A stretch of 64,000 nt of DNA, taken from the NCBI GenBank assembly GCA_973895155.1, contig OZ316896.1, positions 1,922,001 to 1,986,000 of the forward strand. Direction: 5' to 3'. The translations under genes were made by a program, and so were the position numbers. Of the stretch, positions 1-64,000 are shown in pieces; the stretch's first letter is position 1; the number at the start of each line of letters is the position of its first letter. The notes beneath the pieces were generated by a model. The model made no database searches. It was not told where the DNA came from and saw nothing but the letters and a program-made list of their open reading frames with translations. This stretch comes from Marsupella aquatica. Its lineage: Eukaryota; Plantae; Marchantiophyta.

Positions 1-183
1 ATTAACTCTGTGCGGTGTCTTGTTGTTGTGGCAACGAGTTAGTAATAGTTTCATGAAGAATCTACATACAAGAAGGTTGTAAGAGTGCGTGGGAACGCGT
101 CAAGGGACCAGCCTTTTGCATTTAATGCTGCTTCTTGGATGGCTTTAACTTCCAACTAATCGTGAAGTTTGTGTTTCTTGCAG

Positions 184-1826
184 TCCAGCAATTGAAAGAG
201 TATGATTCGAAAAAGTTGGTGTCCGCAACTAAGGAGGTAAGGAAGGCTCCACGGACAACCTGATTAATTTTCAACTAAGTTTGCATCCGTTTGTCCCCTT
301 CTATGTTAGTTTCAATAACATACTATCGGAGAGGGAGCCGAAGCGGATAAATATGATTTGGACAGAGTATGATTTATCATTTCAGCTCCTGCTAAAGCGG
401 AACAGCAGGTTCGTTCAACTTTCTCTGTTGGTCCTATTGGCTGCAGGGTTTAAAGCTTGATGAGACACCTGAAGAACGTAAGAAACGAGAGGAGATCACA
501 GCACAATGGGAGAGTCTTTGCAAGCTTGTAAAGGTGCAGGCTCATTCTGATGTTGCTGCTCTCAGAATGTATATTGATTTGGAGAATGTGCTGTCGGTTG
601 GTCAATAGCGGTGATGATGTTCGAATACTCGTTGACATGGGCTTTCTATTGCAGGAAATACTAGGCGATAAGGTTGAGAAGGTTCTGATTTCAGATCGCA
701 TAGTGGATTCTCCGTGTTGTTTAGTAACTGGCGAGTAAGTTCTCTGTCTACCTCTACTACGTGATTAGGTGTGGATTTTGTGTGTTTGATTTGTCACTGA
801 TATTTCGCGAGATGCAGTTCTCCTTGTACAGCAAAAGTTGAATTCTTTTAAACATCAGTTGTCTGCAATTGTTGTCACGGTGTATTCGAGAGCGGTGCAA
901 AGATACTCGCCTCTCATCAGACTGAAATCCTGGTTTGCGAACCCCCGCTTTATAGATAGCTAGGGAGCGTTCGCTGAGATTGTACGTTACTGCCTCTGTT
1001 CCACGTTATAGTGATCGATCAACAAGGCTTCTTTCACAAAATTTGATATTTACTTGTGATAGTTGGCTTTGCTCAGACCAAGATTTTTTACCTGATGCCA
1101 AAATATCTGCATAATGCTAGCTCTTGTGGGCAGCAATAATCTTCACAACGCTTGTCGCTCACAGGTATGGGTGGAGTGCCAACATGGAAAGGATTATGAA
1201 AGCTCAAGCATTGCGGGACAATAGTATGAGCAACTACATGAGCAGCAAGAAAACTCTGGAAATTAACCCTGACAACTCCATTATGATCGAGCTACGGAAG
1301 CGTGCAGAAGTGGACAAAACTGACAAGACAGTGAAAGATCTTGTTCTTTTGCTATTTGAAACTGGTAATGGCTTTTATCTCTGCAGCTTCTCATTCCGCA
1401 GCCTTAGGTCAATCTCCTTTCGAGCAGAAATTAATGGATACGATCGTTTGGAGGAGATCTCATCTTTTCTTCCTCTTTTTCCGACGGGACCGAGCCCGCG
1501 ATCTTTCGTCTCATTTCTTGCAATTGATGTTTGCAAGTTACGTATCTGTGGCCTGAAATCATGGCGGTAGTACGTAGGTCCTAATTGAACCCTCTCAGTA
1601 TGTTACCTAATATGTTTTGGAATGAGGTACTTGTTACTTCTCTGCAGCTCTTTTGACTTCTGGATTTAGCCTGGATGAACCCAACACATTCGGAACTCGG
1701 ATCCATCGGATGCTGAAGCTTGGGCTGAGCATTGATGACGATTCCACTGGAATCGAGGATGAAGCTGAAATGCCAGCACTCGAAGAAGACGTCGATGAGG
1801 GAAGCCGTATGGAAGAGGTGGACTAG
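184..1826 (+). CDS. HSP90: Cytosolic HSP90, 3' part (gene starts upstream of the window); exons ~184-236, 447-533, 655-734, 1165-1364, 1648-1826
   Basis: GT-AG joined exons read [17 protein letters not shown]|[10 protein letters not shown]...|[27 protein letters not shown]|[18 protein letters not shown]...|[30 protein letters not shown]...MEEVD*. C-terminal MEEVD marks cytosolic HSP90. Confidence 0.96.
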
Positions 1827-2876
1827 AGAGTATTTTGAAGCAATTCGGAATCCACCTGGTCTGTCTGTGCAATAAGTGTTCTTCTGAAGAGATTAGCAGG
1901 CAGGTGGTTAGTCAATCAGTCACCAACGTAGCTACCCAAGGCAAAATTTAGTATCTTCTGGGAAGTGTCTGCGAATCTATTTGTGATCAGCAGACGCTGC
2001 ATTCATGAACATCAATTGAGCTCTAACTGCCAGCTTCATTCGAGGGAGAGTTCGTGGTGGTCTATCCTCGAGGATTCAGTATAGGTTCTACTGGACGGAA
2101 ACATACGCAGGAGGGCATTAGCGGCCCGGTGAAAGTCAAGATAATTGAAGGCAGGCTAAACAGTATTGTCTAACTTGTAGTATTCCAATTTTGGTAGATA
2201 TATTCAGCTTACCGTTAGAATGCACTAGCTCACAGTAGTGTGAGCTTTTGTTATGGATGAAGTTGATCAAAACAGACAATTTCAGATAAACAGTAGAGAG
2301 AACAATGACAGATATTTCAAACAATGATTTTGTAACGAGTAGATGAAAACAATTCACGGGATGCTCACTTGGGGGCCCGGTTCGCATTTCGATGCGCAGA
2401 ATCTTCACGATTGTCACTAAATCAAGGCGCTTTTGAGTCAGGGCTCTATGGTTATAATATTCTTCTTGTGCCTCGGTTCTCGTTTCCAAAACCAATCGCC
2501 AATTAATGCTTAATTTATGCATTTAAAGTTTTCACGTAGAACTTGCTCCACATGTACAACGAGACTGCATTATAAACAGCAGATTGCAGTCAACAGATTA
2601 TCTCGCAGTTGACTGCCCGGCAATGGCAAGACGCCTTCTTTTAGAAATCGGCTTTCCAAATGATGAGTCGGTCCGCAACATGGCAGCTCATAGAAATGGC
2701 CAACAAAAGTGATGCCCTATAAAAGTGATGCCCGCTCGTGACTGTGTTGAACGCTCGAATACGTCATGATTGATGAGCTCATGCACTACAACAGCTCGGG
2801 CAGAACTATGGTAAATTGATAATCATCACTGGAAGGACTAGATACAATTTGTCATATGACAAGGATAATGCAATGC

Positions 2877-5800
2877 TCAAGCGAGTGTCGGGTCCCTGTA
2901 TGTCTTGAAAACAGTCTCTACGTCATCTGCTATCTCCTGGGCGAGAGGTCTGGGTAGTTGGAACGCAGAGATGTTTTCCTTTAGTTGATCCAAGGTTGTG
3001 GCTCCTATGATTGTGCTGGTCATAAACGGACGATCTCTACAGAAGGCGAGAGCAAGTTGTGTAAGAGTGAGATTGTGCCGTTTCGCAACCTCTGCGTATG
3101 CTTCAATTGCTTCCTGCAACAAACATCCAGCGTATGGTTTCGTCGGAACTTTAGAAGACAATTCCATGCAGAGGGAAAACGGAAGAAACCTGGACAAAGG
3201 ATTTGTATGGCCCAAAACTGAAATGGACATGGGTAGATTGGATGACAGGCCTTACTCGTGCGCGGGGACTGTTGTAACGCATCATGTAGCCCTTAAACAC
3301 AAAGAACCTTCCGCGCTTGGCGGCATCAGTCTCCAAGTCTATGTATTTTCCGGACAAAGCACCCCCTGCCAAAGGTGAGAATGACAGGAATCCAACATTT
3401 CCGTGCATCGGAGCGCAAACCTCCACCAAGTCCACTGTACACAAGGAAATATAAATTTTACGGGTGTTAATTGAGTTTCAGTGAGTTCCCAAAATACTCT
3501 TTATTATAGGATAGGAGTGGAGTAGAAAGTGAGAGGGAACAGCACAAGGAAGTAAAACAATAGAGTAGTGAAATCAAGCCACTTTGATTGCAGAACACAA
3601 ACTTGTAAATTCGTAGATAAACTCTGTAGTCTTTGTGTTATTCTGAGAACAGCTGTGTGTTGAGAAAATGGATACGAAAAGCGATCCCACCTTCCGAAGG
3701 GCAACGGCAAAGCAAATTGTAATTGTTTTGAATGCTGACTATTTTCGGGAGCCCAGATGTCTTTGCTGCTTGAAGGAAAGAAGAGACACCATATGATGTC
3801 TCGTTTGAGACTCCAATGTAGCGCAACTGTATTGCGGACAGAAGAAAAATCAGCAAACCCCACTGGAATAAATTCCCACCTCAGCCATGAGATTCCTTAA
3901 TTACCGTATCAAGATTCTGGAAGACCTCACTCACTGGAGCCTACTGCACAGCGGCAATGAATCCTGGTGGAGGGTTGAATGGAAACACTCAATCGGGCAT
4001 TGAGAAATGAAGAAACCATGATCATCCCAAAGAATTATGAACGACACCCTCATTAGAAAGAATTCTCAAACAAAATCTATAGAGGAGTTGTTTGTCTGGT
4101 GTCCTTTTTGACCCAAATAGTAAATGTGACTTCTTTCGAATTGGATCTCGATCTCGAGTCTTAGTGACAAGAATAGAAACCTCCTCTGCAACCACACAGT
4201 AGAAAATATAGACGATATCATCTGGGTTCAAGGATTTGATTTACATACCTTTCCCTGTTGGATAAGGTCTTGAAAAGCCCCAAGCTGCTCCTCAAATGGA
4301 ACGCCGAGACGACTCTCATCGAAGTCGAACATCCACTTTCCGAACTTTGGCACATAGCGATCGGGCCTAATGCGAACAGTCCAACTCTGGTCAGGAAATC
4401 TAAAACTCAGACAGCGCGTCGTTGCTTTAAATGAAGATTCGTCGAACCACTTCGTAGATGGGGTCAATGTATTTCAGCCAGTGCCAGATCATCCACCATA
4501 GAAATACGTATAGCTCGCGAAATCAGATGAAAAATAGGAAGATGGAAGGACTCCATCAAGAGAATTCGTATGAATCGATTCAGGGGAGGTAGCATACCAG
4601 TGGATTTGAAGAAGATCAATGTAGTCAGTTTCCAGACGCTTTAAACTGTTCTCCACACTTTCCATGATTTGCTTGCGGTTCACTCGGACGGTTTCCCCAT
4701 TCCGGATATGTGTAAAATGCTCGGAGAATCCCGTAACTTTGCTTGCTACAATCACCTGTAATGATACAAACGACCACCTACCGGAGTGAACAACTTAACT
4801 CGGGAAAAATATATTTCTCTAACGTATTGGTCCCCTGACGCAATTGGGTTCCCCAGTCTATTAAGTCCAATCAACTCCACTCTCGTAGATTTCATTTGGA
4901 AAATAAAATAGTGTGCAAAGTCTTTGTGGACTTTCAAAGCAAAATGCTTGCTCACCTTCTCCCGAGGCATTGTCTTCAGCCAACCGGCTATAATTCTTTC
5001 AGTGTTTCCTTGTGTTTCCTTTTGAAACGGTGCAGGGTACTGCAGCCTCCCAGATTCACTCATATGTTAGTTGTTCTTGCGCAAATTGAAATGATGCTTG
5101 CCATGGCCCAGGACCCATGTTTTAAGGGCCTCCCAAGGATTACTGTAAGAAAAGGAAACATATAGATATGACAGTTGGGGAGCTAAACCCACAAAATAGA
5201 ATAAGAAAGTTGGACTATCCCGAACGCATCACGGTAAAGGAGGAATGGCCGTAGGCGACTGAAATTGGGATAAATTCAATCGATAGACGTCTAACAAACA
5301 CAACACCACTAATTAGCTGGAAGTCGCTCGACGTAGACAACAGGCGGGGAAGTTTTGAAAAAGGATTGGATAGTCAGACGCAACATGCGGTCATGAGAAG
5401 AATAAGAAATGAGCGAGTGGAGATCCTCACAGCCTCGGCGGTATCCAAAACATTGACGCCGTGGTCAAACGCGTACCCAAGTTGCTCTTGACCCTCCTTC
5501 ATAGTGTTCTGTTTTCCCCATGTCATCTGCGCGACTCATCACGAATTAATGGTACCGTGAGTGGATCGATTATGAATGCAGCCACTGAAATCGAGACAAC
5601 TCAGCTCATATCGCGAACAAGTCAATAAATCACGACTTTGAACGCAATGAATTAGACAATTAACTTCCAATTGCTTTGGGAATTCCGGCAATTCTCTGAA
5701 TGGACAATGCTGACATTCTCCGAAATTGAGCAGCTCGGTCCCCGGTTCGACACCACCAGAGATAAGATGTGATTCTTGAGCCAGGTAGAGTGTCCTCAGT

Positions 5801-6156
5801 AGCTCTATGGCATCATTCAACTTGTTCATGAACCAAGTTTTTTTTTTTTAATGTTTGAATCCCGCAAGCATTTGTTAGCGGGTTGTAACAAATATACAGT
5901 GTGCTTTGTTGTTCTAAGGCAGCGAGAAACTCACTGTGCCGAGCATAACCTCACTGATGACAAGGTCTGAGTCTCCCAGCTTGTTATACTGAAGAGCCTG
6001 TTGCCCTGGCGGAGCTGCAACTGCCCTGATGCTGACCAGACGCTGCTGAGTTTGGCTTTGGTGCGGCAATCCATGTGGAAAACTGGGTCGCACTGAGCTT
6101 GGTTTCGAGTTCACTGCATTGAAGCCTCCGGGCAGGACTGCTGCCATGGTGTGCAT
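2877..6156 (-). CDS. Aldo-keto reductase, Tas-like, copy 1 (8 exons, probable plastid transit peptide)
   Basis: Exons read YNKLGDSDLVISEVMLGT|MTWGKQN...DTAEA|YPAP...|VIVASKV...SLKRLETDYIDLLQIHW|PDRY...|LRYIGVSNET...QNNYNLL|...SPLAGGALSGKY|...IIGATTLDQLKEN. The AKR D-Y-K-H catalytic tetrad is present. Confidence 0.93.
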
Positions 6157-7329
6157 TGTTCTCTCTCTCTCTGCAGGAATAAAATGAATTCAACTGAATT
6201 TAACATCTCTATCTCATGTGCCCTCACCAAGCTGAATGTCTAGCTTCGCGTCCATTGTACTAACTGCCATTCTGCAGAAGATCAACAGCACGCGGCCGAG
6301 AAGAGCTCCTACATGGAGGAGGAGGAAATCCTGATTTGTTCTCAAGCTCGTTTCTTCTAAATGACCCCACTGAAAAAGATGATCTCTGGTCAATCAAGAG
6401 CAGAGCATTGCAGAACACGAGTAGATACTAACATTTTACGAACACTCGACCACACCGACAGACGTCACATACATCAAACAGACAAATTGATTCTCGCAAC
6501 GGGACGCAGTATCACAACGGCAAACAGAAATTAGCAGCAGCAATTTAGGAGAAGCCTGGCAACCGCCAGAGCCGAGAGAGAAGGCATCTACCTCACTTGC
6601 AGCAGAATGCCGGGCCAACCAACCGGGCCAACCAATCGCAATTCCAGCAGTTCAAGCAAGGATCCGAGGATAGTAGTATGACATTTAGTTCCACTGTAGC
6701 TCGGATGGCTTAGCTCGTTCCTTCCAGAAGCCATCAGAGGGCACCCCACTTCACCCACTCCAGGGACAGTCAGGCGGGAAAGCTGAAGCTCTTTCGAGAG
6801 CCAGAGGGACACAAATCACACTTCAAAAGCGACAACGAAGTCCTGATGCAAGCAGAGTACCTTTGGCTGGAATGGGGCCTACAGTGCAGCTCAGGCAAGT
6901 AATTTTCAACGACCACTGTTTTCATCAATTTTGCTTGTCCATCTGTCCTGCCTCTCACACAATCCCCACCAATAAAGCTCTCTGAGAAATGCCAAGGTGC
7001 TCACTGTAGTACCTTTTTGTGGCTACTTTTAGCCGAATAACCCGAATTCCACTTTCACGTGATATAGCCACTGAAATGCTTGAGTACAGTAGTTACTTTA
7101 GCCACACTCCTTCCTCCAATCATCCCTTGTTAGCCAATATGGCGTGTCAAACCTTCTATCATTTCTTGTTAGCCAAATGATAGCCAAGAAGGCGTGTCAC
7201 AGTAAAAGCGCAACTGTACATGACAAAACCTGGAGTTTCACCATTTTTGGTACCATTTTCCTGAAATTGTGGCGGAAAGTCTCACCCTAGAGGACAAAAT
7301 GTGAAAAAGTGACACTCCTTTTATATGGA

Positions 7330-7970
7330 CAGTGGTCAGTGGTGGGCCCCTGGAATTTTTAGCCCCTGGAAATTTACAGGGGCTAAATAACTCCTTCTCA
7401 CTAGGAAGGAATTAGTGGCCAATGATTACAATTCATATAAGGGTGTGTCAAAACAGGGCTATAAGAGAGGTATGGCCAAGGGCATAGGATGGTTATGAAT
7501 GGGACAAAAATCTCATGGGCTTCTTATATAAGTGGGCTTCTTATATAAGTGGGCTTCCTATATAAGTGTGCCCAGGCAAGGATCAGAGGTTCAAAAAGTC
7601 ACAAGAACTTGCTTATGGCAAAAAATTCATGGGCTTCCTATATAAGTGTGCCCAGACAAGGATCAGAAGTTCAAAAAGTCACAAGACCTTGCTTATGGCA
7701 GTGCTGGGTCAGATTTCCAAAAAGCCAGAGCCATTATGGCACTACTTTGACGTCATGGCACACTTTGCATTATGACACTACTTTGACGCGCCCTATTGGC
7801 TAAAAATAAATCTAAAAAGTCACAGTCATAAGACCTTTCTTATAGCAATGATCGGTCAGATTTCCATAAAGTCAGAGCCATTATGACAGTACTTTGGACT
7901 TTAACCACCACTGATGGCCCCTGGAATTTTTAGCCCCCGTAAATTTTTAGCCCTTGTAAATTCGTGTAGC
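7330..7970. repeat. Internally repetitive, TE-relic-like segment between the AKR paralogues
   Basis: gggcttcttatataagt x3 (~7518-7567); two ~80-bp copies of ...aaggatcaga(g/a)gttcaaaaagtcacaaga...; direct repeat gcccctggaatttttagccc at ~7346 and ~7917; short inverted tcagtggtgg/ccaccactga. No TSD found. Confidence 0.5.
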
Positions 7971-9004
7971 AATTGGCCCACTCCATACACCCACGCACAC
8001 TCCAATCCTCCCCCACACCTGGTAGGAGAGGGGGCTTTGAAAGAGAGACCTGGCCAGCTGAGATTTCATGATTTCTGCATTGCCAATTTGGAAGTTGACA
8101 CACATAGGGACTAACATGGACCCAAGCTACTTGACAACAGAAGTGAGCATTCATACAAAGTAAATCTACTATATATATTCAAGTAACGAGGTCCATTTGG
8201 GTTGTCATGAACCATTCACTCATCTAACTAATAATTCACGATCAAAAACTATTATCTGGAGTCTAAGATCTAGATTGAAGCCTATATACCATGACTCTGG
8301 ATGGTGACAATACAATTACACTCCAGAGCCTAGGGTCTAGAGTGAAGCCTCCGGGTAGTGACAAGTTCTGGAGTGAGACACGGAAAGCAACCATGGGCCT
8401 GTGCAGAGTTTGGGCAGTCAAGCAAGTGTTCTTTAATAAAAAAATGGTAGTCCATATAGGCTTCCATTTCCAATTTGGACACAAACAGTTTGCCCATACA
8501 AGTGAATCACGATACTAATGATAATTGTAATAAAGATACCTTCTGCAATATAGACTACTAAAAAAGAGGTCGTGAATCATTTACAGTCCATGCTCTGCTA
8601 TCCCACGACACTACAGTGCATTCTCTCCCATGAGGAACATACAATTTTGGAGGGTTCGTCACAGTAAGATATGCCGTAGATTCTTTCCCAAAATTTCAAT
8701 TTGTGACACCGTGAATTTGCTTGCTAGGTGATAAGTTGAATGAGGGATCGTAGTTGACTCGTTGTGAATTACATTCACACATATTCTGTGCACGCTCACG
8801 CGGAAATCAATGGATCCATAGAATTGAGTGTTCCCTGGGGCCAGTGACAAGTGAATCATTGCCAGCTCCAGCCGGGGGAGTCAAGGTGCAGAGTGACGGC
8901 TTTAATATCCAACGCAGTTTGATAGTTCATGTGTCGAGTGACAGAAGCCTTGCAGTAAGGTAGCGACCCAAAATTTGGTGAAGAATGAGCACAGGTATTC
9001 ATGT

Positions 9005-12000
9005 TCAAAATAGAGAAGGGTCTCTGAACTTCTTGAACACGCTATCAATGTCGTCATTTATCTCTTGTGCAAGAGGTCTGGGGATTTGAAATGCGGAGAT
9101 GTTCTCTTTGAGCTGCTCCATGGACGTGGCACCAATGATGGTACTCGTCATGAATTGACGATCCCTACAGAATGCAAGGGCCAATTGTGTAGGTGTAATA
9201 TTGTGGCGCTTCGCAACCTCACAATAAGCCGCTACGGCATCCTGCAGCAGACGATTATCAGTTGTACAACCTCATCAGGGCTCTGTAACTCGACCAACGA
9301 AAACGCCTTCAATCCCACGTCTATGATGGGGTGTGAGGGTAACAAGAGGGACATGCTGATAATTAATTTTAATGCATTTGGATGCTGATATCTGCCATCA
9401 ACAACTTGTTACCAAACTCCGGACAAAAGAAAAGAGAAGCCTCGAAAGCTTACTCTTGCCAAGGACTTGTTGTATCGATCCATGAAGCCTGGGAATATTC
9501 CCAACCTTCCTTTCTTGGCCGTCTCAGCGTCCATGGTGATATACTTGCCCGTCAGAGAACCTCCAGCCAAAGGTGAGTACGCCAATAACCCAACATTTCC
9601 ATGCATCGGAGCACAAACCTCTACCAAGTCCACTGCCCACAAGAAAGCATACATATTAGAGATCGTAATTGAAACAATGGTCATCCAGAGTCGGAATGAC
9701 ATGGTCCCCCTATCAGATATTAAATTCAGTGGATATCCTAAATCGACGAAATCTACGATGAGAAGGGAACATAGAGTCCCCAGCATTTTTTAAGCGGCTA
9801 CCTTTAATGTCGCTATGACTTCACAATATACTGCAAATTGTGGGTACAGTAAAGTGTCACAACTAGAACACAGCAATTCCAGCGCACACACCAGACACTC
9901 CAGCAAGTTTAGATGTCTATCATCAAAATCTTGCGTTGAAAAACAATAAACAAGGTTGAGCAGTATTCTTAATCGGGGATTCTAGTCTTCGTACCTTCAA
10001 AGCGGGACCGGGCAAGCAAACTGTAACTATTTTGAATGCTGACTATCTTCGGCAGTCCCCGTGTCTTTGCTGCATAAAGAAACTCCATGACACCAAACGA
10101 TGTCTCGTTCGACACTCCGATATAGCGCACCTGCATTATGCAGATTGAGTTTTGAAAAATGCCACTGGAGGCTTTGGAATATAGATCTAGCTAAAGGCAT
10201 CCCTTCCGTCAGAAAATCCTAGTCAACGCGAAAAAATCCGACCTAAATCGTAAGAGGAAAGAGGATGCTATGATGGACGAGATCTCAAAATACAGTTCAA
10301 GGCATGGTCTCTGCCAGGGAGAATGAGCAGAAATAATCTCAAAAGCTGCCCAAACCAACCCTGGCAATCACGTTGCATCCTACTTTCCATCCAACTAATT
10401 AAAAGGTTCACAATAAAATCATTAAAGAGACTCGATTGTCCGTTGGACGGTCATACCTTCCCCTCTTGGATAAGTTCCTGGAAGACCTCAAGCTGCTTCG
10501 CGAATGGCACATAGTCACGGAACTTCTTGGCGTCGAACAGAGACTCTCCAAATAGAGGAGTATAGCGATCCGGCCTGAAAACCATGGAATCAGTGAGTGG
10601 GTCAACTCATCTATCTCCAGCAACTTAAAGTAAACTCATTCCAAAATTCTAACCTTCCCCTTTGTAATAACTGCTAACAATAAGGACTCCAAGTAAGCGA
10701 AGAGACTATAAAAGGAGTCAGAGACTAAATGGGCTTGTTAAATTAAAATACCAGTGGATTTGAAGAAGATCGATGTAGTCAGTATCAAGCCGCTTGAGAC
10801 TCTTCTCCACACTCTCCTTAATATTCTCACGATCCACACGAAGAACCTTCCCGCTATCACGAAGATGCGTAAGTCTTTCGGAATACCCAGCTACTTTCGT
10901 TGCTACAATCACCTACAGTTATCAAGGGTAGGGCAACGTCATTTCGAAATCCCTCTCAGAGAGTAACATATCATCCCAATGCAACTGAGTGGGCAACCCT
11001 TGGCCGAAATTCCCAAAAGTAGAGAGAGAATTGCTGACCTTATCGCGGGGCATTGTCTTCAGCCAGCCGGACACGATGCGATCTGTTCTCCCTTGCGTTT
11101 CCTTGTTCATTGGTATAGGATACTAAAACCTTCCAAACACGTTTGAGCATTCAGTATGCACGGCCATTGCGACACATGGCTGACGGTCTCCAAAGCCTAT
11201 TTATAATTCAGATAGCTAAACTTCGTGTCCTATATCGGATTTGAAAGCCATGGATGAACTTGCAGAACCTTTACAGTGAATGAATAACTCGCCATGGCCA
11301 CCAATTCAATACACTAGAGACTTCTAAGAGGGCAGGAAGGGCAGAGAACAGGGAGACACTTTGGAAGAGAGGAGCAGCAGAATGTTGGAGCGAAAGGAAC
11401 AGACGCGGCATAGTGCACAACAGAACTTAGAGGAAAATTGCGGTTGAGACAGCAGATATACTCACAGCCTCGGCAGTATCCAAAATGTTAATGCCGTGGT
11501 CGAAAGCGTAAGCAAGTTGCTCTTGACCCTCCTTCTCCGTGTTTTGGTTTCCCCAAGTCATCTGCTCGATCCATCAAAGCTTTAGCAACTATCGTAGCAG
11601 CTCAAAAAGCAATAGACAAAAGCCCATCGAGGAAGCATCGCCAGGAACTGCGGTAGAAATTCACAAATGCATGGAAGAAAAGATTGGGAGATCATAATCT
11701 CCACAGCTAGGTCTCACAGTCCATATCGATAGGTGAGCTTCACACAGACTGAATCTATGTGTCTCAAGCTGGTTGATCAAAAGCTCAAGGAGAAAGGAAT
11801 GGCAACTCAGTCACTACAGTAGTACCGATGGCTATACTTTGCAGGTACTCACCGTGCCTAGAGTAATCTCACTGATGACGAGGTCGGAGTCCCCTAATTT
11901 CCGGTACTCGAGGGCGTCAGCCTGCTTCGTCGGCGATGCAACCACCGCTCTCACCCCGCCACTTCTGTATTGGACATGGCGGACGTGTGGCAAGCCATGC

Positions 12001-12110
12001 GGAATTCTTTCTCGGAGACAACTCCGCTTCACGTTAGCTAAACCCAAGCCGCCAGGCGCCCGGACGACTCCCAGACTCTGCATTATCGTTTCCATGCCTG
12101 CGAACGACAT
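9005..12110 (-). CDS. Aldo-keto reductase, Tas-like, copy 2 (8 exons)
   Basis: Same exon structure and motifs as copy 1: YRKLGDSDLVISEITLGT, DTAEA|YPIP, SLKRLDTDYIDLLQIHW|PDRY, SPLAGGSLTGKY, last exon ...FRDPSLF* with stop at 9005-9007. Confidence 0.93.
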
Positions 12111-12477
12111 CACACGAATTCCTCTCCTTCAATCAGCCACAGACCTCTGCCTGGTCCGAATTCTCACAACGGCAAAGCGGAATCCGCAGCGAGAGAATAA
12201 AAAGCAAAGAATAGCAATTCACCACGGAGAATAGAACGCACTCTGGACTTCGAGCGGACTGTGAGCTTACTCCGTCCTAAGAATCGAGATTCAGCGCGTT
12301 CCTTCGCTGAGCACAAACGAACAGAATGATATGTAATTCAGGCTCTGAGCCGAGACGCTGTGGCACAGAAGAAGGATCGCAGGACGAATTCCTCCCCAAG
12401 GTCCAAGTATCGGAGAAGAGAACCTGAATTGAATTTTGCAAATCTGATGGAGCGGGGCAGAATGGCAGATTGTTCCT

Positions 12478-12716
12478 CCACTGTTGGAGGAGCAGAGGTT
12501 CCGAACAGGATGCCTCAGCCAACTCTGCTCTGCTCTTTTCCTCACTCCAATTTTCATCCACTGTTCGAGGAGCAGACGTTTCGAACAAGATGCCTCAGCC
12601 AGCTCTGCTCCACTCCTCACTCCAATTTTCATCCACTGTTCGAGGAGCAGACGTTTCGAACAGGATGCCTCATCAGCCAGCTCTGCTCTGCTCTGCTCCA
12701 CTCCTCACTCCAATTT
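12478..12716. repeat. Three-copy ~75-80 bp tandem repeat upstream of AKR copy 2
   Basis: Unit ccactgtt(g/c)gaggagcaga...gaacaggatgcctcagcc...cctcactccaatttt starts at 12478, 12558 and 12633. Confidence 0.85.
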
Positions 12717-13365
12717 GAAACGTGGGAGAATTATTCTCGTTGAGATACGATGCCAACGAAGGGCTGACAGCTTCGTTCAAGAGCGATCAAAGGATGTACT
12801 GTACCTTTTTTTTTATCGGATGTCCCCGAAGGAACAGGGAACAAGGATGTACTGTACATTGCGAAACAGTAAAGGCTTTCTTGAGTTTTTTGCTTTGTGA
12901 GGATTTATTTCCTGTCTAACCCACCTTGCTTTGAGTTCCCATTATCTAGACATATGTGTAAAATCCTGTTTGTTTAGAGTGCATTACCATGGGTTATAAT
13001 GCCCTTAAATAGCCACTACCAGTAGCCATATAAAAGGGGGAAGTGTCCTAGAATTCTCCCTTTCTCACATTCCACTCATTATTCTCCTCTACCATGCCAT
13101 TTTGCTCCACAATTTCAGCAAAATGGTGCTATTAAAGTCATGGCTAATGGTGGTCTAAACATGAGAGCTTCAGCTCTAATTTTGAGGGGTTATTATTGTC
13201 CATAATGTTACTAACTTACTACACTTAAAGTTCTGAGAGATTTTTCTTTTTCTAAGTTTAGTAGAAATAGAGAAGAATCTTCCAGAATAGGTGATCCAGA
13301 TCATGAAGGGGCAATATGCTCCTAGAATGCCCTGGAAAATACAAAGTGAACATTTGGGAAGGGCA

Positions 13366-13690
13366 TGTCACACCATTCTAGGTAGTGTTAGAGTGTCTCG
13401 TACTATCTAGATCTGTATGTTTGGTATGTGTGCTATATGAGCCGGTAATGTTCTATCAGGTTTGTGTGAGAGGGTACTTTTCACTTGTGAGGCATTGAAA
13501 GGTCATCTTTCAATGTTGAGCCTTGGAGAGGGGAGCTTGTGTGGTGGCTATGGTGGCTGAGAGCTTTCTCTATGTAGCGTGGATTCCTTGAGTGCAAGGT
13601 GCGTTGGCTCGACATATGTGTGTGATCGGATCGGACAGGATTGAGTGCGTATTGTTGGCCTCGATCGTTGTTTCGATTGTATTGAGATTA
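13366..13690 (+). repeat. Terminal repeat A1 (325 bp)
   Basis: Aligns without gaps to 22475-22799 with 8 mismatches counted by eye. Confidence 0.95.
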
Positions 13691-13701
13691 CATTGAAAGA
13701 T
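13690..13701 (+). promoter_or_regulatory. Putative self-priming primer-binding site (Tf1/sushi type)
   Basis: acattgaaagat, directly after A1, is the exact reverse complement of atctttcaatgt at 13505-13516 inside A1. No TGG-starting tRNA PBS is present. Confidence 0.6.
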
Positions 13702-13857
13702 CAGGAGCTTCAAACTCTGTTGTGCAGACAGAAGCTCAGTCTGAGTTTGTCGTTGATGATTTGCGGTAAATCGAATCGATTGGAGCTGTGGAGCTGTTGT
13801 TTTGATCCGTGGTACCTCGGATCGTGGAGTGGATCGCCGGTATTTCGATTCGCTATA

Positions 13858-14403
13858 GTTGGTAGATCGGGTCTGTATTATCATCGTATGCAGATCTGTT
13901 GGGCTAATCTGCTGTTTTTGCAAGGGAAACAGCCGCGGATGTTGGTAGATCGGGCATGCATTGTCATCATATGCAGATCTGTTGGGCCGATCTGTTGTTT
14001 TCGCAAGGGAAACAGCCGCGGATGTTGGTAGATCGAGCCTGCATTGTCATCGTATGCAGATCTGTTGGGCCAATCTGCTGTTTTCGCAAGGGAAACAGCC
14101 GCGGATGTTGGTAGATCGAGCCTGCGTTGTCATCGTATGCAGATCTATTGGGCCAATCTGTTGTTTTCGCAAGGGAAACAGCCGCGGATGTTGGTAGATC
14201 AAGCCTACATTGTCATCGTATGCAGATCTGTTGGGCCAATCTGCTGTTTTCGCAAGGGAAACAGCCGCGGATGTTGGTAGATCGAGCCTGCATTGTCATC
14301 GTATGCAGATCTGTTGGGCCAATCTGCTGTTTTCGCAAGGGAAACAGCCGCGGATGTTGGTAGATTGGGCCTGCATTGTCATCGTATGCAGATCTGTTGG
14401 GCC
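13858..14403 (+). repeat. 83-bp tandem array (~6.6 copies) in the retrotransposon 5' leader
   Basis: Units start at 13858, 13941, 14024, 14107, 14190, 14273 and 14356 (gttggtagatcgagcctgcattgtcatcgtatgcagatctgttgggccaatctgctgttttcgcaagggaaacagccgcggat). No unique spacers. Confidence 0.95.
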
Positions 14404-15075
14404 GAGGCTTCAAGGCAACTCGCGGTTACTCGGGACGAGGGGCGTGAGGGCGGAGCAGGAGTGGACGGGCCAGCAAGCCAGCTTGCTGAAATGTGAGGAG
14501 AATTGCAAGTGCTACCATTTTGGAGTGGCAGATTTGGTGCATAATTACAAGTGAGAGGCCACCCATCCCAAAACTATTTCTCCCCTCATGCGCTTAACTA
14601 GCAAGTTCCTATGTGGTGCATCGTACATGCTTCCTTCCACACTTGGTATCCAAGGAATGAGGCCCTAGGGATTTTATGCACTTTTGAATTCATCTAGATA
14701 CTCTGTTTTAGCTAGTTTGCGATGGATTCTTGAACATTTGACGCGGGATTCTTGAGGCCTATTATGAAGGCCCTACATTGAACTATATGCACATTATTTA
14801 CATGTATTTTTGATTGATTGGTGTGGAGAGTTGTGGTAAATCCTCTTCTTGTTGTTGGATCCTCTCCCCACATGCTTCCTGTTTATGCGCCATGTTAGTT
14901 TGGCGTGGGCGCTTGATTCTATAGGAGTGATCCGGGTTTGCAACCGGGCATTCTAGTTGTGCTATGTATTTCTCTCCTGGTGATGTTGGAGTGATGCCCA
15001 ACACACCATGGTGAGTGCTTGTGGTGCTGACAGGGATAGATTGCCCTTAGGGTTAGCACATAGATTAGGTTAGGG

Positions 15076-16671
15076 TTGGTCACCACGGATTCTTCTGGTG
15101 CTATTGGATTACCCGATGGACGACGGACCGGTTTCACTCGGAGTGGGGCACAGTTTCGGCCAGCGGCATTGGTAGCAGTCAGCAGTGCAGCTTCAGACAG
15201 TGATTCTGATGAGGACTCAGTGACCAGTTCTCCTCATCATCAGGTGGTTGCACCTTTGTTGTGGGATATGGATGAGATGTACGGGGCTACAAAGGGCCCA
15301 CGATGATACTCTGGTGCAGTTGGCACAATTGATCTGGATGACTTCATCCAGGAGTTTGATACGTGGTGCGATATGCAGACATTGCGTAACGCCACGTTGT
15401 TTACCCCTTTCATGGCATGAAAGGGATTATTTCAGCATTTGGAGGGGCCACCCATGGATGACTACCATGAGTTTTGGAAGGCTCATTTGGTTGAGATTGA
15501 GGCATGGAGGCAGCATTGGTCACCTAATTACGTGTCCATCACCTATGGCACTAGTGCGGCTGCCCAACCCATTGCCACAGCTGCTGCCTCTTCTAGCAGC
15601 ACTAGCCAGAGTGGCACACCATCCACCAACAGCACTCCAGCAGCATCCACTGCTACTCCTGCCGGTGTGATTGTGATAGGAACTGGAGTTGCGCCAGCAT
15701 TTAATCCTGTGGTGGAATTCTTTGAGGTACTGAAGCAGAACTATCAGGGTGTGAGAACTGATAAGTTGAAGGGTCTCCAGGAGTTCCAGCGCAAGACTGG
15801 AGAGAGTCTACGTGAGGCATACACTCGTATGCGCAGATTGATCACTGTCACCAAGGGAGTGACAGAGGCTCAAGCAGTCCAGTTTTGGTATGCAATTTTG
15901 GATAGAGAATTGCAACGCAGAGTAAGAGATGTCACTCTACTTAGGGATGCAGATCCCACATTAGCAGTTGTTTTCACCCTTTCTGAGCGTATTGAGCTCA
16001 ATATGGTGAATGAGAAGGTGGTGACTTCCGGATTTGCCAAGGAAGCACCAAAGGCTGCATCTACATCTACACCATAGCCTACTGCACGGAAGAGCCAGAG
16101 GGAGAAGCCTACTGCACGAGAGTCTACCAGCCAGAGACCTGTGCCCTCTTATGCTGGACAGCAGTCAGGATGTTGGACCTGTGGTGGGGATCATGCACAG
16201 AGATATTGCCCAGATCATAGAGGATCAGGGGGAGCATCAGCACCTGATCAGCGACAGTGTGATCATTGTGGAGCTCCTGGACACACCAAGGATAGGTGTT
16301 TCTCACTCCACCCTGAGTTACGAAGGGGAGGATCCCGTACACATGATCAGGGAAGAGGAGGAGGAGGTAGAGGTGGTGGACGTGGTCGTGGCATGCCACA
16401 TGTAGGGAGACAAGGAGGTGACGCTGCCCCTGCTGTAACCATAGATCCAAAGGATGCTAAGATTGCTCAATTGGAGCAACAACTAGCTGCCATGGCTAGT
16501 TCCCAGGTGAGACCTACTTCTGGTGATGGACCTTCCACATCCCATGGTCCTTCCACATCTTATGGAGCTGATGGAGATCTTGCCACCATGGGATTCATGT
16601 GTGGCACTGCACATATTGATGCATCAGCAGCTTTGACACGTGGGGCAGCCAAAGCTCTTGAGGAGCAGTAG
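15076..16671 (+). pseudogene. gag: Retrotransposon gag with two zinc knuckles, interrupted by stops
   Basis: One frame across ORFs 15076, 15439 and 16141: DLDDFIQEFDTWC..., FQRKTGESLREAYTRMRRL (capsid MHR-like), CWTCGGDHAQRYC and CDHCGAPGHTKDRC, then an RGG-rich tail. Stops at 15304, 15418 and 16075. Confidence 0.88.
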
Positions 16672-16733
16672 TGGAGCTAGATCCATAGAGGGGGGATGCA
16701 CGTCGGCAGACAAAGCTTCCTCAGTCTTTTACA

Positions 16734-17480
16734 TTGTCAGAGACAGTTCAGACTGCCTCTATGAACCCGGTTCGGACAAACCCTGATGTGGGTAAGTTGG
16801 CAAAATCAGGTAGTGATGCAGGAGGGATGACAGGTACCTTGCTGGGGGCGGCTACTGCCATGGTACGCGCCCCATTATTTTCAGCGACAGACATGCTGAA
16901 CTTGGAAGTTGGTCCTACAGAAGTGTTCAGATTGGCAGCTACACTCTGTGAGGACACTCCAGTTGTTGCTTCCCATGCAGAAGCAGCTTGCAGTGTTGAA
17001 GCAGTGAAGACCGTACCATCTACTGCTACTAGTGAGACATGGCATGCAGCAGCAGCGAGGTTGGTGGATTTACCAACACGCCCTGCATTTGAGAGGACTA
17101 GGTTTAAACCTAGTGTTGTGTCATTGGATAATCGGAGTGGTATCTTCCGATTAGTTGGGCTTTCTGGAGCAGTATACCAGCCAGAGAGAGTGTTACTGGA
17201 TACTGGTGCTCAGCCCTTGATGTCGGGGAAGTCTGCCATACGTGGATTGGGATTGCGTCCAGAGGATTTGGAGGATTGTCCCTTTCCCATTCAGACTTCA
17301 TTGGGGGGACCTACACCTACACAGCATATCACTAGGAGACCACTTGATTTGAGGATTCAGGAAGGTCATACCACAGATAGCTCACAGATACAGGCGTGAG
17401 CTATTCTAACTAAGGCAGAGTCATATGATGTGTTGGTGGGATGTACAGTGCTCTACCCCATGGGATTTATTCTTGATTTT
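16734..17480 (+). pseudogene. Retroviral-type aspartic protease region
   Basis: VLLDTGAQPLM active-site motif (~17190-17222) and a downstream YDVLVG motif. Stop at 17397 and a frameshift near 17480. Confidence 0.85.
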
Positions 17481-17899
17481 GGGAGGAATCAGTGTCATAT
17501 AGACCTGATTGGCAGTCAAGAGATGCTCGATTGAGCAAATTGCCAGTGAGATTTAGTGGACCTGTGGGAGGCCCTAAATCCACACCATTGTCTTTGGCAG
17601 CATTCAGTGATGTAATTGCTGGACCTGATGATTTGATTGAGGGTAATGCGCATGCAGCCGATGTTCCACCATTGGAGGAGTCTCATGAGGAGCACATCAT
17701 GCGAGGATTACCTGTTGGCAGTGTTGTGCCACCAGTGTGGGGCACTGCACAAGCCTTGCCACAGGCAGTAGCACGATTGGTACATGATGCATGGCGTCAT
17801 GCTTTTACACCACAGTCAGGAGCAGAGCAGTCTCTTGCAGATGGACCTGTGACTCTTTCACCATTGGATACCACTCCTATTGCTTGGCAATATCCACCG

Positions 17900-18860
17900 G
17901 AGGGTATTTGTTTGTTGAATCTTTTTGATGGGATTAGCACTAGATTGGCTGCTGTTCTTCAGGCAGGAATTCCTGTGCATCGTTATTTGTATGTGGAGAC
18001 AGATGAGACAGCACGGAGGGTCTCATTGCGACATGTGGCTATGTTGGTGGATAGATATCCACAGTTGCTGCCAGTGGATGTTGTTCGTGGTTATCAGTAT
18101 GCACTACCTGCTGATATTTCATTGTTGGGGGCGGATCATCTACATCATGTTGGTCCCATTGATTTGGTGATTGTTGGTTGGCCATGTTAGGGCCAATCTA
18201 GAGCTAACATTGGGCATGGACTTCATGATCCACGCTCTGCATTGTTTTGGGAGATGTTACGGGTGCTGCATCATCTCCAGCTACATCAGACACAGTCTCC
18301 AGCATACATTTTGGAGAATGTGCCATTGTTAGGTGATGATCATAGTCGGATTGTTGCCAGTGTTCACCAGGTGAGGTCTTGGATTGGACCTGCTGTGTTA
18401 TTGGATGTTGCACGTGTGGGTTCTCGTGCACATCGTCCACACTTGTAGTGGACTAATTTGATCCCATGTGAGGTGTTGAAGCGCGCATTTGATAGCATTC
18501 CACGCTCACCAGCCTTAGTGGTGGATGATATTTTGGATCCAGGGCGTCGGGCACAGGGTGTGACCCAACCTGATAGACCTCCATTGGCAATGGTCAATGC
18601 AGTTGGGCGCCCACGTTGTGCATTACCCACTCTTGTAAGCCACTCTGCTTCATATGCATTCAGAGCAGGTGACCCTGGACTTGTGTGGGACACAACTCTC
18701 CAGTAGTTAGTGGAGCCTACTGGTGATGAGAGAGAGCGTGCTATGGGATTTTTGATTGGCACCACTACAGTTGCCTATGTGTCAGAGGGTTTGCGGCGCC
18801 AGGTTCTTGGTCAAGCAATGGACCTGAATTGTTTGACTTGGATTATCAGCTTGGGAGTAG
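17900..18860 (+). pseudogene. C5-cytosine DNA methyltransferase domain (DNMT3-like) embedded in pol
   Basis: One frame, the same as RT. Motif I LNLFDGIST, motif II YLYVETD, motif IV IDLVIVGWPC*G (PCQ with TAG at 18188), DPRSALFWEMLRVL, motif VI YILENV, motif VIII SRAHRPHL*WTNL, motifs IX/X ERERAMGF...LRRQVLGQAMD. Confidence 0.9.
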
Positions 18861-19048
18861 CTGAACAGTTGCGGATGCGCTCTGCTGGAATTACTGATTG
18901 TCCCTTGGTGAGCTTGCGGTCCACTAAGACAGTATTCACCACAGCTGGGGGCGAGCAGATAGTCCATGAACCTATGGCAGGATTGGCCAAGGCTGGACAG
19001 ACTGTTGAGCAGGAAGGGACTGCTCAATCTACTGCTAAATAGCAATCA

Positions 19049-20520
19049 TTGGCTATCTCTTCTACCCTACAAAGAGATATTAGGGATTTGGTGGAGAGTT
19101 GGGAACCACAGTTTGGCCCTAAGTTAACAGGGGAGGAGAGACGTCGCATGCATCGATTCCTGAAGAGTTATTGGAATTGTTTTGCATTCAGCATTAAGGA
19201 TTTGGGGACACTGAAGGGCCTTGGTATTCAGATTGAATTGGCTAGTGATGCGCCAATCTTTCGTAGACCATACCGTTATAGTGACATGGAGAGAGCTCTG
19301 ATTCAAAGCAAAACTCAAGATTTGTTGGAGGCTGGATTGATGGAGATTTCATATGGGGAGTATGCATCTGCCACAGTGATGCCAGCCAAGAAGGATGTGC
19401 ATGGCAATTACACAGATAGGCGCATGTGTGGTGATTACAGACCCATTAATCGCCAGACAAAATCTGATAGATATGCCATGCCCACACCTGAGGAGATCTT
19501 TGATGTTGTGGGGCATGCAAAAGTTTTCAGTTCATTGGATCTGAGGGCAGGGTACCATCAGCTTCCAATTAGACATGCTGATAGGTCCAAGACAGCATTC
19601 TGGGGGATTGATTCTTATGGCAAAGATCATTTGTATCAGTGGTTATTCTTACCATTTGGGTTGAAGAATGCACCAGCTGAGTTCCAGAGAGTCATGGATC
19701 GAATCCTTGCAGGTTTGGATTTTGTCAGATGTTATATTGATGATATTTTGGTCTATTCTTCTACTATGGAAGAACATCAGCAGCACTTGCAGACTATGTT
19801 GGAGAGATTGAGAGCACATGGGTTGAAGCTTCATCCTAGCAAGTGTAAGTTCTTCCAAGACCAGATTGAGTATTTGGGCCACACTATATACCCAGGGGGA
19901 TTGGGTGTACAGCAGACTAAAGTGGAGGCCATTACACAGATTCCTTGTCCTACTGATGTGAGTAGAGTTTGTGCATTCTTGGGATTGGCGAGCTACTATA
20001 GGAGGTATGTTAAAGGATTTAGCCAGCTTGCTAAACCTTTGACCATACTCACTAAGTTGGATCAGGAATGGATTTGGGGTGATGACTAGGAGCATGCCTT
20101 TCAGGAGTTGAAGCAAAGGTTCGCATCATCCCCTATTTTGAGAAGACCCATTTCAGGCAGACCATTTCAGCTACACACTGTGGAGTAGGACTTGGAGCAG
20201 TACTGACTCAGAAGGATGATGAGGGGAATGAGTTTGTTGTGGCTTATGCCAGTAGATCAAACAATTCAGCAGAGGCTAAGTATAGCTCTTATGAGGGAGA
20301 GTGTTTGGCAGCAGTGTGGGCTGTTGCACACTTTTGTTGCTACTTGTTTGGTAACCCCTTCACCTTGATCACTGATCATCAGCCTCTTAAGTGGTTAATG
20401 GAGTCTGACAAGCTTACAGGGAAGCTTGCACGATGGGCATTGTTGTTACAGGAGTATGATTTCCAAGTGGTGCATAGGCCTGGAAAAGTGAACTTGGATG
20501 CAGATGGATTAAGCCGCAAT
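19049..20520 (+). pseudogene. pol: Gypsy reverse transcriptase and RNase H
   Basis: RRMCGDYRPINRQT, LDLRAGYHQL, LPFGLKNAPAEFQR, CYIDDILVYS, FLGLASYYRRYV; RNase H AYASRS...ECLAAVWAV...TDHQPLKWL...DADGLSR. Stop at 20087 and a frameshift near 20180. Confidence 0.95.
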
Positions 20521-20847
20521 CCATGTACCAGTCAGCAAGATGAGACTGAAGCCAGATGGCATGATGAGTCAGATAAGGAGATGGTGCCAAGATGGCATGC
20601 ATCTGCCTTTCTTTGTTGGGTGCCAGCATACAGTGGATCTGTGGACTCTACCTCATTGGATGGAGTGGGTGATGAATCTTCAGATGTGGATGTTAGTGAG
20701 GTAACTACTGGACAACAATATATTCACAATGATGTGAGAGTGTTGGAATATGTGCGCAGTGGTTCTATTGTTGGCAGTATTGATGCCAAGGAACGTGACA
20801 GGGTTCTATAGAGAGCCAAGAGGTTTTGATGGGAGGGAAACCATCTT

Positions 20848-22161
20848 TTGAGAGAACTGCATGATGGTAGAGTGTTGGTGGTCCCAAAACCATCACAGAG
20901 AGTACATTTGGTGCGACATGCGCACGAGGAGTTGGGTCACTTTGGTGTAAAGCGCACTTACAGCTTGCTGCAGACACAGTATTGGTGGCATGGAATGCAC
21001 ACTCATGTCCAGCAATTGATAGCTAAGTGTGTAGTATGTGATAGAGTGAGAGCATCATTTAATGCTCCCACTCCCCAGTTGCACCCGTTGCCGATCATGG
21101 GTTTGGGATATCGTTGGAGTTTGGATTTTGCTGGTCCATTACCTCTTACCCAACGTCATAATCGGTATGTTTTGGTCATGGTGGAGCACTTCTCCAAGTG
21201 GATTGAGCTAGTGGCATTGCCAGATAAAGCCAGTGGAGGAGTTGTTGCTACATTTTTGGATCATGTACTCAGTCATTTTGGAGCACCAGCTGAGGTGTTG
21301 ACTGATCAGGGAACTGAGTTCCGTGGAGAGTTTGAGAGTTTGTGTGAACAAGCTTTGATTGATCATCGTACTACCTCTTGTGATCATCCTAAGGCAGATG
21401 GATTAGCTGAGAGAGTTGTGCAAACTGTGAAGAGAGGATTGCGTAAGTATGGCTTGCAGGTTGGTCATCTGGGAGATTGGGATCTCCAGCTACCTTGGTT
21501 AGCTATGGGCTACCGTTTCAGTCGGCAAGCATCACTTGCATCCTTCTCACCTTACTTTTTGCTCTATGGTAGAGAGCCAGATTTGCCAGTAGCTATTCGT
21601 CGTGATGCTGCATCAGTTGTGAACTTGGATGATCCTAATGTTTGGGTCAAGGTGTGTTCAGAGAGAGCACGGGTATTTCAGCGAGTGATGCCCATGGCTT
21701 TCGACAACCTTGCCATTGCCCAACATCGTGATATTTTGAGGTATGCCACTATTCGTGGAGGAGGTTACCGTGCAAGCATTCAGCGATTTCATCCTGGTGA
21801 TTATATTTATTTGCAGCAGACAGCACCCACGACACTTGATGTGACCGCAGGCCGGACAATCTTACGTGTGCGTGAAGTATTGCCTTCTGGTGTCCTGATG
21901 TTGGAAGGGCGCGATGGTATGGTTTGGAAGGATCATGTGCGCAACTGTGCACCATGTCACCTTCCCAACATTGATGGTACAGTAGACCCAAGCTTGGCAC
22001 ATGTTCGTGCTGGCTTGAAATGTATGTTGTGTGGATCTGCTCAGGGAGCAGCTACTATGTTGATTTGTGATAAGTGTTCTAGAGGATGGCACATGTCATG
22101 TTTGACACCACCATTGCAGGTGATTCCTAGTGGATCATGGTTGTGTCCTCAGTGTCGGTGA
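20848..22161 (+). CDS. Gypsy integrase (HHCC zinc finger + rve core) with a C-terminal PHD finger; open segment of the decayed pol
   Basis: HEELGHFG...CVVC zinc finger; WSLDFAGP, VLTDQGTEF, DGLAERVVQT core. C-terminal CMLC...ICDKCSRGWHMSCLTPPL...GSWLCPQC is a C4HC3 PHD finger (~22021-22158). Confidence 0.93.
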   Translation: MRELHDGRVLVVPKPSQRVHLVRHAHEELGHFGVKRTYSLLQTQYWWHGMHTHVQQLIAKCVVCDRVRASFNAPTPQLHPLPIMGLGYRWSLDFAGPLPLTQRHNRYVLVMVEHFSKWIELVALPDKASGGVVATFLDHVLSHFGAPAEVLTDQGTEFRGEFESLCEQALIDHRTTSCDHPKADGLAERVVQTVKRGLRKYGLQVGHLGDWDLQLPWLAMGYRFSRQASLASFSPYFLLYGREPDLPVAIRRDAASVVNLDDPNVWVKVCSERARVFQRVMPMAFDNLAIAQHRDILRYATIRGGGYRASIQRFHPGDYIYLQQTAPTTLDVTAGRTILRVREVLPSGVLMLEGRDGMVWKDHVRNCAPCHLPNIDGTVDPSLAHVRAGLKCMLCGSAQGAATMLICDKCSRGWHMSCLTPPLQVIPSGSWLCPQCR

Positions 22162-22325
22162 AGCCGCCTAGTTATCATTTGTGTTCTCTTGGCATATATG
22201 GATTGCAGGTAGGTGATCGATGGGGCTCACTTGCACCCGGCCTCCTGATCGTCACACCTAAAAAGGTGTATATCAACCTTGTAGAACTCATGGCTAGCTA
22301 GAGTTAGGGGACCTTACTCCCAGCT

Positions 22326-22335
22326 AGGGGGGCGA
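22326..22335 (+). promoter_or_regulatory. Polypurine tract
   Basis: aggggggcga immediately precedes repeat B1 (ttgtggg...). Confidence 0.7.
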
Positions 22336-22936
22336 TTGTGGGTTTTGGACATGTGTGGACATGAGTTCCACTTGTATTTCATTCTCTTGTGTTTGTGATG
22401 TGGCAGTGTGACTATGTCTAGATGTATGTGACAAGCGATGTATGTTGTGTAGCGATGTGTATGCGCACGACAGCTGTCACACCATTCTAGGTAGTGTTAG
22501 AGTGTCTCATACTATCTAGATCTGTATGTTTGGTATGTGTGCTATATGAGCCGGTAAGGTTCTGTCAGGTTTGTGTGAGAGGGTACTTCTCCCTTGTGAG
22601 GCATTGAAAGGTCATCTTTCAATGTTGAGCCTTGGAGAGGGGAGCTTGTGTGGTGGCTATGGTGGCTGAGAGCTCTCTCTATGTAGCGTGGATTCCTTGA
22701 GTGCAAGGTGCGTTGGCTCGGCATATGTGTGTGATCGGATCGGACAGGATTGAGTGCGTATTGTTGGCATCGATCGTTGTTTCGATTGTATTGAGATTAT
22801 TGTGGGTTTTGGACATGTGTGGACATGAGTTCCACTTGTATTCCATTCTCTTGTGTTTGTGATGTGACAGTGTGACTATGTCTAGATGTATGTGACAAGC
22901 GATGAATGTTGTTTAGCGATGTGTATGCGCACGACA
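22336..22936 (+). repeat. Right terminus B1 (22336-22472) - gc - A2 (22475-22799) - B2 (22800-22936)
   Basis: B1 and B2 are 137 bp with 4 mismatches, and A2 matches A1. The B1/A2 junction is the perfect palindrome GACAGCTGTC (22469-22478). Confidence 0.95.
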
Positions 22937-25900
22937 GGCATGAAGAAACTGTAAAGGCTTTTGTGAGTTTTTGCTTTGCTAGGATTTATTTTCTACAATT
23001 ATGCCCACCTTGCTTTGAGGAACCATCAATCTAGGCATATGTAACTCAAATACAAAAGCTTTACCTTATAAACAAAATGGCCTAAAATCCTAGACCATTT
23101 TTTCACTACTATGTCACCTATTTGTAAGAGAGGAGCCATTTTTTTCCTAGGCAAACTTTAGTCTAAATCTATTTTACCTGGAAACTATTTTGGCTACTTG
23201 GAAAAAGAAGCCTGGAAAGATGTCAGATTTATCAAAATGGCAGGAGAGACTCACACAACCCACATGGACCTCAGCTAAACCCTCCTGTTTGCTCTGATGA
23301 TACATATTATATCACAGCTGACAGCAAAATGCTGCAAGAAAACAAGATAGTCGTCTCAAAATTGGAGCTCAGATTGACCCCCGCGTTTGCTCAAATTATT
23401 GGATATAATTTTGCAGCCTAGATGGACTGCAGCAAAACCCTCATTTTTTTGCTTATAAATATAGAACATATTACTCGGAAGTGCCCTATTGGGAATGTGA
23501 CACAGGACTTGGCCCATTTACATTAGCTGTTCAATTCATAAGCTTTCAAAAGCGTGGACAATCAAATCATACACTTCATTGAACACACTCACCCCAACCC
23601 ACAAGGGGTCATTCAGAAATCTTGGCATAGTCTGGGCATATACCTTAGACGGGACTGGGCACGACATTGAACCAGGATTAGGGCTGGAAAGATCACATTT
23701 GGGGATGCCCAACTTGAGTTCTCTCATGGCTTTGGTACTTGGGGAGGGCTTTGGGAAATCCATGAAGAAATATTGCAGGTCCCACTAGTCCCTCCACGTC
23801 CCCGTGAATTATTACTCTGGGACAGGTGTTTGGGGTTGCACTACGTAACAGGCAGACCGATAGGGTTTAAGACCTTATCACGGACCCACTGGAACCTGAT
23901 TCTCTAGGAGTGTGCTGTTCCCACTGTAGTTTCTAAATTGTTTGTTTCATTGCCCCTTTTCAGGGCTCAGCTCTTTGCCTGGTACCGGCCTCCCTGGTCT
24001 TAGCACTTTGACCTTTGGTCTTGTGGGCTGGTGTCTCTTTCTGGCCCCCCGTTTTGTATGTTGGCTATTTGAATGGAATTAATTTGGTTTTTTTGAGGGT
24101 GGACAATAAATCATTAGTACCTTTCTCAGTTCTTCATAAAACTAGAGATCTTAGAGTGGTTGAATTGATCTTGCCAAGAGCTTATAACCAGCTCAAGAAG
24201 AGCCAATTGAGTGGTCTGTCAAGGACAACATTGAAAGTTGAAACTAGAAGGAGTGAAGGTGTAAAAGGTGTCCAGCCCACGCCTGGGGTTGTATGGTTCA
24301 AGAGCAGCAGAACATATTTCCAGTCATCTTAGAAAATTGGTAGCTCTCTCAATTCTCAATGACATTTGGCAGGATGAGGCTCATTAGAACAGTTTTTTGA
24401 AGTTGCATCTTGTGGGCCTACAAATAGCCAATTTGTTTGAATAGCAAGGGGGACTAAAGAATAATGTTTTTGGTGAAATGTTTTTGAAGTGCAACAAAAA
24501 ATTAGAGGTGAAGGCATAATGGGTATCATGGTCCTACAGTGGGGGTTGGAGGGTTCACAAGGCTGTTCACAAGCTTGATCCATCCTGGCCTGGCATGTTG
24601 ACCCATTACAAAGGAGCCAATTAGCTTAAATAGGGTTTCCATCCCAAAGCTTTTTCTCACATAGGAATTCAAAGCATGCACAGGATCAAGGGATGAAAAC
24701 TTGCATTCAAACTAGAATGCTGTAGCTTTTGAGTAAAAAAAGCTCTACCTTCAAACAAAGACCATTTTCCCAGGATCACACCAGAGCTCAGAAGTTTGGA
24801 TGGAAATCCTTTCTGGTTTCATACAAAAGAAAATATTGAGATTTTGGCTCTAGTTTGATATTTAGGCTCCATTCAACTCACATTTGGAAATGTTATGAGC
24901 TGCCATAAACAAACTGGGTGTTGACACCAGCAAACAACAGGTTTCATGACATCCTAACTTGGCTGTCTGACACCTACTTCTTCTCCCTGTGACTGGAAAA
25001 TGGGCAACGAATTGCCAGGTTCATCCAACCTTCAACCTCACCATTCTAGATTAAACTCTTGATGCCAGGTTTGTATATCCAGAATAAGAGCCAACTCGCA
25101 TGTAGTAACCCACAATAGCACTTGTAAGACTATTAGAAGATTTTCTGTTGAACTTTCAGTTCAGCTTTGTGGTGGGCCCGAAAATGCCTCCAAATCTTTT
25201 TTCTGCACATAGGATTTCTGCTCATAAGATTCTGTGCATATGATTCTGAAAAATACAGTATTCTAAACTATAATACAATGTGCCGCCTTTTTATGCAATG
25301 GTAGTCATTCAAATTTGGAGTGGCTTTTTGGGTGAAAAACACAGAAACTGCAAAAAGTGGAAGGAATAAAGAACAAGTGAATATATTTAAAAGTAAATAT
25401 ACACAAACTTTTGACAGAAAAGGGCCAAACAGAGTACAAAAGAATAAACAAAAGAGTTCCCAAGTGGGCAAAACCAAATGCAAAAGAAATGAGCGGAAGG
25501 AAACCTCTAAGAACCAAGAAAGGGGAACTAAAAGTGATTGAAAAAGTGAATGCCCGTTTCTCCAAGCTAGAAGGAACAAGACAAAGTTCTCTTTACCATG
25601 CATGTATACAAATTAAGAGCTCTTCCGTCTACTATCCACCTTATAATCCTCCTCCCTCTACTATCCATGCTAGTTCTTAACTCCTTTTACCATCCATGCA
25701 ATACCATGCTCCTCTCTCTACCATCCATGCTATATCATCCATGCATACAGGTGCTACATAATGATAGTAGTTTAATTGCAAATATTACGTAGTCAATCAA
25801 GGAGGGCATAATCTAATCAATGAAAGAAAAAGGAGACCAAAAAGTAATAAAACAGAGGGAACCAGAAGGAAGGAAGGGGGGGGGGGGGCGGCGGGTATGG

Positions 25901-26009
25901 GGTTGGTTGTTAAGCTTTGAAAGGGAAAAAAATGATACAAACAAAGAAAATAATCATTCTAGCTTTGTTATACTTTGTTGGTTGATGTCGCCTCTTTTGA
26001 GTCGTGATA

Positions 26010-26789
26010 TCTTTTACTCAACTACATTTTTTATGCAATGAGATCTTTCTAACAAACAAAAACTTATACTCAAGCTATCTTTTGCAACATGGTAATTTTT
26101 CTCAACTACATCTTTAGCACAACGTATCTATTATGCATTGACATCTTTCAGTAAATCTTTTAGTTGACATGTTTTACATATGTGATGTAAGATTTAGTAC
26201 AATATGTGATTGTCTAAAAGATGTAATATGTAAGATTTAGTAAAAGTTTGTTGAAAGATGTCAATGCATAATAGATATTTACATATTACATGGTACAAAA
26301 AAGATGTCGTTAAGTAAAATATGTGATGTCAATGCATAATAGTCAAATCTTTCAACAAACATCTTTTAGTAAATCACATGTTTTGCGCAATGATATCTTT
26401 TTACTTAAAGACATCTTTTGAGCAACCACATATTTTACTTGACAACATCTTTTACCTACCAACATCATTTATTTAACTACATCTTTTGCACAACATCTTT
26501 TACTAAATGACATCCTTTGAGCACCACATATTTACTTAACGACATTTTTTGAGCAACCACATATTTACTTAATGATGTCTTTATAACTTAACTACATCTT
26601 TTACTTAACTACATCTTTTGTGCAAAGACATATTTTATTAACCACATCTTTTGGACAATCACATATTTTACTTAATGACATCTTTTTTGTAACAACATCT
26701 TTTACTTAAGGACATCTTTAATGCAACGACATGTTTATGCAACAACATCTTCTGTGCAACGCACGGGGATTGAATTCATACAATACTAG
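26010..26789 (+). mobile_element. AT-rich degenerate minisatellite ending in a Helitron-like 3' terminus
   Basis: Many acatctttt/ttacttaa motifs, then the hairpin ctgtgc-aac-gcacgg (26752-26766) typical of plant Helitron ends, and CTAG at 26786-26789. CTAG is followed by A rather than T, and the 5' end was not located. Confidence 0.45.
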
Positions 26790-26979
26790 AGAGAGGGCAT
26801 TTGCAACAGTTGAGCTTTTGTGACCAAACCTCTTTGGTCAGGGGCCTGGTTAAAATTGGCACAAAATGGGATATTCTCTGCCTGGTTAAAATTGGCACAA
26901 GATGGGATAGTCTCTCAAAATTGGAGACACTAAGAACGAGTCGGCAATGCGATCTTGGACGTCGGTATCGCGATAGATC

Positions 26980-27016
26980 TGGGCCGTTGGGGCTAGGGCT
27001 CTCTCCTGTAGGGTTT
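26980..27016 (+). promoter_or_regulatory. Site II motif plus telo-box upstream of RPL9
   Basis: TGGGCC at 26980-26985 and TAGGGTTT (reverse complement of AAACCCTA) at 27009-27016. This pairing is typical of plant ribosomal protein promoters. Confidence 0.6.
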
Positions 27017-27219
27017 GAGTCGAGACATGATCCTCGTTGGACACTTTGCGTGACCCTTTCCCGTCGTCTGCTTTTCTCGACCTCCATCGGGGTGAACGAC
27101 CGCTCGAGGCACCTCCATCGCCTCGGGCTTCGCTGCTGGTTCTGAGGCAGGTAGGCGCATATAGATTTCGACCAGAATTTCGATTTGGAGGAAGGAATTC
27201 GGGAGCAGCAGCAGCAACC

Positions 27220-28190
27220 ATGAAGGTCATTTTAGCAACCCAGACTATGGACATTCCGGACAATGTCAAGCTAGAGATAAAGGCGAAGCAGCTTCGCGTC
27301 ACAGGGCCCCGCGGGGTACTGACGAGGAATTTCAAGCATCTCAACCTCGACTTCCAGCTGATCGAAGGCGGCAAGAAATTGAAGGTGGATGCCTGGTTCG
27401 GGTCTAGGAAGACCATTGCTGCTATCCGCACGGCTATCAGCCATGTCAACAATCTTATCACCGGCGTCACCAAGGGTTACCGCTACAAGATGAGATTCGT
27501 GTATGCTCATTTTCCCATTAACGCTTCTATCTCGAACGAGAAGACCAGCATCGAAATCCGAAACTTTTTGGGCGAGAAGAAGGTACGTATGGGTTTACAC
27601 ATCCTGTTTACTGCTCCAGAGTCGCTTCTCTTCGCGCAACTGTAGAAATAGGGTTATGATTGTTGTTTAGAGTCTGTCTCATCTGCGGCAGAAACCGTGG
27701 ACCATGTATTGGCAACTCAAAATTGTGGAATTGGTCCTTTCCCTCAAAGATTTAGCCATCGAAGTTATATCTGTTTTCTTTTCTATGGTTGGTGTGGTCA
27801 GGTGCGTAAGGTGGATTTGCTCGCCAATGTGACGGTAACGAGGTCTGAGAAGGTGAAGGATGAGCTTGTGCTGGAGGGTAATGACATCGAGCTTGTTTCT
27901 CGATCCGCAGCTTTGATCAACCAGGCATGTTTCGTCCCTATACGAGTTCTAATTCCTTAGTTCATCACATGCTTTCTTCCCTGATTTTTCTTTTTGATTT
28001 CAGCCCACTAGTTGGAGGTGGCTGCCGATCTGTGTCGTCTCCGGTGACGTTCTCATTTTCTGTTTCGTTTCTGGTTTTTCCCTCAATGCAGAAATGCCAC
28101 GTGAAAAAGAAGGATATCCGGAAGTTTTTGGACGGTATTTACGTGAGCGAGAGAGCCACCATCGTCGAAGAGGGAGGGGAACAAAAGTAG
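27220..28190 (+). CDS. RPL9: 60S ribosomal protein L9 (uL6); exons 27220-27582, 27802-27924, 28092-28190
   Basis: [16 protein letters not shown]...[16 protein letters not shown]...IRNFLGEKK|VRKV...[16 protein letters not shown]|[20 protein letters not shown]. Confidence 0.97.
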
Positions 28191-29319
28191 ATTTGTTGAT
28201 CCTATCGTTTAGGTAGTTTTAATTCTTCTGGCGGTGGAGAGCCCATTACTGTTTCAATCATCCTGGTCCTGGTCAGGTTTATGAGAGAGCAGGGCGACAA
28301 TCGGGCGTTGGAAGAGCTCCATTTAACAATTTTCGCTATCTGTAAGTGTTCTTGTGTTTAAATAGCAGATAGTAGCCCAAGGAACTTTTTGCGATGGTGT
28401 CGGAGATCTGTAGATCGTTTGGCTGTTCTAAGAACGTCTAGGATGCATCTGACAGCCAGACTAATAGACGGCTATGGAGAAGGCACGGATCTTGCCCTAA
28501 TATCTGAAGAGTTGACATATAAATGGCTTGCATATCACATCAGTGCGACCCTTGCAACAAATGAGTTTTGGTGCCGAAGTCCTGACGGGGCGAGCTTTAA
28601 TTTGCCCTAGCTGTCAAAATAATGTTGTTCTCGTCAGAGGAGTTCGAGGTTTTGTCTTGTCAGTTAGGGCTACCATCGTCAAGTATGTACTGAGTGGTGA
28701 AAATCACCCAAAACTCAGATGGGACTCTATAACACTGATCCAACATGAGTCTCCCTCGCTAAAATCTTCCTATCAGTGCGGAGCTCTCCTTTCTAATGAA
28801 GTTATTTGTAGTGTACTTCTCTTCAAAATGTCGAATATTGCTCACACGCGAGGCCCGGGGCCGAAATCCAATTGCAAACTTTGGGGTGGTATGAACAACT
28901 CTCACCTGCGTATTGCAATACACAAAGCTCTGAATCCGGAGTGTTTCCATCCACTAAAAGAACACCTATTACTCGCGACCTAACGCTGCGCTACTGTTAC
29001 TCGTGACCTCAAGCCGTATAAGAAGAAACTGTCGGCCGTGCGCGAACGGAAGTAGAGAATAGTTGAGACTTCTTCGTCGCAAATACTCGCAGAGATGGAA
29101 ACAGGAAACGAAACAGGAAACCCACCGACTTCCTATCGGTAGACGACAGACATCCCACACATATTAAGCAAGCTAACAAGATTCAACCATCAACTTACTG
29201 CCCTGTCAACACTCGGGATTATGTCTACACCTTGAAAGGTTGCACTACTATCTTTAGATTATCAGGCAAGACCTAAGTTGAGTTGGGCCCTACAAGCATT
29301 TCAGTAATGTTGATGATAA

Positions 29320-29463
29320 TCGTGAGTAGAGAAATGATACACCCTGAATCCTCTTCTCTGGGTTATCGGGATCGACCAAATCTTTGCATGGTTCGTGAGT
29401 AGGGAAATGATACACCCTGAATCCTCTCCTCTGGGTTATCGGAAAAGACCAAATCTTTGCATG
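29320..29463. repeat. Two-copy 73-bp tandem duplication upstream of acylphosphatase
   Basis: tcgtgagtag(a/g)gaaatgatacaccctgaatcctc...gaccaaatctttgcatg at 29320 and 29393. Confidence 0.85.
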
Positions 29464-29607
29464 ATAAGTATGTCTTCTTTGTGTCTACCTCTGTGCTATG
29501 ATTCTACATACTTTTAGATGGTTTCTATCAATCTACTTGGTGAACGGCAATCTAAATGCTCTTAGCGAAGCTGTTATTGTGCACTTTCGGCCCCTGGTAC
29601 TCGGATA

Positions 29608-30120
29608 ATGTCTTTGGCGCCATCGTTGCTCTCAACGCGTCCTCCTTACCGGATTGTCCGGGACTTTAATGCGGAAAGCCCATCAGACTGTGGGCACCGA
29701 GTGTTGTCGTGCTCTGCACTGCGGTGTGATGATAATCTCGGGAAGTCGATATTTCGTTCTCTCGCTGGTGCTGTGAAGATGAGTAGCACACCCGGCGAAC
29801 ACCCCTCCGTGGCCTCCAAAGACGGTGATGCGGAGGACGCCACTAAGACAGTTCAGGTGATCATCAAAGGAAAAGTTCAAGGGGTATACTACCGCAACTG
29901 GACAGTGGACACTGCGCGGCAGCTTGGTGTGAATGGATGGGTTAGAAACTTGAAAGATGGCTCAGTAGAAGCTGTGCTGTCTGGCAAATCTGCTGTCGTG
30001 CTCTCTCTTATTCAAAAGTGTCATCAAGGACCGTCGGCAGCCAGAGTCAGTACTGTGGAGACATCAGCCTGGACAGAGGAAGTTCCTCAGGGATTTGAGC
30101 GTAAGCCAACTATGTGGTGA
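29608..30120 (+). CDS. ACYP: Acylphosphatase with N-terminal extension (probable transit peptide), intronless
   Basis: [14 protein letters not shown]...[17 protein letters not shown] acylphosphatase signature with the catalytic R and N. Confidence 0.93.
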
Positions 30121-30780
30121 GATGACAACCCTTCTGAATTGTGTGTACACCCATCAAAAGTGATCCCAATTTAGTTGTACGATAGGGCCCAGTCTTGTCT
30201 ATCCTGTGGAGCAAATGTGCTTATGCCAATGAGCTGGTTACAGTTAGGAAAAGCAACAAAACGAAAGTGCAGATTCCAAGAAATCTTTGCGCAGCGTGAG
30301 ACCTAGCATTCTATTTTCTGCCCTCTCCATGGTAATGCACATGAGAAGATGAACAGAAAACCTAGGATAGGTTCCGACGGTCAGCGTAGCAGTGCGACTA
30401 GCAGCAGACGATTGTGTAAACCGAAACGAAAACTCCTTCGCAAGGGGGCCGCGAAATCCAGATTGTTCCAGGTTTCCTCCTTTCACCACCGAAAATATGT
30501 GGCCACATTACGAACAACTCTTATATACCGACGAAATTGAACCAGGAATTGGACTCGAGATTGGCCTGGCTACTTACGAGCCACATCCAACAGGATTGCC
30601 TGTAACCTAATTACTGACAGTAGGCCTCAAGCGAACCTTTTCGTGCATTGTTTCTCACTTTGAGTGGAGTTCTCTTCAAGGAGATCACTGCGGATGTAAG
30701 CACCAAGAAAGGGATTGCGCTTCCACACGGCAGCTAGGTAGCAAGGAACTGGTCTTCTCAGTTTGCATGACGTGAATGGG

Positions 30781-32583
30781 ATGGCACTCAGATCTCTGAG
30801 ATCACGTTGGCGTGATGGAAGTTTAGCAGGGGATTTTGTGGGCAGATTCCTGAACTCCTCTTGGGGTTTTAAAGGACGGGGAGCAAGACTTGATTTTTCA
30901 CGCGAGAGAATTGAGGTTGCGTGTTTCTTCAAATATGCAAAATTGGACAGTTATGGAAGATTTGCAGTGAATGCTCGAGCTGTTGGGCATCGTTCCTTTC
31001 CTGGTTTAGAACGAGGAAGAGAGTACTCCTTCGGGAGCTACGGAATTTCGGTCGAAGGAGGTTTCCAGAGCTGCAGCAATGTGAGGTATGTCTCAGGGGT
31101 ATCTTGGCAGGACGCAAATGAAGCGCCTCGGTTGTTGGTTGTCCAACCTCGAATTCACCCCCTTCCCGTACTCAAGGCGAAGCTTCTGGAGGCATTGAGA
31201 CTTGCAGATTCACTCGAAGACTCCAGACAACAGCAACAAAATAGCAGCCGGAACCAGAAGAAGCAGTTGTTGCCACCTTACGTCTTGGTGCAGAGCCCTT
31301 CGTCATCCGGCAGATCTTCTTCTTCCAAGCGTTTGCAAGCGAAGGCGTACTTTGGAGCTGGTACCATAGACATTATTCGTGCCCATGTTGACGAAATTTC
31401 GTCGCAAGGACGAATTGATGCAGTGTTTGTCAATGTTCCCCTTTCAGGCGTTCAACAGCGAAATCTCGAGGATGCATGGGGAAAACCTGTGTTTGATAGA
31501 GTAGGCTTGATTATAGAAATTTTCGGCGCCCATGCAAAAACCAAAGCTGCCAGACTCCAGGTGGAATTGGCGTCATTGTATTATAAGAGATCCCGGCTTG
31601 TGCGTGCCCGAGGAAGTAGTGGAGCTCGATTAGGTTTTGGTGCCGGTGGAGAATCTCAAGTTGTTAGTGCTCGTGGGCGGGCAACTGGAGCCATAGGTGG
31701 AGCTGGAGAAACTGAAATTCAGTTGCAAAGACGTCGAGTTGGAGAAAGGCAACACCGTCTGAAGCTGCTACTAGCTGAAGTGGATCGGACCCAGTCGCTC
31801 CATCGTGCTGCTAGGCAAAGGCAAGGACAGTACGCAGCTGACCATGGATCCCGCCTTCCTGTAGTGGCAGTCGTGGGGTACACAAATGCAGGGAAGTCGT
31901 CACTTGTGGCAGCATTGTCTCAAAGCAGCTTGTACATCGATGATAAGCTCTTTGCAACGCTGGACACACGGTCCAGGAGGGTCGTCCTCCCTTCAGGCCA
32001 GAAAGTCATCCTGAGTGACACTGTGGGGTTTATATCTGACTTACCAACTCAGCTTGTAAAAGCATTTCAATCAACATTGGACGAGGTTGTTGAAGCGGAT
32101 TATTTACTGCACGTGATAGACAGTAGTGCCCCAAACGCAAGTGACCAGCGAGAGGCGGTCTTACGAGTTTTGGAAGAGATTGGCACTCCGAAGCATAAAC
32201 TTCAAAATTGTCTGATTGAAGTGTGGAATAAGGCAGATTTGGCAGGAGGGGGCCAGGAAATCAGCAGAGCTTTGGGTCTTGAAGAAAACAAGAATAGCAG
32301 TGAACTCCATTATAATGGACAGAACTCATCTCAAGAAGATGAGTTGATTGTAGATACTGATCACGAACAATCTCATTTGATCCAAGCTGTGCATGTGGGT
32401 GAAAACATTACCGAGGAGAGGACGGAGATTTTGGGTATCGAGTGGTGTAATGAAGGCGTGTCATGTGTTGCAACTTCGGCACGCACAAAAATGGGTCTTA
32501 AGGAGCTTTGTCACCTTCTTGACAGAAAGCTACCTTGTGAAGTGGGAAGACAACCAGAAGTAGAAGTGGAGGGATCTTTTTGA
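30781..32583 (+). CDS. hflX: HflX-family GTPase, probably organelle-targeted, intronless
   Basis: DRVGLIIEIFGAHAKT...LQVELA, GAGETEIQLQRR, G1 GYTNAGKS, G2 FATLD, G3 DTVGF, G4 NKAD. First in-frame ATG at 30781. Confidence 0.93.
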   Translation: MALRSLRSRWRDGSLAGDFVGRFLNSSWGFKGRGARLDFSRERIEVACFFKYAKLDSYGRFAVNARAVGHRSFPGLERGREYSFGSYGISVEGGFQSCSNVRYVSGVSWQDANEAPRLLVVQPRIHPLPVLKAKLLEALRLADSLEDSRQQQQNSSRNQKKQLLPPYVLVQSPSSSGRSSSSKRLQAKAYFGAGTIDIIRAHVDEISSQGRIDAVFVNVPLSGVQQRNLEDAWGKPVFDRVGLIIEIFGAHAKTKAARLQVELASLYYKRSRLVRARGSSGARLGFGAGGESQVVSARGRATGAIGGAGETEIQLQRRRVGERQHRLKLLLAEVDRTQSLHRAARQRQGQYAADHGSRLPVVAVVGYTNAGKSSLVAALSQSSLYIDDKLFATLDTRSRRVVLPSGQKVILSDTVGFISDLPTQLVKAFQSTLDEVVEADYLLHVIDSSAPNASDQREAVLRVLEEIGTPKHKLQNCLIEVWNKADLAGGGQEISRALGLEENKNSSELHYNGQNSSQEDELIVDTDHEQSHLIQAVHVGENITEERTEILGIEWCNEGVSCVATSARTKMGLKELCHLLDRKLPCEVGRQPEVEVEGSF

Positions 32584-33312
32584 GGGAGATCTAGGGTGGC
32601 GAACATCGTTTCTGAATCTGAACTGCACTGGCAATGTATTACGACAACTTTATCCGTGATGTCATCATGATACTTTTCTAGTTGTGGAACTGAACATAAA
32701 CAGAATGTCTCGCTGTTAAATTCACGGAAGAGGACCATTCGTGACTTGTCCGTCTCATAAACTATATTGGGCACTAGCAGCTCGTGTGCATATGGGCCGC
32801 TGGAAGACCCTGCTGCAGATCATAACGGCATGGTCTTGGGATTGGTCCTTGAAAAGGGGAAAAGAAGCTGAATATGAATCCTGCCCGTTGTCATGGACAC
32901 TAGAATTCACCCCGGAGGACACGTAAGAGTTACGATGTGCCATGCAAAGGCCAGAAAAACGTGGTAAGCCTTTGACAGTCACTGCTTCATATGCTGGTGA
33001 CAAGGGGCTTTTGATGGCTATCGAAGATCTTGGACAGTACAGAAACTTACTTGCACCTTTGTTTCGAGCACTGGTTTTTGGACGAACTGAACTTCTGGCG
33101 ATAAGCAGGTTGGAAATTCTACCAAAAGGTGAATAAGTCAATTTCATCACCATGCCTCATTCGGTTTTATGCCTCGTTTGCTCCAAGCTTTCAGTGTTTG
33201 GAAGGGCGTTGGGCACTCTGCTTGAATGATTCTGTTTACTGAAGCAATTTACGGTGCTTCCAAGAGGTGAGAGCTGCGTGTTGGATCAGGCTTCCAAGCC
33301 CACCAGTGAAGC

Positions 33313-33740
33313 TGTAGATGAAAACAAACTGTCACAAATTTGTTCCTCTTCTGAACTTGTCCGACAATGTCTCATAATTCTTTCTAGTAGACACAGGAAA
33401 CAGTGAAGGAAGTCTCTCCATTGATCCATTTCTAGATTCTGTAATGCGCTAGTTTACATGTCTCGGTCAAAAAGCGAATAGACACAGATCTAGATTTCCT
33501 GATCTGAGTGACGATTTTTTAAGACACCTGTAGATGACAACAACCTGTATTCCAAATCTGTTCTCCTTCTGAACGTGTGCGACAGTGCCTCTTAATTCTT
33601 CTCGTAGAAATAGGAAACGGTGAAGGAAGCTCCATTAGTCCAGTCTTAGATTCTGTAATGCGCTTGTTTACATATCTTGGTCAAAAAACGAAAAGACATC
33701 TAGGTTCTCCTGATTTGAGTGTAGATTTTTGACGATACCT
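33313..33740 (-). repeat. Two diverged ~215-bp tandem copies, each bounded by GT...CAG on the minus strand
   Basis: Both copies (33313-33527 and 33528-33740) share ctgtagatga, gtgaaggaag, tagattctgtaatgcgc and ggtcaaaaa. Confidence 0.75.
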
Positions 33741-35673
33741 ATCTCAGAGCATCATACATTTCAAGGAAGCTGCTAGTTGAGTTGTTTGTTTCATTTAATG
33801 AGGAAATGTCAGATATGAACTTCACGTTGTGAGGTTGCGCACCACGAAACACCTGAACGCGCTTCAGAAACATCAACACTGTACTTGCATAAGAGTTTCG
33901 CATGGGCAAAGAAACTTGCAAGCGGGTTACTGCTGTGCATACTTGGATGTGGATAGGTAGGGCCAGCATCAGAATGTATGAATGAATCCTTTCAATTTTC
34001 GACAGGGGAACAATTATGTGAAACGGAATTAGTACCTGCCATAGTCCATCGAAGAGATTATATATCAGGTCTTCAGCAAACTAAGGAGACAGTCTAACAA
34101 GTAAAATGACCCCCAACCTGCAGCAGATCTAATTCACTGCCTAGTGCGACGTCATTTGAATGGAAAAATATGATTGATCATTGAACTATCGTACTGCCAA
34201 TGGTTTCCTAAACTTTCTCTGTAGGGGATCCAAGAAGCCCAAAGGAAATATGCGGCCATGCAAAAGAGAACGAGCTGGTAATGATAACACTTCCCCAATG
34301 ACAATACTTCCATCACGATCTCTGCTTGTGCAACAATGCATCGGAACGAGCATGTTCCTATAAGACAAAGTACTCCATAAGTCCATGTAACTGCGCTTGA
34401 AATTGTGTACGTGGCGATTCATTGAGTTGTACCTCTCACCGGCTTGACCTGCCAGTTTCTGGGACGACAAAAGATGCGGACGGTCCACAAGGAGACCGCA
34501 CTCTCGGTGAATCAGTCGGTCATTACGAATTGAGGCTAGACGTGACGCTCTTTCTCACCTTCTCGCTGATTCGCCGAACATCAATCATCGAATCGCCCCG
34601 CCCATGCTGCTGTAATCCGAATCGGATGGTCCCGCCGAGTCGGCGATGACGCACATTCCACTCACCTCCTTTTGATGCTCAATCCTAGCTTCACACGTTA
34701 TCTGTTGAATTCGATTCTCACACGCCAATCTAGTCTTCTCATCGATTGATCCCAATCGCCATGCAAAACCTTCCTGGAGCGAATTACGATCAGCGCGAAT
34801 CTCGAAGCTCAAACTAACTACAGATTTTCGATTGAAAGAAGAAATCTCTCTATCGCGAATTTGTCCTCAGTTGGACCAGAGCAGCGTCGCTTCGCCACGA
34901 GTTCAAGGTGCCGAGGCTGACATCATGGACCGCTGTCTTTCTCGCAGCGTCTGACTGGCAAGTGGATAGAACATCAAATTGGTCTCCACCGGCGTGAGGA
35001 GCAACGAGACCATAAGGGTTCATTGATCAAATTTATGAAGGTAGCTCGAACGAACAATCGGTTCGAGCACAAGGATAAATTGTCTCGTGGCTTTGCTCGG
35101 ACGATAAGCTGCTTCAGTTTCTCCAGGCCGGCGGTACTTGCAGGGAGGCGGAAGGGATGCTACTATTACGTTGGCGTGATCATTGATGTCGACCCGGGGC
35201 GAGAGAATTGGGATTTTTAACAAGGCGCGGTTCAGCTCGCAATTTGCCGTTCCGATGAGCTCTGGCGTGTGGACCTCGATAATTGGAACTAGAAACGATG
35301 AAGTAGTGGAGAATTGATTACATTGAGGGATCGTCTAATCTCTTACTGTAATCCTCTGTCTCAGGAACAGCTAGGACGTCCTGATCACGTCATTGCGTAC
35401 GAGTGTGAAACCTATTGTTGAATTGGTTATGATCACAAATTCGTACTGATCAGAGACACGTTCGATGCGTGAAGCAAGTCTGATGAGACTGCGAAGGAGC
35501 CTAGTGAGCTGGATGTGCTAATTGCTCGCCATTCGTCCGTTCATTTAAGACTTTTGGGACGAATGTTGTACTAGGGCGCCAATTGGAACAGACACAGACC
35601 GTGAAGTTTCACGGATTAGAATTATTCTGCACACGGAAATGCTAGCATTCTAGACCATCTCTGCACGGAAGCA

Positions 35674-38600
35674 ATGGCGACTCAGAGGTCCTTACGGTCT
35701 TTGTTGAATCATTCAAAGTCTTTAAGTAGGCGCATTTTGGTTACGTCGTCTGCGGACTCATGGTCTTCACTGTTATCACACCACCGTGGACACGCTGTAC
35801 AACCGGCTCGCCAATTCATCTCCGGCAGGACACTATTGCTTGCAAATCGCTTGAAGACATCTCAAGTGACAAGAACGCTTAGTGGAGAGCCAGCATCCGC
35901 TGGTCCGAACAGCGAAGAACGCGAGGTAACTATCCAGCTTTAGCTTACTAGGCAGGGTCAGGAAAGATTGTGGCTGAGGCTCCTCCACCCGTGGTCTCGA
36001 GAGGTACAGAGGTTTTTGATTCATTTATGTTAGGCTTGATTTCTAATTTGGCCTTTCATTTCCTCCACCTGCGTCAATTCGTCACGTCGTGTCGTTCTTC
36101 AAGGCTTACCACCTGATCCCTCGGCCAGCTTCCTTACTATCTTTCAGCTTCCGCGGCCGATGGCAGGGATGTTCTCAGTAATGCGCTAGTGAATTGTTAC
36201 GGTTTTTTTCATGTTTCTTCACTAATGCGCTTGTGTTGTAAGCGTTATCTTTTGCAATTTTTCTTTGGCCTTTTTCTGGCAAACTTGTCGGCTTGTACTT
36301 TCTGTCTTTGCTCCATTTTTGAGGATTCTGTTCACTGGACTCTCAATTCAATTCAATTCAATTCAATTTCCATGTAATCATCGGTGGTCCTTTTACACTG
36401 AACAATGATTCTTAGGGCTGCAAGGAACCTTTATGGATTCTTTTATGGATTCTCTGTAGGTAAAATAAGAATTGGCTGTGCAATTAAATGGTACGGTTAC
36501 CTTGAAGTAAGGATGAATTGAAGCTGTTCCTGCAGATAAGGGTTTGCTGTTGAATTAGGATGAGCAAGTAGTAGCTGTAATGGCTGTTGGTGTCTTGCAC
36601 GGCCTTCCTAACCGATCCGACAACATTCATACAGACATGGAGTTTAATGAGTTTTCATCGTTTGAACATGACCGAAATGCTGCATTCTTCAAGCCAGCCA
36701 CATTATCTTATCTATAGATGAGATCCCTGCGATAGACGCACCGGTGCGGCCAAAGCAGGATTCTCGATGCCTGGCTGAGTTTCACTCCGGTTCAGTGGAG
36801 CTATTCCCATACTAATTAATGTTCTAGACGAGCTCATAACGCATTGTTATTGGACAGGTTCCGGACTTCAGCTATCCAGGGGCGAAGACAAACTTCATCC
36901 CTGAAATGCGTTTCATCTCCCATGCGGCAGAGGAGTCGGTTCCTTGCTACCGTGTTTTGGATGATTTCGGCCAGCCCACCCAGTTGGCTGAAATGCCTGA
37001 GGTGAGTTGACTGATGAACTGAATTCCGAAGTATTGTATCGCTGAAGCTTCTGTCAACCAATGCAAGGCTTGATAACGGGCCCTCATTTCAGCTGCAGAA
37101 AAATGTTTTGAACTTTCACCGAGCTTGGAAAGCGAACAGAAGATTGTTGAAGTAACGCCATAGAGTGAAACCGTGCCTAGTTTAATTTCTACAAAGCAAA
37201 ACAACAATTCCGACATGATATTTGGGCCTCAGGATAGGTGAATCAATGGGCCGTTATCCCAATAATTGGATGTATAATGTACCTGTCGCAGCTTCATGTT
37301 TGGAGACAAATTCTGGTTTGAGCACCGTTTCATGCTTTTTCTGTGGGGCATTTGTTTGTATGTGCTGCGAGGTTCAGGTTGATGTTGAATTAGCCCGGAA
37401 AATGTACATCAACATGGTACAATTGCAAACGATGGATGTTATTTTCTATGAAGCCCAACGCCAAGGAAGGTTCAGCTTCTACCTTACCTCCCTTGGCGAG
37501 GAGGCCATCAACATCGCAACCGCCGCAGCATTGTCCTCCGAAGACGTGGTCTATTCCCAGGTGTGACATCTTCATCGACCTTGGGCCCCGACTGATTAGT
37601 TTGAATTTGCTTTGAGAGGCTCTTTACTCCGAGTTGCAAAGTGGTATGGTTTTTTGACAATGAGAGACTTCGCGCTGAGCAAGGATTGAATGCGTCTTGT
37701 GAATTAATCTCTCTGGATCTTGTTTGTGCAGTACAGGGAGCCTGGAATCCTCATGTGGCGTGGCTTCACTCTGGAACAGTTCGCCAACCAGTGCTTTGGA
37801 AATTTCAAGGATTTAGGGAAGGGCCGACAGATGCCAATCCACTATGGTTCTCGTGAGCTGAATTATCCTACCGTCTCCTCACCTATAGCGTAAGTTTGTT
37901 GCTTCTCTTCATTGCAGGCCATTTTCGTTTGTTGTACGATCAATTGCCGCCTTTCAATGTTAGGCTAAGGTCAAGTCTTAGATCTTAGACCATCATTGCT
38001 CCAGACGCCATTCTTTTTGCTAGTAATGTCATCATTGGGCCAGTTTGGACTTTGATATGGTGTCACTGTTACCAGGACCGTCTCTGTATTTCATTGCTGT
38101 TATAAGCTTGCTTGAAGCTCGATCAGATGGACGCATGTTAGATATACACATACTCCTAGAAATACCCCAATCATCTGAGACATTCTAGTCTGACAACTAA
38201 AGGGATAGCATGATGTACCACTCATCCGTGCTTCCCTCACTGCCAAACAGGCTTCTCATACTAATTCAACAAACTGCTCTTCTACCATGTGATCGAATCT
38301 CTCCACTTAAAAGGTTGTAGGATTGGACGTGAATTTTGGTGTAATCCGCTGTGAATGCAGCACTCAACTTCCACAAGCGGTGGGCTCTGCTTATGCATTG
38401 AAGATGGCTGGTGCACAAGCATGTGCGGTGGCTTTTTTCGGTGACGGAGGTTCGAGTGAGGTACATAGGTGACCAGGCTCTTGGTTCGTAACTATTTGGT
38501 GATAACTATTTTCATCTGCAATTTTTGTCCTACAAGTTGACTATATTTGCTTCCTAAATTTGCTTAACCGAAATCAGAACCTCAGATCTGAACCTCAGAT

Positions 38601-40868
38601 CTGAAGACAAACTGGAGGTGATGTTTGTGACATAAGTACTCCATCATAGAACTCCACAAATTGGGTTTCAATAACTAAATTAGGAAATAGATCAAATTTG
38701 GGTGCTTTTTTATGTATGGCACCTTGAGTGGCTAACCATAGGGCAGAAGTTTCTAGCATAGATAGAAATTGTGTAGGCAAATGCTGTTGATACCAGGTAG
38801 TAATCCAGCTGTCGAGGGTAGCGCTCTTGCGCCAGGTGTATCGAGCTCCTGGAATGGGTAGTCGATCTCAGTCTCGATTGGTAGTAAGGATTTACGAATG
38901 TGTACGACTGCTTTTCGAGCAGGGTGATTTCCATGCGGCCATGAACTTCGCTGCAACTCTAGAGACCCCGGTACTCTTCATTTGCCGGAACAACGGCTGG
39001 GCGATCAGTACTCCTGTGAGCGATCAATTTCGAAGTACGTGACTGGCCCATTTGTTGACAGTCCCAAATCGTAATTGCATGCTAAACGGTGATTCTGATT
39101 GCAAGGCTTCGTATGCCAGGGCAGCAAAACAGAGGGAAAAACCGACACGAGTCTGAAGGCCAAACATATTGTCCACTTTTTTCTGAAAGGTTTATGCTTG
39201 TACACAACCAGTTTCCGCCACTAGGAATGGCCGTTGTGATAAAAGACGTGTGGGAGGAACAAGGTAGCCATATCATGGGCAGTTGGTCATCCCAGTAAGC
39301 AACAATTTTCCGAACCCTCGTATAAAAGTAAATGACACGGGATTCAGTGATCAATTGCATTGATTTTGAAATCTGTGGTACAGAAAATTCTTCAGGGAAC
39401 AGGAAGCTCAAGAAGGTAAAAATGTTACATGGTGAGAAACACGAAACCTACGGAAAAAAGAAAGCTTCGGCTACAGCAACAAAGGAGGTCGGAAACACGG
39501 AAAATAACACTCTTGGAAAGGAAACTTTAGTGTGTAGTAACGGAACCTTGAATTGCCTTTCCTGGAACAGGTGATGGTGTGGTGGTGAAAGGGCGAGCAT
39601 ACGGAGTACGCAGCATTCGAGTCGATGGCAACGATGCGCTGGCTTTATATGCTACTGTCAAGGCTGCTCGTAAAATGGCCATTGAGGAAAATCGACCTAT
39701 TTTGATAGAGGTACATACTACAGTTAAAGTCACAAGGGCAGCAGATCGATTCCTCTGAGCATAAGAATTTTCTCTAGGTCCGCAGGATCCAAATACATTG
39801 TTGAACTTAGAGCTGCAGTTTTCCTATCCCAACCATGATTAAGGAAGAATTCCGAGGACTGCCTCTCTTTCCACCTGCTCACTGAAGAAGATTCTCGTGC
39901 AATCCCCTTCGTTGAAATGTCCACTCACGTATTTCGTACCCCGTCGGTACTCACGGAGTAGTTAGACATTACTCACTCTGTTTCCTTGCTGTCGTTACAT
40001 TGACCAGGCCCTCACGTATCGCGTCGGTCATCACTCGACGTCCGACGACTCATCGAAGTACAGAGATCGGGATGAAATCGATCACTGGAGAAAGCGTCGC
40101 GACCCAGTCCTCCGATTTAAAAGATGGATGGAAACGTCAGGTTGGTGGGATGCGGAATCCGAGACAAACCTTCGGGCCACTGCAAGAACGGAGGTCAGAT
40201 TCTGAGTCAGTCGTGTCAACCTGTCCCCTGATTTCTAGTGAATTTATTGAGTGGTCTATGACATTCGGAAGAAGCGACCGTACAGATATACATACCCAGC
40301 CTTCTTGTGCTTCATATGGCAACGTTCTTGACAATAAAGTTGGAGGTCCTTTGTTGTGAAGTTGGTCTCTGCTTTCTATCTGGGTCACGAGTTGACATTA
40401 GTGACTCGTATGCAAATTATCCGAACAAGAAGCTGCACGAAGTCGATCACAGCCGGGAGATAGAATGCGCACATTCCTCACGAGTTGATCATCAATAAAA
40501 AACCGATCAATCGGGCGAGACTTAGGATTGGATGCCAGGTGCTTTTGTCTGGAAATTGAGCCGTCTAATGCCATATGATACTAGAATAGATCGATTCTAC
40601 GTTCACCCGAGGCAAGGAACTTGTCCGAGAACGACACTCTACTCTGTGTATTGTAAATTTCATTGACGTGGTCTGTTCGTGAATCTTTGGGCGTGAGCAG
40701 GTGATTGCTGCAATGACGAAAGCTGGACATCTGCAGAAGCCTGATCTTTCCAACATGTTTTCGGATGTTTACGATACAGTTCCCAACAATCTGAAGCGGC
40801 AGGAGAAGAAGCTTCGAGAAACCGTGGCAAGACATCGTAACTTGTATCCAACAGATGTGCCGCTTTGA
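35674..40868 (+). CDS. BCKDHA: Branched-chain alpha-keto acid dehydrogenase E1 alpha subunit (mitochondrial), ~9 exons
   Basis: [13 protein letters not shown]...[24 protein letters not shown] motif FFGDGGSSE|[11 protein letters not shown]...[18 protein letters not shown], phospho-loop [13 protein letters not shown]. Stop at 40866-40868. Confidence 0.95.
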
Positions 40869-43127
40869 GGCTTGGGGAATAAATAAGCATTGATATTTAT
40901 AAGCAATGATAAATAAGCTCCAAGCTTGGGGAATATATCAATGCATCGAACGGCCAATCATCATTCAAGCAAGTTTTCAAAACTTTGCTGCCTTGTTACA
41001 AGTTTCTGACGTTCCCTGGACGGAGCGATACAGTACCTCGATGGCGACGTCCTAGCTCTCTGATAAATTTGGGCAGACATCTCAGCTTTTGCCAATGGGA
41101 AAAGGTCTTGCACGTTTGAGCTTGCCCCGTTGGAGAACGTATCATATGTATATAGATTGGTTCCTACCGAGCAAACATGTTTTGGGGTGCTCTGGCGATG
41201 TACATACGAGTAGCGGTGGTTTGCCACACAAACTTCACTTTTCCTCGAGCTGCAGTCGTTCTATGTTTAACCTGGATTCAATGCCTGTTTCTTCCAAGCC
41301 GAAGAAGATGACAATTATAAAAGCCAATGTTGGACAAAGAACGTGTTGCGAAGTGCCAGAGTAGAGGTGTTTAAAAGGATTTGAGAATGCACGAAATTGA
41401 ACTTCCATTAGTAGGCATCGATCCAGTCAATTCTTTTGAAAAGAGCAAGATAGACTTTAAACTTGACGGATTCCGAATATGGACCGTATAGTTTGTATTT
41501 CTGCTTCAAATTGCACAGCATACGCATATGCATCGGAGACTAATCAACTTGAAGCACAAATAGAGGGTTTGGCGCTACTTTTCATGACAGCAAGCGGAAA
41601 GCGGCCTAGTTGGAGAGATGGACGGTGGTCGGATTCGATTTACTCAGGAATTCAATTCGTTGGAATTAGTAGTGTGTAAAACATCTGGATGCCGATACAA
41701 TCTTTGCTGAAATCGCTCGAATTTGGTACAACTTACTTTGTTCGAGCTTTGCAGTTTTTGCTCATCCCGACAAGAGACCCTGTAGCGATCACATCCGATC
41801 TTCACATCACGATTCTCAACTGTGACTTTGTTGCAGTGTGTTCGAAGTGTAAGAGCCCCCGACTCTTCGAATGGCAGGTATTTAGGAAGCGAAACCAGGT
41901 CCTAAATACCTCCCAGTCGAAAATTTAGCTCAATCTTCAAGTCACTTTACATCAACATAGACTTCAATCTGAAGTTTCGTTATATCGTCATCTCACATAG
42001 ATTCAGGGTACACAACGTTTAAAGATATGGAGGCTAGTTTTCATAGTAATGCCGGCATTTCGTCCAATTTGTACCTTGTCTTGCATCGTGGTCGTCGAAG
42101 TTCAACTTATGAGCGTAAGAGTAAGTGTTGACGGTTCGCATTATGGTACATGGATTTTATCGCTGATGTGCATTTCGCTCTTAATGATTTCCTTCTCCAG
42201 TGCCATTCGTTCTAGAATTGAAATCAAGCTGATTAAGTTTACAGGACATGGGCCAGGAGACTTCAAACCTGGATCAGCTTTCGTAGACTCAAAATTGCAG
42301 TCATGTATGATCAGGGACGAATTGCCAGGCCGGTTTATCCAGAATGATGTCACTAATGGACTTCATTCGAAGATCGAACCGAAGTACAAAATTGGATATC
42401 GGAGTACAGCAGGTTATCTTCCTCTGCGTCATGTGAAAGCTTAATCGATGCAACGACATCACACGGATTTAGTTATTGTACAAAAGATCAGAGGAGGTGT
42501 TGAGGTCTGAAACAGGAAGTAACACTTTTATATCATGGGAAAGCGTTCACCAGGCACATTGAAAACATTGAATGTTAACGTCAGGCGGAGCAGCTTTGTC
42601 GTGTCCATTCGATAGCGTACTTCGCAAGGCTGAAGGCGAGGAAAAAAATGCACTTGATACAGTCAAAACTTATCCACAACCTCATCAAAGTACAATTGAA
42701 ATCGTCATTAGAGCGGGTGATCTCTCTCGATTCCCAGTGCCTTGCACACAATGCACATGCTCTCGTGTTCCGATCGAAAGGTTCAGTGCTCGTACATCCA
42801 TGGACCAAGGATTATAAACAAAAATCATGAAGAAAGCTAATGACATTCGGAGAGATCAATGTTTAATCGTTCATGCCGACTTCATTTGAAGTGCTCTGAT
42901 CACTCTGCAAGCAATGACTCAATTGGATTCCGTGCTTGACTGCTCAACGAGAAATTTGAATGTGTACCGTGCTGATTTGTGCCCTCGATGATTTTTAACA
43001 AACTCGAATATCTCTGCTCATTCATCCATGAATCGATCTCGACCACGATCATCGATTCCCACCACCGATTATGCAAACGCAATGACGAGCAAGCAGAGCA
43101 CGGGCTGAATCTTCCGATGGCAGGTAT

Positions 43128-43883
43128 TTAGCAAGAACTCGGTGAGCCTGGGGCCATCAGCTCTACCTCGTGCGGTATGAAGTTCGAGAGGCTCGTCGAA
43201 TGTACATCTCGGGGTACATGTGTTCTCAAAAGATCTTGTATCAGAAATTCGAGTTCTGCAATCCGGCCCCTTTCTTCGGTGGTTGGCATGATACTCTTCT
43301 GGGCATCGCACCACTCTGGAAAGTGGGGCTCCAGTATCGCAACAAACTGAAGGCTCTGGGTCTTGGCGTCCAGTTTGATATCGGCCTCTTCGCAGAGCCA
43401 AATCGCGTCTCGATATCTTCTGCAGAAGAGCTGGAGATGTTCTCCGCTGTATTTACAGTCACGTAAATTGTTCCAGGTTTTGCTGGCATAAGTCCACTTT
43501 GGCCCGTCCCGCGCCGCCGGTAGCGGCCCGTATTGATCTCTCAGCTTGTCCCACAGAAGTTTTGCTGTCCCCCACTTGGCGTACTTCACGTGAATCATCA
43601 AATGGGAGGTATGTAGGATGAGCCTGCGGGCCTCCACAGAATTTATCGTAAAAAGCCTGAGACGTTTTTCGAAAGCAGGCAAGCTTTCGTCACTATGTCG
43701 TTCTGGTGGAGCAGGCGTTCCTTTGACAAATTCCAACATGTCATATTTTTCAAGCCGTAAGTAACACCGCCTCCCCCAAATGACGTAGTTCGAGCTCCCC
43801 TGAAGCAAGGGGATTCCGTCAAGAAGGTCCTCAATAACACAGCCACCGATAGCAGAGCTGCTCGGTAGATAACGCACACTCAT
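43128..43883 (-). CDS. Intact 251-aa ORF resembling a Ty1/Copia Gag N-terminal/capsid domain, without pol or LTRs
   Basis: ATG start. IPLLQGSSNYVIW...LEFVKGT..PP and EARRLI...TAKLLWDKLRDQYG match the Copia gag (DUF4219/UBN2-like) pattern as recognised by eye. Confidence 0.65.
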   Translation of the reverse strand: MSVRYLPSSSAIGGCVIEDLLDGIPLLQGSSNYVIWGRRCYLRLEKYDMLEFVKGTPAPPERHSDESLPAFEKRLRLFTINSVEARRLILHTSHLMIHVKYAKWGTAKLLWDKLRDQYGPLPAARDGPKWTYASKTWNNLRDCKYSGEHLQLFCRRYRDAIWLCEEADIKLDAKTQSLQFVAILEPHFPEWCDAQKSIMPTTEERGRIAELEFLIQDLLRTHVPRDVHSTSLSNFIPHEVELMAPGSPSSC

Positions 43884-46800
43884 CTTTCCAGTCTGCTAAT
43901 TCTGAGATGCTAAATCGGGGGATGGCGAGATCAATGTGAAACTATTAGCCACTCCAAAGTCCGTTGGAATTTGTTCCTCGACAGCTATACGAGTGCTCCG
44001 AAGCTAGATCTAAATCCGTTGAAAATTGTTGCTCGACAAGCTATACAGCTCCTAATACGAAAGCAAATATCCACTCGTGAATGTTGCAAATTGCTCTTCG
44101 ACACGCTATACAACTCCGGAGCAGCTAGGAACGCAAGTAACCACTCCCGAATCCGTTGCAAATTGTCCACGACAAAGTATACAACTCGGTGGAGGAGCCA
44201 AAAGTCCGAGTCAGATCGTAAGATTTGTTTCCGCATAGTCTAAGGTTGAGGTTCAGTTACAATGAGTTTTCAAAATAGCACGGAACTGACTGAGCGCTGA
44301 GTGTAACGAAGTACAGTACTGAACTTGCTCTCTCTGTTCGCATGAGTTTATCAGTGCGAATGAGCTTGCATTTATATTCACACGAACACTCTGTCTGTGG
44401 AGTTGCACGAGAGTCGCACAACTTTTCTCCCTTTCTACTTGCCGATTCAACATGCTGAGCGCTGCTTGGCCAATTGCGTGATTAAGCTCTCAACCACAGA
44501 AATTCTTGGAATAGATAATTCATCTTTGCACGAGGGACGTCACATCAGTTCTTCACCGCGCGCTTATGTACAAGTTTTGAATTGTTCAAGCTTTAAAGAT
44601 CATCACAACAACTTACTTCCAATGACTGTGGCTGATGGCGACCTGCATGATCATTTGTAGTGACCGTGGAGAGCACCAGTAGCTCTATATAGATTGACTG
44701 ATGACTGAAACGAGAGCGCCAATTTGGTGTTTGTGTCGAGTTGAAAATTACTTACGGTAGTCAAGAGCTGACAGCCTGCCTACTACGCATCAATATATAT
44801 TGAAGCACACAGTGGCATCAGAATCATCGTTTAGAGTCGAAGCTTAGTGCCGACTGCTCTTCGTCTATGGCATACTAAGCATGCACGTCTAACAAGACAA
44901 TCGCTGCGGTGGCATTCCACCAATCCACCCCATTGCCCTCCCACTCAAAATCTTCTTCAGACTGCTTGCGGGGCTCACTGGCCTTGAGTAATATTGATGA
45001 AAAAATTGTTTTGCCAAGTCCTCTTGAATTGAACGACTCGTTCACCGAGCTCGCCGCGCAACACCAGAGCAATTTGCGAGTTCACATCCTTGGAGATTAG
45101 TGGGGATTTCCTTCAGAGAAAAGAAGATACATCGTCCCAAAGTGCCAAGACAGATCAGAAGATGACGCCAGACCGAAAGAAGACGGAAGACAAACGTAAT
45201 CAGGTCATTTTGTTGAAGGAGGAATTGTCACGGAGACTCGGAAAGACGAATCTCCATCGCAAAACAGAGAAAATGCTGGAGGGACAGCAGACTGAAGAAG
45301 AGGAAGAAACAAAGTTTTCGCAGAATCAGTATTCTGAGAAAAATGGCTGAGAAAAATGGCTGAGAAAAATTCTATCACATCATGCCTTGGAACAAACACG
45401 AGCTGCCAATAGGAATAAAGGTTCGTGCGTGCTTTCTTTAAAAATAAATAAATCTGGGCATGGGAGTCTGAGTAAGGGATTTGCTAATGAACTCCAAAAT
45501 CAGCCAAATCAAAAGGTGTAAAGAACCACTATAGTCCGATTTGTATTGCTAACTATACCCTTAATCCCGTAAAAAAATTACTATTTGCTGGCACCTTACA
45601 AACCCTCTCATGGACATAGGTCTACATTGTAGACTATCTGTAGATAGTGGATCCTAATGTATGTACAGGTTACCAATAAGTAACCATTTCCGGAGGTACA
45701 TGCTATAATTCCTATAATCTCTTACCAGGGAACCGAGATTCTCATATTTGAGTTGCTCTATTGTAGATACATTGTTTTGAGTGTTAACTGTGGACCAGCT
45801 TATTTTTTAAGGTTTTAATTTTTAGCCACTGTGGGAATGTCAGCAGCTCTAAGGGAGGAGATGCTAGGGATTTTCTTTGTCAGTTTTTCCTGGAATATAT
45901 CCTGATCATCAGATATCCCTAGATTTATGGATGGCCGTTAGATTCTGGGGAATAGGGTACATGATTAGGTGGGAAAGTGGCGAAATGACACAAGAAAAGT
46001 GTAGGGAATGTTAGCCAAAAGTGACAAACACTTTTTGGGGAGGAGTAATTTGGCTAAAATTGGCACTTAAAAAATACGTTGCTATGGATGACTCCCCGAG
46101 TGAAAAAAGTGGGGTTGGGGAGGGGGTGACGCTGGTCTACGAAGGAGCAGAATGATATTTACTCAGGATTCTCGCTGGTTAACGAAGGGGTAGCAGCAGT
46201 TGATTTCCCGCGCAGGCTACAAAGTCCGGAGAAAGCGACAACATCCTAGGCACCTGGCCAGATTCCGGGTCGTGCCCCATTGGCTGGCGGTATTCCTTCA
46301 CAGTAAGTACATTCGGTACAACACTTGGACCCTCGGTCTTCGGGATGGACTGTTGTCCGAATCGGACGGATAGATACTAGATAGCTTGGGAGTTGGGACT
46401 ACGATTCCCATCGTACGGTGGGAAGTGAAGCCGTGAAGGCGTGTCAGCAAGTGGCACAGCGATTCGAACCTCTAATGGTGGCTCGAATCTGGTTCGCTGA
46501 AGTCAGAATGAAGGGGTTTGCGACAATTTGTTTGTTTTAACGGACTCTGCAGGAGGTGGAACAAAATCGACCAGACTGCAACAAAATGGTCACAGACCGG
46601 TACAATGTCTCGAGAGTCCCCTAAATTCTAGATTATGAATCCATTTCAATCGTCGTCCATGCACTTCCTCTCCAGATTCTACCTTTGCATCTAATATGGG
46701 TTCTCTGCCAAAATTATCAGTATGTGTCAAATGTGACATGGGCCTTAGGAAGCTTGCAAGCATATAATTGCAGAAATCAGATACAAAAATATAAATCAGG

Positions 46801-46906
46801 GTTAAGGATACTCCTAGTTTGTATTCTTACTTGAGCTTTGAGTTTTGTATTCTTACAAGAGCTTGAGTTTTGTATTCTGTTTCTAATTTGGGTGGCTATT
46901 ATTCTC

Positions 46907-47052
46907 GGGGGTCTCATTATATGGATGCCTCTCCATCATTTGCGAAGTTTTTAGGTTTGGGACCCCCTAAAATGCAAGAATTTTAAATTTTTTTTTGATC
47001 CCTATGAAATTAGAATATTCTCAAAATATTCCAAAAATTTGGTTATCAGTAC
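46907..47052 (+). repeat. Dispersed repeat (second copy at ~59047-59186)
   Basis: ggggtctca(t/c)tatatgg...cctctccatcat...gtttttagg...ggaccccct...aatattccaaaa...actct is shared by both loci. Confidence 0.8.
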
Positions 47053-47249
47053 TCTAATGTTCTTATAAGTCTCAAAATTGTATTTAAAAGACCTTATTAT
47101 TCTTCTCAAAAAATTCTTAAGTTTTCATTTCAAACCAATAAAATGACTCTATATTTCGTCACACATGATATGTCATTTTTGTGGAAGTGAAACCCCCGAA
47201 CTATTATTGACCATAATGTTTTGATAATAGGATCTCTAATACACTTAAA

Positions 47250-47593
47250 TGTTAGATATTGCTCTAGTCTTGTGACTCATGAGCTAACCACAGTTCGTCT
47301 AATTTGGGTCAGGGCTTAGCTAATGTTAGCGGTAGTGCTGTTGTGCATATAGCCAGGGCTGATGCCAGACCCTGGTGGAACTGAGGCTCATTGTTACGGA
47401 GCTAGTTGAGAGATAGGGAGAGGTTGTGCTGTGGATGCTTGGTATGGTCTGTCGGCCTAGAGTGCAATAAAGCTCTTGTGTATTCCCGTGGACGTAGCCT
47501 CATGTGGAGGTGAACCACGTATCTCTCTGTGTCGACTATTGTGTGTTGGATGGTTCATGGACTTGCCGTTACGAATGTCATCTATGCTCAACA
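47250..47593 (+). mobile_element. Solo LTR (344 bp)
   Basis: TGTT...AACA ends; 5-bp TSD TTAAA (47245-47249 / 47594-47598); internal TATA-like catatatag, AATAAA, and the plant LTR motif cccgtggacgtagcc...gtgaaccacgt. Confidence 0.88.
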
Positions 47594-48937
47594 TTAAAAG
47601 CTTAGTAAAAGATCTAACTAAAAGTAAACAAGAATCTTTCTATCAAGTTGATGCAAATTTGTGAGTGTGCATTCTTCTCCAAGAATTTCAATTACAAAGC
47701 ATATGTCACAGTGCCCAAGGGCCAAAAATGTCTAACTGAGACATGATCCCAAAGGCAAAATAACCCAATGAAGGGAAGGAAAAGGGCCCCAAGACAAACA
47801 AGCCAAGGGGACCCAACCAAAAGCCAAGGAAAAAGCAAGGGGCAAAAAAAACAAAGGGAAAGATCAAAACCAATGAAGAACCAAGGGCCAAAAAAAAACA
47901 AAGGGAAAGATCACGCAAGGCATCATGTTTGGATTATGACAAAGTTTTTGTTCCTTTACGACAACATTATTTTTTATTCTACACATTCGACAGGCCTTGT
48001 TGTAGGTTGCCCGGGCCCCACTCCCTGTACAGTGAGTCCAACTTGCTACCGTCCTGCACCGTAGGTAAGGTGACCGGTCCCTCGCACAATCGAGCTACTG
48101 CACCGTAGGTACGGTGACCGGTCCTGACACAAGCGACCGTGCCTAGGACGAGAAGGGACGCGCGCACAAGGACCTCGGCGAAAAGCTTTCCTCTGGCTCC
48201 TCCTCTGGCCTTTCTGGTAGCCCTCGAGAAGGGGGTCGAGCAGCATCGAGCAGCATCGAGCAGCATTGTGTCGACGAACTGCGAATTGCTTCGTTTACGC
48301 GCCGGTGGCGACGAACGATGTGATGACATCCCCACAGTAATCTCGTTGCGCTCTGCCCTGCTCACTGCGCGCTTTGTCATGGCCCTGCCGACGTTGCCGC
48401 TCAGCTTGAGTGGAGCTCTCGCTGCACGTCGCCCGGGCGTCGGCTCCTTTGGTGAGTGTGGTTTCTGCTCTCGAGAAATTGTCTTCATGTCTTCTCGTGC
48501 CGTTGGTGGCGGTCGGGAGGAGAGTCTGTGTTCGTCCCGGTTTTTAGTTAGTTTCATTCGACTGGACCTCCCGACGACCGCAATCCTGCCCTACCTTACC
48601 CTCTGGACGGCAGCAGTGGTTTGCTTTCAAAGCGGAGAGTTGGCGCTCTTTGAAGAATTCGTCTACTACTGACGCTTGCGGATATGGGGATGTGCTAGAG
48701 TACGGGAGCTTGAGAATGGATCAATGAATGGGATTAAAAGGATGGCAGAGCTCAGGTACTTGGAAATTGCCGTGGCAGGAGGCAATTGAGCAGATTACAA
48801 GTGAAGGCACTGTTGGAGTCATAAAAATCTCTCCGTGTTGTGACCGGTGCAGCGGGTATAAACAGAGCGATTGCAGAGGACTATAGTGGTGATGAAATTT
48901 GTTTCAGGCCTGGATTCTCAGTAAGGAAAAACTGTAG

Positions 48938-51381
48938 AGGAGAGTGGCAGAAGTTATCAATGAAAATGAAGAGGGGCAAGGATTCATATCACCAGTGGGC
49001 ATTGACGTATTCCTTCTGTCTGTGGCAGCTGAGGAAAGGGTTGCGGAGACGCGTTGGCAACCGTTCTCACCAGCTTCACAACCGTGGGAATATAGGTTGG
49101 GCAAGGTAATGTTGATTCCACGGTGTCAAGCTGTAAATCTCTTGTCACCTTTCACATGGTTCTATTGCACCTGATGTTCTCCGATGGCTATCAGATACTT
49201 AATGTGGGATTGTTCGAGTTGTGCTTCAGGCTAGGAGACAAGTTTTTGTTACAGCATCACGTTTAGACTGGGCGGTATCGACCAAGATTGACTCTTCGGG
49301 TGCAAGTTCCACACCATATGTAGTTCAGGAGTAAGCCGCTCTCATAAACCTCCCTGTTACGATAGATGAGAAGATTGTCCTAGTGTTATAAAAAAAGGAG
49401 TTCCGCTGTGTGTAGACCAATGCATAACCCTAACTCTTACGAATATTCCAGCTGCTTTCCAAGAACTCAGTGCCTTTCCTTACATCCGGCTTCATGACTT
49501 GTATAAAAGGATTACCTGTGTCATTCTTCATTCCCGCGGCCTCCATGTCTCCTTCAGTACGATACAGGTCTTCCTATAGCTGTATAAGCTGTCTGATCCA
49601 CTCTTTTTGACCATGCAGAGGTGATACCTTGACTTCAATTGCCAAAAAAACGAGGACGTCAGTTCGACTTCTTGCAGATGCAAACAGCCTTGAGAATGTG
49701 AACTATTTACTGTCTGGGCAACTGCTGCAAATACCTACTAATCCTGGAGAAATGGTTAGTATTATACCACTGTTTTTGGGTAGAGAGTTCTCTTCAAATG
49801 TGACACAATGTCTGCTCTGTTAAATCTGGTTTTTGGATTATTGAGGTTGTCCGTGTAAGTGTGATAAATCTGCTTCGGGTCGACGTGAACGGTACATTGA
49901 GTTGATGTCCATATCAAGGCGGTCTCGAAACTACTCCGACTGATTATACCTGGGTGGATTGGCAGCCCTCACGTCCCGCTGCAGGTGCTGATGAATTCCC
50001 CATCGCTAGGGTTTATGATGCGAGTCCTGCGTCTCAGAGGGAACGTACTTCTAAAGGAACTGGAGTGAAAGCTCTATCATCAAGAGGAGTTCTCTCTCCG
50101 AAATCAGAAGGCAGCCAGTTGTCAGCATCAGTGCAGCCTGCTACTTCCTTCAATTTTGTAAGTCAAGTATCTTGTGACTGAGAATTGCGCCGTCGTATCT
50201 TTGCAAGAGGGTTTCCTTCTTTGTGAGATAATATCGACTACCTGTATTGTTCAGGTGTGCCTGACTTGTATTATAATAACAATTGAATATTCCCTTCTAC
50301 TCTCTGGTGCAGCAGTTGAGTGAATCAGTCCTTCAGGTCTGATACCATCCAAGTTGTGTCCAGTTCTTGGGTGCATGATTTTTCCTCTCTCATAAAATTC
50401 ATGACGACTGACAGGGTTTAAATTGTATGTGTTCTGTTTTTGAAGCCGAGACTGGCAGTTCCGATTCTGTTGATAGCTCCTCTACTTGGATTCTGCGTAA
50501 GGTGCATTGTTGATGCCCTTTATATGCACATGGATCGAGAAGAAGCAAAAGACCAAGCTGAGAGGGATTCCTGGGAAAAACTACATTCTCCTAAAGCCAA
50601 CCGGTGGCAGAAAATATTGGAAGAGGACAGAGATGGTGTCGAAACTAGCATTCTCTCCCCTAACGATTCCACTCCAAGGGTATGTCTATGAACAGGCGTT
50701 AAATGTCAGGATTTTATGAGCTTGCCGACTATCGATGTCCGTATCAATGTCTCACGCGGCCGCTACTTTCTCCAATGGAGCCTCACCACTTAACTGCGGT
50801 ATGATTTGTCTTTGGCAGAATGCCTGGGCGGGAGGTAATGTGTGGAGCCAGGACGAAAATGCTCGAGAGAATACGCGAATACCCCTAGAGAATACGCAGG
50901 TAAAAACTTTTATTTCTTGTCACTGGATAGCTGGTATCATAGGTTTTTCTCCTCCGTGTGAGGAGAGCTTGTCGATGAAGTTCTGATGAATATTTGTTTA
51001 ATCTGAGCTCGTCGATGAAGTTCTGTTAAAGATTTGTTTGAATGGGATAATCTGCCAACAGATACTGTATTCGATTTAAATCATGAGCTGTGCTTCTCGA
51101 CTCTGGAGAGTGTGGTGGAGGGTATGAATGAGTCCATGCGCTGTTATTCGAGTGCTGATTGCTGCATCATTTGGATCTATGAGCAGGAAAATATCAGGAA
51201 TGAGGGTGATGAAGAAATAGTTTTGAATCACAAGCAAGACTATGAAGACATACAGAAGTCATACGCAGAGTTGGAGTCTGTCTACGCGAAATTTCTTGAG
51301 GATAGTGGGATGTCTAAATCAGGATACTGGCGTGGCAGTGGAGTGCCTACCACGGCCGGTTTAGATGATGGTGAATCTTGA
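48938..51381 (+). CDS. LysM-domain protein with one transmembrane segment (start codon and first exon uncertain)
   Basis: Spliced LysM YVVQE|GDTLTSIAKKTRTSVRLLADANSLENVNYLLSGQLLQIP (49230-49330 + 49619-~49753). Hydrophobic LAVPILLIAPLLGFCVRCIV. Plant-type C-terminus YAELESVYAKFLEDSGMSKSGYWRG. Confidence 0.8.
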
Positions 51382-52679
51382 TGAGCTGTATGCCAACCTT
51401 GTATGATAAATCTTGTAGCTTATGTATAAATTTTTTTCATATAGCTTATGTATAATTCAATCAGTGTCTGAGATTTGGTTCAAGGTTGCAGACGGTGGGC
51501 TCTTGTTTGCTCTTGTTATGTCAATTCGCCAAGTGGCCCGCATATCCATTGATGCAGATTTCTGTAATGGTTGATTCGGCAAAGTTATTATCCTCAATCT
51601 TCTAAGTGAGGTTGGGCACAGCTCTGCAAATATGAAATGTTCCTGGTCGTGGTCAGTGTAAAAAGTGTTATCTCTATCCAGTGTTGGGATTTTTGAACCA
51701 GATGTAATTCTAGTTCACCTTGTTTACCAAAGCCGCGATCTTCTCTGCTCTGCTCTGCCTCTACTTGTTTGCCAGAGCCTGGATAGACCCCCATGTTTGG
51801 CAAAACGCTCGGACCCCCAATACCTTCGATAAGTGACGCGCAACAGTAGGACTGCTGTATGCCAGTCACAGTGAGACTCGCTTGCATCATGCAGTGAACA
51901 CGCCCAGTTCAATTGTAGTGGACATCGAATCCTGCCTCCAAGCACCTACATTTCAGAGTTATGATTCTCTGCATTTGCTGGGCTCGGCCCCGGAGCAAGA
52001 ACCATCTATCATTTCGTTTCTTGGAACAGTGATTCCAGACTGATCGTTTCCCAGCCTCGAACTGGCTCTCTTAATTAGTTGGATCCATTAAAGCACGCTA
52101 GGAGGACAAACGCTGTCTCTCCTACCCCTAACATAAGTTTGATGTACATACCCAGACTGGAGGTATAGCTGCCATCCATTGAATGGGACTAATATTCGTG
52201 GGATGACGTCAGCACTCGATCATTGGACTGTATCTTTGAGCTCAAGTGACTCATTCAAAACAAGTCAAAAAACAATGACTGAGGGAATGCTTTACATTTA
52301 TAAGTGCAAGCAGATATGCCTGAACTCTTCATTTACCCTCTATCACCAGCCCAAAAATAGCTCAAGTTGCATTTCTAGCTAAATCTTCTTCGGCCTTCTT
52401 TTGATACAGGCATCGCTAACATATCTCTACAATTTCTGGAGAAGGCAGGTCATACTCTGGTAAACAGAGCCGATGTAATCATATTGACTCGGAAATCTCG
52501 AAAGAGAAATCAATATGAAGAAGGGTTTATATTGATTACAAATAGCCCGGACAAATAGCCGACAGAATATGTCAACTGAGCACCCTTTGCAGCTGGTTTC
52601 GTATGACGAGGCTTAAACTTGGTGTTGGGCTGGGTCCCCTGTGCTTCTGTTTCACGTGATGATTGCGTACGTGCTGATT

Positions 52680-55600
52680 TTAGAGCTTCAGGGAGTATTC
52701 TTGTAAATCCGATATATTTTCTGCTCGTACCGCTGCCTTCTTATGCGTAAACCAACGTGCAAATGGTATGAAAGCAGTTAAGTTGAAGGCCATGATAATG
52801 GCAAGGAGATAGTAATACTTTTTGAGCCCACCCGTGTAGAATTCGCCAGCTAACCAGCCTCCTGTGTTTTTGGTATACTTGTTCACCGTGTTTACAAGTA
52901 CAGTGGATGTGAAGTAGCCAAATGAGACTGAAGAAAAGTACAACGAGGTCGCGATACTTTTCAGGTGCTCTGGAGTCTGGGCATAGAAGAACTTCAGTTG
53001 ATTCACACCGAGAAGAACGTCCGACACTCCGAATATCGCATATTGAGGAAGCAACCAGAAGATTGACATAGGAACGCCACCTAATTAAATTGTACATACA
53101 TTAACAAACAGTCAGACTTGCATGTTGCTAGTATTTGTAAGCAAATAAAATATTCTCTCCTCTAATTGAACCATGGAAACTCGTACGCTGCCCACATTCA
53201 TAAAACATCGAGACAAACAGAACCCTACATTCATCAGTTACGTGGCTAGACTTCAGAAAAAAATTCAGTTTTTCCTATACATATCACGATCATTGTTTAC
53301 GAGCTACTTACCTTCGATAGTTTGAAGGTAAGTGATATGGTGGTTCTTGATAGTAGTCACTCTCTTTTGCTCCACCTGTGCTGCCACAATCATGGAAATG
53401 ATGGTAAGGAGGAGCCCAAGTCCCATGCACTTGAGTTGCGACAATCCTTGTGGATCTCCATTGAGCTTGCGGAGGCTGGGAACAATGACGAACTCCCATG
53501 TTGGGATGAAGATGAGCGAGGAGATTAGTAAAAAGATGACTGTAGTGGCAGCCGGAACTGTGAAGTTGGACCCAAACTTGCGGTCAAGGCTGGAAGCTTG
53601 CTGAAGTGTCACACCGGTGATTTGAGAGTACAGAGTAAATGCGATTATAGTTGTGAGCCAAACGGGAAGAATCTGAAGGATGGATTTCAGCTCCTCCACT
53701 TGTGTCAAGGTACAAAGCTTCCATGGTCCAGGTGCTTGCTGTCCATTTCTCCAAGACTCTGGTTTGATGGCCGCTTTGTCCAAGCATCTGCACCGAAGAC
53801 AGATATGATGAAATTTTGCGTTTACTGTCAATAAGCAGCAACTACAGATGTTACCATGCATTGGGACTCGTGTGTGCGTGTTGCAACCGAATCTCGATCA
53901 TACTTCTGATCACGAGACAATTGATCACCTCAATCAACCTTTCTGAACGATCAGAAGATGATCAGAAGATTACCCCGACTAGGCAGAGATTGTTTAGTTC
54001 ACTTGATATTTACCGTGCAACATTTGTGATGGATACCCAATGCACTGACAACGCAGAACTGAGACATGATGTTATTCGTACACACTTAAAATGAACCCTC
54101 CCTGAATATTTTCAGACAAACAAACGTTTGGACTATTTATGTCTGGTTATTCTGGGAGTAAATATATTGACAGTACTTAGTTATTAATTCTAAGTTCAAG
54201 TGAGTCTAAGCTTTGGTCTATGCAGACACGGGACATATGCGATCGAGGTAACTACATGCATGGTCTATGCTGCCTGCACGATTGAACAAGAACACGGTGA
54301 TAGAGAAAGCCGAAGCTACTCTACATGCAAGCAGATGTGTACAGGATAAATTTTACTATGGATCTGCAGTAAATGCGAGGGCAATTGTTCAGATACTTCG
54401 ATTGATCACACTACATGGGAGGGACGCGCACCTCAATCTGTCTGTGTGGCCAATCTTTGGAACTAATTTCATGTTGGAATACAACTCGTCGATCTCGTAG
54501 AGCTCGCTAGCATTTGAGGGAACTGGCTTCTTAGCATTCCTCACAGCCACAACTAGGACCTGAGCTAATCGCGTAAGTGGACTTCCTGCCGGCTTCCTAT
54601 GCCTGAAGAAAGCACACAATCAAAACCACAAAGTTTGTATAAATTGCTAACATTCGTCTGCAACTCAATTTGCGTTGTTTTCTAATTATTTACAGCTACC
54701 ACAAACCGCCTAAAGAGCAACAGCTGGACTGGAGCGCTCACCTCAGAAATCGTGTGCCGGAGAAGAATAGAACGGCGCCCAAAACGAAGAGGCCTGCTTC
54801 AACTCCCCAGCCCAAAGTGTACCCCACATTGCTCTGCAAATAGACGAGCACGGTGACAACGAAGACGGCTGTGAGGTTCAAATTCGCGTAGAAGGTGCTG
54901 AAAAACATCTGTCCTCTCGTCCTCTCCATCGAATCAGTCTCGTCGAACTGGTCCATGGCCATCGCGATCATGCAGGGCTTCAACCCCGCGGATCCTACTG
55001 CAATCATGTACAGGCCTCCGGAGAACCTGATGAAACGCCAAATACCCTATCAGTCCCAAAGAACTCTCAACAAAATCCTTGTCAAGATTATTATCTCAAA
55101 AGTCTCTAGCTCATTTCTGAATTCTATATTGTAAGTTTGTTTGGTATCTATTTAGGATGATTGTGAACTACTCGAAGTATACGGAGCTGTAAAGAGCAAG
55201 ATTTTCGATTAAATAGTCTATCTACTGTATAACCCGGGTGTCTAACATGATGCAAGTGCGCAATCAGTACCAACCAGGTCACAGTGCGTTGGCTGGCTCT
55301 AGGGCAGGAAGAGTTGAGCAGAGAGGGTATGCAGCTCGGGGGTTGTAGCGACGGAAGGTTGAACGAAAGGAGAAAAATCACCCAGCCCTGCGTGCAATTA
55401 TTTCAATATTAGCATATGGATGTGCAGATTGCTCAAAATGTCCAGTCTTCAGATAATCAGCCGAAAATCCTTCATAGATCGAGAAGTGACATCAAATAAG
55501 GTTTACGTAGATTCGCGTTTATTCCGACCGATCGACCAATTACACCTCGATCTGTCATGGAACACAAACCATACTCATTTTTATCGAGCTTCAATACTTA

Positions 55601-56844
55601 CTACTACAGCTATCAGTCTAGGCTATGAGTCTGGCGGCTGACCACGCTTACCTTCTATGCACATACCTCCACCATTTTCACCCCCGAGAAATTCGAGCAT
55701 AGGATGAAAGCAGCTTCATCGATTGAGCAGGGATACCAGAGCTAGCTAGAGATCGAAAGATCGTACTTAGTAACTAAGGCAGCACTTCGTAGCAGTGTCA
55801 GAAACTCGTTTAAAATGTTCTAGACATAGCCTCGCTCGTAAGTACAATCATGAAAATGAGTTCAATCTCATTTTGTGAGAAATGTGTACGTGTTTTGTTA
55901 AAATTCTGCCAAACCATCTTCAAAATTTCATGATATTGACAGTGTCCAATTCGCCAAATAATTATATACATATATCACGTGAAGTGTAGCATTCAGTTTG
56001 TCGGGAGATAATTAGAGTACTAATTTAACAGCTCGTCTAACAGTGATAACTTGTATTTTTGATAAATTCCCGACAACCATCAATCATGCATAGATGTCAG
56101 AAAACTGTATCGCTGTTTTGTGTTGTTACCTACCACCGTGCAGATGATTGACGAAACGACTATTGTGTAGTATTTGCCGATGTACGAGTCGGCAAGATAA
56201 CCCCAGAAAATAGGAACAAGATACGCTACACCCATGAAGTTGTACACGATGGTTGAGGATTCTGCTAAGCTCAAGTGAAGCTTTCCAAACAAGAATGGCT
56301 CTATGTTAGCTGAGAGGCCCGGTGCAGCAAACACGTCTCCAAATATCAGCGCTGCGGGGAAGCACAATCCAGCCAACAAAGATGTGTACATACGTGAGAT
56401 GTCAAACATAATTCCGATTTCAAGCTAGGTACTCAACGGGCCGACTGGAATGTCCATGGAATGCCATTTCACGTAGTATCGAAGTTAAACGACAAGCGGA
56501 CTCTAAATCATTATCAAAGGAGATGGAGGCTCCTAAGGTAGACCAAAGCTGTCCAGAGCATATAGATAATGCCAGCGTGAACCTAGACCACGATCGATAA
56601 GATTCATGTCGGATCGAATGAATTGGATATGTGCGGGCAAGGATTAACACCAACCGTGCACGAAAAAAGTGGCCTTCCATCCTCCTGTTTTCGATTTTAT
56701 GGATGGATGTCCGCTCAGGCTCACCGTTCCACTTCCCACCACATCCAGGCCAGGTCCTTCAGCGCCACTCTTCTCGTAATCCAGATTTGTGTACCCCTGT
56801 CCAGCAGGAAGGAATGGTCCAGAAGGCAAATCACTCGGCGTCAT
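52680..56844 (-). CDS. NPF (NRT1/PTR family) transporter, 7 exons
   Basis: TGGWKA, GYLADSYIGKYYTI, IAVGSAGLKPC...DQFDETD, KPAGSPLTRLAQVLV, CLDKAA...WKLCTLTQVEELK, SIFWLLPQY, FFYAQTPEHLKSIATSL. Confidence 0.93.
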
Positions 56845-58194
56845 CTTCTGGTGCACAAAGAAATTCGACTAGCAGTTGTACATAGCTGTCTCTGCAACAC
56901 TGTCTACCTCTGTGGGTGCCTGCTCTTGATCTCTAATTATATGCCAAGAATGAAGTGTGAAACCGTTACATACAAACTTGGAGGTTTGACCATGAGCTAT
57001 CGGTGTGGAATCTAATCTGAGGCCATAATCTCTAGATGGAAAGTTACGAATAAGTCTTCGACCGATGACTTCACTACTCTAGTACCACTGAACATTCTCT
57101 TGCTAGCTTAATTCGTGGTATGCAATGCCGTTCATGAACGACAAATTAACTCCTCACCCTTTTACCACGGCATTAATACACAAACATAGAACTCAAACAA
57201 GGAGTATTGTAGATGTGCAGTAGAAGAAACCATTTTTTCGCTCCAGTTATCACAGCGTCGATACATCAACGAGATGTCCACTTCTACGGGAGGTCCACCA
57301 ACACCACGGCCACCATGGTCGTCGTCAAAAGCAACAGCCTCGAGCTAGTCCCTTACAACGGAGAGGAATAATATAAATCCCAGCAAATCAATGTCTCCAA
57401 CCAGAGTCGTTGTCGGTGACCTATGTTCCAAATAGTCATCAACAAAGTTTTAGAACTAGTCTTGATTTTCTGCAAGGACACGTACTTTGATTCGACAGGA
57501 GTACAGGACTGGCTGACGTCGAGGAGTCCAACATTAACCTTATAAATTTCCGAGAACGCCATGAATTGGACACTGCACCTGCGCAAATTCCCCAAATCGC
57601 AGCCTCAGATTCGACATGTCTCTATATTGTGACCAGTAGTTCTGTGATTTCTTAGCTAGCCCTTAAACAATGCCACGATGCTTATCCTCGTGACAAGAAA
57701 CCGTTTGTACCTCTGGAAGTAACACCGATGACTCAACTATCCCACAAAAATAAATCCGTTGACCACTGTACCGAGTACTCTCCAGGTCTTTCCTGGCGAA
57801 TACGTTATTTCCTTTCATTCACAATTTATCATGACCGCAACCATCTGTCTCCTTATTTATGGACGAAAGATACGGCTGAACGTCTGCGGTTTTCACTTTT
57901 CGGCAACCGAGTCTGATTACAGTGCTTGAGGCGCGCCGTAGTCTCGAGATCTGAGGTCCTGAAGGATGCAGTACTCTCCGTGCAAATTTCCAGCGAAGTT
58001 GCACCGACTCTCGCGCATGCTGCAATTGACTAGAGTCGGGTACAGCACCGAAGAATTCGTGAGACGCAAAGGCCTACGGAGTACCGGCTGCGTTTGGATA
58101 GCGAGGGTTCGCAGAAGTATCTACCTACCTCAATAAATAAGCGATTCTGCCAAAAAGCGGTCCGAAGCAACTGTACTGAAAAACGTTTTAATTA

Positions 58195-58527
58195 ACCAAT
58201 TGGCTTAGGTCAATTGGCTAGGGGATTTGCCTGGAACTTAGAGGTCCCAGGTTCAATCCCCCCTCCACACATTGGTGTGGAGGGTATTTGTGTGTGGGTG
58301 GGATGGGTTTTGTGGGTAGTGGATTGGAGTTCTGATTATTTGTTCAGCCCCTGGTCGTCCACTTTGTGGCCCTGATTTAATCCTCTCTCCTTCCTGGTGC
58401 GAGTCCCTGTCGGATCCGTTGGGGCTCACCCTGGTCTGGGTTCCCTACAGAAAAACTGTCACATTGGGATGGGGGGAGTCTAATTGTATTTCCTCCCCAT
58501 TTCCGTTCAAGACAAAAAAAAGAAGAA
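58195..58527 (+). mobile_element. tRNA-derived SINE (~333 bp)
   Basis: A-box-like taggtcaattgg and B-box ggttcaatccc in the first ~65 bp, a unique body, an A-rich tail, and a 10-bp TSD gttttaatta (58185-58194 / 58528-58537). Confidence 0.82.
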
Positions 58528-58602
58528 GTTTTAATTAGTCCTTGTATTCCTCCCCCATGAATTTCGTGAGCCGCAGATTCATGGTCTTTCAACATGGGTC
58601 AC

Positions 58603-58687
58603 GCTCATTGGATTGAGAACGAAACTCAAGCTCGAGTCTCATGCATTACTCATTGGATTGAGAACGAAACTTAAGCTCGAGTCTCAC
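58603..58687. repeat. Two-copy ~38-bp direct repeat
   Basis: ctcattggattgagaacgaaact(c/t)aagctcgagtctca at 58603 and 58650. Confidence 0.8.
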
Positions 58688-59186
58688 TGAAGCATTAAGA
58701 GCCTCTGTAAACAGCCAGCTGCCACCATACTAGACCAGGCTAGTCCATTTTGTTTAGAGTGTGAAGAGAGTAAGAATGAACCCCACTTTTGGGTGGGGTG
58801 AAAGACAAAATCTTTCAACACCAGCACTAACTCAAGAAAGCCTGTACACAGCTGCCCTGCATACAAAACTGGGCGAGTCCAATTCTTTTTTTTGTCGGTT
58901 TTTTTTCTTGGGCGAGTCCAGTTCTTTTAGAGTGTCAAGAGAGTATAAATGAACACCATTTACTTTTGGGTGGGGTGAATGACAAAAGCTTTGTACATAG
59001 TTGCCCGCATACAAGATAGGGAAAATCCAAATGTTTAGAGTGTCCTCGGGGTCTCACTATATGGGGACCTCTCCATCATCTGCGACGTTTTTAGGCCTCG
59101 GACCCCCTCAAATGTAAGAACTTTTTTTGAATTTTTTAACCCTTATAATTTTTAGAATATTCCAAAATTTGGATAGAAAAGACTCT

Positions 59187-62100
59187 CACTACAACATATT
59201 TGACACTTTTGTGAAGGTATTTTTGTCGACGCTCTTGTATTTCCGATGGGCGGCGCTTTGCATAATTTGTGAATCAACCCTCATCGCAATTTGCAATTCT
59301 ATCCCTATCGTAAATATAATACTTGAAGCGCATTATATGGCTAATACGTTACGAAGTAAGTGGTTTTGCAAGTTTTACCGAAACGCGCCGAATGGAAAGG
59401 CGCCTTCTGAAGACGGGAAAATCGCTCGCCGACTCCGAAACTAACTCATGTAAATATTTGCAAAGAAGGTTGGATTGAAAATGTTTTGCGATAGTAGTTG
59501 TTTGACAAGTTTAAGAATGTCGGAGGATGGAAGATTTGCGAAACGGTGAGAATATGAAATTTGTGATTGATTTTGCATCACAAGTTTGCGAAGAGTATAG
59601 TATGGAAATATTGAGAAACGAGAAGCTTCATAGAAATTGCGAGTCCGGTGAGAGTTTGTGAGCTTCGCAAATTGTTCGCAAACTAAAAATTAAGATTATT
59701 GTGAGGTGAGACAATGAAGAGGGTGGATGGTCCAATATATGGATGGGGCAGGAGGGAAGAGGAAGGGAGGATGGAGGGAGGTACAATGAAGGATGGAAAA
59801 GGGAGGGAGTACAATGGAAGAGGAAGGAGGGAGGAGAAAGAGGAAGGGAGGAGGAGGGACAGACGTACCACGGAGGAGGGAAACACGAGGGTGAGAATGA
59901 AAATTATGGAATAAGTAGGAAATAAAGTTATATTGAGCAACAGAGGTTAGATAGAAAGTTGCATGTAAACTTCACAAGTGATCACAATAAAACAATACAA
60001 TACATATGTCATGAGTATGACTCATTCAAAAGTGAATGGCAAATATAAATATAGACAATACTTTTTTTTATATCACCAAACATGAACAAATCAAATATAA
60101 CATGAACAAATGTCTAGGCTGGACCCAAGTGCATATAAATATGTCCCTCACACTTGGTCCTCATCGGCCTCAAGGTCATCTAGGTCTGATACAATAACAT
60201 CTGGCTTCTCAGAAACAATGGAACGAGAACGTGGCACATAGGTGATGACAATTGACCACTCGGTGTCTAAGGGGTATGGAATGTAGAAACATTGCTCCAA
60301 GTGTGATGGGAAAGCAAATGGTTCTGACGTTTGCCAATGAGATGCTTGAACACTAGTGGCACTTGTCTTCAACCGTGTAAACCCACTCTCATCTTGAAGT
60401 ACAGTGCAATTTTGACCAACAACGTTCACTTTGAACCACTTGCACTTGAAGACATATTCCTCAAACTTTGAATGGTTGTCATATGATACCACCAAGATCT
60501 CCTCTATCTTCCCATAGTGTGGCACAACATCTCTAACAATGTTCCTATCATGGCGGCTGCTTCTGGAGTCTTGAGAAAATTCCCCATGAACTCCACAATC
60601 AAAAGTACGACCCCTCTTCTCATCAAGGGAAGAAACCCTGAAATTAACAAAACCCACAAATTTTTATTACACAAAAGATACCATTAATGTAATAATCATC
60701 AAAATATGACACCCATCCCTAAATAGCCAAAACCCACATGGCCTATGGCATAAATATAGAAGCCAACATTACAGTTATGGATGTCATTAATGATAATAGA
60801 AAGTTTTTAAACAATAGTTCAAATAACTAATCAAAATAAGGTCTACATGAATTAATAGAGGAAGAAAGGTTAGGTACTAGTGGACCTGAAGTGTCTCCCT
60901 TGTGTCCACATAGCCGTCTTGGATGTCACCACTCTCAAAGGGCCATGAACAATGGTCCGAACGTCATCTGTGATGGTAGGAAAGTGGGACACATCTCCTC
61001 CTTGTGTCACCATGTCATCCAACTCAAGCAACTTTTGCTTCATATACTCATGCATCTTAGGAAAAATTCTTGCTCTTTGACTTGTTCTCTTGGCATTCTC
61101 ATAAAACTCTCTCCATTTCTCCATGATATTACTATTACTCAACATAAATGTTGTCAACTGTGACCACTCTGTTGATGTCAACATGCGTGTTTTTGTGGCA
61201 CCTGTTAAACGGTCCTCCTCCTCTTCTCTTTCCTCCATCCAAGTACGTGGACAAGTAAGATCAATGGTGGCCAAGATGTTACTACAATAAAACATACTCT
61301 CTGCTGCCAAGTATCCTGTAGCTATGCTTCCCTCCACCCGTGCACGGTTACGTACATAAGCCTTCAACACCGCCATGTAACGCTCAAGCCAATACATCCA
61401 TCTACAATGCATTGGACCTGCAATGGCAACCTCCCGCACAAGATGCACAAGTAAATGAACCTGACAATCAAAAAAGGAAGGAGGAAGGGCTTTCTCCAAC
61501 TTGCATACCACCTCAACTGCCAATACCTCCATCCCAGGGATCTCTTCTACATATATCTCCTTTGAGCATATCCATCTCAACAAACGACCCAATGACCAGA
61601 TGGCATCTTGCACTTCTTCACTCCCTATACCTATAATTGCCACTGGCAATATATGCTGCAATAGGCGATGATAGTCATGTGTCTTCAGATATCGTGGCCA
61701 CTTGTGATTGTCCTCCATCCCAAAAGCTTTTTGAAGGTTGGCACCATAGCCTGTAGGAAACCGCATCTCTCCTATACGGTTCCAAAATTCACGTCTTTGG
61801 CCAACACTCAACACCCAAGGAGCAGAAGGACGATTCTCCACACCTATGATAGGATCAGTTGTCACCCAAACATCTGGATGCATTTCCATCTCCTCGCATG
61901 CCTCCCTAAAATTAGTGTCCTTCTCCCCATAAAAATGCTTTATCAAAGCCTTCCCCACATTTCCCTCTATGTGCATGGGGTCTAAAAGATGGCGGATCTT
62001 CAACTCAGACCAATAGGGCAAAGTGGCTAGTATACTCCACCTGGTCAAACCTGTCCTATCAAAGGTGAAGGAATCATTTGGGTCTGCCGCCCTATCAGCT

Positions 62101-64000
62101 AGTGACTTCCAATGTGCAAAACTTGTTGCATCAGGAAGTTCACGCTCATCACCAAATGGCATGTCAAAGGAGGAGAATAGAAGTGGGTCAAACCTCATCT
62201 CATGCCCCATGAGAAGAAACTTTGTATGCCCAATATAAACAATCTTTCTAATCCATGAACAATATGTGGCCATGTCCTCTAAGCTTGGGCCACAAGTAGA
62301 GCAAGCTTTGTACCCCTGAGTTTGCAATCCAGAGACAAAACCAAACCCTGCTTACATAGAAGAAATCAAACCATGCAAACTTTATGTTAGGGTTGTCACA
62401 TGAGAAACAACAATAGGAACTACACATTATTGAAGGGTTGCAAATGGCATGGAAGTCATCTTACCAGGATAGTCATGCATTGTCCAACAAATGATCCCTC
62501 TCAATTGAAAGACATGTGGAAAACCTCCTGTAATTTTCCTGCCATCATATGCCCACACTCCATTCCAGAATTTTTGAAGTTCTCCAATCAATAGTGCCAA
62601 GTAAGTATCAAAGTTCTTCACCTTTTTTGGACCTGGGATAATCAAAGACAATAAAAGGAACCCCTTCTTCATGGATAGCCATGGTGGGAGGTTATAATTC
62701 ATGACAACCACAGGCCAAACTGATGTAGGTTGCCCCTTTCCTCCAAGTGAATGAGGGCTAACTCCATCAGATGCCAATCATAGCCTCACATGGCGAGGAT
62801 CATGTGCAAAGTCTGGCCATGTTGCCTCAATATGTTTGTGAGCAGGGGAGTCAACTGGCAACCGCATGACACCAGACTCTGATCGATGAGTCTTATGCCA
62901 TACCATCAACTCTGCCAAGTCAGAACACCGATACATGTGCAACAACCGAGGAATGATGGGAAACCAATGAACAGCCTTCCTTGGCACCTTCTTTGTTAGC
63001 ATGTTGGGGTCATAGCGAGGCTCATCACATGTTGTACATTGTGTCATGTTTGCATTGGCCCCATGCAATCATTCACACATGCATGAACAATATGATATTC
63101 CATGCCAATAGATGAGAGAACACTCTTTGCCTCCTTCCAAGTTGCTGGCAACACATTCTCAGTGGGTAACATAAGGTCATGGCAAAGTGCAAACATATCA
63201 GATAACAAGGCATTGCTTGCCTTGTGTTTGGCCTGTAGGTTCATCAACCCCAAGATGGCTGAAAGACGACTCAAACGAGCACCCTCATAGATAGGTGTTC
63301 GGGCATGTTCCTCTGCTTCTTCCCATTGGCGTTGTCCCTCAAGGGTATGTCTTGGGCGTGGATCATTGGGGGGCACCTGCCCTTCATTGGGAAGGTCATC
63401 ACCAGGGTTGTCGGCACCAAACCAATCAACCATGAAGTCATCCATGGCTCTATCCTGGTCATCAGTTACTTGTTCATCCATCCGAGGTACCTCTTCATCA
63501 GGGTTACTGCTTCCACTAGCACTTGATGAGGAGTGTGACTCTGATCCATGTCCTTCTTTTGGCATACCCATTTCTCGATATGTTGCTCTCAATCTCTGTG
63601 GTAACATATTTGGAGAGGGTCGCACATTCTAAAAACAAAGCAAACAATTGAAAGTTATATTGCAAAGAGAACACACACAAAAATGGGCTAGGGGTGTGCA
63701 AAAATGAAATAATATTGGTTGTGGTGCAAATACAAAATGTGGCCAAAGGCCATATGTAGTGTCCTTTGATATGCAACATACCACCTATGACCCTTACTTA
63801 ACCCTAATCCCACTCATAGTGAGTAAATAACTCATCCCCTGAGTTAATGGTCCTCGTTGCTACAACTAGGCAATGGTCATGATGATATGTCTGGCCATAA
63901 GGTGCTGGCGGAGGACCCTCAATGAAAACCCACTCACAATTTTGCCTACGCTTAGGGCGAGTCCCCACGGTACTGTTTATGAAACCAGCAATATTCCCAG
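59187..64000 (-). mobile_element. CACTA (En/Spm) DNA transposon, 3' part; continues beyond the window
   Basis: Terminus CACTACAACA at 59187, subterminal ttgcga/tcgcaa motifs, a GA-rich tract, and a minus-strand TnpD-type transposase. Confidence 0.9.
60148..63625 (-). pseudogene. CACTA transposase (Transposase_21 / DUF4218 / DUF4216-like), disrupted
   Basis: HACVNDC, FPIIPRL, RHVRL*LASDG, YNLPPW, WTMHDYPG, LDPMHIEGNV, LKTHDYH, FFDCQVHLLVHL, RWMYWLERYM, YGKIEEI, FKCKWF, EPFAFPS. Stop at 62778 and a frameshift/deletion near 63060. Confidence 0.9.

Follow-up and report, generated by a model that had tools for sequence, protein, structure and literature searches.

The window, 64,000 nucleotides of the Marsupella aquatica genome, contains between positions 13366 and 22936 a dead Gypsy retrotransposon in which a DNMT3-like cytosine methyltransferase (DNMT) domain is placed between the protease and the reverse transcriptase (RT) (Table 1). 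To the left of the insertion are an Hsp90 fragment (1121-1570, +) and two tandem aldo/keto reductase genes (3300-6000 and 9400-12000, -), which are 70-80% alike and lie about 6.1 kb apart. To its right are coding stretches for ribosomal protein L6 (27031-27645, +), preceded by a degenerate 17-bp tandem array of about 21 copies (26359-26761), and for an acylphosphatase (29566-30120, +), followed by an HflX GTPase in a single open frame of 613 codons (30742-32583, +), whose protein shares 85% identity with that of Calypogeia fissa, 67% with Marchantia, 64% with Sphagnum and 57% with ferns, among 12 matches at E<=1e-150, values that would fit a leafy liverwort as the source. A Copia gag fragment (43128-43895, -), a POT/PTR2 transporter exon (53304-53897, -) and a CACTA-type transposase with DUF4218, Transposase_21 and DUF4216 domains (60148-62351, -) complete the picture.

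A preliminary description of this DNA had presented the locus as a Gypsy retrotransposon carrying its own methyltransferase, in a copy that is dead, and both statements hold, since gag and protease precede the DNMT, RT, RNase H and integrase domains follow it, and the copy has 11 premature stops and three frameshifts. Gag aligns with the Marchantia protein P0123 from residue 1 (55%), with a weak Retrotrans_gag match (E=0.014), and the Asp_protease_2 match is likewise weak in the focal copy (E=0.024) and reaches 1e-5 to 1e-6 in relatives. For the PHD finger at the integrase C-terminus, the nearest solved PHDs are those of CHD4, DPF3, ATXR5, KDM5 PHD1, PHF21A and UHRF1; those of CHD4, DPF3, KDM5 PHD1, PHF21A and UHRF1 are readers of unmethylated H3K4.

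Table 1. Positions of the parts of the Gypsy element within the window
Feature	Position	Strand	Remark
Left target-site duplication, GGCA, 4 bp	13362..13365	+	
Repeat A1, 325 bp, begins TGTC; left end of the element	13366..13690	+	8/325 positions differ from A2
Hairpin within A; 3' arm, starting at 13505, predicted to form the RNA 5' end and to act as self-primer	13493..13516	+	
Primer-binding site, complement of a stretch of repeat A in the same element	13691..13701	+	
83-bp tandem array, 6.6 copies, in the 5' leader	13858..14403	+	CpG o/e 0.92
gag, start of ORF1, two CCHC-like knuckles	15268..16680	+	3 premature stops, frameshift near 16660
Aspartic protease, LLDTGAQ	17085..17474	+	Stop at 17397, frameshift near 17478
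DNMT3-like C5-cytosine methyltransferase domain, 321 codons	17897..18859	+	3 premature stops
Family-wide in-frame stop TAG, then CAATCA; end of ORF1	19040..19048	+	Stop codon itself 19040-19042
Reverse transcriptase, in frame past the stop	19043..19900	+	RVT_1 E=2e-35
RNase H	20164..20520	+	RT_RNaseH E=1e-32; stop at 20087, frameshift near 20182
Integrase, H2C2 zinc finger and rve core	20890..21570	+	E=5e-16 and 1e-13; upstream stops 20809, 20827
PHD finger, integrase C-terminus, then natural stop	22021..22161	+	PF00628 E=9e-11
Polypurine tract abutting B1	22326..22335	+	Also conserved in the moss-type family
Repeat B1, 137 bp, ends GACA	22336..22472	+	4/138 positions differ from B2
Palindromic B1|A2 junction GACA-GC-TGTC, predicted integrase site	22469..22478	.	
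Repeat A2	22475..22799	+	
Repeat B2, right end of the element, flush against A2	22800..22936	+	
Right target-site duplication, GGCA	22937..22940	+	

The translated DNMT domain, with X at its stops (18188, 18446 and 18704), matches PF00145 at E=3.7e-7 and 30.3 bits, above the cutoff of 22, which bears out the family assignment put up for checking in the preliminary description. As a single sequence, its best match in the PDB is DNMT3A (E=1e-11), with tobacco DRM at 0.003 and HaeIII at 0.02, while a profile of the family gives DNMT3A at 5.6e-24, DRM at 2.9e-14, DNMT2 at about 1e-8 and HhaI at 7e-6, and no DNMT1, MET1 or CMT chain among its 57 PDB matches at E<=10. An AlphaFold model of the domain (pLDDT 91.6) matches the fold of DNMT3A/B over its length (E 1e-17, TM 0.73). 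Judged by profile and by predicted fold, the domain is nearer to DNMT3 than to DRM, DNMT1/CMT, DNMT2 or the bacterial enzymes. The DNMT3 likeness claimed earlier is thus upheld for the whole domain but not for the 'LFDGI' motif, which resembles DNMT3A by chance, because its Asp is private to the focal copy (absent from all 58 related proteins whose motif I can be read and from all 42 aligned loci); in this copy motif VIII also has its second Arg altered. The catalytic PC is retained in 41/42 loci. Motifs I, IV (PC), VI (ENV), VIII, IX and X follow one another unpermuted 3' of the protease, in an intronless stretch that shares the RT frame, as had been described, although a stop codon that is family-wide separates the DNMT from the RT.

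Searches for relatives of the DNMT returned 206 proteins of similar length (120 of them listed) and 34 longer ones. The sources named among those listed are Marchantia, Calypogeia, Riccia, Sphagnum and Closterium, the bryophyte proteins having 52-73% identity, and the nearest relative among those listed is P0122 (82% identity), which is open from before the protease to its end. A metagenome scan added 118 related stretches, the best 80 of which represent 64 distinct copies, mostly of one family that matches Sphagnum-named proteins by eye (moss-type, hereafter), together with the lineages L053 and L102. The order protease, DNMT, RT, RNase H, integrase and PHD recurs wherever the metagenome contigs reach.

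A conserved stop between the methyltransferase and the reverse transcriptase

A stop codon at the same offset before the RT is present in 52 of the 54 loci that hold both the DNMT end and the RT start and, once duplicates are collapsed, in 44 of 46 distinct copies, 43 of which have CAA next; across the RT, these loci have a background of 120 stops in 13,833 codons (0.0087 per codon). The TAG at 19040 is therefore not a product of decay. The 46 distinct copies comprise 30 with TAG-CAA, 13 with TAA-CAA, one with TAG-TAA, one in which the stop is shifted by a base, and L102, which has two TAGs a few codons earlier. The stop is kept in the focal copy, L053, L102 and the moss-type family despite their differing linkers. 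Proteins of other families (from Marchantia, Calypogeia and others) end 78-163 residues past motif X, and four of them are gag-protease-DNMT frames about 1430 residues long; the ends of P0122 and P0168 coincide with that of the focal frame, and P0148/P0172, P0147 and P0150 have no stop, so that the frame runs on.

The stop divides the coding region into ORF1 (gag, protease and DNMT) of about 1260 codons and an RT-integrase frame of about 1040 codons. Because the DNMT closes the gag-protease frame ahead of the conserved stop, it would likely be made at Gag level, and the conservation would therefore mean that the element needs the enzyme in quantities like those of Gag, so that fewer roles come into question for it. 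The six bases after the stop, CAATCA in the focal copy and CAACCA in L053, both fit CAR-YYA, the plant-virus readthrough consensus known as the six-base signal of tobacco mosaic virus (PMC2194720), which is reported to give 6-10% readthrough in stable Arabidopsis lines (PMC2754532). Judging from this context, the RT-integrase is probably made by readthrough of the stop. In-frame stops are described as setting the ratio of structural to enzymatic products likewise in MuLV gag-pol, SIRE1 pol-env and Tca2 (PMC2194720) and in Ogre (PMC6317226), but here the stop lies past both the protease and the DNMT, whereas MuLV uses a pseudoknot (PMC2194720) and Ogre splices (PMC6317226). The similar in-frame stop of Candida Tca2 is reported to show no readthrough in yeast (PMC2194720). 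In the moss-type family, the largest, the stop is followed by CAACCC, one base off the consensus, and an in-frame ATG stands at +7, two codons past the stop, so that reinitiation is possible there.

The RT-integrase could alternatively arise by splicing with the TAG as 3' splice site, by reinitiation or from an internal promoter, and in each case the DNMT would still be made at Gag level. We regard this as unlikely. The TAG fits a YAG acceptor after which the new exon would begin in frame, Ogre elements are described as splicing between gag-protease and RT (PMC6317226), and the Marchantia and Sphagnum gene models P0126, P0127, P0133 and P0149 are spliced over the stop point; however, the junctions of these models differ from one another, and the 60 bases before the focal stop are only 20% T and 40% pyrimidine, with T below the element average. 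The recurrence of CAA after the stop in three families also speaks against this alternative. As for reinitiation, the ATG of the moss-type family speaks for it, but no Met follows near the stop in the focal copy or L053, the first in-frame ATG of the focal copy being at 19148, inside the conserved RT start.

Split repeats, self-priming and integration

The element is laid out as A1, coding region, polypurine tract, B1, two bases, A2 and B2, with GGCA on both sides, and its repeats diverge at 12/463 positions. At the B1|A2 junction the right end of the element, two bases and the left end form a 10-base palindrome, and the moss-type family has the same layout, polypurine tract and B|A junction. 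Among 19 distinct right ends, six are B-A-B, 11 end after B1, one is a B-A cut by the contig end and one is rearranged; B precedes A in none of 23 distinct left ends, and no A-B-A...B form was found among them. A 4-bp target duplication is exact in five of eight two-ended loci, has one mismatch in two and is absent in one; the duplicated sequences are GGCA, TACA, TTCA, CACA, AAGG and CATA, and the NCGN target preference of Phygy is absent.

A 12-nt perfect complement joins positions 13690-13701 with 13505-13516 inside A, a length reached by one of 5000 shuffles; the primer site lacks the TGG start typical of tRNA-primed sites, and its pairing with the hairpin is present in the RNA fold. In the moss-type family the complement has the same position but other letters and the pairing holds, extending to 17 bases in L103, L099 and L100; measured from the end of A, 14 of 23 distinct copies have their best complement at a distance of 170-172 bases, and a TATA-like box stands about 30 bases above it. 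The fold z-score of the region is weak in the focal copy (-1.8; 11/200 shuffles) and strong in L103 (-4.0). With the transcription start itself a prediction, this pattern argues that reverse transcription is very probably primed by the RNA's own 5' end. Self-priming elements, including Tf1/Sushi and Tcn1, are likewise described as having a primer site that pairs with their 5' repeat (PMC6317226); those, however, are chromoviruses with ordinary paired LTRs, whereas here the repeats are split and a PHD finger stands in place of a chromodomain. Membership of the chromoviruses, Tcn1 included, was rejected, as the PHD is present and no chromodomain appears at E<=0.1.

At the A2|B2 seam the primer-site boundary is joined to the polypurine-tract boundary, in the focal copy and in the B-A-B loci alike, uniformly within the family. 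A single copy, recovered twice (L095:12542-13438 and L097:4923-5819), consists of an inverted A piece, A, letters of the primer site and B, in this order, flanked by an exact 4-bp duplication, and looks like an aberrant cDNA junction; its seam still contains the primer-site letters, in the manner of circle junctions. Since the seam joins primer-site to tract boundary and one copy keeps primer-site letters, the cDNA ends were likely joined.

Under the mechanism that we propose, the RNA would begin in A1 and prime its own reverse transcription, and ordinary reverse transcription would yield a cDNA with B-A at both ends, which would be joined flush. The integrase would then open the palindromic B|A junction by a staggered cut, leaving two CA-3' ends with two-base overhangs. 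Such ends are the substrate of DDE integrases. Two-repeat circles would give A...B-A-B copies; the A...B copies would come from one-repeat circles or from later recombination of B1 with B2. On balance we lean towards this route of end-joining and opening of the B|A junction. The presence of split-repeat ends together with a DDE integrase suggests that integration proceeds from a circle junction, which in retroviruses is a side reaction; as the normal route of a family, it was not found in the literature searched. Foamy-virus integrase has been reported to cut a palindromic circle junction (PMC1180852). As a plain two-repeat circle has two equal junctions, A-B-A...B forms would be expected, and none was seen; the left junction becomes double-stranded first in ordinary reverse transcription, and this may be the reason for its sole use.

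The layout A1...B1-A2-B2 is also that of the PAT, Ngaro and VIPER elements (PMC6681497), and copying of their kind, in which the internal B|A junction serves as template for closing and rebuilding the ends and the RNA passes B2 on without end-joining, would account for the use of a single junction. The identical repeat layout (PMC6681497; PMC5890265) and the uniform A2|B2 seam in the family agree with such copying, but a primer site right after A1 and a polypurine tract right before B1, both needed by ordinary LTR replication, are conserved, a DDE integrase with 4-bp duplications takes the place of the absent tyrosine recombinase, and the L095/L097 seam holds primer-site letters. It is thus an improbable, though not negligible, alternative to joined cDNA ends. 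Membership of the DIRS, PAT, Ngaro or VIPER groups was itself rejected on the rve and H2C2 integrase, the 4-bp duplication and the lack of a tyrosine recombinase. Around the predicted integrase site (22459-22478), two CpGs are kept in the focal copy and the moss-type family, the coding region being CpG-poor; as a speculation, methylation of these CpGs could regulate integration.

Possible role of the enzyme

The protease would free the DNMT from Gag-protease, and the enzyme, abundant in the particle, would methylate the cDNA before integration, so that the new copy would arrive marked like host heterochromatin, while the PHD finger would tether the integrase to nucleosomes. We hold this chain of events with slightly less than even confidence. 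As for the overall reading, an ORF1 of gag, protease and DNMT3, a readthrough product of RT, RNase H, integrase and PHD, and a Gag-level DNMT that would methylate the cDNA before integration, we find it on the whole somewhat probable. Base composition gives no sign of self-methylation, because the low CpG o/e of the element (0.17-0.45, against 0.7 around it) is shared with the neighbouring CACTA element (0.32, equally low), and the ratio exceeds that of the flanks in L070, L103 and L118; CpG depletion was accordingly rejected as an indicator, being unspecific.

Two Symbiodinium retrotransposon DNMT3s (SymbioDIRS-Dnmt3) methylate CG in yeast, and in the published account they are the only retrotransposon DNMTs shown to be active (PMC5890265). 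The bryophyte host DNMT3s, in turn, methylate non-CG sites of transposons, and given these two precedents the methylation context cannot be read from the motifs. The Klebsormidium element KnitGypsy-Dnmt3 gave no methylation in yeast, a result that its authors called inconclusive and that human DNMT3B shared in the same assay (PMC5890265).

Instead of the cDNA, the enzyme might act on chromatin, where methylation of the element's promoter, of its leader array or of other elements would limit copy number. A Gag-level amount far exceeds the need of one cDNA, the 5' leader holds a CpG-rich 83-bp array, and dampening that benefits the host is listed as an option by de Mendoza et al. (PMC5890265), but the enzyme, being fused to Gag and protease, would be expected in the particle, and ORF1 has neither a nuclear-targeting nor a chromatin-reading domain. 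Chromatin as the target is accordingly a rather remote prospect. Still less probable is that the domain is retained for binding nucleic acid or as a structural part and is no enzyme at all; its catalytic loop differs from that of DNMT3A and the Klebsormidium domain was inactive in yeast, but the negative result with human DNMT3B weakens the latter point, and in the alignment across families no columns are conserved better than those of the SAM-binding motif, PC, ENV and motif X.

Relatives, selection and known systems

The DNMT of the focal copy differs from that of L052 by dN 0.26 and dS 1.66 and from that of L053 by dN 0.27 and dS 1.70, and its dN/dS is 0.15-0.18 between families, so the neutral evolution against which the preliminary description had proposed to weigh its claim is not borne out; the domain is kept across the family under purifying selection. 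It is less constrained than the RT, for which dN is 0.15 between families with dS saturated, and among decayed moss-type copies its dN/dS is 0.56, while RT, RNase H and integrase have 0.35-0.40; near-full DNMTs without a stop number 4/43. The stop-bearing land-plant group is one clade in both the DNMT tree (56 rows) and the RT tree (20 rows), with SH-aLRT 99, and adjoins Closterium-type elements without the stop. These were quick IQ-TREE searches with SH-aLRT only, in which host DNMT3 was absent from the rows and five phage methyltransferases, one on a very long branch, formed the outgroup; a scan of viral contigs (51 loci) gave only phage C5-methyltransferases with 24-42% identity over part of the domain. 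That the focal copy alone captured a host DNMT3 retrocopy, evolving neutrally, agrees only with the decay of this copy and can be set aside with near certainty, given the 206 and 34 related proteins, the 118 metagenome stretches, the same DNMT position in many copies, the low dN/dS between families and the agreement of the DNMT and RT trees.

The kinship with DNMT-bearing algal retrotransposons anticipated in the preliminary description is supported by the Klebsormidium nitens protein P0198 (GAQ93235.1), in which a protease is followed by a DNMT with which the focal domain shares 35% identity across 316 residues (E=5e-54). Both P0198 and its sister P0152 stop 10 residues past the DNMT, and the K. 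nitens element may therefore have a break after the DNMT too. In the quick DNMT tree with the long phage outgroup, K. nitens and the land-plant clade form an unresolved fork. KnitGypsy-Dnmt3 was described in 2018 as a DNMT-bearing Gypsy (de Mendoza et al., PMC5890265), and according to that description it resembles the present element in its gag-PR-RT-RH-INT structure, its intronless unpermuted DNMT3-related domain, its DIRS-like A-coding-B-A-B repeats (per the figure legends) and its purifying selection (Ka/Ks < 0.2). The description, however, covers a single alga and places the DNMT 'in the Pol ORF' (PMC5890265); here the hosts are liverworts and mosses, and the DNMT shares the RT frame but is cut off from the RT by a conserved stop. 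The text of the description that was available has no occurrence of PHD, and neither readthrough, self-priming nor an integration model was seen in it (PMC5890265). Thus a retrotransposon DNMT3 as a kind was already known from KnitGypsy-Dnmt3 (2018; PMC5890265), and what is added here are the conserved stop, the split ends with their palindromic junction, the self-complementary primer site and the integrase PHD.

SymbioDIRS-Dnmt3 is described as also having a DNMT3 inside the polyprotein and A-coding-B-A-B repeats, but it is a dinoflagellate tyrosine-recombinase element, unlike the present one with its DDE integrase and 4-bp duplications (PMC5890265). The EpiLTRs of Cymbomonas and Euglena are, similarly, LTR elements with both a DNA methyltransferase and a reader of histones, but they combine a DNMT4-related enzyme with DAM and a chromodomain, and their authors call them distinct from the streptophyte Gypsy-DNMT3 (bioRxiv 10.64898/2026.05.21.726589, as far as its text was available), a name that later papers cite to de Mendoza et al. 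2018. Two further assignments were rejected: Troyka, for its reported CG..CG termini, 3-bp duplication and restriction to animals (PMC12440569), against TG..CA and 4 bp here, and Tat/Ogre, defined by an additional RNase H of archaeal type, since one RNase H was found among the frames scanned and the slot between PR and RT holds the DNMT. No description of the land-plant family, its stop, its priming or its integration route was found in the literature searched, which excluded subscription journals, Repbase, figures and bioRxiv supplements; this agrees with the preliminary description, which knew of no well-described land-plant family, although relatives exist in Marchantia, Calypogeia, Riccia and Sphagnum.

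Why retrotransposons keep a silencing enzyme has been a question since 2018, when the hosts were only Symbiodinium and Klebsormidium. Open-frame gag-protease-DNMT relatives carry annotations as ordinary genes in Marchantia (Mp4g09160, Mp8g17980), and the question of role becomes testable because Marchantia offers genetics, methylomes and met1 mutants along with these relatives. Were a self-primed, circularised and pre-methylated lineage true, it would amount to an epigenetically self-sufficient retrotransposon in a model liverwort. The wider proposition is a doubtful one: a large green-plant and algal Gypsy lineage, present in Marchantia, would have its own mode of replication, with self-primed circularised cDNA, integration through an internal palindrome, a capsid-level DNMT3 pre-methylating the cDNA and a PHD picking the nucleosome, and would hold the DNMT at two polyprotein places in hundreds of families. 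On the practical side, these elements will be mis-called by LTR finders built for paired terminal repeats, and element DNMTs can inflate counts of host methyltransferases in bryophytes. The Marchantia gene models Mp4g09160, Mp8g17980, Mp6g11220, Mp2g26090 and Mp8g15430 (P0123, P0125, P0127, P0136 and P0146) are element pieces annotated as genes, and a literature search with three of these identifiers and Mp6g11220 found no paper.

A profile search returned 511 clusters at E<=1e-30, and 160 proteins were examined for architecture, 146 of them new from the best 150 clusters and 14 from earlier. The DNMT follows gag/protease or precedes the RT in 25 of these, follows RNase H or precedes the integrase in 89, and stands alone in 46. 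The RT-RH-DNMT-INT proteins, for which no description was found in the literature, form a separate group in the DNMT and RT trees. In this second architecture (P0151, P0153, P0178, P0197 and others), the DNMT lies after RNase H or before the integrase, often with a C-terminal PHD, in single frames of up to 3456 residues.
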